Part shown: piece after piece, positions 1 to 64,000 of the stretch
How positions within the stretch are numbered: the stretch's first letter is position 1
Layout: every line of letters begins with the position of its first letter
Assembly: GCA_946965045.2 (NCBI GenBank)
Contig: OX337232.1
Span: 3,410,001 to 3,474,000 of the forward strand
Origin: Epithemia pelagica
Lineage: Eukaryota > Protista > Bacillariophyta
Direction of reading: 5' to 3'
Length of the DNA: 64,000 bases
The notes under the pieces: generated by a model
Seen by the model: the letters and a program-made list of their open reading frames with translations, nothing else
Told to the model about the DNA's origin: nothing
Databases searched by the model: none
Program-made: the position numbers and the translations under genes

Positions 1-3000
1 CTGTGCCGACGCACACGTCCTAAGTATTTGTTCTCTGCAGACTGCAGCGCAAACGCAAGTCGACACTACTTGTGCACCTTAATTCCAGGTAGAATCGCGA
101 AATCTGCGATCTGCATCACCTTTTGGCAATGCCTCCACACTTCTGTGTTTTTTGCCTGTGTTTTGCTCTGAACCTCTCCTGCTTCTGGCTCTCTTGCTTT
201 CCTTTTGCCTTCCACCATGTCTTCATCCACTGCCCCTGAAAATCCTAAGGAAGATTTCAAGGCTGCCGTTAAACGCTGTGGATACAATGATGCCACCGTT
301 ATCTACATCATTGAGCAGGGTTTTGATGATGCTCAATCGTTCATGACTGTTGCGGTCCATCAAGTGCCGTCGATGTTGAAGATGATGGCGAAGACCCCTC
401 CAGAGAACGGGGCCTTTCCCTTCAGTGCTAACCTGCAGCTCCACGGTTTCCGAATGTGGCTCGAATACCGTTCGTCTCGTGGTCAGGCTCTTAAAGTCTC
501 ACTTTTCTCTGATCCGCCCCTGATCAAGAAATGGACTAAACGTACCCAGGAACTGTTTGCACTCAACAAGGAAGTTGCCTCCGATGAACTGACCCCACCG
601 AAAGAGTTGACTTCGTTTACTCAGTGGGAGGTGTTTAACGATGCCTTGCTCACGTTCCTCGCACAGCATCGCAATCCCACAACGGGTGTCCCTTTGACAT
701 ACGTCCTTCGTGAAACTAAGCCTGTTGGTTCTGAAGCAAGGAATGCTGCCTACGATACTATTGATGACGATTTGATTGCTACTACTATCCTGCAAGGTGA
801 TCAGTATGCCCTTGACAATCAACGCGTCTTCACACTGATGAAACCTTTTCTTGTTGGCGGACCTGGCCTGACGTTCATCAAGCCACACCAGAAGAAGAAG
901 GACGGCCGTGAAGCGTATCTTGCGTTGACTCGCCAAGCTACTGGAACAGCAGCTGTCACCATCCGCAAGAAAGAAGCATACGCTGCTATTGCCGACGCGA
1001 AGTTTACAGGCCGCGGTCGTTTCTCGTATCAACAATATGTTCACCGCCATCAGAAAGCTCATAATACGTTGGCTGAACTTGATGAACCCGTTGCCGAAAC
1101 CAAAAAGGTAACCGATTTCCTCAAAGGTATATCGGATCCCTCTTTGGCGGCGGGAAAGACGGTCGTCAACGGTGACGCAGCAAAGCTTTCTGATTTTGAA
1201 GCATGCCAGCAGTATTTTGGCACGTTGATTGCTGCATCCCGTACCGACAAGACCAATGACGAGAATCGAAAGATTGCTGGTGTGGGTACGACTAAGACTA
1301 GTGGAAAGAAGAATGGTCGTAACAAGCAGAATAAAAAGAAGACGCGTCATTACAGTTTGGATGAATGGCGCAAGCTCTCTGATGAAGAGAAGGCCGAAAT
1401 CCTCCGTGCCCGTAAAGAACAGAAAGACGCTAATGGAAAGCGCAAGGCCGGAGCCGTGCGCACTGAAGATGAAAATGGCTCTCGCAAGTTGAGTAAAACT
1501 GAAACTCCAAAGTCTGATGACATGAAATTGGAGACCATTGACCTGGATGGCGACGACGCGCCGAACCATTCCGAGCCTGATCCTCCTGTTGCTGATGAAC
1601 CGACTGTTCCCAAAACCTCAGCCGGAAACAGTTTCGGACGCTTTGCCCATAGTAAAAAAGGATCTACAAAGCCGCACAACCCTGATGAAACCAAGGAGCC
1701 TACAACTGCCGTTGCGAAAGCTGCCCTTGCTGATAAGGCCACAAAGCAGACCTGAGGCTGTGTGCCCAGTGATGAAATTGATAAAACGAATCTTATCCGT
1801 CCACATTTCTCACTTGTAGGCACCCCTACCTTCAGCTTAGCCTTTGCACACCGTTTATGTGCTGCCGTATCACAGTCCCATGCCACTGATCCGATTGATC
1901 TGACATGTGAAATGGACTCGCATGCTGACACTTGTTGTGTTGGTCGCAACTTTGTAAAATTCAGGGAACCTGACCGTTACATCACTGTTTCCCCATTCTC
2001 AGAGGAATATAAACCCCTCAAGCGTATCCCCGTCACCACGACCGCCACTGTCTGGACTGATGCCCACAACAATAGTTATCTATTGCTGTTTCACGAGTCG
2101 TTATTCTTCGGGGACCGATTGTCCCAATCATTGATTTGTCCCAATCAACTGCGTTCAAACGGCCTCATTGTCCATGATGTGCCGCGTCAGTTTGACCCTT
2201 ACAGCACACACAGCATTCGTATTCCCGATGCTGACCTGACCATTCCTCTAGAAATGTCCGGTGTTATCTCTGGCTTCGCGACCACGAAGCCAACCCCGGA
2301 GGAGCTCGAGTCGCTCCCACGGATAGTCATGACTGCTGATTCGGTGTGGCACCCTCATTCGTCCACCTTTGCTGCCGCGGAGGAGAAAGCCAATGCATCC
2401 AATGCATCTGCTGTCCGCCAAGTTGATCCGAATTCGATTGCCGCATCCTGTGTCCCGCGATTGGTTGCTGCCGTCCGATCATACGACGACACCTATGGCT
2501 ATTGCATGGAACTTGAGAATGACGAGGATGAACTATGCAACCGCTTAGTTGCTGCCGTTCGAGTGTCCCATCCACCAAGTGCCGAGGACACTGTGGACAT
2601 TGAGGACCTTGATCCCGACGAATACTTTCTCAAAGCCGTTAAGTCTGCTTCGTCACGACCAACGAAAGCCGTAAAAGTCTTGCCATCTTCTTCTAAGCCT
2701 GTACTTGATCCCCAGACCTTGTCTTCTCGATGGAATGTCGGCCTAACTAAGGCCAAGAAGACTTTACAAGTGACAACCCAGGCTGGGGTCCGAAATGTCC
2801 TTGTCCCATCCGAACGCAAGGTCCGAAAGAAAGCTCCATGGCTCAAATTCCCGAATGTCAAGGGACGATGGTTTTGCGACGAGATGTTCTCCAAGTGCCC
2901 ATCGCTTGATCTTCACACGGGTGCTTCCGTATTTACTGATGGAAAGGGCTATGATTTTGTCTATCCCTGGAAATCAAAGAAGCAACACCCTGAAGGTCTG

Positions 3001-5486
3001 ATGTCCCTTATCCAGAATGTCGGAATTCCTCAGACGTTAATTTCTGATGGTGCGCAAGAGCTATTTCATGGACGTTCTCGTGAGATCTGTAATGAGTACC
3101 GTATCAAACAAGAAGTGACCGTCCCATACAGTCAATGGCAGAATGCCGCGGAAGCGAGCATCCGTGAGTTGAAGAAAGGTGTTATTAGGAAGTTACGTCA
3201 AACTGGTGCACCACGACGCACATGGTCCTATGCGCTGAAGTGGGTTGCCTCTGTCCGCCAGTTAACTGCCTCTGATATCCCTGAACTTAATGGACGAACG
3301 CCATTTGAACACGTTCTTGGATCGACACCCGACATCTCTCCCATGGCTTTGTTTGATTTCTATCAACCTGTATACTATTATACGCCGTCGCATGACTTCC
3401 CTCATGAGCGTAAATGTATTGGGCGCTGGCTTGGTCTTGCCGATGACTGTATTGATGACATGGCTTTCAACGTCTTGACAGAGAAAGGTCGAGTTATTGT
3501 CCGAAAAGATGTGTGGGCAATCCCTGACGACGATATGAAAAATCCCACAATCCGTCAACAACTGGAAGTCTATGATGGTCTTATCAAAACTCTCCTCGTG
3601 GATACATCGCCGTCTTCCGATGAAGATGCCGCCAACGTTTCCCCTGATCCACCCGATGATTTCTTTGGAGAAGACGAAAGCGAATCTCTCTTTCCTGCTG
3701 CTCTTGACTCCGATACACCTCTCCCTGATGCTGACGACTACACTCCGGAGGAGTTAGATGAATATCTCACAGCCGAAGTCATGCTGCCGCATGGCGGGGA
3801 CCAGGCCAGAGCCAAGATCATAGGCCGCTCCAAGGATGAACATGGCCGACCAATTGGCAAACGTGATCCAAATCCAATCTTAGACACACGTTTCTATGAC
3901 GTGCTGTATCCCGATGGATCGACCGAATCTCTTGCTGCCAATCTCATTGCCGAGAACCTTTACTCTCAAGTCGACACTGAGGGCAACTCCTATGCCATTG
4001 TAAAGGATATCATTGGACATCGCAAAACCAAGGACGCTGTCCTCCGAACGGATCCGGACTGGTTGAATGGCCGTAAACGCCATACAACCGTTGGTTGGGA
4101 ACATGAGTGTGAACTCTCCGATGGTTCTACTGTTTGGATCCCTCTCAAAGATCTCAAAAACGATTCGCCTGTACAACTAGCCGAATATGCTGTTGCGGCG
4201 GGGCTTGCCAAAGAACCGGCCTATGCCTGGTGGGTTCCACATACGTTACGCAAACGTGGTGTGATTCTTGCGAAAGTAAAATCTCGCTATTGGAAACGTA
4301 CCCACAAATATGGTATTGAACTGCCCAAAACCGTTCAAGAAGCTCTTGAGATTGATCGTCGAACGGGGACTGATTTCTGGCGGAAAGCCATCGAAAAGGA
4401 GATGAAAAATGTTCGCATTGCCTTTGAATTCCGTGATGATGACAAAGTACCAATTGGATACAAACATATCCCATGTCATATGGTCTTTGATATCAAGTCT
4501 GATCTTCGCCGCAAAGCCCGACTGGTTGCCGGTGGGCATAAGACTGATCCACCGAAGGAATCCACGTACTCCAGTGTTGTATCCCGTGATAGCGTACGAA
4601 TTGCATTCACTATCGCTGCCCTTAATGGCCTGGACGTGTTGGCCGGGGACGTACAAAATGCATACCTCAATGCACCAACAAAAGAGCGAACTTATATTAC
4701 GGCGGGACTAGAATTTGGTCCCGAAAACGTTGGCCGACCTGCACTGATTGTTCGTGCTCTGTATGGTTTGAAGAGTTCTGCTGCTCGTTGGCGTGATCAC
4801 ATTGCCGCAACACTTCGTGAAATGAAGTTCAATAGTTGCTTGGCTGACCCTGATGTCTGGCTTCGACCTCAAGTCCGACCATCTGATGGGTTCCAATACT
4901 ATGAGTACGTACTTGTCTACATAGACGACATACTCTGTGTCAGTCATGATCCGCGATCGATCATGAATGATCTGGAAAAACGGTATACCATCAAACCCGA
5001 GAGTATTAAAGACCCAGACGAATACTTGGGATCTGAGATTCGACACTATACCATACCAGATACTGACGATCCTGAGAACAAACCCCGATGGGCCATGTCC
5101 TCCGACAAATATGTTAAACGTGCCATATCTGAAATTGAGACCGAACTGTCTAAAGTTGGCCAAAAGCTACAGACACGAGTCTCGACTCCGCTTGCCACTG
5201 GGTATCGTCCTGAGATCGACTCATCTCCTGAACTGGACCCCCGACGTGCGAATTACTATCAGGGACTAATTGGTATCCTTCGTTGGGTTGTGGAACTTGG
5301 TCGTATCGATATCATTGTTGCCGTATCACAACTGTCCCGATATCTAGCCATGCCACGTGAAGGACACCTCGAACAAGCCTTGCACATTTTTGCATACCTA
5401 AAAGCGCATGGACGTTCCACCCTAGTGTTCGACGACACAACTCCGACCTTCGACGAGGATCGTTTCTTCCAGGCAGACTGGTCTGT
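1..5486 (+). mobile_element. Ty1/copia (CoDi-like) LTR retrotransposon, element 1; 5' LTR outside the window, 3' end truncated before RNase H
   Basis: gag ORF followed by protease (MDSHADTCC), integrase core (ISDGAQE...QNAAEASIRE) and RT (HMVFDIK, YVLVYIDD, LGRIDI) in copia order. Homology stops at ADWS (~5486); no RNase H or 3' LTR follows. Confidence 0.9.
205..1755 (+). CDS. gag: Gag protein of copia element 1 (516 aa)
   Basis: ORF directly upstream of pol. Shares the NPTTGVPLTYVLR-type and YSLDEWRKLSDEE-type motifs with the other gags in this window; no CCHC knuckle. Confidence 0.85.
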   Translation: MPSTMSSSTAPENPKEDFKAAVKRCGYNDATVIYIIEQGFDDAQSFMTVAVHQVPSMLKMMAKTPPENGAFPFSANLQLHGFRMWLEYRSSRGQALKVSLFSDPPLIKKWTKRTQELFALNKEVASDELTPPKELTSFTQWEVFNDALLTFLAQHRNPTTGVPLTYVLRETKPVGSEARNAAYDTIDDDLIATTILQGDQYALDNQRVFTLMKPFLVGGPGLTFIKPHQKKKDGREAYLALTRQATGTAAVTIRKKEAYAAIADAKFTGRGRFSYQQYVHRHQKAHNTLAELDEPVAETKKVTDFLKGISDPSLAAGKTVVNGDAAKLSDFEACQQYFGTLIAASRTDKTNDENRKIAGVGTTKTSGKKNGRNKQNKKKTRHYSLDEWRKLSDEEKAEILRARKEQKDANGKRKAGAVRTEDENGSRKLSKTETPKSDDMKLETIDLDGDDAPNHSEPDPPVADEPTVPKTSAGNSFGRFAHSKKGSTKPHNPDETKEPTTAVAKAALADKATKQT

Positions 5487-5529
5487 ACGACCCCGATTGC
5501 GTTTTCTAGCACAACGTGTTTTGTGGTGA
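1756..5529 (+). pseudogene. pol: Pol (protease-integrase-RT) of element 1, in frame with gag after one TGA; lacks RNase H
   Basis: Frame continues from TGA 1753-1755 as GGC TGT GTG CCC. PR, IN and RT motifs are present; the last ~14 codons are unrelated sequence. Confidence 0.85.
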
Positions 5530-6093
5530 TTACATGATCGAATTCATTGTCCTCACACCCCTCTTTTATTGTCCGAATAGACACCCCTCTTAATTGAGAA
5601 AAAATAGTCCTGATGGACCGGCCTCTGCTGAAACAAGTCGTGGGCGACCTAGTCGAAATGCTTCCGATCTAGCTCGCGGGGACTGAATAAATCCCGCCAA
5701 CAGGTCGCATATTGGCGGATACATGGTCGCATATTGGCGAATATGCATCGCCTACATATGCTGCTACGCATCTAGTTTTCTAGTCATAATTTTTGATCTA
5801 GCCACTTGTTGCACGCCGTATACACCGTGTTGTAGCGTGTAGTGGCAGGATTTATACAGTTGCAAAAGAAACCTTCTTAGAAGTCCATTGTGCTGCTCCA
5901 TCGATCCCGGTGTAGTACCTAGTAGTACGACTCGGCTGGTCACTCTCTCGGTGTGGAATCTATAGTGGGAACACTCTTTGGTGGTTGTCGTATCTTCCCA
6001 CAGACCTTTTCCTTCTGGATTGACCGTCTTGTTCAATTTGCCGCACTCTACGACACAACCAGCAGCATGGTATCGACATCTTCCTCCTCGGCC

Positions 6094-6180
6094 ATGGATG
6101 GCATTGCCATTGTTCGCACCTATATTGATCGCATGTTGGATCCCAGCAACAACAATAGCACGACCCGGAACAACAACAGC

Positions 6181-6212
<32 letters not shown>

Positions 6213-8127
6213 GACGTTGATGAAGGCCTTCTTGTTGGATGCTGTGACGACGCAAATAGTGTCGGCCGTGTACAGTCAAACCGAACTCTTGCAACAGCAA
6301 GTGTATTTGGTGACCCGGTTGGACGACCTTACCAGCCGACAACGACAATCACAATCACAAGCAGCAGACGACGAAGATGTGAGTCATTTGACGGCCATTT
6401 GTTGTTGTCGTCCGACACCGCAAAATGTGCAAGCAATTGGCGACAGTGTGGCACGTTGTCAATTTGCCGCCTATTCCATTTATTTTACCGCGCCCGTACC
6501 CATGGGCTTGTTGCGCGTCTTGGCCGAACACGATGGTCCGTACGAACGCATTGTTTCGGTGCAGGAATATTTTTGCGACTTTTGTCCCGTCAATGCACAT
6601 GTCTGGACGCTCAACAGTGGTCCGACGAGTTTGGTCTTGACCACGGCCGCCGGTACCAGTTGGGCGCCCAAATATGCCGCCCAATACGAACGACACTTGC
6701 TCGGCTTGCAAAGCATGTTGTTGGCCCTACGGCGACAACCCGTTTGTATCCGCTATGCCGGTCATTCCGCTTGTGCCGAAGAATTGGCCCAAGATTTGCA
6801 CGAAGCCATTGTTGCCGATGATATCTTTCATTTTCGAGGCATTACGGGCACGAGCAACATGCATCATGCTACCACCACCACCACCACACCAGCCTCGCAA
6901 GGAGGAGCCTCCCAGCAACCGCAACCACAACCACCCTTGCATCCTGCACAATCCTCCTCACAGAATGGCGGTGGTGGTTTGGTGGTGTTGATTTTGGATC
7001 GTCGCGACGATCCAGTGACACCCCTCTTGTCGCAATGGACCTATCAGGCCATGGTGCATGAATTGTTGGGTCTCAACAATCATCGCGTCGTCCTCAAGGG
7101 TGCCCCCAATATGGACAATCCCGAATTGGACGAAGTTGTCTTGTCCACGGCATCCGATGCCTTTTTTGCCCAACATTTGCATTCCAATTTTGGTGAATTG
7201 GGCGAAGCCATTCAATTACTGTTACAGCAATATCAACAAGCCCAACAACACTCGACCAGTCACGCCCAATTTCAAACGGTCGAAGAAATGCAAGCCTTTA
7301 TGGAAAAATTTCCCGAATTGCGCAGTCAATCGCATACCGTGAGCAAACATGTCGCTCTCATGAGTGAATTGGCCCGGTTGGTGGAAACCTGCAGTTTGTT
7401 GGATGTTTCGCAATTGGAACAAGAATTGGCCAGCAATCATCCGACCTCCTTGTCGTCGACGGCCAGTGGTGGCGGCGACGATCATTCCAGTCATTGGCGT
7501 CAAGTCTTGGAAAAATTGAATTCACCGACCATCAAGGTGCCCGACAAGTTGCGCTTGGGCTTGTTGTATGCCCTTCGGTACGAATCGCTCGGCAATTTGC
7601 ACATGTTGCAATCGGCCATGATCAAGGGTGGGGTGCCCACCGACATGGTCCAATCCTTGGTTCCCACACTCTTACGGTATGGGGGTCGCAAATCCCGGGG
7701 ACCCGGCTTGTTTGGACACCATCAAGAACAGTATAGCAGTCAACCAAATGTCATGACCAAAATGATTACCACGGCCTGGTCGGGGGTCGTGGCCGGCGGG
7801 GTCGCGGGCGTGGACAATGTCTATGCGCAACATGTGCCACTCGTCTTGGAAACCCTCCAAGCCTTGACCAAGGGCAAATTGTCGACCAAAACCCATCCCA
7901 TGGTCCCCGGAAGTTGTTACCATCCGGGCATTCCCAGTAATACCGCCAGTACGTGGATTCCTCATCAAGTCTTGGTCTTCATGGTCGGTGGTATCACGTA
8001 CGAAGAAGGGACCAAAATTCATCAAACCTTTTCTTCGGGTAATGGGAATCCCCACATTGTCTTGGCGGGATCGACCGTGCACAATTCCACCAGCTTTTTG
8101 GATGAACTCAAGGCCACGGCACTCTAA
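6094..8127 (+). CDS. VPS45: Sec1/Munc18-family vacuolar protein sorting protein 45
   Basis: N-terminus MKAFLLDAVTTQIVSAVYSQTELLQQQVYL, LLILDRRDDPVTPLLSQWTYQAMVHELLG and C-terminal VFMVGGITYEE...GSTVHNSTSFL match Vps45. Single open frame. Start chosen at MDGIAIV; ATG 6067 is an alternative. Confidence 0.92.
6169..6210 (+). repeat. (AAC)n microsatellite encoding poly-Asn in VPS45
   Basis: Run of aac triplets with one agc interruption. Confidence 0.95.
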
Positions 8128-8916
8128 GAAAAAGAACCACCACCATCACAAGAATGAGTATTATAGAGATGTACCAGAATCCACCACCGAGCCTTGCGCC
8201 AAGGAATCCACAAACTATACTAGGTCCATGAGGAGGAGCGAGTGTGGCAATTCCGTCTCTGATGGGTGGGCCCTTGCAACAACGAACCAATACGATCGTC
8301 CATTCGTATACCAATGTCTGTAGACACACTCGATTCGTGGACCACGACCAGCGACAACCACCACCACCACCACAAGTCCATGATTCTTGTTGGAAGGAGC
8401 AACACTCTACTATAGCAAACACGCCATCATCGAAACGAACCAACTACATATTAGTATGCTAGTAGAGAACTATAGGGATGGAGGCCGTGTCCGTGTCTGC
8501 CCAAGCACACATTTGCGGTGTGCGGATGTGTCGAGATCATCTTTGTCTCTCGCTAGCTAGTAGTAGAGAATCATAGAGGGCATGCCCCTGACGTTTTGGA
8601 TTGACCAACCAGCGGAGGACTCTTCTCCTCAACTATATAATATGTTGCGTCGTTGGCTCTGCACAAGATTTCGCAAGGCACGACAGTTTTTCCTTGCTCG
8701 ACTTGCGGAACATGCACCATTTTGTGAAGGGACGTTTGAAGTTCCTTCCGAAACATTGCTTCGAACCATTCCTCCTCGTCCATATAAAGTCCGGACCGCA
8801 GTACGGACAACGCGAGTCGCGCACCAACAGAGGGGAGTGCGGTTTCTCGAATGGAATACATGACGCGAAGCGAATGGAATACCGATTTCGACCGAGGAGC
8901 AATGTGTCGATTGCAA

Positions 8917-10791
8917 TCACTCCTCAAGAACGTGTAACTCAAATTTCTGCTTCTTGGACGGCTGTGTCGATCCAAGCTGGTACCGGTGCATTCGGCCCGT
9001 CGTTCCCTGTATTTCGTGGCGCGGAAGGTTGGCCGGTGGCTCGGGGAGCTTGACAAAATCCGGTATTTCGATCACCCACTGATAGGGTGGCTGTTTTCTG
9101 GAGACTGTGGTGGCAGCGTTTGCATGATTCGTATCGTTCCGCTCGTCTTCAAACTGAAACAAGAAGGACTGAAAACAAACGGTGGGGACGCAGAATGCAG
9201 TGATACAGGGACCATCAAACTCCTTGACCATGGTCCGCACGGCCTGGTCGAGATCCGTCCGCACGGATTGTTTCATGGAGTGCTTGGCGAGTCGACGCAG
9301 TCCGGATGCGCCCGAAACCGTCATTTGGAGCAACAGCGCCACGTGTTTTTGCGCTGGTAACCCAACCGCTTCCCCGGGGACCGTCGTAATCGCATCGTAC
9401 ATGGGAAACGTGCGGGAGGATTCGGGCCGGAGATAGGTGCCCAGCTCTACGGTATCGCGTGGAAACGTGTCGGTCCAACCGGTGCCGCCGTCTCGACCAA
9501 CAGGAAATCGTCTTTGGCTCCGTACGGGAAGAACTGTGGAAGCGTAACTGTTCTGGTTGTTACCATCCGAACGAGTGACTCGGAGATTGACCTCCACATC
9601 AGAAGAGCACAATAATTTGTGCGCATACGTTTCAAACAGAATTCCGTACACCGCTTCCACTCCCTTGTCGCTGGCAAACAGTCTCAGCGACTTTTTCATT
9701 TGGTCCAGACTGTACTGTTGGAATACCGTCGCGAACCGATCCGAAACCAAGTCGGACCCCAGAACAAGGGTCGGATTCCGGAATTCATTAGAGCCGTTGG
9801 ATGGAAAGAGTGGTTGGTTCTGGTCAAACTCCACCTCAAGGTGTACCAGACAGCCACGGTGATGACGAGTCCGGCGAGCAATGCCGACGCCATGATGGTG
9901 GACCACATGGTCCACGTTCGCCTTGAGTTCCTCCCAGGCATTGGTTTCGGTGGACCTTCCCCAGTGACGGATATTCCCTCCAAACTTGCGGAACCGGTCT
10001 CTCAAAGAGGAGGCGGCGTCGCCATGGGTGTTGCACAGGACACCTCGGTCCACAAAAAGGTTGGCTCGGTTGGAGAGGATTTCCTCCTCTTGAAAGAATG
10101 GCAAACAAAATTCCGTGTTGGGCTTTCGACCCTTGGTATTCCAGAGAGGTACCAAGGCATGGCCGTACGACAGAATGATCACTGTCGATGTAGCAAGTGA
10201 CTCCATTCCACCCACGGTACAGTCCATGGCGGGGTCATGAATCGCGTAGAGGTGGGGATCCAAAAGGAGACTGGTCAGTCGAATAAAATTGCTGACCCAG
10301 GACCCCATGTAAATGGTCCGGCCATGGAGGTCGTATTCCTGATTGAGACCATACTTGATCACATCATCCTTGGAACCAGAAATGACGGTAGCAAACCTTC
10401 CATCCCAATAGACCACCCCGTTCACGGATAATTCTGGATTCAAAAAGACATGTCTCAACAGAACCAACCCAAAAATCGTTTTGCCAATTCCAGGCGTTCC
10501 TCCCACAATGAGGCGTTGGCCGTTTCTCAATTGATCCACAACGAGCGGCAACAAGTGACCATAACAGTCCCGAATGACAATTCGTTTTGCTTCTATCCAC
10601 GAGGCTGTTGTTTCGTTCGAGACCTCCAGGTACGGGTTTTCACCGTCTCGTTGTGCGCCCGTCGTCGTGGGCCTCTCCTCGCGGGCCGTCAAAATGTCGT
10701 ACAGAGAGTTGTGCCGTGCCTTCACATCATAGTCCACAAAAGGGAGAATATTGTTCACAAACGATGGGTGTGGAATAATCTCGGAGCTCAT
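8917..10791 (-). CDS. Crinkler/RHS-like P-loop NTPase with C-terminal restriction-endonuclease-like domain (~624 aa)
   Basis: Walker A IVGGTPGIGKT preceded by the IRDCY motif; C-terminal YLRPESSRTFPMYDAI...LLQMTVS resembles CR-REase modules. ATG 10791 chosen because the upstream extension runs through non-coding repeats. Confidence 0.7.
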   Translation of the reverse strand: MSSEIIPHPSFVNNILPFVDYDVKARHNSLYDILTAREERPTTTGAQRDGENPYLEVSNETTASWIEAKRIVIRDCYGHLLPLVVDQLRNGQRLIVGGTPGIGKTIFGLVLLRHVFLNPELSVNGVVYWDGRFATVISGSKDDVIKYGLNQEYDLHGRTIYMGSWVSNFIRLTSLLLDPHLYAIHDPAMDCTVGGMESLATSTVIILSYGHALVPLWNTKGRKPNTEFCLPFFQEEEILSNRANLFVDRGVLCNTHGDAASSLRDRFRKFGGNIRHWGRSTETNAWEELKANVDHVVHHHGVGIARRTRHHRGCLVHLEVEFDQNQPLFPSNGSNEFRNPTLVLGSDLVSDRFATVFQQYSLDQMKKSLRLFASDKGVEAVYGILFETYAHKLLCSSDVEVNLRVTRSDGNNQNSYASTVLPVRSQRRFPVGRDGGTGWTDTFPRDTVELGTYLRPESSRTFPMYDAITTVPGEAVGLPAQKHVALLLQMTVSGASGLRRLAKHSMKQSVRTDLDQAVRTMVKEFDGPCITAFCVPTVCFQSFLFQFEDERNDTNHANAATTVSRKQPPYQWVIEIPDFVKLPEPPANLPRHEIQGTTGRMHRYQLGSTQPSKKQKFELHVLEE

Positions 10792-10839
10792 GGGAAAGTG
10801 ACTTCTCCTAAAAATAAGAAGAGAAAAAATTGATGCGAT

Positions 10840-10910
10840 TGGTCGCGTTTTGATGACGTCATTTTCATCAAATTTTCGATCGAATTTTGGTCGCATTTTG
10901 ATGACGTCAT
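10840..10910. promoter_or_regulatory. 23 bp direct repeat, each copy containing a perfect TGACGTCA palindrome (10854-10861, 10902-10909)
   Basis: tggtcgc(g/a)ttttgatgacgtcat occurs twice, 48 bp apart, ~50-120 bp upstream of the NTPase-nuclease ATG. Function is inferred only. Confidence 0.35.
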
Positions 10911-10995
10911 GGATATGGAAAATGGAAATGCGGTATCTTTTGTGTCTGATGTCTGATTGCAATTGGAAGCATGTGTCGGTTCGGTGATTCCTCCA

Positions 10996-11053
10996 TGTCG
11001 ATGGGGCAACAAGCAAGCAATGTCGTCGTGTCGATGGGGCAACAAGCAAGCAA
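10996..11053. repeat. 25 bp direct repeat
   Basis: tgtcgatggggcaacaagcaagcaa at 10996-11020 and 11029-11053. Confidence 0.9.
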
Positions 11054-11427
11054 GATGACCACTGACAAAAGAACCGCCACACGTTTGTGTGGGGACAGTC
11101 CTGTTGGAACGACTCGTAACTGTCACCAACTTGTTGTTGTTGCTGGTGATTTTTGGAGTATGTATTCTGTATCGATCGGTTCTGATATATTATTATGTTG
11201 AATTTTAGAATGGTATGTAAAATGTGTTTTAGTGTGTGTCCTAAAACTTGGTGTGTGTTTGCTTCGGCGTCACTCTCCTACAGCAAACGAATGCTTGTCT
11301 CCCCTGTCTTTTGTTTGTCGTGACGAAATCTCCCAGTGTCAGCTTCCCCCTTTTGTTGTTGTATCATGTGGTCCAATACGAATCGTATACTCCAGTGCTC
11401 CGAAAACGCGTAAAGAAATAGGAATGA

Positions 11428-14400
11428 TTAGCAGCTGCTGGTCATGGGTGCATCTTCATCCCAAAAATCTTCCGTTTCAGCCACGGTATCAATGGTGCGT
11501 GGCAATCCTCCCAGTGCCGAGCCTCGTGTGACAACCACGTCGCCCTGGTTTGCCGCAGCAGCATGATTGTTGCTGTTGTGGACCAGCATGGCCTGCATCA
11601 TTTCCTCCACGACTTCCTTGCCCCGATCTTGCCATTCTTGACGATTTTTCAAGGCATAATTCAAGCATTCGTCACTGGAAACGCCAAAGACACCACACTT
11701 TTTCAACTTTTTGGCCAAGGGAATAATGTAAAAGTCAAAAAAGCCAATTTCGCCTTGATACCAATTCAAGGATGGATCGGTCTCGGCTCGTCCTTCTTGA
11801 AAGGCACGGTAACATTCGTGAAAAAAGTTTTCATTCCACTTGCGATAAATATGCCTACGTAGTAGAACCAGAAAAAGAAGAAACCAAAAACAAAAGAGGG
11901 TACGTCAGTCTACAACATCCTCCTACCAACGACAACACTGGACGAAACAGCACCAACCAACACGTACCAATGCTGCATGGTATGGGCCACGTCCGAGGCC
12001 TGAATCAAGTGCTCAATGACAATGGTGGCCTTGCGATTGACGGTCGCCAAGGGATCTTCTTCGCGATATTGATCGGCAAAGGCACTGTCCCAACGAGCAT
12101 TGCGAAGCACCTTGAGCTCCTTATCGGCAATATCCGTAGCCAAAACAGCCTGTGATGCAACAATAAAAGAGAGGAAAGAGAATGAAAACTTGTGTGTGAG
12201 AAAACCGATGGAACAAAAGAAAAAATCCACACACCAAGTTTGTTGGTCTTCGTACCTGGACCACGAGTTGACGGAACCGAGCAAACTCGTCTTTGGTCGA
12301 ATAGATGCAGGCCCGCAAGTCCTTATATTGATCGCTTTGCAACAATTTCCAAGAGAGATCAATCGAGTTTTGTTCGGCCACACTCTTTCCGCGATAGGCC
12401 GACGCTAAATTGGTATTTTCTTCAATCAAGACCGTGTTGGGAACTCCGGTATGGTCCACGTCATGAATCAAGGCTGCAAAGACCAAGGAGAACTGGGTCA
12501 AGGGATCGGATGTGATACCATAGGTATGATCATGAAGCGTCGATTCAATGGTGGTATTATGCTCGTCAGGTTGCTCATCGTGTGGAGTTCCCTGTTGCTC
12601 TGCCTTCTTGTTGTTTTGAACATACTCCAGGTCCGATGGCATGACGATTCGGGATAAAAGCTTGGTGACCGACATGGTGACATGACAGGCATGCTCGAAA
12701 CTGTGAAAACTGTTGTTCCGATATAGGTTGGCAATGGCCGAAATAAAGGCACGAAGCTGGAGGATGACGGCGTCGTCCAGTTCAATCATGAGGGGATCGT
12801 CTTGGTTTCGTGCCGCATCGGCATCAAACTCGGGCAACCAAATGATTTCTTGTACCTCGTCCAAACAAATCTTGCCCGGTTGAGGGTTCCATTCCAGATT
12901 GTTGTTGTTGTCGGGTTTGAGATCCATGGACAAAGTCGAGCGAGATTGTTTTCCTACGTTGCGCCGTGCCACAATTTGCTTCAAGAAACGAGACAAGACG
13001 TCGACCTGCCAATCAATCAAACGCGTCGTCTTGCTATCGGTGGTATTCACGGCTGGAACGGTATCCGATCCCGAGTTGTCCGCAGTGGATACCGGTACGG
13101 ATCCATCATCCTTAATGTCGAGCCAATACGTTTTCAGTTCGCCCTTGCCCTTGGCGGTAATGACATCCTCGCGTGGCTTGGCCCAGTGTCCTTTGCCGGC
13201 CGCCATTAACAAGTCTGCCGTCTCCTTGGACATGTGAATTCGGTTGCGCCGTCCGGTACTTTCAATACGAGCCTGACAGTCATGTATAGAGAGAGAATTG
13301 GTGAGCATCATACACTGTCTCTGTCTGGAAAGGGTAATTTCTTACATGAGATCGTACTTACGGTTGTGTTGATGGTGTCTCCAAAGAGTTGGAAGCGGGC
13401 GCGTTCTCCCCGGAGCACTCCTGCCGTAACTGTATGAAATCGACAACAACAGAACACAAAGCGAGGTTCAGACATACGTGACGATCAAACACTGTCAATG
13501 GGGAGTGGCAAAATGCTATACATACCGCTACCACTGTGAAGTCCAATTCGCACACCCAAGTCACCCGTGTCGGGACCCAGAGTCATTTCCAAACGCTTGA
13601 CCACCTCTTGAGTCGTCAACAAGGCGTCCATGGCAAAACGAGCCATGACAACCGCATGGTCTTTGCGCTTCTCGGGAAGCCCAGCAACAGCCACATAGCA
13701 ATCGCCAACCGTCTCGACCTTGAAAATGCGCCGCTTTTGTGCGAGACGGTCCAGAGCGGAAAAGACATTTTCCAACAAGGTAAAGACTTGAGTGGGCTCG
13801 CGCATAGAAGACCAAGCAGTAAAGTCGGTAATGTCGGCAAACATGATGGTGGTTTCCAAAAACAAATCGGCAATCGGTGTATGAGATCCTCCTTCGTCGT
13901 CCATATTGCCACCGTCCAAAAAGTTTTGGAGTTTGCCCATGTGCGACGTCATCTGTTGCTTCTTTTTGTTGTTGGCTGGCTGATCCAAGAGACGGTCTCG
14001 AATATTGCTAGGAAAAAGCGAAGACACCAGGGCGTTTGATTTCGCAGCATTGGCGACCACCTTTGTATTTCGCTTCCGTTGAAACATATCGTAAGCCAGA
14101 AAGGCGGCAACCATGGAAAGAAAGACTGCTCCGACAACCACCGTCAAATAGATGGGACTTGACGTGTGGTAGTCATCTTCAAAGACAGAGGAGGGGTAAA
14201 TGTTGATCGTATAGATGCATGCCCCCTCGGCCCTGGCCGCATCCACGTTGGTATAAGTGTTGAAGAAGCCCGACAGCTTGTACGAGTCGTACGAGTCATC
14301 ATGAAGATCGCCAAGGCCTACGAATCGAGCAGTTTTCCCTTCAATCTCCCATGTAGCAGTGTCGTTACACGTGTTCTCCAGAACGAGAGAAATTCCACGG

Positions 14401-15446
14401 ACTCCGTCGGGAAGAATATCGGAGAAGTAAACGTTCCAGCGTAAAAGAATGAGGAGTTGTCCCACAAACTTCCTTGACTCTTTATCAAAAGAATCGTACA
14501 AAGGCTGGTAGTAAAATGCTTGTGGTTCGTCGCTTCCAGAAGGGAAAATCCCGTCCACAAAAGATCCGGTCAACACGTCTCCGACAACTCCCTCCTCTAG
14601 CAACAACGTGAGGTCGTACCCAGATGTCATAATGTCGAACGGAAAGGCATCAAGGTTCAAAAGAGGTGTGACAGGCAGAGGGTCGGTGAGCCAGACGGGA
14701 AGAAACGGACCAGGTGTTTCTTGATCGTAAACTTGGGGCCGACTATTATTGAAATACCAAATATCGGGAACGAACTGTGGTCCAGTGTACCAGTCCGAAT
14801 TCGTAAGGACGTGTTTCGTCCAGTTGCTTCGTTCCTGTTGCTGAATCAAAGGAAACAAGAGAAATCCAATCGAACTAGTCTGGCGACGAAGGTTCTGAGC
14901 GTGAACTTGAAAATCAGGGATGACCACATAAGGCCATTGATTTCCTCCGTGCCTCATGGTTGTCGTCACCTGATCCGCAAAGTCTTGGCAACTGCTGCGA
15001 ATAGTTGAGGCACTGAATGTTGATGATTCCAACAGTGTCGTGGCGAATTGCTTGAACTGTGAAATGGTCAAAGTTTCGAGGTTCGCAAGATGTCAGATGG
15101 ATCTATACAGAATGTTTAAAGGAAGCAAGGGAGTCAACCAACGTACCGCATTCTCGAAATCATCATCTTCTTCATTGGAAAGGAAGATGTAGGTTGCCGT
15201 TGTCACGGCTCCTCCAACAATCAACATGGCAATAATGACCACCCACCGCCAATTGCGAACCACTTTGGTCTCCTCGCGGATAATCTTTTTAATTTCCTCA
15301 ATCTCATCCCGCGAATCATCCGATTGACTTTGTCGATTCGTGTCGTCGTCATTGCCGTCCTCAAAGTCATCATCCTTGGTATCCTGATGCTCCTCGAGAG
15401 GAGCTTCTTGGCTCTCTACGAGTAGAGCTCTCTTCGATGACACCAT
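11428..15446 (-). CDS. Receptor-type class III nucleotidyl (probably guanylyl) cyclase-phosphodiesterase fusion, copy A. Exons 15446-15147, 15056-13526, 13429-13362, 13272-12256, 12149-11968, 11854-11428
   Basis: Acidic N-terminus, TM1 (WRWVVIIAMLIVGG), extracellular domain, TM2, cyclase (TIMFADITDF, KVETVGD, RFQLFGDTINT), class I PDE (FHSFEHACH, HDVDH, ASD, QGEIGFF). Five GT-AG introns join in frame. Confidence 0.9.
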
Positions 15447-16161
15447 TGCCTCGTTCTTCAGTTGGGGTATTATGTGTCTCGGTTGATGGGGAGAAGAGCT
15501 TTTGCTGTCTGGAAGAAAGTGAGAGGACAGAGAATTACGATTCTATGCAAAAGCGAGGAATTCTAAATAGTGTATATTGTCTGTACAATAGTGTATCTGA
15601 TTTCTGGGTGGGTGCGTTCATTGCTATGCGCAACCACCAAGCAGCAATTCGCGACCAGCGAAGTTCGAACGAAGGTTCCCCCGCAGATATTTATTGGGTA
15701 TGTCTCTGAATGCCACTGCCTACTGAATCCTGACTACTGACTACGAATACGAAGACTCGTATTCCACCCAGATGGTTTTCTGTAAATCATGACCGGAGAG
15801 GAAGTACGAATACGCGTGGCGCTCACCAACAAGTGTCTTTGACGGAGTTATTTCTGTGGTTTCTGGTTTCATTCTCTACTCGTAGAGACTACGAGTATTC
15901 GTAGTACTCTTAGAATCTTAGAAGTTTGTATCTAGTAGGGGATCTCTGATCTCCTATCGACCTGAAAGCTGAAAGTCACGAGCTATAAGAGTCGGTGTAA
16001 TAGAAAGTAGATCTTAGTGTTGTAATAGTCGTGAAGCTTTGTTCTTTGTTGGGTGTTCTCGATGCCTGATAACTCATTAGGCGTTGTGCCATGAGGCAAT
16101 AATCAGTTTTGTTGGTGATAGCTCTTGGGCCTTCGGACGAGGTGCAAAATGCCCGTCGTCA

Positions 16162-16268
16162 CAAGAAGCGCGACCGATATTGAGCAAAGCGAGTAGCTAA
16201 CCCCATGAGGGGCAAACGGTCTAGGTCTCACTTGTAGAATTTTCCTCTTTGAACGATGGCGTAATTTG
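16162..16268 (+). repeat. 5' LTR of element 2 (107 bp, CAAG...TTTG)
   Basis: Direct repeat of 20263-20375, differing by a 6 bp indel and about one substitution. Confidence 0.85.
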
Positions 16269-16687
16269 GTTTATCAGACCCATCACGACTCTTTTATGAG
16301 CTTTACCTCAACCATGGCCTGGGAAGGTCGCGAAATATCTGGATCATTCGCTCCGAGAATGACCGCCCAAGGTTGGATACCTGTTCTCCCTTCCTCTACT
16401 ACATATCTCACCTGCAACGGGGTTAGAGATAGAGGATGTGATATGCGGTCAGCTTTTGCGCGCATATCGGGCAATGACGGACGCGTCACACATCTTGCCG
16501 TTGAAAGATGACAGCCATACGGACACTTTCGTTGCTCAAATGCTTAATGAAGTGCGCCGTCCTGGCACCATGCGAGCTCTCGACTCCAATTCTACTTTTC
16601 CTCGCTCGCAAATGAAAGCGAGATTATCAGGTGAAGTATCTGCACACTTTCACCGGAAAGCCCAACTTCACCCGAATAAGAACTACC

Positions 16688-18133
16688 ATGGCAGCGATTC
16701 CTCCAGCAAGCCCTCTGGACATCTTGAATGCCTACATGCATGTAGTGCTCCAAATCACCGATCAGGCAGCTCGTGATGCCTTGAATGCTCAGGGACTACG
16801 AGCAATTGGTGACTTCGAAGCTCTGAGCGAAGATGATATCGCTGAAATTTGCTCAAATGCCAGGAAACCTGGTGGTATGATTCCCAATCCTAATCCTCTT
16901 GGACCACCGTTGATTGCTAATCCTGGTATCATGATTGGCCATCTGGCTGAGAAACGCCTCAAGATGTTTCGCTACTTTGTTATCCATTTGAACAAGGTGA
17001 ATCGGACCTTTGTCGGTACTGTTCCCAACTTGGCCGATCTACAAACACTCTATCAATTCAAAGAGAGTGAGACGGAACATGACAACGAAGTTCCCATGCC
17101 GGAGAAACTCACATCGATTGAGAATATCCGTGTTGTTTTGGAGGACCTTGATCATTATCTTGAGTCCAAGCGAGGTGTCACTGGCATTCCTTTGGCTGCG
17201 TACACTCGTATCGATCCCAACGTTGCACCTGAAAATGAAGATCCGAATTTCGGTGCTCCAACTATCCTGGCAGAGATGATCAGGCGGGCACCACATACAG
17301 GCCCTACCTATGCTGCCGACAATCTTGCCGTGTGGGATGTTGTCAGACACATCACACATGATGGACCAGGATGGGGCTGGGTGCAACCATTTGCACGCGC
17401 ACGCAATGGACGTGCTGCCTATCAAGCCCTGCGTACCCATTATCTTGGAGACGCTTTCCAATCTCGTCTCCGTGCCAAAGCAGAGCAAACACTCGAAAGT
17501 GTGTATTACGACGGAGCAAAGCGCAATTTTACCTATGAACGATTCATAGAATCTCTGCAACGGGCATTTACTGACCTTGCGTCAACAGGCAAAACTGTGA
17601 GTGAAGAGAGAAAAGTGCGCATTCTCCTCACAGGCATTGCAGATGCACGACTCGAGAGCGCAAAGAATCAAATTCTTGCAACCCCTACTCTCAAGGCAAC
17701 ATTGGAAACCGCATCGAACTTCCTTGCAGAAGTGTTAGACAGCAAGGTCTCCTATAGCGCCTCCAATAGGAAGCAAGCCAGAATCTCCTCGATCCAATCC
17801 CAAAACAAAGGAAAGGGAAGGAACAATAATGGCCGTAACAATAAGAAGAATGAAGATAAGGAAAAGGAGGAATTAACGGACCGCTACTATACTCCAAAGG
17901 AATGGTCAAAGTTGAGTGGGCCAGAACGCCAACGCGTTCGTGATGTGCGTGAAGAACGCGATAAAAGGAGAGGAGTGGCATCCGTCACGAGTCAATCCCG
18001 AAAGAAGGCAAAGAAGGATGCACAGAATAATGACACTCCCGATGTCTCCGAAGAGTCCTCTGACGAATCTAGCAGAGGCATTGGCGCAATCATGAGCCAG
18101 CGCAAGAAGAAACGAAACTCTGAAAATTTGTGA
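16688..18133 (+). CDS. gag: Gag protein of element 2
   Basis: RGVTGIPLAAYTR and YYTPKEWSKLS motifs; ends TGA-CTA, in frame with pol. Confidence 0.85.
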   Translation: MAAIPPASPLDILNAYMHVVLQITDQAARDALNAQGLRAIGDFEALSEDDIAEICSNARKPGGMIPNPNPLGPPLIANPGIMIGHLAEKRLKMFRYFVIHLNKVNRTFVGTVPNLADLQTLYQFKESETEHDNEVPMPEKLTSIENIRVVLEDLDHYLESKRGVTGIPLAAYTRIDPNVAPENEDPNFGAPTILAEMIRRAPHTGPTYAADNLAVWDVVRHITHDGPGWGWVQPFARARNGRAAYQALRTHYLGDAFQSRLRAKAEQTLESVYYDGAKRNFTYERFIESLQRAFTDLASTGKTVSEERKVRILLTGIADARLESAKNQILATPTLKATLETASNFLAEVLDSKVSYSASNRKQARISSIQSQNKGKGRNNNGRNNKKNEDKEKEELTDRYYTPKEWSKLSGPERQRVRDVREERDKRRGVASVTSQSRKKAKKDAQNNDTPDVSEESSDESSRGIGAIMSQRKKKRNSENL

Positions 18134-20114
18134 CTATCGCTCCAGTCGATGTCAATGACCAAGCCCAACGAAATTACAGTACCAACCTTCATGTGCGAGT
18201 TAGACTCGCATGCCGACACATGCTGTCTTGGCCGAGGCTGTCACGTTCTGTATCAGACTGACACTGCCGATGTCAGTGGTTTCACGGAAACACTGGGAAA
18301 ATTGAATGAGACCCCTGTCATCACGGGTGTCCTTGCCTATGATGACCCTGAGAGCGGAGCAACCTTCTTGCTCTACTTCCACCAAGCGCTGTACCTCCCT
18401 CAAATGGATCGTTGTCTTTTAAATCCCAATCAGATGAGAGAGGCCGGTGTTCTGGTTAATGACGTCCCTTTGAAGTTTCTACCATCGACAGAACAAAATG
18501 AGAGGGCTCATGCGATCGTAGCTAAAGACTCTGAGGAAAAGGAACTTGTTATCCCAATGGACTTGCGTGGGATCATCAGTCAGTTCAAAGTAAGAAAGCC
18601 GACCGCACACGAGATCGAGAATATGGACTCGTGCTATCGGATCGATATGACCAACGCAACACCCGAATGGCGACCGAATGACTCAGCAGCAGAATATGAT
18701 GCTGATGAAAGAAAGCTTCGGGATGCGATTGTTCACGACACTATTGTAAAGAAACCTTCAAGGGATCTGCAAGTTGACTCTCTTTATTCTGTGAGAAGAA
18801 TCAATGGACGCACCATCACCGTTGCCAAGACCACGCATACTCGAAAGGGGACAGTGCAGCCACAAGATTTAGCCACACGATGGAATATTGGACTCAAGAC
18901 AGCGGAGCGCACCTTTGAAGAAACAACGCAGCTTGGAGTGCGTGACTTCAATGAGCATGGTGGCTCTAAGCGTCTGGGACACACTGCCTACCAACTTCGG
19001 CACCGCCGTTTGCAGGCGGACGTATATACTGATACCTTATTTGCCGAAACAAAATCATTGGACCAACATACATGCGGTCAAATCTTTGCTACTGACTTTG
19101 GATGGGTGCATTTCGTCCCAATGCGCAAGCGAAGTGAAGCACCATCCACTCTGCCTCCTCTCTTTGACGAATATGGCATATTTAACCATATTGTCCCCGA
19201 CAACGCCCCAGAGCTCACCTCTTTGGAGTTCAAGCGCGTTGCATCGAAGTATGGGTGTCGTCTCAAGCCAGTGGAAGCTTGGACCCCCAATCAAAACCTC
19301 GCCGAGGCTAATATACGCAGAAATGGACGTGAGTCCGTATTGTGACGACAAACTCCTGTCCTTTTATCAACAACAACTTGGAGTCCTTCGCTGGTTGGTT
19401 GAATTGGGACGCATCGACATCACAACAGAAGTTTCGATGCTTGCTGCCTTTCTAGCAGGACCAAGAGAAGGACACGTGGAGGCCATGCTGCACCTCTTCG
19501 CGTACCTAAAATTTCACGATCGTTCTCGATTGGTATTGGACCCGTCGTACATTGAGCACGGGGACGAACCCATGGGGGATTGGACAGCATTCTACCCCAA
19601 TGCGAAGGAAGAAGTTCCGTTAGACGCACCAGAACCATTGGGTAACCCCCTACAAATGACTTGCTTCGTTGACTCCGACCACGCCGGCGACTTGTTAACA
19701 CGGCGATCCAGAACTGGAGTTCTCATCTACTTAAATCGGTCACCCATATTGTGGTACAGCAAGAAGCAGACCAGTGTGGAGACTTCTACTTTTGGTTCTG
19801 AGTTCATGGCCCTCAAAGTGGGCATCGAAATGTTACGAGGTCTACGTTATAAACTACGAATGATGGGAATACCACTCGATGGACACGCGCATGTCCGATG
19901 TGATAACATGTCAGTGGTTTCCAATAGCTCGAAGCCAGAATCAACATTGAAGAAGAGGTCGAATGCCGTTGCATACCATTACGTTTGAGAAAATGTGGCA
20001 AATGGAGTGTGTCGTATTGCCTATGAGCCATCCACAACTAATTTGGCTGATCTCTTGACGAAGGTCCAAACAGGACCGGAACGAACAAGACTTGCTGGAA
20101 TGATCTTGTTTTGA
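18134..20114 (+). pseudogene. pol: Disrupted pol of element 2 (PR, N-terminal half of IN, deletion, RT C-terminus, RNase H with a nonsense codon)
   Basis: LDSHADTCC protease; integrase breaks at EANIR (~19320) and resumes in another frame at EMDVSP; RNase H FVDSDHAGD...; TGA at 19986-19988 where the frame continues ENVANG...NLADLLTK. Confidence 0.88.
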
Positions 20115-20262
20115 GTACGTTTCCCGCCGCCTGGAAAGGGTCAGGGTACGTCCTGCACTCATATGAGTCTCTAAAAGCAGGTTTATGTTGCACGAAGAAA
20201 TGAATGATTGAGGATGCACAATTCACTCGAAGACAATAGCGAACGAGAAATTGTGAGGGGAC

Positions 20263-20375
20263 CAAGAAGCGCGACCGATATTGAGCGAATTTTAAGCGAG
20301 TAGCTAACCCCATGAGGGGCAAACGGTCTAGGTCTCACTTGTAGAATTTTCCTCTTTGAACGATGGCGTAATTTG
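20263..20375 (+). repeat. 3' LTR of element 2 (113 bp)
   Basis: Direct repeat of 16162-16268, preceded by a polypurine tract. Confidence 0.85.
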
Positions 20376-22179
20376 GTCATTTAGCGTCAACGGCTACCAG
20401 TGAGCACTACCGGCTACCGGTACATTCTTTACTCGTACTGATTGCTCCCTTTCAAGTTCTAAATCGGAATTGGACGTGGATTGTGGATACTCGTAGAGGA
20501 TAGACGATACAAGCTGAGTTCAGAGTTTACATCAACGACGTAGGCCCCTGTAGAATTTGTACCAGAGGAGTAATCCTCGATAGCGTTTCGCGTTTCTAAT
20601 GTCCGACACGCGACGTCCTAGTGGTTGCAAGAAATATTTTATTACCTTTAGTGTTATGTGTGATTTCTTCCGAACGCTAGATTTTCATCAAAAATTACGA
20701 AAAAACAGTCGACTGTGTTGACCATGGTGGAGGGCCACCCCATCCGTTCGAGATGTTGCCGAGCTGCATCCAGGTGCCTTAGGGTGTTATTCGACCACCA
20801 CCAATGGGGCAACAGCTCAAACCGAGAAATGGTCGCGGTAGTGGGCGGAATTTGGGCGATCTAGCTATCTGTCGGCGAGCCGTAGCCCCTAGCCAGTCGC
20901 TTCTGTTGTTGGTAGATAAAGTAGACACTTCTTTGTTTTGGACGATATTTCATCCAGCAACGAGGTCGTTTCTTGGTTTATCAGACCCAAGACTCTGAGC
21001 TGAGACGAAAAGGAAGATGAGCTATGATTGCACAATGGCCTGGGAAGGTAGTGAAAATATCTGGATCGGACTAAGAAGGTCCATATGATCCGCCCATGGT
21101 CAACTACGAATGTTGTACCACTAGTCTCGTTGAATATCTGACTTGCAACGGAGCCAGACCGGACTAGTGGAGGGGTGTGGTCTGCTATGCGCACACCCTG
21201 GGCAATGACGGACGCGTCGATCCTTGCCGTTGAAAGGAGAAGCCTGCCATGCGGACCAGCGATAATAAAATATCACTTATGTGACGCGGAACGATAATGC
21301 AGCTGTGCATGCTCAATCGCTGAATGAATGGAACACCGGAAAGTCACGATGAATGAGACGATGGTTTGGTTCCGTAAGCGAGAAGAAGTCACAAAAGGAA
21401 GTTTGGTGCTGACAAAGGAAGACGCACCCATATGAGAAGTGATAAAGAAAGCTTGGCGCTGACAAAGGAAGTCGCACACTATGAAAGTGCAGTGAAGCGC
21501 AATGGAGGCACCAATGATGAGGTGCAAAGTTGGACGGTAAGAAAATGCCTGTCGAAGACAGGGGACAGGGGACTCTATGTCTCCTTTTATGAATGAACCC
21601 CTTTTGTGGGTTGAGCATGGATGATTTACTACATGATTGGTTGTGCGCTTCAAGCAGAGAGCGCATTGTTCTTGAAATGAAGTTTCAAAATACTACGATT
21701 GATTGTTGAATCATGAGATCATGCAGTGTTCTGGGCTGTTGTTGCCTATGATGACAATCCTGTGAGATTTGGTTGCTCTGTGTTTGGATTGGTGATATGT
21801 ATTATACACCGCCAAAGAGATGGACAGGCAAGGAGTATTGAAGTCAAGCCTCTGCTTGTCTGGCAGTTGGCATGAGTACTATTAGATCATGAGTTGATCT
21901 GTTATTTTGTGGTGTCGATTTCACCGTTTTTGTGTGTCCGTGGCTGAGGACAACTACCATCAAGGAAACGATGGTGATGTGATTTTCATATTTTATGAAA
22001 GTTATTTGGATGAACCCTTGTGGTTAATTGAGGAGCAGGGTGAACTAAGAGTGTAACCCTTTCGTTGGCTCTGTTTTTGTCTTGATTAATAATGATGGCT
22101 ATGATGTGTCGGTGACTTGAGTCCGGATGCCATTATCCTTTATTTTGTCCATTGGTTGGTCCGGCTGTCAATGAGTGTG

Positions 22180-22937
22180 TGATAAACTTCTCTCGATTCA
22201 ACAGGGGTTAGACAGATAGGTAGGATAGGTAAAAGGCTCGCTGAGCCGACAATCAAATCACCAACCGATACAACAATCCTCCACGGGTCAGAGAAGAGTT
22301 GCAAGTCGAAGTCCGCCGTGGGTGGGGGCAGTCGGTCCACTGATAAGAGATTAGTCTTAAGATGAGTGTTAAAATGGTGATATTAATGATTGTGAGACGA
22401 TTACTAACTAAGGTGGTTGATGGTGCCGAAGTCCTGGCTCTTGTATACGGCCATGGATCTGGTGTGATAGGTCCTCACTGGTTGGAGTAGACCGGCATTG
22501 GTGTATATTGAATGTATAGGGTGATGGATAACATGTATGGGATGCAACAGCTCTTGCTTTGTCGTGGTATAAGTCTTGTCCTGGACGCGTTGCTGTTTGC
22601 ATTCTTGGATTTGTGGGAACAGAGATATGGTCTCGCGTGATCGTGATTCGTGCTTTGATTACATAGACCGTTAGGTCGAATCGTGGATGCGCGTACTCGG
22701 ATAGTAGAGGCGCGCACTTGATAGTTTTGGGCGCGCACGTGTTGGGCCACAGTTAATATCCGAGCGGTCGCCGATAACGCGTGCAATGCGAGCATGCCGT
22801 GGCCAAATTTATAGTTTCGCAAGCATGCCGACATTCTTTTCTCACTTTTAGGAAAATGTCATCGGATGCCATAAAATACTAGCATCATTCGATGAGTTGT
22901 AGGTTTCGCCACCTAGTTTTCAGTGAGAATCCTAACA
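22180..22937 (-). repeat. 3' LTR of element 3
   Basis: Direct repeat of 29600-30357. Confidence 0.95.
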
Positions 22938-25900
22938 CTCCCCACAATTCGTCGAATGAGGATTGTCAATTCCCTCATCACTTTCTTGGATTTTTCCTCT
23001 CCAGAATAACAAAGATCTGAGCATGGGCCAAACTGCGGCGAATTCCCAATGTTTACTGAGGATATCAGCTGGGTTTGTCTTTCCATCTTTCCAGTAGAAT
23101 GCGACGTACTTTGCAGCGATAGCTTCACGGACTCGGTGATAGGATAGGAGATGGTGCCTCTTGGAGATGATTGAGTGTGGTGTGGTGCTATTGATAACAA
23201 CAGAGCGGTTATCTCCAAACATGTCACTCTTCTCTCGCAGAGGGACTCCCAAGTATCGGAGTGTAAGGCGTAGCTCCGTGATCTGATCAACTGCAGTCCT
23301 TGCGGCAACAAATTCAGATCCATACGTGGCTGTTTCCACTGTGGCTTGTCGCTTACTGTACCAGTCCACGGGTGTACCATTTACAAAATGCAGGATGGCT
23401 GTAACTGCTTTCCCAGTAACCATATCATGCATGAGATTTGCGTCGACATAATGTATAGTTGTCACAAAACGCCCAAGTGGGGTTGGACAGTCCTCAGGGA
23501 TACGTTCCTTGGCGTCCATGTATACGGTACGACTCCAATCGTATTCTTGGATAGGTAAAGCTGATAAATCTGGCTCCCCAGTGCGGAATCTGATAGACCC
23601 ATCAGGAAATGACATGAGGTATCCATAGATGCGTTTAGCTTGCTTCAAATGACCAATCCTTGGAGCAGCTCTGAACCTTGATATAGTCATGGTAGCAGGA
23701 AAGACATCAAAACGGCCAATGGTAATTAGCCATTGCAGTTGTCCAATAAGAGTCTGGAAATGCTGGGTCCCTTCTTCATCTAAGAGCTCAGAGTCATCGA
23801 GTTCAGGATGATCATTAGCAATGACTGGCGGCTTTGCTTTCTTGGGTTTCTCATTGAACAATCGTTCATAGGTATCCATCATCTTCTCGATGTACCTTCG
23901 TGGGTCAGACACAAGTGTACCGTCTGGATCTTTGGTATAACAACACCCCAAATGATACTCGATAGGTCCAACTCCTTTGAGTTTGAAGTTGTATTTTTCT
24001 GTAAAGATCTTGCAGACAGCTTCAGGGTCCATGGCAACAATAGCTAAGTCATCAACATATACAGCAATATATTCATAACAGTCTTCTCCAGGAGCCTTCT
24101 TCATCCAAATATCAGGGTCAGCCTTGCTTGGAGAAAATCCCATATCAATGAGAACATCAAACAGTTTGTCATGCCAGCGAGCACCTGAGGATTTGAGACC
24201 ATATAATGCCTTGTAGATGATCAAGATATGTCCTTCTAACTCCTTGAACTCTGGTCCTGCAATGATGAAAATCTTCTCTCCTGTCAATGCTTCTAGGTAT
24301 GCGTTCCCAATATCTGCTCCCCATATTTCCATGTCGTTCATGGTTCCAAGAAATATGGCAATGCGAAGGTTGCGAATGGAGACAACCCCTGAATAGATGG
24401 TCTCAACGGGTTCCTTGGTGAGATGTCCATCTGCGACAAGTCGTGCCTTGTGCCTTCCGTCATGCTTGACATCAAAGACCAGATGTACTCTTATCTTATG
24501 ATATCCTTCTGGTGCATTGGCCAATTTCCCATTAATGAACTTGGCTTTTCCATGGTCCTTGAAAGTGTTATACGATTGAATCTGTGAGAGTTCCAATTCT
24601 GTTGCGTCTTGCCATTTCGTGTTCCCAAATTGCTTGTCTAGTTCCACTGCTTCTTCATAGGTGCGAGGTACTTGGAAACCAAACTTGTACTTGATAGAGC
24701 GACGAACTTGTTTGATCCTGGATTGTTTAGCTGCTCGAATGAGTCTTTTGCTTGTCTTGACGTATCGCTTGAGATGTTTCCATCCAGGTAGATCCAGCAA
24801 ACCATTTTTCTTGGCATAGATGACGACTGTGATGGGGTCATCATTTGCAATAAGAGATAGAGGTTCGTATGTCGTCTCCCCAGTCTCCCAATCAACAAGG
24901 ACATTATATTTACTCCCTTTATAGTCTGGGTCGCTTGAGTTCAAAGGTCCTTGGTGTGCAATAACGTCTCTGAATCGGAAGAGACTATCCCCTGTCGTTT
25001 GGGCTTGATTATCCCTTTCAATGTATTCCATGAGCTGGTTGTAGGAGATCATCTCATCAACATTGGAGTTAGACTTGCGAAAGATATATTTGAGTCGATC
25101 TTCTTGTTTGGTTGCATCTTGTTCCAGGTCGACAACTCGTTTGATTACTCGTGCTCGGTGGCGCTCCCCATTCTCTTCAGTGTCACAAAGGAATGTGCGT
25201 CCAACTAAATCGTCGTAGTCAATTGTTGGCATAGGTGTGGATGGGTCTTCACTTCTGCTGCGAATAAAGACAGTGTCACCTTGCTTGTCAGTGGGTTTAT
25301 GCGGCGACTCCTCCCCTGAAGAGATATCCACACGAAGGTTGGGGGTAGTGGAGGCAACGCGACGGACAGCGGAACGGTAGATGATGACGTTGTCGGCAGT
25401 GAGGATCTTCCAAGTAAAGGCATCACCAACATTGTGGGCAAAACCAACCCAGTGGCCAATCTTCTCGTCGGGAGACGAAGGGTAAGAACCGGAGGTAGGT
25501 TCAGAAGGGTCGACACGATAGTAGACCTCATCCCAGAAAGGAAAGAAAAGGAGATGGGTAATGTCGGGTGGGGTACCGGTAAGAGCCTCAAGAGGGGTGC
25601 GGCCAGAGTGGGTGGGAGAGGAAGTGTGATTGAGGAGGTCACACACATATTCTAAACAAAGTAACCATGCAGAAGCAGGGCAACCAGAGGCATTCATGAT
25701 AGCATTGGTCATACGCTTAACGGTCTGGTAGCGGTTCTCAGCTTTGTTCTGGTGTTGATGATAGGGCTCGGAACGGTATTCACCAATCAGAAGGGTGCGA
25801 AGAATATCCTTGACCTTGTGGGAAATAAGTGACGAACCACCATCACTGATCAAAGTCTCCATGACACCACGTGTACAAATGTTATCCTGGAGGGTATTGA

Positions 25901-28634
25901 CGAATTGCTTGGTAGACTTGATACCATAAATGTCAGTAACCAAAGTATCACGACCAACAAAAATCTGAGCAATCTTGCCACCATGGTTAACAGCCGGGGT
26001 GTCGGAGAAGATGGAGTCAGTGGCAACGGGTTCATGTCGTCGTGGTAGGTTAAGGATAGGATTCAGGGCCTTAAAGTGTTTCTTCAAGGTATCCTGGTCA
26101 AAGGAAATGTGTCCATGACAAGTTGTATGCTTGAACGTATCGGCGATTACGTCTTCCGATTGCCACCCAAAGAAAGGGCGAAATTTCTTCCAGTCGTATT
26201 GTTCCTTGTAGAGTTTGTGGACAGACGCATGAAGTGTGGGGTCGTTGCCATCTTGATCAGCATAGATGGAAAAGAAGGAAGGTTTATCGGGGCCATGATC
26301 ATATGGGAGATCGAGGAGGAGATTCAAAGTGCATACAACGCGATCGGTATACTCCCCATATTGGTCATAGGGGTACGTTTCCATACTACCATCAGTCTCC
26401 ACAGATGTCCAGTTCGGTGCAGGGTCTTGATGGGGGTCTGGATGGGTATGGTCAAGTACAGAAGGATCCCAGATATGGGGTGAAGTGAACACAATATGCG
26501 GATATTTATCCATATCGTCATCAGAAGGGATTCCCAGAGATTGAATGTATGCAAGGCCATCCTTGATTCGTAAGGGCAATGCACGTCCATCAAGGGTAGT
26601 AATGCGTTGTTTGCCATCAACCTTGACGGATCGTTCGTCGACAGATAGGCCGAAATGTTCAAATTGCGCTGGGGCATGGATAGATAAACCCTTTCCATAG
26701 TGGGCATACTCATTGAAGATACCAATAATGGGTCCATCACTTGTATCAAACTTGGCAGCACAGGTAACAACTGGAAGGCCAGTCAATTCATGATTGTCAA
26801 TACCTACGATGGTAATATGACGTCCGGTTTTGGTAAGGATAGGCATGTCAGATCCTGCAAGGCCTCCATTGGCACCTTGATCGATGAGTTGATTACCAGA
26901 AAAGGTGGATTTGCGGGAGAATAGATATCGTGACATATGAACCTTTTGCTTGTGATCGGCAGAAGACTTGAACTTGACTTTAGGACTTGACTTTGTTGTA
27001 GAAGTTGACAAGATGTTGCTGAGGTCAGATGCTGGATGATTGATATCTGTCGATGCAATAGCCTGGTGTACGAACTGGGTAACCAGATCAGAGGATGTAT
27101 CGAATGGATCTTGTTCTGGTGCATCTTGATGGGTATCACCAATGTTGTTGGCATCAGGATCAGGGTCCGGTTCAGGATCAATGTCAAGAGAATGTGTTTG
27201 GACCTTGCGTGGAGTTGTCGGGGAATCTTGGACGGATTTATTGAAGTCGACAATGATTTGCCGATCCTCTTCAGAGAGTTTAAACCATACATCTCTTGGA
27301 AGGCTGATTTTCAACGAAGTTGGGGACTTTTCGGATTGGATATTCGTGTTGTTGATCTGGTAGTCAGGGGGCTCCACTGGTTCAAAAGGTTCATCCAACT
27401 GAAATTCATGTTGCTTTACATGACGACGGCGGTTAGACGCAGAAGTTCGGGTAGCTTGGTCATGGTCAAAAGCAGCATCAAGAAGCAGGCGGAAATATGA
27501 TTGATAACAGAGAGACTTGGCTCCAGATTTTGTGTTGACAACGTTATCCAAGATCTTGACTCGTCTTAAATCAGGTACCTTTTCAACAGCTTGCATAAGG
27601 AAGGTCATCCTTGTATGGTCATGGATACGATCCGACAGTGGTACAAGGTTATCCAGAAGTCGTAGCTGTTCTTGAAAATGTAGGAGAAACTGACGAGTTG
27701 TACCACGCCAAGAGTCATCCAGTCGAAGATTCGAAATGTAGCTTGTTAGGCGTAACACTTCTCGCTTAGCTAGATCAGATTCAGTGTGTAGAACATGGAG
27801 TTTCTTCAAGACGACTCTTGCATCTTCATCATGTTCATGTTCTCGAACATATGCTCTTCCTTGGTCGGTTTGGATAATACGTACAAGTACAGAATAGACA
27901 AAGACTTGTTGTTCTCGGAAAAGTAACTCTGCGCATTCGTCATCCTTGGGTACCTTGTAATCGAAATCAAGAACATTCGACAATCCTTGTGCTTTCGCAG
28001 TTGATTTGAATACACGCCAAAACGAATCAAAGTATCGTTCGTCTTTGAATGATTCAAATGCTGTTGCATCTCTTTTGGTTCCTTTCTTGAAAGCAGAGAG
28101 ATCTAACATGGATTGAGATGTTGTAGAGGATGTAGTGGGAGATCGGGATGATACGGAGTGTGCAGGTGATTTCAGAGGAGAAACTGGGTCTTGGTTCATA
28201 CCAGACTTGGTAAAGTCGGTGTTGATCCTCCAATCGTCATATTGGTCCCTCGTGAGGTTCATCCATGTAGCACGGGGTAGTTTTCCATGTTGGAGTTGCC
28301 GTTGTTGTAGTAACCAATATGCCATTAGTTTGAGTTGTAATCTTGTACTTGTCTGTAGGTCGTTGACTTGTTTTCCAACCTTGTATTGCATGAGATCCTT
28401 GAGTGTCTCCTCGGGATCAGTTGCAACATGGTCGAGGACATGAAGGATATGTTCAAAACCATGATGTCGCATCCACTTTTGAAGTGATTGGGCTGGTTCA
28501 TCATTACAACCAAAGATGCCTTTAGTTATATGGTCGAAGAGATCTTGGTTGGTTATATGACTTGACTTGTCCTCAGGAGGAGTAAACGGTGTCTTCGGAG
28601 GTGTCGCTTCCATGATAGTACTTGTATGGTTCAA
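22932..28634 (-). CDS. Gag-Pol polyprotein of element 3 (1900 aa, uninterrupted)
   Basis: gag; protease-like LIDQGANGG; integrase (DSIFSD, LISDGG, QNKAENR); RT (HLVFDVKHDGRHKARLVA, YVDD); RNase H (YVDANL, FGDN, NPADILSK). Confidence 0.95.
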   Translation of the reverse strand: MNHTSTIMEATPPKTPFTPPEDKSSHITNQDLFDHITKGIFGCNDEPAQSLQKWMRHHGFEHILHVLDHVATDPEETLKDLMQYKVGKQVNDLQTSTRLQLKLMAYWLLQQRQLQHGKLPRATWMNLTRDQYDDWRINTDFTKSGMNQDPVSPLKSPAHSVSSRSPTTSSTTSQSMLDLSAFKKGTKRDATAFESFKDERYFDSFWRVFKSTAKAQGLSNVLDFDYKVPKDDECAELLFREQQVFVYSVLVRIIQTDQGRAYVREHEHDEDARVVLKKLHVLHTESDLAKREVLRLTSYISNLRLDDSWRGTTRQFLLHFQEQLRLLDNLVPLSDRIHDHTRMTFLMQAVEKVPDLRRVKILDNVVNTKSGAKSLCYQSYFRLLLDAAFDHDQATRTSASNRRRHVKQHEFQLDEPFEPVEPPDYQINNTNIQSEKSPTSLKISLPRDVWFKLSEEDRQIIVDFNKSVQDSPTTPRKVQTHSLDIDPEPDPDPDANNIGDTHQDAPEQDPFDTSSDLVTQFVHQAIASTDINHPASDLSNILSTSTTKSSPKVKFKSSADHKQKVHMSRYLFSRKSTFSGNQLIDQGANGGLAGSDMPILTKTGRHITIVGIDNHELTGLPVVTCAAKFDTSDGPIIGIFNEYAHYGKGLSIHAPAQFEHFGLSVDERSVKVDGKQRITTLDGRALPLRIKDGLAYIQSLGIPSDDDMDKYPHIVFTSPHIWDPSVLDHTHPDPHQDPAPNWTSVETDGSMETYPYDQYGEYTDRVVCTLNLLLDLPYDHGPDKPSFFSIYADQDGNDPTLHASVHKLYKEQYDWKKFRPFFGWQSEDVIADTFKHTTCHGHISFDQDTLKKHFKALNPILNLPRRHEPVATDSIFSDTPAVNHGGKIAQIFVGRDTLVTDIYGIKSTKQFVNTLQDNICTRGVMETLISDGGSSLISHKVKDILRTLLIGEYRSEPYHQHQNKAENRYQTVKRMTNAIMNASGCPASAWLLCLEYVCDLLNHTSSPTHSGRTPLEALTGTPPDITHLLFFPFWDEVYYRVDPSEPTSGSYPSSPDEKIGHWVGFAHNVGDAFTWKILTADNVIIYRSAVRRVASTTPNLRVDISSGEESPHKPTDKQGDTVFIRSRSEDPSTPMPTIDYDDLVGRTFLCDTEENGERHRARVIKRVVDLEQDATKQEDRLKYIFRKSNSNVDEMISYNQLMEYIERDNQAQTTGDSLFRFRDVIAHQGPLNSSDPDYKGSKYNVLVDWETGETTYEPLSLIANDDPITVVIYAKKNGLLDLPGWKHLKRYVKTSKRLIRAAKQSRIKQVRRSIKYKFGFQVPRTYEEAVELDKQFGNTKWQDATELELSQIQSYNTFKDHGKAKFINGKLANAPEGYHKIRVHLVFDVKHDGRHKARLVADGHLTKEPVETIYSGVVSIRNLRIAIFLGTMNDMEIWGADIGNAYLEALTGEKIFIIAGPEFKELEGHILIIYKALYGLKSSGARWHDKLFDVLIDMGFSPSKADPDIWMKKAPGEDCYEYIAVYVDDLAIVAMDPEAVCKIFTEKYNFKLKGVGPIEYHLGCCYTKDPDGTLVSDPRRYIEKMMDTYERLFNEKPKKAKPPVIANDHPELDDSELLDEEGTQHFQTLIGQLQWLITIGRFDVFPATMTISRFRAAPRIGHLKQAKRIYGYLMSFPDGSIRFRTGEPDLSALPIQEYDWSRTVYMDAKERIPEDCPTPLGRFVTTIHYVDANLMHDMVTGKAVTAILHFVNGTPVDWYSKRQATVETATYGSEFVAARTAVDQITELRLTLRYLGVPLREKSDMFGDNRSVVINSTTPHSIISKRHHLLSYHRVREAIAAKYVAFYWKDGKTNPADILSKHWEFAAVWPMLRSLLFWRGKIQESDEGIDNPHSTNCGEC

Positions 28635-28805
28635 TTGTTATCACAGTGTGTAGCGTGATGTCCTTGCGAAAATTTTATTTAACCGATGTGAAAAGAACCC
28701 GGTTGTGACACGTATGTAGGTACCCGGATGTGTGATGTGCTTGGAACCCGGATGTGCGGAACTCGGTTTTGTGTCTGGTTTGGTGTAGAAACTACGTAAA
28801 GTTAC

Positions 28806-29561
28806 TTATTCTTGGTCACTTTCGGCTCGGTACTGAAGACGAGATGCGGAATCGGTCACTGTAGTGGCTAGTTCTTCAACGTCGTCGTCTTCCAACAAGT
28901 GGTTCACGTGTTGAGTGAAGAGAGGGTAGATAGTCGCACGGAAATCCTGGCAGAGATGGATCTCGTGAACAAAGGAGACGTACTCGTCGAGACGAGTAGT
29001 CGGGGTAGGTAGCGGATTCGTCGTCGAGTTGACGATCCAGATGGTGTGGAAGTAGTTGGTTGGACGTTCAAAGGAGATGAATCGAATACGGATGGGTTCC
29101 ACAGGGTTGCCCAACAGGGCTTGGACAATGAAACGGCGTCTCGAGCACTGGTACAAGAGGTCGAGAAGTCGTTGGATGTCCTCAAGGTCAGTCACGGGTT
29201 GGACGGACTGGAAATCGATCTCGCGTTTGGTTGTGGAACGGATCACGTCGGGGTCGGTAGTCGACTCAGTCGGCTCGCGGAAGTGTCGGATATGCGCAGT
29301 AAGAAGACGGCTCGTACGTCGGGTGCGAGTAGGGTTCAAACGGCGAGGCGGAGTCGAAGGGTGAGTCGGAATCGAAGGAGGCTGGACCACTCGGTCTGGG
29401 GTCTGGAAGGGATTCGGAGCACTGGCCTGAGTCGGGGTCTGTTTCGGAGTTTCAATCAAGGGCTCGCCCGGATGGGACACGGGTGGATGGAGTTCCTCCC
29501 CGCTTTGTTGGAAGGAATGAAAGATGTGTCGAATAGAGAGGTTGGAATCGTCGTGAGACAT
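28806..29561 (-). CDS. Extra ORF (251 aa) between the PBS and gag of element 3; unknown function
   Basis: ATG 39 nt after the 5' LTR, same strand as gag-pol; Pro-rich N-terminal half and an apparently globular C-terminal half. Confidence 0.55.
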   Translation of the reverse strand: MSHDDSNLSIRHIFHSFQQSGEELHPPVSHPGEPLIETPKQTPTQASAPNPFQTPDRVVQPPSIPTHPSTPPRRLNPTRTRRTSRLLTAHIRHFREPTESTTDPDVIRSTTKREIDFQSVQPVTDLEDIQRLLDLLYQCSRRRFIVQALLGNPVEPIRIRFISFERPTNYFHTIWIVNSTTNPLPTPTTRLDEYVSFVHEIHLCQDFRATIYPLFTQHVNHLLEDDDVEELATTVTDSASRLQYRAESDQE

Positions 29562-29599
29562 CGAAAGCTTCTCGGAAATAAACGATGAGACTGTTAATC

Positions 29600-30357
29600 T
29601 GATAAACTTCTCTCGATTCAACAGGGGTTAGACAGATAGGTAGGATAGGTAAAAGGCTCGCTGAGCCGACAATCAAATCACCAACCGATACAACAATCCT
29701 CCACGGGTCAGAGAAGAGTTGCAAGTCGAAGTCCGCCGTGGGTGGGGGCAGTCGGTCCACTGATAAGAGATTAGTCTTAAGATGAGTGTTAAAATGGTGA
29801 TATTAATGATTGTGAGACGATTACTAACTAAGGTGGTTGATGGTGCCGAAGTCCTGGCTCTTGTATACGGCCATGGATCTGGTGTGATAGGTCCTCACTG
29901 GTTGGAGTAGACCGGCATTGGTGTATATTGAATGTATAGGGTGATGGATAACATGTATGGGATGCAACAGCTCTTGCTTTGTTGTGGTATAAGTCTTGTC
30001 CTGGACGCGTTGTTGTTTGCATTCTTGGATTTGTGGGAACAGAGATATGGTCTCGCGTGATCGTGATTCGTGCTTTGATTACATAGACCGTTAGGTCGAA
30101 TCGTGGATGCGCGTACTCGGATAGTAGAGGCGCGCACTTGATAGTTTTGGGCGCGCACGTGTTGGGCCATAGTTAATATCCGAGCGGTCGCCGATAACGC
30201 GTGCAATGCGAGCATGCCGTGGCCAAATTTATAGTTTTGCGAGCATGCCGACATTCTTTTCTCACTTTTAGGAAAATGTCATCGGATGCCATAAAATACT
30301 AGCATCATTCGATGAGTTGTAGGTTTCGCCACCTAGTTTTCGGTGAGAATCCTAACA
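29600..30357 (-). repeat. 5' LTR of element 3
   Basis: Direct repeat of 22180-22937; followed on the minus strand by GATTAACAGTCTCA (putative PBS). Confidence 0.95.
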
Positions 30358-32116
30358 GTGTGGACCGATGGAATTTTTGTTCAGATGAAGGCCAGTCGTT
30401 GCTCGATTGCGTTGGCAGACTATGGTGTGAATCTAAAAATGGCGAGTAGCAAACTGGTGATGGTCGTTTCTTGGAAAGAGGGAGAGGTGGCCTGAATGGA
30501 ATATATGAAACAAGACAGTGAACGAATGACATTGATTTTTATGGTCTTGTGCCTTTGACCTGATGTTTCGTTGCTAATGGATTGTCTTCTTTCTTTCTGA
30601 GATTTTGTTTTGTCATCAATGTCGGAGTGGCCTTTTGTGAAATGCACCAATGATCACAAAAACACCCTTTCTCGAGTTTTCCCGTGATGCAAGGAAAGAA
30701 GGCTGAGTGCTAGAATCCAATTTTGGGAGAAGAATGCCAATTTCCTGACTTTCGTCTTGATTTGACAGCTGAAATGGTCATTGTTTCACTTGTGGACGAG
30801 AAATTGTGCGAGTTGGCGTCCGTAAGAATGCCATGTTTGAAAAATGATGGTCCGTTTCTGAGATTTCAGCAGGACAAAATGAAGTTAAAAGGTGTCTCCA
30901 AGGAATTAAAGGCTGAAAATTGCCCTGGTTTCCATGGACACGACAGTATTCAACCTGAGTGCTAAAATGGTTCTTTGAGCCCCTATTTCTGGATCTGTTG
31001 GAATCGCGAGGGGACCGAGAAATGGTCGCGGTAGTGGGCGGAATTTGGGCGATCTAGCTATCTGTCGGCGAGCCGTAGCCCCTAGCCAGTCGCTTCTGTT
31101 GTTGGTAGATAAAGTAGACACTTCTTTGTTTTGGACGATATTTCATCCAGCAACGAGGTCGTTTCTTGAAACGGTTGGCATCATCCACAACAACATGATC
31201 ATCGGATGCACTTTTTCTGGGGGAACGCGAGATTGTCGAGTTTAGGAAGCACTTTTCACATGAGAGGCATGATTATAAGGGCTATAGTAATATGATGGCT
31301 GGCGTGATATACGTAGATTTCCTACTAAGCACTACGTCGTTGACATTCGGCTTGAACTCAGCTTGTAGACCCAAGAAAGCCGAGTTGCGCCAATAATTAT
31401 TATCCCAACAAGTATTCGGTCTACTCGCTGGTAGCTGGTAGGGTGTAGGGTCATCATTTTTTGTAGTACCAGTACACTATGAAGAGGATTGTACTCGTAC
31501 TCGTACGAGTAGTGGTCGTCGTCCCCCAACAATCCCCAAGACTCAAGCCTCCGTCTGAGGTCTTACCCAGCCAGTAATCTCCTCGTGCACGCTGTTGTAC
31601 AATTCTGGAACACGCGAAACTATGTCGGCTATGACCTCACGCGCCCTATGCTAGCAGACAAGGCAGCATTTTAGCTTAGTACTAGCTAAACAGCTCTAGT
31701 CCTTGTCGTTTTGGCGATTGTCTCTTGTTCAAAAGACCGGGGCAATAAAAACGGTGCACCCGGTATTAAGCCTCATGACACACACAAGATGAAATTGTTG
31801 TCTTGTAATGTCCTACTTATCACTCATTAGCTAAGCCCGACGAGTAATGTTGTGTACACTACATAACTTCTCAGTCTTGTGACTTGTGAGCCATCGGTAA
31901 TCGGTAAATAAGCTCAACGGCAAGGACTACTCGTACGTGAAGCTGCTGGCCACAATAGGCTATAATATTCTTGAACAGCCCAATTCCCATTATTTGGTCT
32001 ATTTAACAGTACATCCAGTACCTCTCTAGTACAACATTACTGCAGAAGTACGAGTCGTGCTTCTATTTTGTCACGGTGCTCCCACGGGATGGTTCTCGCA
32101 AACCTCACAAAATGAA

Positions 32117-32299
32117 GCGGACAAGACGACAAGCGGACAAGATGAAGCGGACAAGACGACAAGCGGACAAGCGGACAAGAAGACAAGACGACAAGCGGAC
32201 AAGACGACAAGCGGACAAAACGACAAGCGGACAAAACGACAAGCGGACAAAACGACAAGACGACAAGCGGACAAAACGACAAGCGGACAAAACGACAAT
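32117..32299 (+). repeat. Minisatellite of ACAAGCGGACAA(G/A)ACG-type units at the inner end of the left foldback arm
   Basis: Tandem ~7-16 bp modular units. Confidence 0.9.
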
Positions 32300-32648
32300 C
32301 AAACCAAACGCAACAAGTACGGCGGTATTCTCGTTCGCAATCTACCAAGTAGTTCAGCCCATGTCCATTATAAATGGACGTCAACGATCGCTTATTGGTA
32401 ACACCGCACATACGTGCTGGAGGAGAGCTTCTCTATGGTTTGACGCATAACTGGTGCATGCTGGAAACCACACCAGCCAAGGGAACTCTGAAACTGTCCA
32501 CGTCATGTCCCAAAGTTTGTGTTGTTACCGGCAAACATACTCTGTTGGATACTGTCTCAGATGTTAGTCAACAAGCGTTTGAAAGGCAAGATGGAATGGA
32601 GACACTCATCTCCTGAGCAGAGAAGGAAATCAAGGAAATCAAGGTTTG

Positions 32649-32848
32649 ATTGTCGTTTGTCCGCTTGTCGTCTTGTCCGCTTGTCGTCTTGTCGTTTTGT
32701 CCGCTTGTCGTTTTGTCCGCTTGTCGTTTTGTCCGCTTGTCGTTTTGTCCGCTTGTCGTTTTGTCCGCTTGTCCGCTTGTCTTCTTGTCCGCTTGTCCGC
32801 TTGTCGTCTTGTCCGCTTCATCTTGTCCGCTTGTCGTCTTGTCCGCTT
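32649..32848 (-). repeat. Inverted copy of the same minisatellite in the right foldback arm
   Basis: TTGTCCGCTTGTCG-type tandem units. Confidence 0.9.
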
Positions 32849-33919
32849 CATTTTGTGAGGTTTGCGAGAACCATCCCGTGGGAGCACCGTGACAAAATAG
32901 AAGCACGACTCGTACTTCTGCAGTAATGTTGTACTAGAGAGGTACTGGATGTACTGTTAAATAGACCAAATAATGGGATTTGGGCTGTTCAAGAATATTA
33001 TAGCCTATTGTGGCCAGCAGCTACACGTAGTCCTTGCCGTTGAGCTTATTTACCGATAGCTCACAAGTCACAAGACTGAGAAGTTATGTAGTGTACACAA
33101 CATTACTCGTCGGGCTTAGCTAATGAGTGATAAGTAGGACATTACAAGACAACAATTTCATCTTGTGTGTGTCATGAGGCTTAATACCGGGTGCACCGTT
33201 TTTATTGCCCCGGTCTTTTGAACAAGAGACAATCGCCAAAACGACAAGGACTAGAGCTGTTTAGCTAGTACTAAGCTAAAATGCTGCCTTGTCTGCTAGC
33301 ATAGGGCGCGTGAGGTCATAGCCGACATAGTTTCGCGTGTTCCTGACGTGACGATGTGACAGATGACAAAATCTTCTTGCCTGAAAACGACGCGATAGCT
33401 ACCCTGGTCCCTGTAGCTAATCGATATTACCCGAGCTCTCTAAGAAAGGAGTAGTATATAGAGACAGTACTGCTCTGATTTCTAGGTAGTCAGTATTCTC
33501 TTGACTCTCGTGCTACTAAAAGGAATAGTCTAGCTAGCGGAGAATAGCCTTGAAGAGAGATGCACAGATGATGATGATGCTGGTGAGATGTTGGACAGCA
33601 CCAATCGGCTGGTATAGGATCTAGGATCTATCACTGCCAAAAGTACTTTGGTCACAAAAATTGTCAATCCTGACTGTTTCGGATCGACCAATAGTTGTTG
33701 AAGCTGACAGGTGCTGACTGGTGACACATTCAGGTTGAGGGGAGAATTGTGCCCCCTTCTTCTCAATAATGGAATTATTGTTATTGTTCACTGCACTAAG
33801 GGTGGCTACAAGCTGATAGGGATAACATGATATAATATGACTGACACTGACGTGTTCTAACTAGAGAGAGGTTGTTCCCGCACAATGCAGATCAATCATC
33901 ATCGATCCATGACCAATTA

Positions 33920-36900
33920 CTTGACGGGTCTATACATGAAGGCTTCTCTCAACATGCAGTGAAGAGGCGAGAACTACATTGATCAGTCCATCCCGTTGGC
34001 GTTCTGCATCAGATACTCGACCGAGTTGTACTTGCAGATGATTCTGTCAACTGGACGAATGGAACTAGAGCCATCAGACGCTACATACCAGCAACTACAA
34101 CGCGTTTCAACTCTAAGCTTCTTACCGACAACAGAAAATTGGTGTATTACAAGGAGCTACGATGTGACCTCCATGACAATGAGGTTCGATAATTTCGCAC
34201 CAGTGACAGGTTTTCCCATTCGCATGGTTATGATCTTTCGCCTATATCCAGGAAAATGTTACCCATCACAGACTTTTGAGCAAGCAAACCTAAATTTCTG
34301 TTTATGAATACGAAATGGTGAAACAAGACGCAGGATCCGCCATGCTCTATATTCACTTATGCAATTATCACGCAGAAACAACTGATATCCAAGAAACCCC
34401 ACAAGGCGTGGAAAGAACCCTCATTCAAGTTTTTTTGCTAGGTGCTGGAGTGTCCTCATCCCAGAAATCTTCCGCCTCACCACCACCAGTATCAATGGCA
34501 TCTGGAAGTGATCCCCCAACAGCCTGAGCATCGCTATTCACACTGCTCCCTGCAACCGCATTCATCATCTCCTCCACCACTTCCTTGCCCCGATCTTGCC
34601 ATTCTTGACGATTCTTGAGCGCATAATTCAAACATTCGTCACTCGAAACACCAAACACACCACATTTCTTGAGCTTCTTGGCCAGAGGGATAATGTAGAA
34701 GTCGAAAAAGCCAATTTCGCCTTGGTACCAATTCAAGGATGGATCCGTGTCGGCCCGTCCTTCTTGGTAGGCACGGTAGCATTCGTGGAAGAAATTCTCA
34801 TTCCACTTGCGGTAAATATGCCTAAGGCACAATCAAGTGTTATTGGGTAAGAATACATATCCAGAAAGTATAAAAGTAACACAGCATCACAACTCACCAG
34901 TGTTGCATTGTATGGGCGACGTCGGATGCCTGAATCAAGTGCTCAATGACAATGGTTGCCTTTCGGTTGACTGTAGCCAATGGGTCTTCCTCTCGATATT
35001 GATCCGAAAAGGCACTGTCCCATCGGGCATTACGAAGCACCTTGAGCTCCTTGTCAGCAATATCTGTGGCAAGCACAGCCTGAGAATTACAAACGAGCAC
35101 AACACGATTGAGGATTTCGATTGACACAGGACAATAAAGAGGGTCTTCCGGCAATTGTTCATCTTATACGTACCTGTACGACAAGTTGACGGAAGCGAGC
35201 AAACTCATCTTGCGTCGAGTAGATACATGCTCGTAAATCCTTATATTGATCGCTCTGCAACAGTTTCCAGGAGAGATCAATGGAGTTTTGTTCGGCCACA
35301 CTCTTTCCGCGATAGGCTGAAGCCAATGGGGCATTTTCTTCGATGAGTACAGTGTTGGGAACTCCGGTATGGTCCACATCGTGAATCAATGCCGCAAAGA
35401 CCAACGAGAACTGGGTCAACGGGTCTGAGGTGATACCATAAGTATGGTCATGAAGGGTCGACTCAATGGTATGCTCTTGCGCCGGCTCGGTCGCAAGGCC
35501 GCCGCTGTTACTGTCCCGTTTCTGAACGTATTCCAGGTCGGATGGCATGATAATGCGAGACAAGAGTTTGGTCACGGACATTGTCACATGACAGGCATGT
35601 TCAAAACTGTGAAAGTTGTTGTTCCGGTACAAGTTGGCAATCGAGGTGATAAAGGCACGTAGTTGGTTCACGACAGCGTCATCCAGTTCGACCATGAGCG
35701 GGTCATCTTGGTTTCTTGCCGCGTCGGCATCAAATTCTGGCAGCCAAATGATTTCCTTGACTTCGTCCAAACAAATCTTGCCAGGCTGCTGCGTCCACTC
35801 CAGATTCGTGTCGATAGAATCATTGGATGAATTCGGGTGCACTTGTTTCTCGGCATTGCGTCGTGCTAGAATTTGCTTCAAAAAGCGACTTAGGACATCG
35901 ACTTGCCAATCAATCAAACGCATCGTCTTATTGTCTGTCGAATCCAAAAAGGTCTCATTGGCAGAATCCGCAGCCGTGGACAAGTGGGCGTTGGATACAT
36001 CGTCTTTAATATGAAGCCAAAAGGTTTGCATTTGACCTTTACCCTTGGCCATGACCAGATCCTGACGTGCCTTGACCCAATGCTCCTTTCCTGCTGTTCT
36101 CAACAAGTCTGCGGTCTCCTTCGACATGTGAATGCGATTTCGTCGTCCGGTACTCTCAATGCGAGACTTGAATCAAAAAGTTAGTATTAAAGGCCGACCA
36201 GTTCACTTGAATGATAGAGTGGACTTACTGCAGTGTTGATGGTGTCTCCAAAGAGCTGAAATCGCGCACGTTCTCCCCTAAGCACTCCTGCCGTAACTGT
36301 CAAAACCAAGAGACATTCAACGTCAGCTAATGAGCGCAAATCTTTTTCAAGACAGTTAGAAATCCTTACCGCTTCCACTGTGAAGACCAATTCGCACACC
36401 CAGGTCACCCGTGTCGGGTCCCAATGTCATTTCCAAACGTTTGACCACCTCTTGAGTGGTCAACAATGCATCCATGGCAAATCGTGCCATGACCACAGCG
36501 TGATCCTTACGTTTCTCGGGGAGTCCAGCCACAGCCACATAACAATCACCCACTGTTTCGACCTTGAAGACACGACGCTTTTTTGCCAAACGGTCAAGGG
36601 CGGAAAAGACATTCTCTAGCAAGGTAAAGACTTGTGTCGGTTCCCGCATGGACGACCAAGCGGTAAAGTCGGTAATGTCGGCAAACATTATGGTCGTCTC
36701 CAAAAAGAGATCAGCAATCGGTGCGTTCTTGCTACCTGCCTCGTCATCCATAGATCCACCATCCAAAAAGTTTTGCAGCTTGCCCATGTGCGACGACATG
36801 TGGTGACGTTTTTTATTTGGTGTTGCAGGTTGATCCAAGAGACGGTCTCGAATATTGGTTGGAAACAGTGACGAGACCAGGGCATTCGATTTGGCCGCAT

Positions 36901-38758
36901 TGGCCACCACCTTGGTGTTGCGTTTGTGCTGGAACAAATCGTAGGCCAAGAAGGCGGCCACCATGGAGAGAAAGACCGCACCGACAACAATCGTCGAGTA
37001 GATGGGACTTGATGTCTTATGGTCATCCTCAAACACAGAAGATGGATATATGCTGATTGTGTAGATGCACGCACCTGCTTCTCTGGCCATTTGCAAGTCT
37101 TCATAAGTGTTAAAGTCAGCGGAGAGCTTGTAGGACTGGTACTTATCGTCGTGGTGATCGCCGATCCCAATGTATCGAGAAGTCTTCCCCTCGATCTCCC
37201 AAGTGACCGTCTCGATCTCCCAAGTGACCTTATCGCGGCATGTGTTTTCAAGAACAAGATAGACTCCCTTCACATTGTCTGGAAGAATGTCAGAGAAGTA
37301 AACGTCCCATCTCAATACAATGAGAAGTTGACCCACCAATTTCTTTGTCTGATTCGCGAACCCATCGTAGAGGGGCTGGTAGTAGAACGACTGCGGTTGA
37401 GTTGCAGATTGATGTCGCAACGAGCCTGAACCGAACAACAAGTCCACGAATGAGCTGGTTGCAAGATCACCCACCACCCCTTCTGCCAGACTCTCCATTA
37501 CTTTGAAAACGTTACGATTCTGTCTCAAGGAAAATGTGTCAAAGTTGACGAGTGAAGTCTTCGGAAGCGGGTCGGATTGCCACACTGGGAGGAAAGGGCC
37601 ATCCTGGTATAGTTCGTACACAACTGGCTCTTTGATCCCAAGCTTCCATATGTCTGGTACGAACTTCTCCCCGGTGTACCAACCAGAATTGTCAAGTTGA
37701 TACTGCGTCCAGTTCTGTCGTTGACTGTTTTGAACCAAGGGAAGCAATACAAAGCCAACCGAACTTGTCTGTCGACGAAGATTCTGAGCGTGAATGTGAA
37801 AATCAGGGATCGTCACATAGGGCCAGTCTGTATCTCCCTGTCCCACAAACGATGTGATCTGGTCGGCAAAATCCTTGCAACTAGTACGGATAGTTGACGC
37901 GCTAAAAGTTGATGACTCCAAGAGTGTGGATGCAACTTGTTGGAACTGGAGGAAGTGATTGTGAGACTATCGAATTCAAACAAAAGCGAACAATGAATGC
38001 TTCTCCCTCGAAGAACGTACCGCATGCTCGAAATCATCTTCTTCTTGATTCGAGAGGAAGATGTAGGTTGCCGTGGTCACAACTCCTCCAACCAATAACA
38101 TGGCAAAAATGACTACCCACCTCCAGGTGCGAACTATTTTGGTTTCATCCTTGATGATCTTCTTGATCTCCTCAACTTCATCACGTGAAGTAGATGTTGC
38201 GGAAAGGCGATTTGTTTCGTCCTCCTCGTCTTCCTCATCATCTTCATTGGCCGCCTTCACCAAATGTTCTTCTCCCAAAGGATTGTCATCCGCAACTGTC
38301 ATGGTCGTAATGTCGTTGGAGTGCTCCGTTTTCTGTTTGCACAGTTTGCACATGTGCAATTGACAGGAGTGTGTGCAATACAAGCAAGGCGAAGGCAGAA
38401 GGCAACTAATACGGGGGGCGAAATTAAACGTGACCAAAGGTTTACAGGGGGATGTTCCACTGCTGTTGATTGTGTAGGGCGTGCTGTTAGGTTTCTGGTA
38501 TCTCCTTTCTCCAGAACCTGTTGTGTCAATGTTGGGGAAGATCTTGCTTCGTGGTCGCGTGTGGACGCGTGTAGACGCGTGTGGATTGTGGATTGGTGTG
38601 TACTGTTGGATCACTAGATTGGCCCTGACGGTCTCCTCTGTGCACAGAAGTAAGGTAATCGTAGAAGTAATGCAAAAGGGTTCCGAAACTGAGTGATTTA
38701 GAAAGAGTGAGCATTACGACTAGGATTGAGAGAATGTTGATATTGCTTTGGACTTCGG
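33920..38758. repeat. Segmental duplication, copy 1 (paired with 39637-44453)
   Basis: Near-identical sequence including flanks and introns, except for a ~1 kb divergent internal tract (35054-36077 vs 40771-41759). Confidence 0.9.
34425..38302 (-). CDS. Receptor cyclase-phosphodiesterase fusion, copy B (6 exons)
   Basis: Same domain order, motifs and intron positions as copy A; ATG at MTVADDNP. Confidence 0.88.
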
Positions 38759-39394
38759 TACTTGATCCTCACTTTTCCTCACATCGCACTCCTCGTCGTT
38801 CCTGACTCTCTTTCACATCGATAAACATTAAAATTAAGTACTTTACCAACACTGGGGGTATAGGCCCCCCAACCATCAATCCCGTTTAGGGAGGGATCCG
38901 AAATCGCGCCGCGGTGCCAGAACTTCAGATTCTGAACACTACGCGTCTGCTGTGGGCGAGCGTGTGTACGAAAAGTGAGCCCTTCTCCACATTAACTCAC
39001 AAGTGAGTCTGTACTCTCGAAATCTCTTCGCAGTAGTACAGTAGTCAGCTGCCGTGGAGTGCCACCCCCAAGCAACCAACTCGGAGAAGAACCCCCTCAA
39101 CTTCCACAGTGAGGCTGACAGACAATAAGCGACCAAGGCTTGCACCACTAGGTAGTACATCCGTATCTTCTCGGGAGGGCGGGTGGGCGAAAGAAGAATG
39201 TAAAGAACCGAAGGGTGATCAGATCCAACGATGACCTTCACAAATCTTCTTTCCAACAATTTATGATTGTTGAAAGTTTGTTGGGACAGTCATCTCGAAG
39301 ACTGTCCCAACAGACTCTCTTCTTCCAGGAACTCCTTTGGGTGCGATGACTCGATCAGCGTTCGTCCGTCAGTCCCTTCTTGACCGGGGCGGTA

Positions 39395-39640
39395 CTATGC
39401 GGTACTATTGCTTGTACTGTTCCCCACAATCGAATTCATCATCTCCTCGACTACTTCCTTGCCCCGATCTTGCCATTCTTGACGATTCTTGAGAGCATAA
39501 TTCAAACATTCGTCACTCGAAACACCAAAGACACCACACTTTTTCAACTTTTTGGCCAGAGGGACAATGTAGAAGTCGAAAAAGCCAATTTCGCCTTCGT
39601 ACCAATTCAAGGATGGATCTGTATCAGCGCTTCCTTCTTG
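39395..39640 (-). pseudogene. Orphan 3' fragment (last-exon part) of another cyclase-PDE paralog
   Basis: ADTDPSLNWYEGEIGFFDFYIV...NSTSNSTA*; cut upstream at the duplication junction (~39637). Confidence 0.85.
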
Positions 39641-42600
39641 ACGGGTCTATACATGAAGGCTTCTCTCAACATGCAGTGAAGAGGCGAGAACTACATTGAT
39701 CAGTCCATCCCGTTGGCGTTCTGCATCAGATACTCGACCGAGTTGTACTTGCAGATGATTCTGTCAACTGGACGAATGGAACTAGAGCCATCAGACGCTA
39801 CATACCAGCAACTACAACGCGTTTCAACTCTAAGCTTCTTACCGACAACAGAAAATTGGTGTATTACAAGGAGCTACGATGTGACCTCCATGACAATGAG
39901 GTTCGATAATTTCGCACCAGTGACAGGTTTTCCCATTCGCATGGTTATGATCTTTCGCCTATATCCAGGAAAATGTTACCCATCACAGACTTTTGAGCAA
40001 GCAAACCTAAATTTCTGTTTATGAATACGAAATGGTGAAACAAGACGCAGGATCCGCCATGCTCTATATTCACTTATGCAATTATCACGCAGAAACAACT
40101 GATATCCAAGAAACCTCACAAGGCGTGGAAAGAACCCTCATTCAAGTTTTTTTGCTAGGTGCTGGAGTGTCCTCATCCCAGAAATCTTCCGCCTCACCAC
40201 CACCAGTATCAATGGCATCTGGAAGTGATCCCCCAACAGCCTGAGCATCGCTATTCACACTGCTCCCTGCAACCGCATTCATCATCTCCTCCACCACTTC
40301 CTTGCCCCGATCTTGCCATTCTTGACGATTCTTGAGCGCATAATTCAAACATTCGTCACTCGAAACACCAAACACACCACATTTCTTGAGCTTCTTGGCC
40401 AGAGGGATAATGTAGAAGTCGAAAAAGCCAATTTCGCCTTGGTACCAATTCAAGGATGGATCCGTGTCGGCCCGTCCTTCTTGGTAGGCACGGTAGCATT
40501 CGTGGAAGAAATTCTCATTCCACTTGCGGTAAATATGCCTAAGGCACAATCAAGTGTTATTGGGTAAGAATACATATCCAGAAAGTATAAAAGTAACACA
40601 GCATCACAACTCACCAGTGTTGCATTGTATGGGCGACGTCGGATGCCTGAATCAAGTGCTCAATGACAATGGTTGCCTTTCGGTTGACTGTAGCCAATGG
40701 GTCTTCCTCTCGATATTGATCCGAAAAGGCACTGTCCCATCGGGCATTACGAAGCACCTTGAGCTCCTTGTCGGCGATATCTGTCGCAAGAACGGCCTAA
40801 TTCGAAAGAAAACAGAGCAAAGCAAGTGAGGTACACTGTCCGAGGAGCAAATTTCCAGTAACGTTTGCTCGGCTTACCTGGACGACCAGCTGACGGAAAC
40901 GAGCAAACTCATCTGCAGTGCAGTAGATGCATGCGCGCAAGTCATTAAACTTCTCGGACTGTAACAAAGTCCACGAAAGATCAATGGAGTTTTGTTCGGC
41001 CACACTCTTCCCGCGATAGACCGTAGCCAATGTTGTGTTCTCTTCGATCAGAACAGTATTGGGAACTCCAGTATGATCAACATCGTGAATCAATGCCGCA
41101 AACACCAATGAAAACTGCGTCAAGGGATCTGAAGTGATACCGTATGTATGATCGTGGAGCGTGGAATCAATAGTGTAATTTGGTGTTCGCTCATCGCTCG
41201 GTACGTCAGTATCCTTTGTCTGTATATAATCAAGGTCCGACGGCATCACAATTCTTGATAGCAGCTTCGTCACCGACATGGTCACATGACAGGCATGTTC
41301 GAAACCGTGGAAATGATTGGCTCGGTAAAGATTTGCAACTGCTGTGATGAATTCTCGAAGTTGACGGGTGACATTGGCACTGAGTTCAATCGTGTATGGA
41401 TCTTCTTGGTTTCGTGTTGCTTCGGCATCAAATTCTGGCAGCCAAATGATTTCTTGTACTTCATCCAAGCAAATCTTGCCAGGCTTGGGCTTCCATTGCA
41501 GCGCTTTTTGAGTTACACTCGACGTACTGGACCACTTGTCCTTTCGACGGGCTACAATCTGCTTCAAGAAACGAGAAAGGACATCCACCTGCCAGTCAAT
41601 CAAGCGTTTGGTCTTCCCATTCGTTGTATTGGGCGAGTGTTTTGATCCTTGACCCTTGGTTGGCAAAGGAGTTTCATTTTCATCACGATTTGCGTCCAGC
41701 CAGAATGTTTGCATTTCTCCCTTCCCCTTTGCTTTGATCACATCATGACGAACTTTGATCCAATGCTCCTTTCCTGCTGTTCTCAACAAGTCTGCGGTCT
41801 CCTTCGACATGTGAATGCGATTTCGTCGTCCGGTACTCTCAATGCGAGACTTGAATCAAAAAGTTAGTATTAAAGGCCGACCAGTTCACTTGAATGATAG
41901 AGTGGACTTACTGCAGTGTTGATGGTGTCTCCAAAGAGCTGAAATCGCGCACGTTCTCCCCTAAGCACTCCTGCCGTAACTGTCAAAACCAAGAGACATT
42001 CAACGTCAGCTAATGAGCGCAAATCTTTTTCAAGACAGTTAGAAATCCTTACCGCTTCCACTGTGAAGACCAATTCGCACACCCAGGTCACCCGTGTCGG
42101 GTCCCAATGTCATTTCCAAACGTTTGACCACCTCTTGAGTGGTCAACAATGCATCCATGGCAAATCGTGCCATGACCACAGCGTGATCCTTACGTTTCTC
42201 GGGGAGTCCAGCCACAGCCACATAACAATCACCCACTGTTTCGACCTTGAAGACACGACGCTTTTTTGCCAAACGGTCAAGGGCGGAAAAGACATTCTCT
42301 AGCAAGGTAAAGACTTGTGTCGGTTCCCGCATGGACGACCAAGCGGTAAAGTCGGTAATGTCGGCAAACATTATGGTCGTCTCCAAAAAGAGATCAGCAA
42401 TCGGTGCGTTCTTGCTACCTGCCTCGTCATCCATAGATCCACCATCCAAAAAGTTTTGCAGCTTGCCCATGTGCGACGACATGTGGTGACGTTTTTTATT
42501 TGGTGTTGCAGGTTGATCCAAGAGACGGTCTCGAATATTGGTTGGAAACAGTGACGAGACCAGGGCATTCGATTTGGCAGCATTGGCCACCACCTTGGTG

Positions 42601-44453
42601 TTGCGTTTGTGCTGGAACAAATCGTAGGCTAAGAAGGCGGCCACCATGGAGAGAAAGACCGCACCGACAACAATCGTCGAGTAGATGGGACTTGATGTCT
42701 TATGGTCATCCTCAAACACAGAAGAGGGATATATGCTGATTGTGTAGATGCACGCACCTGCTTCTCTGGCCATTTGCAAGTCTTCATAAGTGTTAAAGTC
42801 AGCGGAGAGCTTGTAGGACTGGTACTTATCGTCGTGGTGATCGCCGATCCCGATGTATCGAGAAGTCTTCCCCTCGATCTCCCAAGTGGCCGTCTCGATC
42901 TCCCAAGTGACCTTATCGCGGCATGTGTTTTCAAGAACAAGATAGACTCCCTTCACATTGTCTGGAAGAATGTCAGAGAAGTAAACGTCCCATCTCAATA
43001 CAATGAGAAGTTGACCCACCAATTTCTTTGTCTGATTCGCGAACCCATCGTAGAGGGGCTGGTAGTAGAACGACTGCGGTTGAGTTGCAGATTGATGTCG
43101 CAACGAGCCTGAACCGAACAACAAGTCCACGAATGAGCTGGTTGCAAGATCACCCACCACCCCTTCTGCCAGACTCTCCATTACTTTGAAAACGTTACGA
43201 TTCTGTCTCAAGGAAAATGTGTCAAAGTTGACGAGTGAAGTCTTCGGAAGCGGGTCGGATTGCCACACTGGGAGGAAAGGGCCATCCTGGTAAAGTTCGT
43301 ACACAACTGGCTCTTTGATCCCAAGCTTCCATATGTCTGGTACGAACTTCTCCCCGGTGTACCAACCAGAATTGTCAAGTTGATACTGCGTCCAGTTCTG
43401 TCGTTGACTGTTTTGAACCAAGGGAAGCAATACAAAGCCAACCGAACTTGTCTGTCGACGAAGATTCTGAGCGTGAATGTGAAAATCAGGGATCGTCACA
43501 TAGGGCCAGTCTGTATCTCCCTGTCCCACAAACGATGTGATCTGGTCGGCAAAATCCTTGCAACTAGTACGGATAGTTGACGCGCTAAAAGTTGATGACT
43601 CCAAGAGTGTGGATGCAACTTGTTGGAACTGGAGGAAGTGATTGTGAGACTATCGAATTCAAACAAAAGCGAACAATGAATGCTTCTCCCTCGAAGAACG
43701 TACCGCATTCTCGAAATCATCTTCTTCTTGATTCGAGAGGAAGATGTAGGTTGCCGTTGTCACAACTCCTCCAACCAACAACATGGCAAAAATGACTACC
43801 CACCTCCAGGTGCGAACTATTTTGGTTTCATCCTTGATGATCTTCTTGATCTCCTCAACTTCATCACGTGAAGTAGATGTTGCGGAAAGGCGATTTGTTT
43901 CGTCCTCCTCGTCTTCCTCATCATCTTCATTGGCCGCCTTCACCAAATGTTCTTCTCCCAAAGGATTGTCATCCGCAACTGTCATGGTCGTAATGTCGTT
44001 GGAGTGCTCCGTTTTCTGTTTGCACAGTTTGCACTTGTGCAATTGACAGGAGTGTGTGCAATACAAGCAAGGCGAAGGCAGAAGGCAACTAATACGGGGA
44101 GCGAAATTAAACGTGACCAAAGGTTTACAGGGGGATGTTCCACTGCTGTTGATTGTGTAGGGCGTGCTGTTAGGTTTCTGGTATCTCCTTTCTCCAGAAC
44201 CTGTTGTGTCAATGTTGGGGAAGATCTTGCTTCGTGGTCGCATGTGGACGCGTGTAGACGCGTGTGGATTGTGGATTGGTGTGTACTGTTGGATCACTAC
44301 AATAGATTGGCCCTGACGGTCTCCTGTCTCCTCTGTGCACAGAAGTAAGGTAATCGTAGAAGTAATGCAAAAGGGTTCCGAAACTGAGTGATTTAGAAAG
44401 AGTGAGCATTACGACTAGGATTGAGAGAATGTTGATATTGCTTTGGACTTCGG
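39637..44453. repeat. Segmental duplication, copy 2
   Basis: See 33920-38758. Confidence 0.9.
40142..43985 (-). CDS. Receptor cyclase-phosphodiesterase fusion, copy C (6 exons)
   Basis: Near-identical to copy B except for most of exon 4, intron 4 and the start of exon 5; splice sites are intact. Confidence 0.88.
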
Positions 44454-45137
44454 AGGATATGGTATACAGGCCATTTTAAATGGCCCTTTTCTTTTTCATT
44501 CTGTAGCTCTCTAGCGCTTGACGAAGTCGAGCATGATCTGCTGTTTCTAGAAAACGCTAGAGAACTTTGCTGTGTACACCCTCCGTAGATTACCTATTTG
44601 TTGCTCATGAGACTATCGCATCCGCTTGACTTGGTCAAGCAGTTCGCATCTCCTTTGAATGATGGATGATGGACAGTCTGCTGCGAGATGCGAGACAAAG
44701 CGAATCTTCTATGTGTCTTGGAAAAGTTCAACGAAGCCATTCCTTCTGCTCGATGGGCAAGCCCAAGAACCAAGAAGATAGTCGCTGAAAAATAAAACTA
44801 TTAAGCCCCAAGACCAAAGATATTTCAAATTTTGAACTTATTCCAAATAATGACCGTCTCTCATATTTTCAAAAATCAAAAGAAAAAGAAGTAAATCCAA
44901 AGATTGCAACGAAACACCCTCGATACACGACAGGATGATACATGCGGCACAAATGGTCCAAAACCACAGCTCGACAGAATATCAAACATCAGATGCTTCT
45001 CCTTTTGGATCTGCTGACTCTTTGTCTACCGCGACAGCAAAGACTAGATCGGGAGCAAGTATAGAGCAATGGTATTATATAAATGGATAGTTCTTTCCCC
45101 CACATCTCGTCACCATCTTGCATTAGTCTATTCAACA

Positions 45138-48100
45138 TTAATTGTCTGGTGCTTCTTCGTCCCAGAAGTCTTCTGTCTCAGCAACAGGATTGCTCGCAAG
45201 AGGCGCAGCCTCAACATCTGCTGGTGTTCCGCTATTACTAGTACTGTTCCCCGCAATCGCATTCATCATCTCCTCCACCACTTCCATCCCCCGATCTTGC
45301 CATTCTTGACGATTCTTGAGTGCATAATTCAAACATTCGTCACTCGAAACACCAAACACACCACATTTCTTGAGCTTCTTGGCCAGAGGGATAATGTAGA
45401 AGTCGAAAAAGCCAATTTCGCCTTGGTACCAATTCAAGGACGGATCCGTGTCGGCACGTCCTTCTTGGTAAGCGCGGTAACATTCGTGGAAGAAGTTCTC
45501 ATTCCACTTGCGGTAAATATGCCTGATTTAGTGAATTCGGTATGTCAGAAATGTGCTTCAGTTGATCAGAGGGACAACAAATCAGGCGCAAGGAAAGAAC
45601 TTACCAATGCTGCATAGTGTGGGCCACATCCGAGGCCTGAATCAAGTGCTCAATGACAATGGTTGCCTTTCGGTTGACTGTAGCCAATGGGTCTTCCTCT
45701 CGATATTGATCCGAAAAGGCACTGTCCCATCGAGCATTTCGAAGCACCTTGAGCTCCTTGTCAGCAATATCTGTGGCAAGAACAGCCTGATAACAATCGC
45801 AAACAAATCTCGTTGAGGGTTCCTTCGGTAAAGAGAAGTGCGTCATTTTCCTCTGTTGAGCTTACCTGGACGACAAGTTGACGGAAGCGGGCAAACTCAT
45901 CCTCCGTCGAGTAGATACATGCTCGCAAGTCCTTATATTCATCACTTTGCAACAATTTCCAGGAGAGATCTATGGAGTTCTGTTCGGCCACACTCTTTCC
46001 GCGATAGGCCGAAGCTAAGGATGTGTTTTCTTCGATCAGTACTGTGTTGGGAACGCCAGTATGGTCGACATCATGAATCAATGCCGCAAAGACCAACGAG
46101 AACTGGGTCAAAGGATCGGAGGTGATACCATAAGTGTGATCGTGAAGTGTTGAGTCAATAGTATTTTCGTGTGTTATTTCATCGATGGGAATGTCCGAGT
46201 TCTTTTTGTGAACATACTCAAGGTCCGATGGCATGACAATTCGAGACAAGAGTTTTGTCACGGACATTGTCACATGACAGGCATGCTCAAAACTGTGAAA
46301 GTTGTTGTTCCGGTACAGATTGGCAATGGAGGTGATAAAGGCACGAAGTTGGCTGACGACAGCGTCATTGAGTTCAATTGTAGTGGGATCATCTTGGTTT
46401 CTTGCCGCGTCGGCATCAAATTCTGGCAGCCAAATGATTTCCTTAACCTCGTCCAAACAAATCTTTCCTGGTTGTTGGCTCCACTTGAGACTATTTTGCT
46501 GATGATCCGTTGATAGACCAGTTTGTCCCTGTTTTTCCGCATTGCGTCTTGCTAGAATCTGTTTCAAAAATCGACAGAGTACATCTACCTGCCAATCAAT
46601 CAAACGCATCGTCTTGTTGTCTGTCGAATCCAAAAAGGTGTCATTGACAGAATCCGCAGCCGTCGACAAGTGTGCATTGGATACATCATCTTTAATATGA
46701 AGCCAAAAGGTTTGCATTCGTCCTTTTCCCTTGGCCATGACCATATCCTGACGTGTCTTGACCCAGTGCGCCTTTCCTGCCGCGATCAACAAGTCGGCCG
46801 TTTCCTTGGACATGTGAATGCGATTTCGGCGTCCAGTGCTCTCAATACGGGCCTAATCAATCATCATGGTGTGAGCAAATATAATCAATTTGACTGGAGC
46901 CAAGCAGTCATTGTCATGCCCGATGACTTACCGCTGTGTTGATGGTATCACCAAAGAGTTGGAACCGAGCGCGCTCTCCCCGCAAGACTCCAGCAGTCAC
47001 TGTCCGAATAAAATCATCAACCGAACGAAACCAAGTTAGTCCAGGCTTTAATTCCCAGCCTACAAGAAACGCTCTTACTACGTACCGCTTCCGCTGTGAA
47101 GTCCAATCCGGACACCGAGGTCACCCGTATCAGGTCCCAAGGTCATTTCCAAACGTTTGACCACCTCTTGCGTGGTCAACAAGGCATCCATGGCAAATCG
47201 TGCCATGACAACCGCATGGTCTTTGCGCTTCTCCGGGAGTCCAGCAACCGCCACATAGCAGTCACCCACTGTTTCGACCTTGAAGACTCGTCGTTTCTGT
47301 GCCAGGCGATCGAGTGCGGAAAAGACATTTTCCAACAGGGTAAAGACTTGTGTCGGCTCGCGCATGGACGACCAGGCGGTAAAGTCGGTAATATCGGCAA
47401 ACATGATGGTGGTTTCCAAAAACAAATCGGCAATCGGTGTATCAATTCCTCCTTCATTGTCCATGGTTCCATCATCCAAAAAGTTTTGCAGCTTGCCCAT
47501 GTGCGACGTCATGTGGTGACGATTCTTATTCGACGGGGCTGGCTGATCCAAGAGTCGGTCTCGAATATTGCTGGGAAAGAGCGATGACACGAGTGCGTTG
47601 GATTTGGCCGCATTGGCCACCACCTTGGTATTTCGTTTCCGTTGAAACATATCGTAGGCTAAGAACGCGGCCACCATGGACAAAAAGACTGCTCCCACCA
47701 CCACCGTCAAGTAGATGGGGCTGGAGGTTTTATAATCGTCTTCAAACTCTTGCGAAGGATAAATGTTGACCGTGTAAATACATGCACCGGCTTGCTTGGC
47801 CACATCCAAACCGTTTTCGTAGGTATTGAAATCGGCAGACAGCTTGTAGGAATCGTAATCTGGTTCATGAAGATCTCCACTGCCCATGTAGCGTGCGGTT
47901 TTGCCTTGGATTTCCCATGTCGCCGTATCGTTGCAGGTGTTTTCCAGCACCAAATGAATTCCACGCACATTGTCCGGAAGAATATCGGAAAAGTAGACAT
48001 TCCACCGCAACAGGATGAGCAGTTGGCCCACAAATTTCTTGGAATCATTGTCAAACGAGTTAAAGAGAGGTTGGAAGTAAAATGACTGAGGCTCAAAGCT

Positions 48101-49008
48101 TTCAGACGGGTAAAGCTGATCCATGAATCGTTTGCTGAGAACATCCCCCACCACACCTTCATTGAGCGATCTCATGATATCGTAATCGGATTTCACCCAA
48201 TCAAGTGACAATGTATTCAGATTCATGATGGAAGTGGCAGGAATGGGATCGACTTGCCAAGCGGTAAGAAACGGACCAGTTGCGTTTGGGTCGTACAGGG
48301 CCGGCTGACTGTTTTGAAAGTACCACAAATCGGGCATAAAGGGTGTGCCAGTGTACCAATCGAGATTGGAAAACACATGCATCCTCCAAAGGCTCCGTTC
48401 TTGTTGCTCGACCAAGGGCTGCAACAGAAATCCGACCGAACTGGTCTGTCGACGGAGATTTTGCGCATGAACTTGAAAATCGGGGATGGTCACAAAGGGC
48501 CAGTCGGATTCTCCCTGATTGACCGAAGTTGTGACCTGATCCGCAAAGTCCTGGCAGCTGGTACGAATGGTGGACGCACTAAAGGTTGACGACTCCAGCA
48601 ATGTGGTGGCAAATTGTTTGAACTGAAAATGCAATACAGTATGAGATCATGCATAGAACAGAGAAGAAGGGTCTCGTGGCTCAATCGATTTGAGAAACTT
48701 ACTGAATCTTCAAAGTCATCTTCTTCTTCATTGGAGAGAAATATGTAGGTGGCACCCGTCACAACCCCTCCCACCAACAGCATGGCAATAATGACAACCC
48801 ATCGCCAGTTGCGCACAACTTTGGTTTCTTCACGAATAATCTTCTTGATTTCCTCGACTTCATCTCGAGAATTGGAGGTCGTAGACAAGCGGTTGGTTTC
48901 GTCATCATCATCCTCCTCCTCCATGTCCTCTCCTCCTTCCTGCTGCTCCTCCTTCTTCTTCTTGTCCAGAGGGTTATCCACAAGATACGCTTCACTTGTA
49001 GCTGTCAT
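45138..49008 (-). CDS. Receptor cyclase-phosphodiesterase fusion, copy D (6 exons)
   Basis: Same motifs and intron positions; ATG at MTATSEAY. Confidence 0.88.
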
Positions 49009-49843
49009 GGTTGAAACCAAGTGTGGGATCAAACGCAGAGGTGATTTTTGGTAGCCCGGTTTTGGAATTTATGATAACAATAATACTCATATGTATATAT
49101 TGATGCTCGTATTTCCCCGAAACAACCGGAAAAGGAGAGAAAGGGAATATGTACAATAATTCTCATAACAGCCCCTACTCTCGAAGAAATCGGTCAGTCA
49201 TCGCACCCAACTACTTTCCAAAGGTTTCCTCATAGGATTTGGGGGAAAAAGGCGGAAGTGCGTACGTGACACATGATTGGGTATCTCCAGACGGTCCCCC
49301 GCGGTGCGATGGTTTCGCCTCTCTCTCACTTTTTCCGCTTCTACTCGGATTTATTAATGTGGTGTCGTTCCACGGATCCAAAAGTTCCAGTGAGCTGCCG
49401 AGATTGCTCCTTGTTCCCCGTTCTCCGTTCGTGTTCGTGCAATGTAACTCTCTAACAGAATCACGATCACCCACAATACTCGTAGTAGTAGTCAAGAAAT
49501 TTCTCCTTTTGTTTCTCCAGTAATTCAATCTCCTCTTTATTTCTCGGTTCCAACAAGCGAACCTCTCATGATGAAAAGAAGGTCACGATCGGATCGCGAA
49601 TACCTGCAGACATAAACTGTTGCTTCCCTAGACATCATCCGACCACGACACAAGACAGACCAAGAATCATCTTCCCAATCCAAAAAAAAGAAACCAATTC
49701 AGTAGAGCGACCAGGGACGACAAGACCACACACCTTGAGACCGAACTACCAGATAAGATAGAACACAAGTCGAAAAGAAGAAATTCCCATTGTCTACTAT
49801 AAAATAGCTTAATTGATTGTTCGTTAAAATCCCATTTGAACGC

Positions 49844-52800
49844 TCAGCAAGACCGTCTCTCGGGTGCATCCTCGTCCCAAAAATCTTCAGTATCAACCTC
49901 CGCCACAGGATGGATCTCCATAGGCGATGTCTGACCCTCTACTTGTGTTCCGCTATTACTAGTACTGTTCCCCGCAATCGCATTCATCATTTCCTCAACG
50001 ACTTCCTTGCCCCGATCCTGCCATTCTTGACGATTCTTGAGTGCATAATTCAAACATTCGTCACTCGAAACACCAAACACACCACATTTCTTGAGCTTCT
50101 TGGCCAAGGGAATAATGTAAAAGTCGAAAAAGCCAATTTCGCCCTGATACCAATTCAACGACGGATCCGTGTCGGCCCGTCCTTCTTGGTAAGCACGGTA
50201 ACATTCGTGGAAGAAATTCTCATTCCACTTGCGGTAAATATGCCTGTATAGATGTATCATTGGGTTGGAATGAGAGAGAACGGAGAGGATGGTACGAAGG
50301 CACGGCATGAACGAAGGATGGTAACGTACCAATGCTGCATTGTATGGGCGACATCCGACGCCTGAATCAAGTGCTCAATCACAATGGTCGCCTTTCGGTT
50401 CACTGTAGCCAATGGGTCCTCTGCTTGATGTTGGTCGGCAAAGGCACTGTCCCAACGAGCATTGCGAAGGACCTTGAGCTCCTTGTCAGCAATATCTGTG
50501 GCAAGCACAGCCTGAGAATTACAAACGAGCACAACACGATTGAGGATTTCGATTGACACAGGACAATAAAGGGGGTCTTCCGGCAATTGTTCATCTTATA
50601 CGTACCTGTACGACAAGTTGACGGAAGCGAGCAAACTCATCTTGCGTCGAGTAGATACATGCTCGTAAGTCCTTATATTGATCGCTCTGCAACAGTTTCC
50701 AGGAGAGATCAATGGAGTTTTGTTCGGCCACACTCTTTCCGCGATAGGCTGACGCCAATGGGGCATTTTCTTCGATGAGTACAGTGTTTGGGACTCCTGT
50801 ATGGTCCACATCGTGAATCAATGCCGCAAAGACCAACGAGAACTGTGTCAACGGGTCTGAGGTGATACCATAAGTATGGTCATGAAGGGTCGACTCAATG
50901 GTATGCTCTTGCACCGGCTCGGTCGCAACGCCGCTGTTGCTGTCCCGTTTCCGAACGTATTCCAGATCGGATGGCATGATAATGCGAGACAAGAGTTTGG
51001 TCACGGACATTGTCACATGACAGGCATGTTCAAAACTGTGAAAGTTGTTGTTCCGGTACAGGTTGGCAATTGAGGTGATAAAGGCACGAAGTTGATTGAC
51101 GACCGCGTCGTCTAGTTCGACCATGAGCGGGTCATCTTGGTTTCTTGCCGCGTCGGCATCAAATTCTGGCAGCCAAATGATTTCCTTGACTTCGTCCAAA
51201 CAAATCTTGCCAGGCTGCTGCGTCCACTCCAGATTCTTGTCGAGAGAATCATTCGGTGCATTCGGGTGCACTTGTTTCTCGGCAGTGCGTCGTGCTAGAA
51301 TTTGCTTCAAAAAGCGACTTAGGACATCGACTTGCCAATCAATCAAACGTATCGTCTTGTTGTCTGTCGAATCCAGGAAGGTGTCATTGGCAGAATCCGC
51401 AGCCGTCGACAAGTGTGCATTGGATACATCGTCTTTAATATGAAGCCAAAAGGTTTGCATTTGACCTTTACCCTTGGCCATGACTATATCCTGACGTGCC
51501 TTGACCCAGTGTGACTTTCCGGCAGCGGTCAACAAGTCGGCCGTTTCTTTGGACATGTGAATGCGATTTCGGCGTCCGGTACTTTCAATACGAGCCTGAT
51601 AAAAAAGATGAGAGTTAGAATACTCCAATCGTTTGGATAGGGATACTCTTGCCGAGACAAGATTACACGTACCGTTGTGTTGATGGTATCTCCAAAGAGC
51701 TGGAATCGAGCACGTTCTCCTCGCAGCACACCTGCCGTGACTGTTGACGAAAAAAACAAACACAATATCCAATGAAATGTGAGGAAGGCGTTCCAACAAT
51801 CCCACAACCATGAGAGTGGAACAACAACACTCTGATCTACGTACCACTTCCACTGTGCAAACCAATTCGAACACCGAGGTCACCCGTATCAGGTCCCAAG
51901 GTCATTTCCAAACGTTTGACCACCTCTTGAGTCGTCAACAAGGCATCCATAGCAAATCGTGCCATGACCACGGCATGGTCTTTGCGCTTTTCGGGAAGTC
52001 CAGCAACCGCCACATAGCAATCACCGACCGTCTCGACCTTGAAGACTCGACGTTTCTGGGCGAGACGGTCCAGGGAGCTAAAGACATTTTCCAACAGGGT
52101 AAAGACTTGGGTCGGCTCGCGCATGGACGACCAGGCGGTAAAGTCAGTAATATCGGCAAACATGATGGTCGTTTCCAAAAATAAATCGGCAATCGGTGCG
52201 TTCAGTCCAGCGGCGGCATCTTCGTCCATGATTCCACCATCCAACAAATTTTGCAGTTTGCCCATGTGCGACGTCATTTGATGATTCTTCTTGTTATTGT
52301 TGGCCGGCTGATCCATGAGTCGGTCTCGAATATTACTGGGAAAGAGGGATGAGACGAGAGCATTGGATTTGGCCGCATTGGCCACCACCTTGGTATTGCG
52401 CTTGCGTTGAAACAAATCATAGGCCAAAAAGGCGGCCACCATGGACAAAAAGACTGCTCCGACGACCACCGTCAAGTAAATGGGACTGGAGGACTTGTAA
52501 TCGTCTTCAAATTCTTGAGAGGGATATACGTTGACCGTGTAGATACACGCGCCTGCCTTTCGCGCCGCTTCGACATTGTTGTAGGTATTGAAATCGGCCG
52601 AAAGTTTGTAGGAATCATAGGCCGTGTCATGAAGATCGCCACTGCCAATGTAACGAGCGTCCTTGCCTTCGATTTTCCAGGTGGCCGTATTGTTACAGGT
52701 GTTTTCGAGAACAAGATAAATTCCGCGAACGTCATCGGGAAGAATGTCCGAGAAATACACATTCCATCGCAACAAAATGAGGAGTTCTCCGACAACCTTC

Positions 52801-53779
52801 TTGGATTCTTGATCAAACGAGTCAAAGAGGGGCTGGAAATAAAAGGAATCGGGTTCATACTTGTCCGAAGGGTAGAGCAGATCCACAAATTGCTTACTCA
52901 GTACAGAACCCACCACTCCCTCTCCCAGAGTCTCCATGATATTATGAAGAACGACCGAGTCGCTCAAGGAGAAGGAATTAAAGTTGAGCAGTGGCAAGAC
53001 AGGAAGAGGATCGGCCTGCCAAATGGCTAAAAAGGGCCCCGTCGCGTTGCGGTCGTACATGGTGGGTTGACTGCCATTGCCAAAATACCAGACATCGGGG
53101 AAAAAGGCCGATCCATTGTACCAATCGAGATTGGACATGATGTATTGAGACCATTGCATTCGATCTTGAGGTTCCACAATGGGTAGCAGCATGAATCCAA
53201 CCGCACTCGTTTGGCGCCTCAAGTTTTGCGCATGGACATGAAAATCCGGAATGGTCACCAAGGGCCAATCGGTATCCGACTGTCGCACTGTCGTGGTGAT
53301 TTGATCGGCAAAATCCTTGCAACTGGTACGAATGGTGGAGGCACTAAAGGTGGACGATTCCAAAAGCGTCGTTGCAAATTGATTGAACTGAAAACAACAG
53401 CATATGTTAGACGGTTTGTCAGCAAAATTAGAGAGTCCAAACTGCACCAAACAAGAGAGAGAGAAGAACGTACCGAGTCTTCAAACTCGTCTTCTTCTTC
53501 ATTGGCTAGGAAAATGCACGTGAGGGTTGTGACGGCTCCTCCGACCAACAACATGGCAACAATGACAACCCATCGCCAGTTGCGGACAACTTTGGTTTCT
53601 TCACGAATAATCTTTTTGATTTCTTCCACTTCATCTCGAGAATTGGAGGTGGTGGACAAGCGGTTGGTTTCGTCGTCATCCTCCTCCATGTCATCTTCTT
53701 GTATCACGTTACTGTGCTTGTCGTCCAAAGACTTTTCCTGGAGCGGATATTGTTCCGAAACAACAACTTCCTTCACCAT
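49844..53779 (-). CDS. Receptor cyclase-phosphodiesterase fusion, copy E (6 exons)
   Basis: Same motifs and intron positions; ATG at MVKEVVV. Confidence 0.88.
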
Positions 53780-53910
53780 GGTCGAACGTTCCTTGGGTGT
53801 CAAACAGTGTGAATCTCCTGATTGGATTTTTTTCTTTCTTAGAATGGTCTCGCTTCCGAGAAAATGAACTTGAGGCAAAATTGAAGAAATCATGTTGGGT
53901 GCGTGTCTTC

Positions 53911-54070
53911 AAAGACTACGAGCTACCAGTACCCCAGTACGAGTACGATTACTCGTACGAATCCGAACTGCGAATTACGAATACAAAGTTAAAGACTACG
54001 AGCTACCAATACCCCAGTACGAGTACGATTACTCGTACGAATCCGAACTGCGAATTACGAATACAAAGTT
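53911..54070. repeat. Two tandem 80 bp units (one mismatch) upstream of copy E
   Basis: aaagactacgagctacca...gaatacaaagtt twice; each unit contains the hairpin GTACGAGTA-cgat-TACTCGTAC. Confidence 0.9.
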
Positions 54071-54161
54071 CCCCTACACGAAAATAGGAGTTTGCACGGG
54101 ACCTAAAACTACTCTCTTTCTCCCCATCAATGATCCAGTGATGATGCACATACGTTACCTA

Positions 54162-54195
54162 CAAGCTGAGTTCAGGGAGTATGTTCCTGACGTAG
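54162..54195 (+). repeat. Left TIR
   Basis: CAAGCTGAGTTCAGGGAGTATGTTCCTGACGTAG. Confidence 0.9.
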
Positions 54196-54504
54196 ACCCC
54201 TCGTAGATTTAGTACCATAAAATATAATCCTCAATAGCGTTTGGCCTGACTAGTGAATGAAAGTGTCCGACTCGTGACAACCCAGTGTCTGAATAATAAA
54301 TTTTTTCATTCGTACCGCGATGTGTGACAGCTTCCGAACGCTAGAATTCCGTCGAAAATGATGAAAAAACAGTTGTTGTCTAACGACCATGGTGAAGGGC
54401 CATCCCAACCGCAAACGATGTTGCCGAGCTGCATCCGGACGCTTTAGGGTTTACTTGAAACACCCCCAACGGGGCAACATCGTTTGCGGTTGGCATCATC
54501 CTCA

Positions 54505-57500
54505 ATGACACGATCATCGGACCCAACCGACGCAACACAGTCTCGGATGGAACGAAGTTTATCTACGAAAGAGGTTCTTGACGTCTTCAAGACGCGATGC
54601 TCCCCAACCTCGTTTGGATTCTGCGACAAGTGGATCCAAGACACCAACATTGTAGGATACATGAGCACTTGGTTGCCAGGACTGTCAACAACCAGACTGC
54701 ATCTTGTTTTGTCTAAAGATGTTGTCCTTAAACTCTGTTTCGAAGCTGAGACGTCGGAACCAAACAAGTTTGGCTGGTACCGCCACAAAGTCACAATCCA
54801 AAAGAAAAGATACACATTCTTTGATGTAAGCTCCGACACAACAACACGGCCAGTGATATTCGACGATCACCAAGAATGGCTGGAGGCTGCAGAAACGAAC
54901 ACGATTCGGCGGTCGGGACGAGCGAAGCCAACGAAGCGAAGGAACGAAGAGTCACCAGGGTTGCGTGAAGGCACGCTAAATACATCCAAGCAAGCAAGAA
55001 ACACTTCAACTCCACCAGCAATCAAGAGCACTGCAACGCAGCAACATGGTCAACCGCCACAAATTGGAGACAGCCCTACCGAAATGCAAACGTCACCACC
55101 TCACGACAACACAAATCAGGTGCTTGTTGGAGCAATCCAACATCCTGAATTGGCCACAGACGAAATCGGCCATGACCATCCACAGAGTTTGCCGATTGGT
55201 TTTTCAGTTTTCGAGAGTGAGATGATCCAAGGTCTATCGCAACAAATGGAAAGCGCCTATTTTGATGAGCCAAGGAACCGTAGGCTCTTTGCCGGCAAAT
55301 ACGATTCTCCAGGATCGTCAAAACGAAATCTTGAGCGATGGATAGAAACCCTTGAAAGGGCCATTTCCAACGTGGAGGCACTTCCGAATGTGGTTAACAA
55401 GGGAGACATCTTCCCCCTCAACCAGGAACAGCAACAGAGGGTACTGCTCAAGGCAACGTATTTACAACTTTCTTATAAGATAGCGTTGCTTGATATGCCA
55501 CACGGTCGTACATGGCTGAACTGCATAAGCAAAGCCATTAGCAAAATGGAACAGATTTATGGTGAAAAAGTAAAAAAAACATCCCAAGACCATTGCTCGT
55601 TTTCACAGGTACTTTCGGGAAAACGACAGTTTCCCTCATCCCAACTACCACGTTCATATTGGGAAAGAGCCATCGCCCGTCTTATTCGTTCACATACCTG
55701 AAGCAAAGGTAAAGTTTGAATGCTGGGCAAAGGAAAACCTGAGCACTCTTACAACAGAGTCTGCTCTAATGTACCTGAGGACAACATTGCTTCCGGATAT
55801 GCATACCATGATCGTACAAGAGTGCATGGATACGAATGCAACGCCAGTATCGTACGAGGCCTTCTTGGCATCGATGAAGCTTTCCACCATTTCGCAAAGC
55901 ACAGCGTGGCGATGTATTGCTGCTGCAGGGTTCGTGTTCAAGGAACACACGAAAACATACTTCACTGATCGACACGAAAATGCTGAGAATGTTGCCCACA
56001 GAGCTGCTTTTGTCAAGAAGTACTTTAAGTGGGAAGAGCTGTCGTATCGGTGGGTGCAGCTCCCTACCGAGGATGCAATCAAACTTGAAAACGAAGGGAA
56101 TGCGGGCAAGGAGAAGCTCTTGCCAAACAGCTTTGTATTTGAGTACACTGATGTAACAACAGGCAAGTAGATGTGGGAGTACCATGTTGATGCCTTCCCA
56201 AGCGAATTTGAACGGTACATCAAACCAGAAAGCACAATTCACAATGGAAACTTGTCACACAGGTTTCCCTCCGACCGCAAACCTGTCATCCTCATCGGCC
56301 AGGACGAACCGATCTACAAGCAGTTTTCCTTCTCGTCTAAGGCATGGTACACTAAAGATGGCGCAACTAAAATGCTGCCAAAGGATGATGGACATGGGAT
56401 GATGATCAGCGCTGTTGTAAGCCGATCATGGGGCTTCCTTATGAACGGAAACCCGTTGCTTGCTGCGAGTCTATTTCGGATTAATGAACTCCGTCTACAT
56501 GCGACACACAACAAATACGTCTCTACCGAGGCTGCAGTGAACCTCAATGGTCACACTGCCAAGACTCCAATTACCAATGCCCAACCGTTCACTCGCTTTT
56601 TTGAATACGGAGCAGATAAAGAGGGATATTGGAATTATGAATACATGGCCTTGCAGTTGGAGGATATTGTCGATTGCCTCGTGGTCATGTTCCCCGCCCA
56701 TGACTTTGTCTTTTTGTTCGACCAAAGCAGTGGTCATGGAAAACAACAATCCGATGGGTTAAATGCTCTGAACATGAATAACGACTGGGGAGGAGCTGTT
56801 CCCAGCATGCGGGACACACAAATTATTGATCAAGCTTGCCTTGGCCCGTACAACCATGACGACAAACTACGAGTTGGTGACGTACAACACCTCGTCTATC
56901 AGAAGAACGATCGTGGTCCAGTTGCTAAAAAAGGCCATCGTCTCAATGACGCGCAGCGTGTTGCATCGAAGAATACACACCGAACTGGTAGAAAGAAAAA
57001 GCGCAACCTCACAAAGAAGGAGCTCATGGCAAAACTTGTCCGGGTCATGGGACCTGGAATGCAACGTTCATTTCAATCGAAAAATGCTGGTGAACTACAG
57101 GACCTTTGTAAACGCTCCAACATTGCAACGGTGATTGAAGATGATGTGATCGAGGAAGGCTGGATGAATGCTGCAAAAGGGCTCTTTCAAGTGTTATGGG
57201 AGCGGGGGTGGATAGACCCTAACAACATGATCAAGTACGTCAAGACAACCAGAGATGCATTGTTGGAAGCGGATAAGAAGACTGTGAAAGAAGCCTATCA
57301 GGCAGACTACAAAAAGTACTCTATGGTTCATCTGATGAGCGAATGCTCCGATTTCAAGAACGAAAAATCTGCAATGGAGAAGCTGGCGGAAGACTTGTCT
57401 GAACGACATCGTTGCAGGATCGAGATTCTCGTATCGACCAAGTATCACTGTGAAATGGCCGGTGAGGGGATCGAGTATGGCTGGGGTTACTCAAAAAAAG

Positions 57501-57814
57501 TCTTTCGTGCTTTCTCACTGAATGAGAAGAAAGACAAAGCTGCCTTTTTACGATGTTTGACAGCGAGCCTGAAGAAAACAACACCCGAAATCATGCGGAA
57601 AATGTCAGCAAAGGCACGTCGCTATATGCTCGCGTACTTGTTATACGATCAAAATTCCAACAACAGAGACTATGCAGCTGCGGGCCTCTCGTATGCCGAA
57701 ATTGAAAAGATGTCAAAAGCAATCAAGTGTCACCGATCCGCCTTCGACCAAGATCATGGCTTCATCTCACGTCTCTGGAGAGAAACGCAAGGATCTGGTG
57801 CAGTAGAAACCTGA
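54505..57814 (+). pseudogene. DDE transposase (~1100 aa when repaired), IS630/Tc1/mariner-like, with one frameshift and one nonsense codon
   Basis: Motifs ILIGQDE, FLFDQSSGH, GLFQVLWERG and KYHCEMAGEGIEYGWG. One extra A in the A8 run 55572-55579 hides an open frame (HPKTIARFHRYFRENDSFPHPN...); in-frame TAG at 56168-56170. The start position is uncertain. Confidence 0.8.
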
Positions 57815-58224
57815 TCTAATCTCCATTTATCATCAAAATGCATGTAACTTAACTATTTATAACAGCAATCCATTTTATTGAATGTATTTCTTGTCAGTCA
57901 TTGGTATCAATGATCACTTCCGTGTTGCGTGCTCGTGTTGCGTGTTGGCTTATCAGTTTGTAAGTACCTCGAAAATGTGAGAGAGCGAGAAAATGGACGA
58001 TTTTCGGAGCAGACCTCGCGCGAAACACGCCTCCCTCTCCGAAAACGCGCACGCATTGCAAAACTGGCACGCAAATCCTTAAGTAACTCAGCCCACATAC
58101 CAAAACTTCACCGTTTTTTAGTATGTGAGCTCAAGATTTTTTTTGGAATGTGAGCTGAGGGCTGAGGAGAATGCTGCGTTTCGTGTTTCTTGTGTTTCGT
58201 GTTTCGAGTTTTTGCGTTACGACC

Positions 58225-60228
58225 ATGGGGAAACCAAGCCCTAAGAAACAGTATTCAAAAGCAGGCGCTCAAAAACGAGACAGCATGAGTGACAAAGGGA
58301 ATCTTGACGCTCTTATACTTGCAATAGATGCAGCGGAAGAGCAGTCAGCCAAAGCAGCAGCGGCGCCCGAAGCAGCAGCAGCCGCAGCACCCGAAGCAGC
58401 AGCAACAGACGAAGCGACAACAACAAAGCACCATCGGTTTCTTTCGGATCAAGACTTTGCCGAAGTGAAGGATAAAAAGCTTGTAGATGTTCGGCGTGGC
58501 CATCCAGAGAAGGACCACAGCAAACAGTATTCGGAAACTCAAATGCGGCAGCTCCTCACCGATACGCGCACAGCGGACTACAAGAAAGGCGTCGAGGAAG
58601 TGGAGAAACTCCCTTCTCGTTCTGGACGGGATCCAATCAGGACTTTCACCGAAGGCCTCAAGACGCTCTCCAAGATCAAAGACAGTGCTGTACTTGCCTG
58701 TGCTATGGGAGAGTATGTCTCACGGAAGATTTCGGCCACTTTTTCGGTCCAAGAAGCTCCAATTCGGAAGCCCGGTTCTGGCTTGCAAAAGGGGAAGATT
58801 GTGCCACTTTCGGGTGGAATGGGTCTCCCTGTCAAGAAGAACAGAAAACATACCTTCCCGATTGGCAAGCATGTCGGTTACACATTTGCGAACAATCCGG
58901 TAGTCAAGATCTACCTTGGAAAAGTGCTTCTGTTTGAGGTGAAGGAGTCAAAACTCCCAGGCGCCGGGTTTGGCGTTTTTGCAGTTCGGACAATCAAAGA
59001 TGGTAAAGTGATTGGCGCGTACACGGGAAACGACATCACGTCTCGGACAAATGTACCCAACGAGTACGCGATTCAGTTCGGACGTGACAATCGAAGGCTT
59101 CAAGCAGACAACGACGATCACTTCGGCATGGGACTGCACTTAATCAACGACCACCGACACCATCGGTACGGTACAGACAATCCACCGGATGAATCAGATG
59201 ATCATTACAACGTGAGAATCATGCCGAATCTTCTAGTCAAGGCAATCAAGCCGATCGAAAAGGGCGACGAGCTGTCTTTGTTTTATAACCTTTCGGACGA
59301 ATCGCCGACGTCCTCCGAACAGGTTATCCGACCGTCGACGAAAGGTGACGACGACGAAGACGAGGGAAAGAAACGCGGTCGACCCAGTGATGAAAATGAA
59401 GACGACGGGAAAAAAACAAAGAAGGCTTTCGCTACTTCTTCTACTACTGTTTTCCGCCCAGTTGCTGCTGTTGCTCGTCCTCCTGCTCTTCCTTCTCCGC
59501 CTCCTCCGCAAGACGTTTCTGGGCACTACAATTTGCCCCCTCAGCTGCCACCACATCATCCTCCGCCGTATCATCCTCATCCTCCGCCGTATTATGATCC
59601 ACCGCATTGTCATCATCCTCCGCCATATTATGATCCACCGCATTGTCATCATCCTCCGCCATATTATGATCCACCGCATCGTCATCATCCTCCTTCGTAT
59701 CATCCTCCGCCGCATCATCATCATCATCATCCTCCTTCGTATCATCATCATCCTCCTTCGTATCATCCTCCGCCGCATCATCCTCCGCCGCCGCATCATC
59801 CTCAGCCGCATTACCATGGGCATCCCCCGTCCTATAATCAACCCCATTATGGAGGAGGTTACCAGGGGGCTCTGCCTTTATCGCAGCAACAACAACGCAC
59901 GACCCAGCCGGTCGTAGGTTCACCGGAGCGTCCGAGCAATCCCGTCCCACCTGCAGCACAAGCTCAACCCGCCACTCGACCCGATCGCTCCCTTTCTGGA
60001 ATGTTAGTACGAGTAATTGCCTTGCCAGAATTTTCAGAAAGTGACACCACGGATGACAATTCTTTTGATCAGGAGATGTCGGATGACAATTCTTTTGCTC
60101 CGGAGATGAATGCGATCGACGAGTTAATGCAGGAGGGTGAATGGCAAAAGCAACAGATGTTGCAAAATAGAGAATTGCGCAAGAAGTATTTCAAATCGCT
60201 ATACGATAGTGAAAACAAAATCTTTTGA
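58225..60228 (+). CDS. SET-domain protein with His/Pro-rich linker (transposon cargo)
   Basis: EVKESKLPGAGFGVFA...IGAYTG...LHLIND...IEKGDELSLFY matches SET motifs; no Cys-rich post-SET region. Confidence 0.8.
   Translation: MGKPSPKKQYSKAGAQKRDSMSDKGNLDALILAIDAAEEQSAKAAAAPEAAAAAAPEAAATDEATTTKHHRFLSDQDFAEVKDKKLVDVRRGHPEKDHSKQYSETQMRQLLTDTRTADYKKGVEEVEKLPSRSGRDPIRTFTEGLKTLSKIKDSAVLACAMGEYVSRKISATFSVQEAPIRKPGSGLQKGKIVPLSGGMGLPVKKNRKHTFPIGKHVGYTFANNPVVKIYLGKVLLFEVKESKLPGAGFGVFAVRTIKDGKVIGAYTGNDITSRTNVPNEYAIQFGRDNRRLQADNDDHFGMGLHLINDHRHHRYGTDNPPDESDDHYNVRIMPNLLVKAIKPIEKGDELSLFYNLSDESPTSSEQVIRPSTKGDDDEDEGKKRGRPSDENEDDGKKTKKAFATSSTTVFRPVAAVARPPALPSPPPPQDVSGHYNLPPQLPPHHPPPYHPHPPPYYDPPHCHHPPPYYDPPHCHHPPPYYDPPHRHHPPSYHPPPHHHHHHPPSYHHHPPSYHPPPHHPPPPHHPQPHYHGHPPSYNQPHYGGGYQGALPLSQQQQRTTQPVVGSPERPSNPVPPAAQAQPATRPDRSLSGMLVRVIALPEFSESDTTDDNSFDQEMSDDNSFAPEMNAIDELMQEGEWQKQQMLQNRELRKKYFKSLYDSENKIF
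59578..59685 (+). repeat. 3 x 36 bp coding tandem repeat (HPPPYYDPPH[C/R]H) within a longer His/Pro tract
   Basis: Directly visible tandem units. Confidence 0.9.
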
Positions 60229-61134
60229 GGCTGTTTTTTTACAACGCCGCCAGACCTCCTCCAGTTGTTGGAGCAAGTGTGGAAAGGCAAACACCTGAAC
60301 AGTAAAGGAAAGGGCACCTTTTTCAAATCTGTTCAAGACTACACCCCAAATTTGTTGATGGCGATGATGGAACATGATGGCATGGTGGCCAACACTCGGT
60401 ACTTCAACGACTGCGACCCAGAACAGGTCCAAAAAGTCACGACAGATTTCAAGCAGTTTCTTGCCTCAGCTCTCCATGGAATGAAGTACGCAAAAGATGA
60501 ATCATTTGCGGACCAAATGAGCATTCACCTTTCGCTTATGAAGACCACTCGGGAAGAAGTGCAAGAACCTCACATCGACTTCTTGTTCCCGGCCGTAACA
60601 GGAAACATGTCCGAGAGTCCAAAAACGCCATCCGGGAAGCAACAAAAAAGCAAAAGGATGACTCGGCAATCGTTCTCAGATCTGCCACTCCGGGAACGCA
60701 TCCCCTTCATTGTTTTTATGCCCCTGACGGAGGAGGGTATGTCCATTGAATTGTGGAGCTACCGTGCTGAGAAGCACGAGAACTATACGCATGAGTTGGG
60801 TAACGTGGTACAAATCCCGTACGGCAAGTTTCTCCTCGTTCGAGGAGATACTGTCCATGCTGGTGGCTTTAAGACTGGAGAGCTGGGAAATCCACGTGCA
60901 CATTTTTACGTGTACCAAGGAAAAGATGGGACCATCCACGATCCCATGCCAAAGAACAGCTACAATCTACCTTCTGGACAAAGGCTTTCAGAGTGCTACT
61001 TCCATCAAAAGGACATTCCTGGTGATCGCCCTAGTGGGATCATTCGGGTTAACCTTACGCTCGATGGCCATCGCTTTGCCGTCCAGGGTGATTATCGTAG
61101 AGTGCTTCTGGCTACGAAAAAACCTGGTATTTAG
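60229..61134 (+). CDS. 2OG-Fe(II) dioxygenase-like domain (transposon cargo), in frame with the SET ORF
   Basis: QEPHIDF (HxD)...FMPLT...RGDTVHAGG...NPRAHFY gives the HxD...H...R double-stranded beta-helix signature. No stop between 60229 and the annotated TTG at 60265. Confidence 0.65.
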   Translation, partial: GCFFTTPPDLLQLLEQVWKGKHLNSKGKGTFFKSVQDYTPNLLMAMMEHDGMVANTRYFNDCDPEQVQKVTTDFKQFLASALHGMKYAKDESFADQMSIHLSLMKTTREEVQEPHIDFLFPAVTGNMSESPKTPSGKQQKSKRMTRQSFSDLPLRERIPFIVFMPLTEEGMSIELWSYRAEKHENYTHELGNVVQIPYGKFLLVRGDTVHAGGFKTGELGNPRAHFYVYQGKDGTIHDPMPKNSYNLPSGQRLSECYFHQKDIPGDRPSGIIRVNLTLDGHRFAVQGDYRRVLLATKKPGI

Positions 61135-61642
61135 ATCTTGAACAAAGAAGCCGATCAAACTTAGATCTTTCCTTGTGGTGAAAGTGTGTTATTGTTGAGA
61201 AAGAATACCATGGTACGTTGAGTTGCAGTATGACATTAAGATTTACTAGTTTATTCCTTCATATTATACTTTAGTACATTGTCGTGTTGTGTGGAAAACG
61301 CAAAATATGAGATAAGAATCATAGCTCGTCTGGGACCAATCACAAACTCCCTCGTACATCCATACGAGGCGTGCCCGCAAACCGGGACCCAACTACCGAC
61401 ACTGGCAAGCTGGATAACGACGATGACGATGATGATGAAGAGGACAAACAGAATGAGCGATGATAGCTACAACAAGGACGACTACAATACAACGACGACA
61501 ATGATAGCCACGACAATGACGAGGACTTGGACGACGACAATGATGATAATCACAACAAGAATGACTGTAGAAGCACTACCATGATGACAAATCGATTCAT
61601 ATTTAGTGATTAAGGATACCTAAAACGTCCATCAGTAGATAT

Positions 61643-62549
61643 CTAGTATGCCTCGTCCTCATGATCCAAGTAATCGGGACCAAAAAGCCCGTTTTGCTGC
61701 GTACCGATGAAGTCTTCTTGGGTCTCGAGAAATCCATCATCGGCATACGAATCAATGGATGTCCGGTATGCACGGGAAGGATTGCTAAAGAACAAAGGAG
61801 GAGACGACGGGATGTTTTCTCCCAATACCAGCGACTCATTCAAGGTCTGGCGAGGGTCTGTCGCTCCACTTTCCTTCACCTGTTCCTCAGCAATCCGACG
61901 CTGGAAAGCATGCTTCTGGGAGGGGGTCAGTGCAAAAGCTCGAGACGCCACCTTCGGGGAAGAAGTTACTTTCTTCGGGGTCACATAAGACTCTGGAGTC
62001 TTGTTCTCGACGTCGTCCTCCTTCTTGATCTCCTTCTCGGGCTTGCTGTCGGGCTTGTTGTCGGGCTTGCTGTTGGGTTTGGTGTCTGTGGCAGCAGAGG
62101 GCGCGTCGTGAGAAAGGGAGACTCAAAACCAACAATGAACAATCAAACTTACCTTCTTTGCCGACAGCCTCGATCGCAAGGAGCTCTGCCGCGATATCCG
62201 ACAGGTTAGCGCATTCGACGTCCTTGTTGCTGACGAAGAACACTGGGATACCATCTTCATCCCCAATGGTGAGTTGCCACTGTTTTGCGCGCTCGTGCCA
62301 CGACAAAGGACCCTCAAGGTTGAAGGTCACATGCTTCTTTGTCGAAGCGGGAGACTTCGTCGTCGTCGTCTTCTTCTTCTTCGACGTTTTGTTGTCCACG
62401 GTCGTCTTTGTCTTCATTTTCTTGTTTGCCTTGTTTCCCTTGCTTCCCTTGTCGGAGGGAAATGCGGTTGTGGAGGGAGCTGCGGCGGAGTCCTCCTGCT
62501 CCTTCTTCGCAGACTCAGCTCGTTTGGTAGCACTACGCGTCTGGCCCAT
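61643..62549 (-). CDS. Orphan cargo protein (279 aa), two exons 62549-62153 and 62085-61643
   Basis: GTAAG donor at 62152 and CAG acceptor at 62086 join two ORF-track frames. Lys-rich N-terminus, small central domain, acidic C-terminus. Confidence 0.55.
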
Positions 62550-62720
62550 CGTTGGAAAGTGAGAACACAATAGGGATTCGTTCGTTTGATTGTTGTGTTT
62601 GTTTGTTTGATTGTTGCCCGCTCTCCGTTCTTGTGTCATCTAGGGAATCCCCCCGCGCTCATTCGTGAACAATATCGGCGCGCGCCACAAAATCAACTTG
62701 CAGCATGAAGCAACTTCCGA

Positions 62721-63293
62721 ATGACCCGCCGTGCAATGGAACAATCAAACAGAGACGACAGGAAGAGGCAAGGAAGAAGAAACAAGATGACCAACATGAG
62801 GACGAAGTTCGAGTTCAACGAAGAGGATGGCCGTGAGGGTGGTGCTGGTCTCCCGTTCAAGTCGTGCTTTTATGCCAGCGATGTTTGCGCGCTCATCGGG
62901 CCCATGTCGAGAAACAAGGACACTGGCCACAACATCGTCGACCGTGGCCATCTGCTTGTGCAGCGGGAGCTTGCAACCGACTACCTACGGATTGCAGTCT
63001 TTGACCGGGATGCAACAAGCGAGCATGAGGAACCAGCGTTGGTTGTTCCAGTTGGGTTCATTGCTCTGTCGCACCTGGACCAGGTCTCTGGAAAGACGAG
63101 CAAGAACGGACTTCCCATGGGACGCATCCGCCTCTACAAACGCTGCTCCATCAACCCTAAAGCCTGCATGGAACCCCAGGTCGTTACAATCTACATGGGC
63201 AGCAAGGATATGGATCGCTTCAACATTTCGCTTGGTGCGATGATGCTCAAGCACCCGCTTCAAAATCTCTTCTTTAATCATCAACAAGCCTAG
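62721..63293 (+). CDS. Orphan cargo protein (190 aa), divergent from the previous gene
   Basis: Open frame with mixed alpha/beta-like composition; no family recognised. Confidence 0.5.
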   Translation: MTRRAMEQSNRDDRKRQGRRNKMTNMRTKFEFNEEDGREGGAGLPFKSCFYASDVCALIGPMSRNKDTGHNIVDRGHLLVQRELATDYLRIAVFDRDATSEHEEPALVVPVGFIALSHLDQVSGKTSKNGLPMGRIRLYKRCSINPKACMEPQVVTIYMGSKDMDRFNISLGAMMLKHPLQNLFFNHQQA

Positions 63294-63887
63294 ATAGTGA
63301 ACAATGTAGCAGCGTTTTATGATTATCATTTGAGTAGGATCTTCATTCTCTATGAATACGATCTAATTCTATAGTTGTGTTACGTTTACCGTACAATACA
63401 TTGCGTTCAGGTACGGCTGTGTGAGTCACAACAAAGAAAAGAACATCAATCTTTGTTGTGAACGACGCAACTTCTAGTCTAAGTTCCATATATCTAACGA
63501 GAGGAATATCAATTTTTGACGTGAACAACGCTACAAGTGTTCATAGTCTTTGTTCTATCTTCTATCATTCGATTCTACAATAGAGGTGCATTGGTTGCAC
63601 CAAGTTTTGCCGTGAGTCGCCGTAGTAAATCGCGCGGCGACCACCTTCAACTAGATAAAACGACACCTACAAAACGAATGCAGCGCCGACATCGTTCTCC
63701 ATGCTCAACCCATGAATGGAGAAGAGGTTCAGAGCATGGGATCATGGAGCCGTCTCCTATTTGGCAAGAGATTGGTCAAAAGGACCGTTCACCATGGTCA
63801 ATTTTTGGTAGAACGGTAGAGGCATAAATAGAAGGGCTATATTAAGGGGATGGCTCGCGCGGATTACGTAGATTTCCTACTGGAGCG

Positions 63888-63921
63888 CTACGTCAGGAAC
63901 ATTCTGTCTGAACTCAGCTTG
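63888..63921 (-). repeat. Right TIR
   Basis: Reverse complement reads CAAGCTGAGTTCAGACAGAATGTTCCTGACGTAG. Confidence 0.9.
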
Positions 63922-64000
63922 TATGCTGGGTCCCAGGAACGGACGCTTGGAAGTGGTGTGAATCGCTCCCGAGAAATTCATTCAAGCTTTTTGTTTTTTG

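Follow-up and report, generated by a model that had tools for sequence, protein, structure and literature searches.

The window analysed here is the whole 64,000-nucleotide stretch of DNA, from Epithemia pelagica, and it contains a large DNA transposon and a related element with the following features.

20510-31365, +: related non-autonomous element with the same terminal 14-mer (one mismatch at the right) and TA on both sides
54160-54161, no strand: left TA target-site duplication, outside the left terminal inverted repeat (TIR)
54162-63921: DNA transposon, whole copy of ~9.7 kb, TIR-bounded and TA-flanked
54162-54195, +: left TIR, 34 nt, with weaker pairing to about 54206
54547-57814, +: transposase gene, broken here; 1088 aa in its intact form
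56303-56308, +: transposase motif DE(S)
56720-56737, +: transposase motif DQSSGH
57467-57487, +: transposase motif GIEYGWG
58225-61134, +: SET-2OG oxygenase fusion gene, split here by TGA; 949-967 aa in intact copies
58960-58983, +: SET-domain motif GAGFGVFA
58966-59289, +: PR/SET-like domain (Pfam SET, ORF residues 266-373)
59140-59154, +: SET-domain motif LINDH
59266-59289, +: SET-domain motif DELSLFYN
59400-60050, +: Pro/His/Tyr-rich low-complexity linker with 18/36-nt repeats (family D12)
60229-61134, +: 2OG-Fe(II) oxygenase-fold domain
60571-60579, +: oxygenase motif HID
60850-60867, +: oxygenase motif TVHAGG
60889-60903, +: oxygenase motif NPRAH
61887-62639, -: ORF of 250 aa whose N-terminus is rich in Lys and Thr; uninterrupted in the window and in eight young copies
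62721-63293, +: 185/190-aa accessory gene, fold unassigned
63888-63921, -: right TIR
63922-63923, no strand: right TA target-site duplication

The 34-bp TIRs and flanking TA described in an earlier note on this DNA are present, the TIRs being identical at 31 of 34 terminal positions. When positions 53000-64000 were searched, the pairing of 54160-54206 with 63877-63923 was the longest inverted repeat (47 nt, 83%). The terminal 14-mer occurred four times in the window against 0.66 expected, a count reached in none of 100 shuffles. The element at 20510-31365 also shares subterminal homology of about 320 bp on the left and 106 bp on the right, and a Copia LTR retrotransposon with identical LTRs (22180-22479 and 29600-29899) is nested in it. 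Eight further full-length copies (L003-L010) were found on different contigs of the same assembly (ERZ21939226), surrounded by unrelated flanking genes. Each lies between the same TIRs and TA, has the terminus of the left TIR of the window copy, and shows a TA duplication at every junction; their identity to one another is 99.94-99.99%. The SET and 2OG cargo thus recurs between TIRs at no fewer than eight unrelated loci, and the genome holds about 20 copies. A contig of run X1, from the same organism, joins 54161 directly to 63924 onward and provides an empty site with a single TA.

The window copy is decayed by one frameshift and two in-frame stops. In the transposase gene, the frameshift comes from one surplus A within an A-run at 55572, and one of the stops is the TAG at 56168-56170, where intact copies have CAG. 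Both lesions were bridged by homologue alignments and were also seen against the intact copy L004; in most reads, position 56168 is C and the surplus A is missing. In the fusion gene, TGA at 60226-60228 replaces the CGA of intact copies. These results demonstrate that the copy at 54162-63921 is older, has been inactivated and is polymorphic for insertion, and that it belongs to a family of 9.7-kb DNA transposons, one that transposes by cut-and-paste into TA dinucleotides and has been active very recently.

The earlier note listed a SET domain and a 2OG-Fe(II) dioxygenase domain inside the TIRs. Both domains exist, in one gene that the stop codon divides here. The SET domain was recovered above the Pfam cut-off (27.1 bits; cut-off 22.4), an assignment that Atlas features also backed, and its motifs are invariant across four lineages. 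Its best solved relatives were PRDM/MECOM PR domains; no relatives of the TE-type SET were found outside the E. pelagica genome. The domain is PR-like, with IND-H in place of the canonical NHxC motif, which is absent, and catalysis by it is therefore uncertain. For the oxygenase, Pfam gave no match and no TET/JBP, JmjC or AlkB signal. The claim is nevertheless borne out by an AlphaFold model (pLDDT 80), to which 2OG oxygenases aligned at Z 10-11, and by the H, D and H of HxD...H, which are invariant in 44 homologues. The structural matches were PhyH-like small-molecule oxygenases and prolyl hydroxylases (SnoN, AndA, AsqJ, P4H and PHD2). By neither fold nor sequence does the domain resemble TET/JBP or JmjC; therefore, a role as the element's own eraser of 5mC or histone methylation, as proposed earlier, is not indicated. 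One homologue, P0142, is surrounded by the same host genes in each of three independent metagenome contigs, and further homologues are MMETSP transcripts. Since the family also comprises ordinary host genes in other protists, the oxygenase domain has been captured.

In the literature searched, no paper was found that describes such an element in diatoms, and to this extent the family is undescribed. The novelty is smaller than first stated, however, because transposons of oomycetes are known to carry SET accessory genes, and those of red algae to carry both SET and 2OG ones. SET genes are reported in Phytophthora HarbingerS, MuDR and proto-Helentron elements (PMC12730594 citing Repbase Reports; PMC4067079). 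These too are stramenopile transposons with a SET-domain gene as accessory cargo, but they belong to other transposase superfamilies, whereas the present element, probably hosted by a diatom, has SET fused to a 2OG oxygenase and two further conserved genes. Giant Plavaka elements of the red alga Bostrychia moritziana carry accessory genes PAG1-3, a cassette that is long conserved and shifts between TE lineages (bioRxiv 10.1101/2025.02.11.637652). The likeness is one of content: a large transposon with a SET protein, a 2OG-dependent oxygenase and a function-unassigned gene. Those CACTA/Plavaka elements, however, encode two genes, SET-N6-adenine DNA methylase and oxygenase-ParB-like fusions, whereas SET and oxygenase form one polypeptide in a mariner-like element here, where neither a methylase nor a ParB domain was detected. 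Fungal KDZ/Plavaka, hAT, IS3EU and PHIS transposons likewise carry a 2OG-Fe(II) dioxygenase thought to target epigenetic marks, but theirs are TET/JBP dioxygenases (PMC12730594), which the present one is not by Pfam and fold ranking. The VANC anti-silencing protein of Arabidopsis VANDAL (MuDR) elements (PMC10398659) is similar in concept only, as an element-encoded factor that alters the element's own epigenetic state, a role that is putative here; VANC binds DNA sequence-specifically rather than acting as an enzyme, and has no homology to the diatom element.

The explanation that we favor, with a probability of about 80%, combines the mobile family described above with a SET-2OG cargo that would act on chromatin. 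The fusion protein may work in the nucleus, joining a lysine methyltransferase to an oxygenase of the hydroxylase or demethylase type. It would act on chromatin or chromatin-associated proteins to the benefit of the element, and the most plausible way is that it counteracts or redirects silencing by the host; the small conserved proteins may be targeting or partner subunits. A chromatin or anti-silencing role of the cargo is plausible. A point against this explanation is that the structures closest to the oxygenase are those of small-molecule and prolyl hydroxylases, not those of demethylases that act on nucleic acids or histones. It is possible, although rather unlikely, that the fusion enzyme modifies a small molecule, the transposase itself, or a host protein that serves in repair or silencing, in which case the label of a "histone/5mC writer-eraser" would be wrong. 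The PhyH-like and prolyl hydroxylase neighbors of the oxygenase and the lack of a TET/JBP, JmjC or AlkB signal in Pfam are consistent with such a target, and non-histone proteins are substrates of many SET and PR domains. However, the SET domain is nearest to the PRDM/MECOM histone methyltransferase class, and the SET/2OG genes of other transposons have been read by their authors as putatively chromatin-directed.

In intact copies, four genes follow one another in a constant order: the transposase, the SET-linker-2OG fusion, the 250-aa gene on the opposite strand and the 185-aa gene. Lineage L019 keeps this layout with a transposase that is 56% identical, and L011 has the SET gene and the 185-aa gene with a transposase that is 44% identical; the four-gene layout is old. 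The two orphan genes noted earlier both exist. The 185-aa gene is identical in sequence in the eight young copies and strongly conserved beyond them (62% identity with L019, 48-51% with L011; dN/dS 0.18-0.26). Its product has a weak Atlas lead to a C2-like domain, and no relatives were found outside the E. pelagica genome. Conservation of the 250-aa ORF (dN/dS 0.51) is confined to its C-terminal half of ~150 aa, in L019 (37% identity, E 2e-17).

At least 15 contigs have the fusion gene, with 14 variants of its sequence among them. Its dN/dS of 0.27-0.68, mostly 0.55-0.68, indicates moderate constraint; it is broken in the window copy, L019 and L018; and one RNA-like run (X4) gave almost no signal on the element. 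All three observations count against our explanation and, together with the host-gene homologues of the oxygenase, would suit a captured host gene of no benefit to the element that persists through recent bursts only. This reading is unlikely, as the SET gene has been retained where transposases are only 44-56% identical, its motifs are unchanged in four lineages, and none of the young copies has a disrupted reading frame. Moreover, the window and L004 differ by 16 indels in the fusion coding sequence, every one a multiple of 3 in length and most of them within the Pro/His/Tyr-rich linker. Near-identical parts of the fusion gene are common to lineages with different backbones; therefore, the gene moves between lineages by recombination and is retained, and segments are exchanged among lineages in this way.

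The family moves by means of its transposase, by which the 34-nt TIRs are presumably bound. No Pfam model matches this protein, and a PDB profile search with a 51-sequence profile gave no sequence match, so that a sequence-level link to Tc1/mariner was not found in Pfam or PDB. At least 174 homologues were found in diatoms and metagenomes; in Nitzschia inconspicua, a 2.73-kb relative has TA flanks too. Across 51 homologues, residues D586, E587, D725, H730 and E969-E976 show little or no variation, and D586, D725 and E976 or a neighboring Glu would form the active site. For the transposase, dN/dS was 0.23-0.38. Despite the missing Pfam match, the DDE transposase claim was upheld by the predicted fold, which is nearest to Mos1, Metnase and Sleeping Beauty. 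In a structure search that did not depend on Foldseek, Z was 14.5 for Metnase, 14.0 and 13.7 for Mos1 and 12.6 for Sleeping Beauty, with retroviral integrases as the next class at 8.8 or less. Superposition on the model at 2.8-2.9 A covered nearly the whole mariner catalytic domain (about 194 of 201 residues), and AFDB clusters named Tc1-like DDE matched at E 1e-21 to 1e-8. Metnase (primate SETMAR) also combines a SET domain with a mariner transposase, but as a host gene fusion through Hsmar1 domestication, whereas the SET gene here stands apart from the transposase, as cargo of a mobile element.

The element thus resembles Tc1/mariner (IS630-Tc1-mariner; Mos1, Sleeping Beauty) in TA duplication, short TIRs and nearest catalytic-domain fold. 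It differs in size (9.7 kb and four genes against 1-3 kb and one gene), in transposase length (1088 aa) and in the spacing of the second D and E, about 250 residues against 34-41, a point against our explanation. This spacing reflects a conserved insertion of ~230-250 residues ahead of the last catalytic residue. The insertion, a protein length of 800-1090 aa and the missing sequence matches could mark a DDE superfamily outside Tc1/mariner, sharing the RNase-H core and convergent in its TA targets. We consider this improbable, given the gap between Z 12.6-14.5 and 8.8 or less for all other DDE enzymes, the extent of the superposition, the TA duplicated at every junction, and DE(S), D-x4-H and IE-xx-W, which we take to resemble Tc1 signatures. 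The catalytic domain of the 1088-aa transposase, as modeled, has the Tc1/mariner fold with a large inserted domain. With the TIRs, the TA and the eight further copies, this fold establishes the large TA-targeting mariner-type transposon of the earlier note as genuine.

Least likely of all is that the SET domain lays repressive marks on the element's own copies or donor sites, limiting dosage and host damage instead of helping the element to escape silencing. This reading is favored by the near-silence of some 20 copies in the RNA-like run and by a resemblance to PRDM3/16-type domains, which make H3K9me1, but eight copies that are nearly identical point to a very recent burst, which makes efficient self-silencing unlikely. 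Under the chromatin-acting explanation, this diatom transposon may tamper with the silencing marks of its host.

The longest inverted repeat between 53000 and 64000 of the window paired 54160-54206 with 63877-63923 (47 nt, 83%). The terminal inverted repeats (TIRs) flanked by TA that had been proposed from the sequence were borne out: counted inward from the TA lying directly outside the ends at 54162 and 63921 (54160-61 and 63922-23), the TIRs matched at 31 of 34 nt. The terminal 14-mer occurred four times in the window against an expectation of 0.66, and four or more occurrences were seen in 0 of 100 shuffles. TA was present at all 12 left and all 10 right junctions examined, which included the window elements and further copies. 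The further copies were located by exact-protein look-ups, which led to the assembly ENA ERZ21939226. Eight young full-length copies (L003-L010; 9721-9726 bp) lay on different contigs in unrelated gene surroundings, and each carried the same TIR at its start and end with TA flanking both sides. Pairwise identity among them was 99.94-99.99%, indicating that the burst was very recent. At least 15 contigs carried the SET-2OG fusion protein, which occurred in 14 sequence variants. The earlier note had asked whether the SET and 2OG cargo recurs between TIRs at unrelated loci, and L003-L010 provide this recurrence; when tested, TIR-bounded copies with the cargo existed and the cargo genes were not single-copy syntenic host orthologues.

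Contigs of public sequencing runs of the same organism were aligned onto window 53000-58999. One contig of run X1 matched the left flank as far as 54161, and its next 30 letters were identical to 63924-63953; this arrangement is the empty site that had been sought, holding one TA. Therefore, the window insertion is polymorphic. Contigs of runs X2 and X3 likewise ended at 54161, and their flank carried an 80-nt length variant, indicating an empty site on a different haplotype.

Intact copies encode a transposase of 1088 aa, and at least 174 homologues were found for the 547-aa ORF of the window. No Pfam family was matched at E values up to 1, including the Tc1/mariner models DDE_1, DDE_3, and Transposase_1, and the precomputed Pfam annotation was empty in 119 of 120 homologues. 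Single-sequence and 51-sequence profile searches of the PDB also retrieved no solved relative. When the whole 1088-aa AlphaFold model (pLDDT 76, core mostly >90; a predicted structure) was compared with the PDB by Foldseek, only weak Mos1 matches were obtained (E value, 0.09); therefore, a Foldseek-independent search and AlphaFold-DB clusters were needed to place the fold. The former, a wide VIA-align search with the predicted model, ranked Metnase (Z 14.5), Mos1 (14.0 and 13.7), and Sleeping Beauty (12.6) highest, with 194 of 201 residues aligned to Metnase at 2.8 Å. Integrases were the next class (Z ≤8.8), and Tn5, piggyBac, and P element also ranked below the mariner-type matches. AlphaFold-DB clusters annotated as Tc1-like DDE matched the model with E values of 1e-21 to 1e-8.

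The conserved residues of the transposase were D586-E587, D725 with H730, and E969/E973/E976. Judging from conservation and secondary structure, the catalytic triad would consist of D586, D725, and E976 or a neighbouring Glu. The local motifs DES, D-x4-H, and IE-xx-W may be similar to Tc1 signatures. The canonical spacing from the second D to the third D/E in Tc1/mariner enzymes is 34-41 residues, whereas D725 and E969-E976 are separated by 244-251 residues, a segment kept across the transposase family. The designation of the element as mariner-type thus stood in its broad sense, with TA duplication, TIRs, and an RNase-H-fold DDE/D catalytic domain (the last from predicted structures only), but not for the 34-41-residue spacing or a sequence match to the profile models. 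The transposase is best described, on its predicted fold, as a deep and atypical branch of mariner-type enzymes. ISL2EU/PHIS elements were considered for their 2-bp duplication and were rejected, as there was no Pfam match and the fold was mariner-like; a passage of PMC4482050 describes PHIS transposases as Harbinger-like. These results demonstrate that the element moves by TA-targeted cut-and-paste with a mariner-fold DDE enzyme and was recently active.

The window copy itself is decayed and shares 95.2% overall identity with the young copies. In alignments with homologous transposases, the match runs on across a frame change near 55576 and a stop at 56168-70, and alignment with the intact copy L004 revealed an extra A in an A-run at 55572 and TAG in place of CAG at 56168. 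At 60226, TGA in the window copy replaces CGA in L004 and splits an otherwise single SET-oxygenase ORF. According to the reads, most genomic copies have C at 56168 and lack the extra base at 55572; this check covered 53000-58999 and thus both transposase lesions, with 60226 beyond that stretch, and the contig depth ratios give only a rough hint of copy number. Both premature stops are C-to-T changes relative to the intact copies (CAG to TAG and CGA to TGA). The stop at 60226 lies at a CpG and would fit deamination of a methylated cytosine, although two sites prove nothing.

The SET domain noted inside the TIRs was confirmed by Pfam, by its PR-domain relatives, and by Atlas. With the cut-off at 22.4 bits, SET (PF00856) scored 27.1 in the window ORF and 26.7 in L004, and Atlas SET clusters scored 0.91-0.92. 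The closest solved relatives were the PR domains of MECOM, PRDM16, and PRDM12. The motifs GxG (AGFG) and ELxLxYN were invariant in four element lineages, and the middle motif was (I/S)ND(H/P) where NHxC is expected, as in PR-type domains. When the compact SET protein of L011, a diverged lineage of the family, was used as the query, all hits came from the same genome. Two metagenome scans, one for the TE-type SET domain and one for the 185-aa protein, likewise retrieved no relatives; each used two short peptide patterns, which makes the negative result weak evidence.

An exhaustive search with the C-terminal 300 aa of the fusion retrieved 229 homologues. None of 44 oxygenase homologues had a Pfam family match, and nothing significant was found among solved structures by sequence (best profile match in the PDB, FtmOx1; E value, 0.2). 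In the same 44 homologues, H102, D104, and H195 were invariant and R208 nearly so, making these residues a putative iron-binding triad and a putative 2OG-binding basic residue. All structural matches of the AlphaFold model (pLDDT 80) were cupins or 2OG-Fe(II) oxygenases, the best being PhyH-like enzymes and prolyl hydroxylases (Z 10-11, 150-175 residues aligned); the Foldseek E values were 2e-5 to 1e-4, and the TM scores were low (0.25-0.39). The C-terminal domain is therefore predicted to be an oxygenase by its double-stranded beta-helix fold and by its HxD...H triad, which upholds the original 2OG-Fe(II) assignment without a curated family match. Neither a TET/JBP (KDZ-type) nor a JmjC-type oxygenase was supported; there was no Pfam match to either, and both were absent from the top 50 of the two structural rankings.

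The oxygenase homologue P0142 had the same host gene neighbourhood on three independent environmental contigs, and other homologues were MMETSP transcripts, indicating that the domain comes from an ordinary protist gene family. The element thus captured a host-type oxygenase. A word-based search with the full fusion protein returned only its own cluster, because the low-complexity linker dominated the matches. At L018:7200-8700 (ctg1287l), a third diverged pair of SET and oxygenase was located that lacks the long linker, and it was considered as a host source of SET-2OG. Its SET part was decayed, with stops and lost motifs, and its oxygenase was an intact 228-aa ORF with 45% identity. No family TIRs or transposase were found near this pair, which may once have been a host copy or may be the relic of an old element.

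Diverged lineages of the family in the same genome were analyzed, together with relatives from Nitzschia inconspicua (GCA_019154785.2), and TA flanks were found on all of them. L019 (8656-18492; 9.84 kb) has TIRs starting with CTAGCTGG and a transposase with 56% identity, and carries four genes in the order of the main family, with a frameshifted SET-2OG gene. L011 (6304-14669; 8.37 kb) has TIRs starting with CAAGCTGG and a transposase with 44% identity; its cargo comprises a homologue of the 185-aa protein and a compact 316-aa SET protein that lacks the oxygenase. The two orphan genes of the earlier note are thus recurrent, the 185-aa gene in L011 and both in L019, and the four-gene architecture is conserved. 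In N. inconspicua, three 100% identical 2.73-kb copies (L012-L014) were found on three large scaffolds, with a 799-aa transposase, no cargo, 22-nt perfect TIRs, and TA at both ends, suggesting that this relative was also recently active.

The dN/dS values were 0.23-0.38 for the transposase, 0.18-0.26 for the 185-aa gene, 0.51 for the C-terminal half of the 250-aa gene, and 0.27-0.68 for SET-2OG, for which decayed copies entered part of the comparisons. Therefore, the 185-aa gene is as constrained as the transposase, and the fusion gene is retained under weaker constraint. Among close copies, the 250-aa ORF had six non-synonymous and no synonymous changes (dN/dS 0.78); the reading of this ORF as unconstrained was rejected, since its C-terminal half is conserved in L019. 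All 16 indels between the fusion CDS of the window copy and that of L004 had lengths divisible by three. Many fall in a repeat with a unit length also divisible by three, but the four located in the oxygenase domain preserve the frame as well.

Identity between the window copy and the young copies was uneven: the transposase core and right third were 99-99.8% identical, the initial 800 bp 86-93%, and the region of the linker and oxygenase 78-89%. L001, another, decayed copy, showed the reverse pattern, its oxygenase part being 99.5-99.8% identical and its transposase 74-91%. In the young master copy, the backbone resembles that of the window copy, and the 3' half of SET-2OG (linker and oxygenase) resembles that of L001. 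Between L004 and L019, dS was 0.89 for the transposase and 0.12-0.23 for SET-2OG. These mosaic identities and the contrast in dS indicate that diverged lineages of the family swap segments by recombination and that the cargo module spreads among backbones.

Further features of the window are given below.

Features neighbouring or related to the 9.7-kb element (window coordinates)
20510-31365: non-autonomous element of the family, with the terminal 14-mer at 20510 (+) and 31365 (-), TA on both sides, and an L001-type TIR
22180-22479 and 29600-29899: 100% identical LTRs of a Copia element nested in 20510-31365, with a 1900-aa ORF containing RVT_2
51840-53450, minus strand: ORF with an adenylate/guanylate cyclase catalytic domain (Pfam E value, 5e-25)
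53388-53473, minus strand: 86-nt GT..AG intron, from X4 contigs over the last gene-unit copy

The non-autonomous element is split by the Copia insertion, and the subterminal sequence that it shares with the main element measures approximately 320 bp on the left and 106 bp on the right. It has none of the main element's genes, and its approximately 3.1 kb of own sequence contains no recognisable gene. Of the CAAG...CTTG termini in this stretch, at least the pair at its ends is part of the TIR element and not of an LTR. Five copies of a gene unit of 4-5.7 kb with 65-96% identity occupy window 11500-15400 and 34400-53700; four of the five are in tandem, in an array ending just left of the 9.7-kb element. 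At 32118-32325 and 32632-32839, two arrays of 8-nt repeats (units like GACAAGAC and GACAAGCG) stand in opposite orientation approximately 300 nt apart and together form a long imperfect palindrome. Elsewhere in the assembly, L002:1-18625 (the start of ctg1231l) is a tandem array with a period of 5689 bp and at least three units, each with a left TIR, a 551-aa ORF that joins transposase residues 1-282 to 587-820, and a 723-aa WW-domain gene. The array yielded no right TIR and looks like a truncated element amplified along with a neighbouring gene. Of the words sampled from window 52500-56500, 5-16% were present in biofilm and marine-sediment metagenomes (X5-X11); the organism or its close relatives therefore seem to inhabit benthic biofilms.

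Run X4 behaved as RNA: it had 39 Mb of contigs, and the flanking cyclase gene showed high depth and a joint reading GT..AG on its minus strand. On the element, depth was essentially zero except for one 252-nt contig of depth 2 in the SET region. Taking X4 as RNA from this behaviour, the family may be largely silent under the conditions of that run.

No description of this family in diatoms was found in the literature searched. The concept has oomycete, fungal, and red-algal precedents. A passage of PMC12730594 cites Phytophthora elements of the HarbingerS and MuDR types that carry SET genes and places TET/JBP genes in several fungal DNA transposon superfamilies, and a Phytophthora proto-Helentron with a SET gene has also been reported (PMC4067079). 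The closest precedent of all is the giant Plavaka elements of red algae, in which PAG2 combines an N6-adenine (6mA) DNA methylase with SET, PAG3 combines a ParB-like domain with a 2OG oxygenase, and the PAG cassette moves among TE lineages (bioRxiv 10.1101/2025.02.11.637652). This cassette was compared by its described domains: neither a methylase nor a ParB domain was detected among the proteins of the diatom element, whose transposase is mariner-like rather than Plavaka/CACTA. The diatom element differs from all precedents in its mariner-like superfamily, its single SET-2OG polypeptide, its two extra conserved genes, and its host group.

We hold the structural description of the element and its genes with a probability of about 0.95. 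The fusion may have a nuclear, chromatin-directed role, and the 250-aa and 185-aa proteins could act as partners or in targeting. A chromatin-directed function of the fusion that benefits the element is a serious possibility, to which we give slightly less than an even chance. A more detailed mechanism is conceivable and rather unlikely as a whole: SET-2OG would be an element-encoded methyl-lysine writer joined to an oxidative eraser or hydroxylase, the 185-aa and 250-aa proteins would recruit it to the element's own copies, and the resulting reset of host heterochromatin at these copies would have allowed the recent burst.

If this mechanism is true, SET-2OG would be an enzymatic anti-silencing system on a mariner-like transposon in a diatom. 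Transposons with their own epigenetic enzymes are rare and show most clearly how mobile DNA and host silencing compete in an arms race. The present family is an unusually clean case, with young, near-identical, and apparently intact copies, older decayed ones, cargo-poor and non-autonomous relatives in the same genome, and an insertion polymorphism, which jointly serve as natural controls for the question of whether the cargo alters chromatin state or transposition rate. The family also widens the range of the Tc1/mariner fold, to a giant transposase that carries an inserted domain and to elements with several genes, and it shows modular cargo exchange between transposon lineages. Viewed alongside the examples from oomycetes and red algae, it suggests that algal and stramenopile transposons have repeatedly arrived at SET and 2OG accessory genes as a solution.

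Follow-up and report, generated by a model that had tools for sequence, protein, structure and literature searches.

SET genes are known from oomycete DNA transposons, where they have been reported in the HarbingerS and MuDR elements of Phytophthora (Kojima & Jurka, Repbase Reports 2014, as cited in PMC12730594), and fungal DNA transposons of the KDZ and other lineages encode TET/JBP dioxygenases (PMC12730594). Two further systems join a SET domain to another domain of interest here: the primate gene SETMAR (Metnase), a fusion of SET with the Hsmar1 mariner transposase (PMC2847698), and a gene model of Phaeodactylum tricornutum that combines SET with JmjC (PMC3145265). In the open-access literature we found no description of a SET domain and a PhyH-like dioxygenase as transposon cargo.

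In the window, by which we mean the whole 64,000-nucleotide stretch of Epithemia pelagica DNA that was analyzed, positions 58226-61134 are very likely the pseudogenized second open reading frame (ORF2) of a cut-and-paste, TA-inserting, IS630/Tc1-like transposon of ~9.8 kb, in which an Arg codon, CGA, has become TGA through a C-to-T change at a CpG. The element resembles those of Phytophthora in being a stramenopile DNA transposon in which a gene resembling SET histone methyltransferases accompanies the transposase, but here the carriers are of the IS630/Tc1-like TA-inserting type and of the piggyBac type, and the SET domain is fused to a dioxygenase; the likeness noted is one of gene content. 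With the fungal elements, in which the cargo occurs in varied transposon lineages and is presumed to act against silencing (PMC12730594), it shares a 2OG-Fe(II) dioxygenase, whereas the dioxygenase here is not TET/JBP-like as judged from the best 50 matches listed per fold search. SETMAR likewise associates SET with a transposase of the Tc1/mariner group, but it is a single-copy host gene that captured the transposase into one polypeptide, while the SET protein described here is an ORF of its own within an apparently active, multicopy element. The P. tricornutum model is also a diatom protein with SET joined to a domain of the 2OG-Fe(II) family; it is a host gene, however, whereas the protein in the window is transposon cargo, and fold ranking does not place its second domain with JmjC.

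The host transposon

ORF2 lies in a 9,760-bp transposon with 45-nt inverted ends that occupies window positions 54162-63921. Its features, with strands relative to the window, are as follows.

54160..54161, no strand: left TA target-site duplication; a single TA is present at the empty paralogous site
54162..54206, forward strand: left terminal inverted repeat (CAAGCTGAGTTCAG...); similarity to other copies begins here
54490..57814, forward strand: remnant of ORF1, a predicted DDE transposase of 1114 aa when intact; tblastn of an intact ORF1 (L025:5178-8519:-) maps here in two frames
58226..60225, forward strand: ORF2 part 1, with the N-terminal region, the SET domain, and a His/Pro/Tyr-rich and acidic linker; intact in paralogues L025:1861-4818:- and L027:5855-8755:+
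58918..59295, forward strand: predicted SET core (GAGFG, LINDH, DELSLFY); matches of profile A4, and PF00856 on paralogue P0037
60226..60228, forward strand: nonsense TGA at the linker/dioxygenase junction; CGA or, in two copies, CAA elsewhere in the family; a C>T private to the window, at a CpG
60229..61134, forward strand: ORF2 part 2, the predicted 2OG-Fe(II) dioxygenase with its TAG stop; invariant residues, AF2 model, fold searches, and FtmOx1 profile match
61887..62639, reverse strand: ORF3, 250 aa, intact, inside the element on the opposite strand; 98% identical in other copies
62721..63293, forward strand: ORF4, 190 aa; 98-99% identical in other copies
63877..63921, reverse strand: right terminal inverted repeat; pairs with the left repeat
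63922..63923, no strand: right TA target-site duplication; evidence as for the left TA

A first-pass annotation of this DNA, made from the sequence alone, had proposed a fusion and had missed its status as cargo of a multicopy, TA-inserting DNA transposon. The inverted-repeat pair at 54160-54206 and 63877-63923 is 83% complementary, with terminal inverted repeats of 45-47 nt. An empty paralogous site (G000:C5:3481007-8) has the same flanks with one TA, compared with a TA on both sides when the site is filled, and this single TA proves the TA target duplication. Four copies share the ends and have TA on both sides but are otherwise unrelated in their flanks, and the terminal CAAGCTG is held in common with a sister element (L029). 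The genome contains 23 close full-length copies; in 12 copies ORF1 is open over at least 1119 aa and ORF2 over at least 957 aa. ORF4 retains 60% amino acid identity with a divergent copy, C7.

ORF1 is predicted from its sequence to be a distant IS630/Tc1-type DDE transposase. Its DE, D..SxxH, and E blocks align with those of a distantly related protein that carries Pfam DDE_3 (PF13358; E = 6e-15), and 2 of 18 ORF1 family members matched the NCBIfam IS630 transposase model NF033545 (4e-12). Searches of the PDB with ORF1, both as a single sequence and as a profile, matched no solved transposase, and the NCBIfam scans of ORF1, ORF2, and ORF3 themselves returned only noise. The spacing from the second Asp to the Glu is ~245 residues, a distance well beyond that of known Tc1/mariner families. 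Relatives of ORF1 were also seen on three metagenome contigs, where no SET or dioxygenase gene was found next to them.

Reading frame of ORF2 and the TGA at 60226

The frame of 58171-60228 (685 aa) is also that of 60229-61134, and the two are split solely by the TGA at 60226-60228. Past this codon the frame reads GCFFTTPPDLLQLLEQVWKG with no stop, and the first in-frame ATG is at 60358; this agrees with the first-pass annotation, which had placed both ORFs in one frame with a TGA between them and had proposed a single fusion of ~970 aa. The shared frame is no coincidence, as one open frame of 957-993 aa spans both parts in 17 of the 23 close full-length genomic copies; G000:C3:3246360-3249317 is an example of an intact one. 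The intact ORF2 product is one protein of 967-986 aa, with an N-terminal region, the SET domain, a linker of ~300 aa, and the dioxygenase in that order, and the linker is of low complexity, His/Pro rich, and acidic. The start is more likely to be at 58226 (the ATG of MGKP) than at 58171, because related ORFs start there. Between subfamilies, the SET and dioxygenase domains gave dN/dS values of 0.13 to 0.33, and both are under purifying selection.

A different reading is that two genes are present and that the dioxygenase starts independently, at TTG 60265 or ATG 60358. Both halves of this arrangement have some precedent, as a stand-alone dioxygenase paralogue occurs in a single-copy setting (L032:5080-6237) and sister elements have SET-only ORFs, but the residues upstream of 60358 (GxF...P..LL..L...W) belong to the domain and are conserved across all subfamilies, and their pLDDT values in the AF2 model exceed 90. 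Additionally, the single frame is maintained in four diverged subfamilies. We therefore consider independent genes very improbable and read ORF2 as one gene in which a SET methyltransferase-like domain is fused to an Fe(II)/2OG dioxygenase.

The stop in ORF2 is the ordinary decay of a single copy. In all other copies compared, the codon at 60226-60228 is CGA, except for two with CAA. The TGA thus arose by nonsense mutation of CGA at a CpG and does not represent a leaky stop. The loss of an Arg codon had been guessed at in the first reading of the sequence, and the look-up in paralogous copies confirmed it. The window copy also carries two lesions in ORF1, a 1-bp insertion at 55572 and a CAG>TAG change at 56168-56170, and with this frameshift and TAG beside the TGA of ORF2 the copy is dead. 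It has 84 private differences, mostly substitutions, among which CpG transitions are enriched 3.7-fold (p = 7e-4).

A programmed leaky stop, at which readthrough would yield the full fusion in addition to a SET-only protein, was the other option raised at the outset, and the TGA does sit precisely at the boundary between the linker and the dioxygenase, while SET-only ORFs exist in related elements. It was rejected because the sister copies have a sense codon at this position and the same copy bears the two further inactivating lesions in its transposase gene; moreover, the intact ORF2 frames contain no in-frame TGA, and the change is one among many private CpG transitions. We give this alternative hardly any weight.

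An assembly or consensus error, with ORF2 actually intact in the window, would agree with the contigs from three public runs (Logan), which have A alone at 60224 and C alone at 60226. Those contigs, however, merge ~20 near-identical copies and lose rare variants, and they therefore neither confirm nor refute the T at 60226. The 84 private differences and their biological CpG bias fit the real divergence of an old copy, and an error is, in our view, unlikely. The stop could also be excised with a short in-frame intron of 45 nt, for which a GT at 60209 and an AG at 60253, read by eye, are suitably placed. In intact copies, however, the same stretch is open and encodes the dioxygenase's first strand and helix; the intron was rejected because this is conserved coding sequence there, and we regard its existence as extremely improbable. 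The nonsense mutation at the CpG remains our reading of the TGA.

The SET and dioxygenase domains

The N-terminal domain is predicted to be SET methyltransferase-like, as had been called at first sight. A single-sequence search of the PDB gave weak matches, and profile A4 matched SET/PR chains only (EZH2, MECOM, PRDM, MLL, and NSD; best E = 6e-6), while the paralogue P0037 (967 aa) carries a precomputed Pfam PF00856 domain. Seven diverged members have both GAGFG, the GxG AdoMet-binding motif, and DELSLFY, which corresponds to the ELxxxY motif and contains the invariant, catalytic Tyr. The canonical pseudoknot motif of SET domains is NH(S/C). This motif was absent from all seven diverged members compared; it reads LIND(H/P) in 7/7, with the Asn retained and the His replaced by an invariant Asp. 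The "ND" in place of "NH" is shared by all family members, and methyltransferase activity can therefore not be taken for granted.

The C-terminal domain is, on the strength of models and profiles, predicted to be a jelly-roll 2OG-Fe(II) oxygenase, for which the FtmOx1/AsqJ-type (PhyH-like) and prolyl-hydroxylase folds are nearest. The key codons specify His (60571-73), Asp (60577-79), His (60856-58), Arg (60895-97), and His (60901-03), and alignments A1, A2, and A5 show no variation at any of them. The pattern Q..PHxD, H, and RxH is invariant across 38 diverse relatives, with H115, D117, and H210 as the iron triad. H210 aligns with the His of VVHAGG in FtmOx1, and R223, an invariant residue 13 positions past the distal His and a candidate for the basic residue that holds the C5 carboxylate of 2OG, aligns in the sequence profile with an Arg of FtmOx1. 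Two AF2 models were obtained (pLDDT 59.6 and 81.3; pTM 0.80 for the second), and four fold searches were run with Foldseek and VIA-align, with the best 50 matches listed in each. The double-stranded beta-helix fold was recovered in all four. Nearly every one of the best 50 listed matches per search was a 2OG oxygenase or had another jelly-roll (cupin) fold; Z scores reached 11.9, and Foldseek gave an E value of 2.7e-6. No TET/JBP or JmjC chain stood among the best 50 listed in any search. These results, with the HxD...H...R arrangement, uphold the initial assignment to the 2OG-Fe(II) enzymes and the initial impression that the domain is more PhyH-like than TET/JBP-like.

The profile search of the PDB returned only FtmOx1 (weakly, E = 0.007) and the 2OG oxygenase DhiD (E = 0.6), with the VVHAGG...PR block aligned, and the dioxygenase piece used as a single sequence found nothing relevant there. 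The nearest Atlas clusters are annotated as PhyH or HalD, and PhyH-type enzymes tie with prolyl hydroxylases in VIA-align; the precomputed Pfam PhyH domain (PF05721) is found on no family member on record. The predicted domain shares with FtmOx1, AsqJ, and AndA of the fungal PhyH family, and with the PHD-type prolyl hydroxylases, the jelly-roll, the HxD...H triad, and, by profile, the VVHAGG...PR block, but at an identity of only 10-16%. Enzymes of the FtmOx1/AsqJ/AndA type and of the PHD type act on small molecules or prolines. Among the best structural matches, small-molecule oxygenases stand beside protein prolyl hydroxylases. In our search the dioxygenase family had about 410 cluster representatives, and no representative that was checked has a Pfam domain; its long members (600-1362 aa) are without SET, and the three that were looked up had no Pfam domain.

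A second carrier and the possible role of the fusion

A homologous SET-dioxygenase fusion is carried in the same genome by a CTAG-inserting piggyBac-type element. On both elements the fusion has its domains in the same order and a linker rich in His and Pro, and the homologous fusions are 41-51% identical. The piggyBac-type transposase was assigned by Atlas features only, and a phmmer search with it against the PDB gave no match. As homologous fusions occur in two unrelated transposon superfamilies within one genome, it can be argued that the module benefits the elements.

The ORF2 fusion may be a transposon-encoded modifier of chromatin or protein that aids its element. Lysine methylation would be the task of its SET domain; the dioxygenase would act on a protein or nucleic-acid substrate, either by hydroxylation or by oxidative demethylation, and the fusion might mark or unmark the element's own chromatin against host silencing. 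The "writer-eraser" role, substrates included, is one that we infer. A more specific proposal, which we put forward tentatively and hold to be possible but rather doubtful, is that the fusion is a self-contained anti-silencing module traded among transposons and acting on the chromatin of the element's own copies: the SET domain would add a protective methyl mark, the dioxygenase would hydroxylate or remove a repressive mark on protein or DNA, and the element would be kept transcribed.

Few transposons bring chromatin enzymes of their own, and those that do allow the conflict between mobile DNA and epigenetic silencing to be approached directly. The ORF2 fusion is maintained by purifying selection in at least 12 apparently autonomous copies, and it offers a concrete enzyme pair for testing in diatom epigenetics.

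The SET-dioxygenase gene and its stop codon

The first-pass annotation had described the SET and 2OG-Fe(II) dioxygenase ORFs of the window as sharing one frame split by a single TGA, and this description was correct: the second ORF continues the frame of the first, and thus the TGA at 60226-60228 is all that separates them.

58171-60228, + strand: first ORF of ORF2, the SET-dioxygenase gene (685 aa)
60229-61134, + strand: continuation of ORF2 after the stop, in the same frame

The frame 3' of the TGA reads GCFFTTPPDLLQLLEQVWKG, with its first in-frame ATG at 60358. Related SET ORFs start with MGKP or MGKR, and judged by sequence the ATG at 58226 (MGKPSPKK) is the likelier true start of the window ORF2.

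Copies were sought in the 60.5-Mb, 23-contig genome containing the window. With the C-terminal piece as the query, a six-frame search gave 47 matches; the SET piece gave 71. One open frame of 957 to 993 aa spanned both domains in 17 of the 23 full-length matches (71 to 98% identity). At the position of the stop, the window reads TTT TGA, whereas the other aligned copies (n = 22) read TAT CGA, with CAA replacing CGA in two. Since all 22 carry a sense codon, the window TGA is a C-to-T change, private to this copy, at a CpG, and the earlier guess of a CGA-to-TGA nonsense mutation was borne out. Public Logan contigs of the organism collapse this element family and give nothing but its consensus letters at 60224 and 60226, so that the T of the stop codon was not independently confirmed. 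Judged from these reading frames, SET and dioxygenase are one gene, broken in the window copy.

Three other explanations of the TGA are a leaky stop, which had been proposed as the alternative to a mutation, removal by an intron, and two genuinely separate genes. None of them is needed. The residues directly 3' of the TGA are conserved in all subfamilies and fold, in the model, as the opening strand and helix of the C-terminal domain. The window copy carries 84 private differences from three intact copies, among them two lesions in the upstream gene, namely an inserted base at 55572 and a CAG-to-TAG change at 56168. Per site, transitions among the window-private changes hit CpG at 3.7 times the rate seen at other C or G positions (Fisher p = 7e-4), an excess that fits deamination of methylated cytosines in a silenced copy. 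The stop codon amounts to ordinary decay in a single copy.

The SET and dioxygenase domains

Searches with the single SET sequence gave weak PR/SET matches. A profile built from seven diverged members of the family matched SET/PR chains alone (EZH2, MECOM, PRDM12/16, MLL1, and NSD; best E 6e-6), and Pfam PF00856 was found on a 967-aa ORF2 paralogue in a protein collection, so the assignment to SET held up. All members keep the GxG motif and the tyrosine of ELxxxY without change. In each of them ND stands in place of the canonical NH motif, so that catalysis is plausible but not assured.

Eight paralogues of the C-terminal domain (32 to 98% identity) share QEPHxDF, RGDxVHAGG, and GxPRxHxY. A word-based protein search returned few relatives, all of them lacking Pfam domains, and an exhaustive profile search gave 410 cluster representatives (E up to 1e-3); the best 150 from other sources all lacked a SET domain. 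Across 38 diverse members, Q112, H115, D117, P165, W176, H210, G212, R223, and H225 are invariant. An AlphaFold2 model from the 38-member alignment had a pLDDT of 81.3 and a pTM of 0.80 (a first, shallow model had a pLDDT of 59.6), and for both models virtually all of the best 50 Foldseek and VIA-align matches were Fe/2OG oxygenases or other jelly-roll (cupin) folds. These matches and the conserved residues confirm the double-stranded beta-helix fold and the iron triad. FtmOx1, AsqJ, AndA, and OkaE took the top Foldseek ranks (E 2.7e-6), while in VIA-align PHD-type prolyl hydroxylases tied with AsqJ, AndA, and SnoK (Z 11-12 over ~170-185 residues). The sole PDB matches of the profile were FtmOx1 (E 0.007) and another 2OG oxygenase, DhiD (E 0.6), with an alignment covering the VVHAGG...PR block, including the distal iron His. 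Language-model and shape searches of Atlas, a protein cluster resource, led to PhyH/HalD/2OG-FeII_Oxy_3 clusters. TET/JBP and JmjC chains were absent among the best 50 matches listed in each of four fold searches. The view of this domain as PhyH-like rather than TET/JBP is supported by these searches.

Comparisons between diverged subfamilies put both domains under purifying selection (dN/dS of 0.19 to 0.26 for SET and 0.13 to 0.33 for the dioxygenase), and the linker is more relaxed (about 0.5). This linker (59480-59880) is a His/Pro/Tyr-rich repeat of PPPYYDPPH(C/R)HH units that differs in length among copies, and it causes contig breaks in public assemblies.

The carrier transposon and its relatives

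Similarity to other copies starts at 54160 and stops at 63923, at 47-nt imperfect inverted repeats. Four copies have TA on each side and otherwise unrelated flanks. At a paralogous empty site, G000:C5:3480839-3481086, which lies 7 kb past the window, the left and right flanks are those of the window copy and meet at a single TA, direct evidence that insertion duplicated the TA. A DNA transposon carries the SET-dioxygenase gene as cargo.

54162-63921: element core (9,760 bp)
ORF1, probable transposase gene: 1114 aa in intact copies
ORF2: 967-986 aa in intact copies, on the ORF1 strand, 357 bp downstream of ORF1
61887-62639, - strand (opposite): ORF3, conserved (250 aa)
62721-63293, + strand: ORF4, conserved (190 aa), keeping 60% aa identity in a divergent copy

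The empty site matches window positions 53991-54159 and 63924-64000; this transposon-free local duplicate indicates that the element arrived later than a segmental duplication or landed in one of the duplicate copies. Twelve copies are open in both ORF1 and ORF2, several of them identical in score, and the family has therefore been recently mobile. Two subfamilies (the window copy versus those at L026/L027) are 95 to 99% identical except at 59699-62300 (linker, dioxygenase, and downstream), where identity is 83 to 85%. A drop confined to 59.7-62.3 kb points to a recombination mosaic of diverged elements in which the linker-dioxygenase part was swapped. Elsewhere in the window, 20495-20820 is 71 to 74% identical to the element 5' end and ORF1 start and probably represents a piece of a related element.

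ORF1 itself had no Pfam or PDB match in sequence and profile searches. About 30 relatives were found in metagenomes, and on three metagenome contigs such relatives had no SET or dioxygenase neighbor. The most distant relative carries Pfam DDE_3 (PF13358), and two match the IS630 transposase model of NCBIfam (4e-12). Aligned pairwise with the DDE_3 relative, ORF1 covers the DE, FDQSSxH, and KYHCE...IE..W blocks. Together with the TA duplication, these matches would make the element a member or near relative of the IS630-Tc1-mariner group, with an unusually long transposase and an unusually large spacing from the second Asp to the Glu.

Sister elements at two loci (L029:500-9452 on G000:C13, and L030) have ORF1 at 46 to 48% identity and the same terminal TA|CAAGCTG (TACAAGCTG), with a 316- to 408-aa SET ORF alone at the ORF2 position, without the dioxygenase domain. 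More distant SET-dioxygenase ORFs of 895 to 943 aa (41 to 51% identity) have the same domain order and a similar His/Pro-rich linker and adjoin, in divergent orientation, a piggyBac-type transposase (Atlas PF13843, score 0.95) whose nearest Atlas clusters are labeled Bacillariophyta. This label, and the marine biofilm and sediment sources in which the sequence occurs, suggest that the host is probably a diatom.

G000:C18:1260983-1275019 (L041+L031+L042; also L033 and L028): piggyBac-type element (~14 kb)

The ends of this unit are ~2-kb inverted arrays of ~190-bp tandem repeats, with CTAG on both sides. Two transposon superfamilies that are unrelated thus share a homologous SET-dioxygenase fusion. 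The dioxygenase also has a stand-alone paralogue, present as a single copy (L032:5080-6237; 33 to 36% identity), in a host-like neighborhood, 513 bp upstream of a same-strand endonuclease III (nth) gene (L032:6751-8118; TIGR01083, E 7e-23), the two spanning G000:C1:6216080-6219118; this adjacency may mean nothing in a eukaryote.

Proposed role of the fusion protein

These results show a cut-and-paste element, with a probable DDE transposase, that encodes a conserved protein combining two enzyme domains. This protein would act on chromatin or another protein or nucleic-acid target to the benefit of the element, and by analogy the benefit would most plausibly be to counter silencing, since SET genes are carried by HarbingerS and MuDR elements of oomycetes (Phytophthora), as cited in PMC12730594, and TET/JBP genes by fungal transposons (PMC12730594). 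These results do not show that the dioxygenase removes marks left by the SET domain. SETMAR is a known SET-transposase case (PMC2847698), and Phaeodactylum has a host SET+JmjC gene model (PMC3145265). We found no description in the open-access library searched of a SET and PhyH-like dioxygenase fusion as transposon cargo. Overall, the fusion gene is a variant within the transposon-borne chromatin enzymes, a kind already known.
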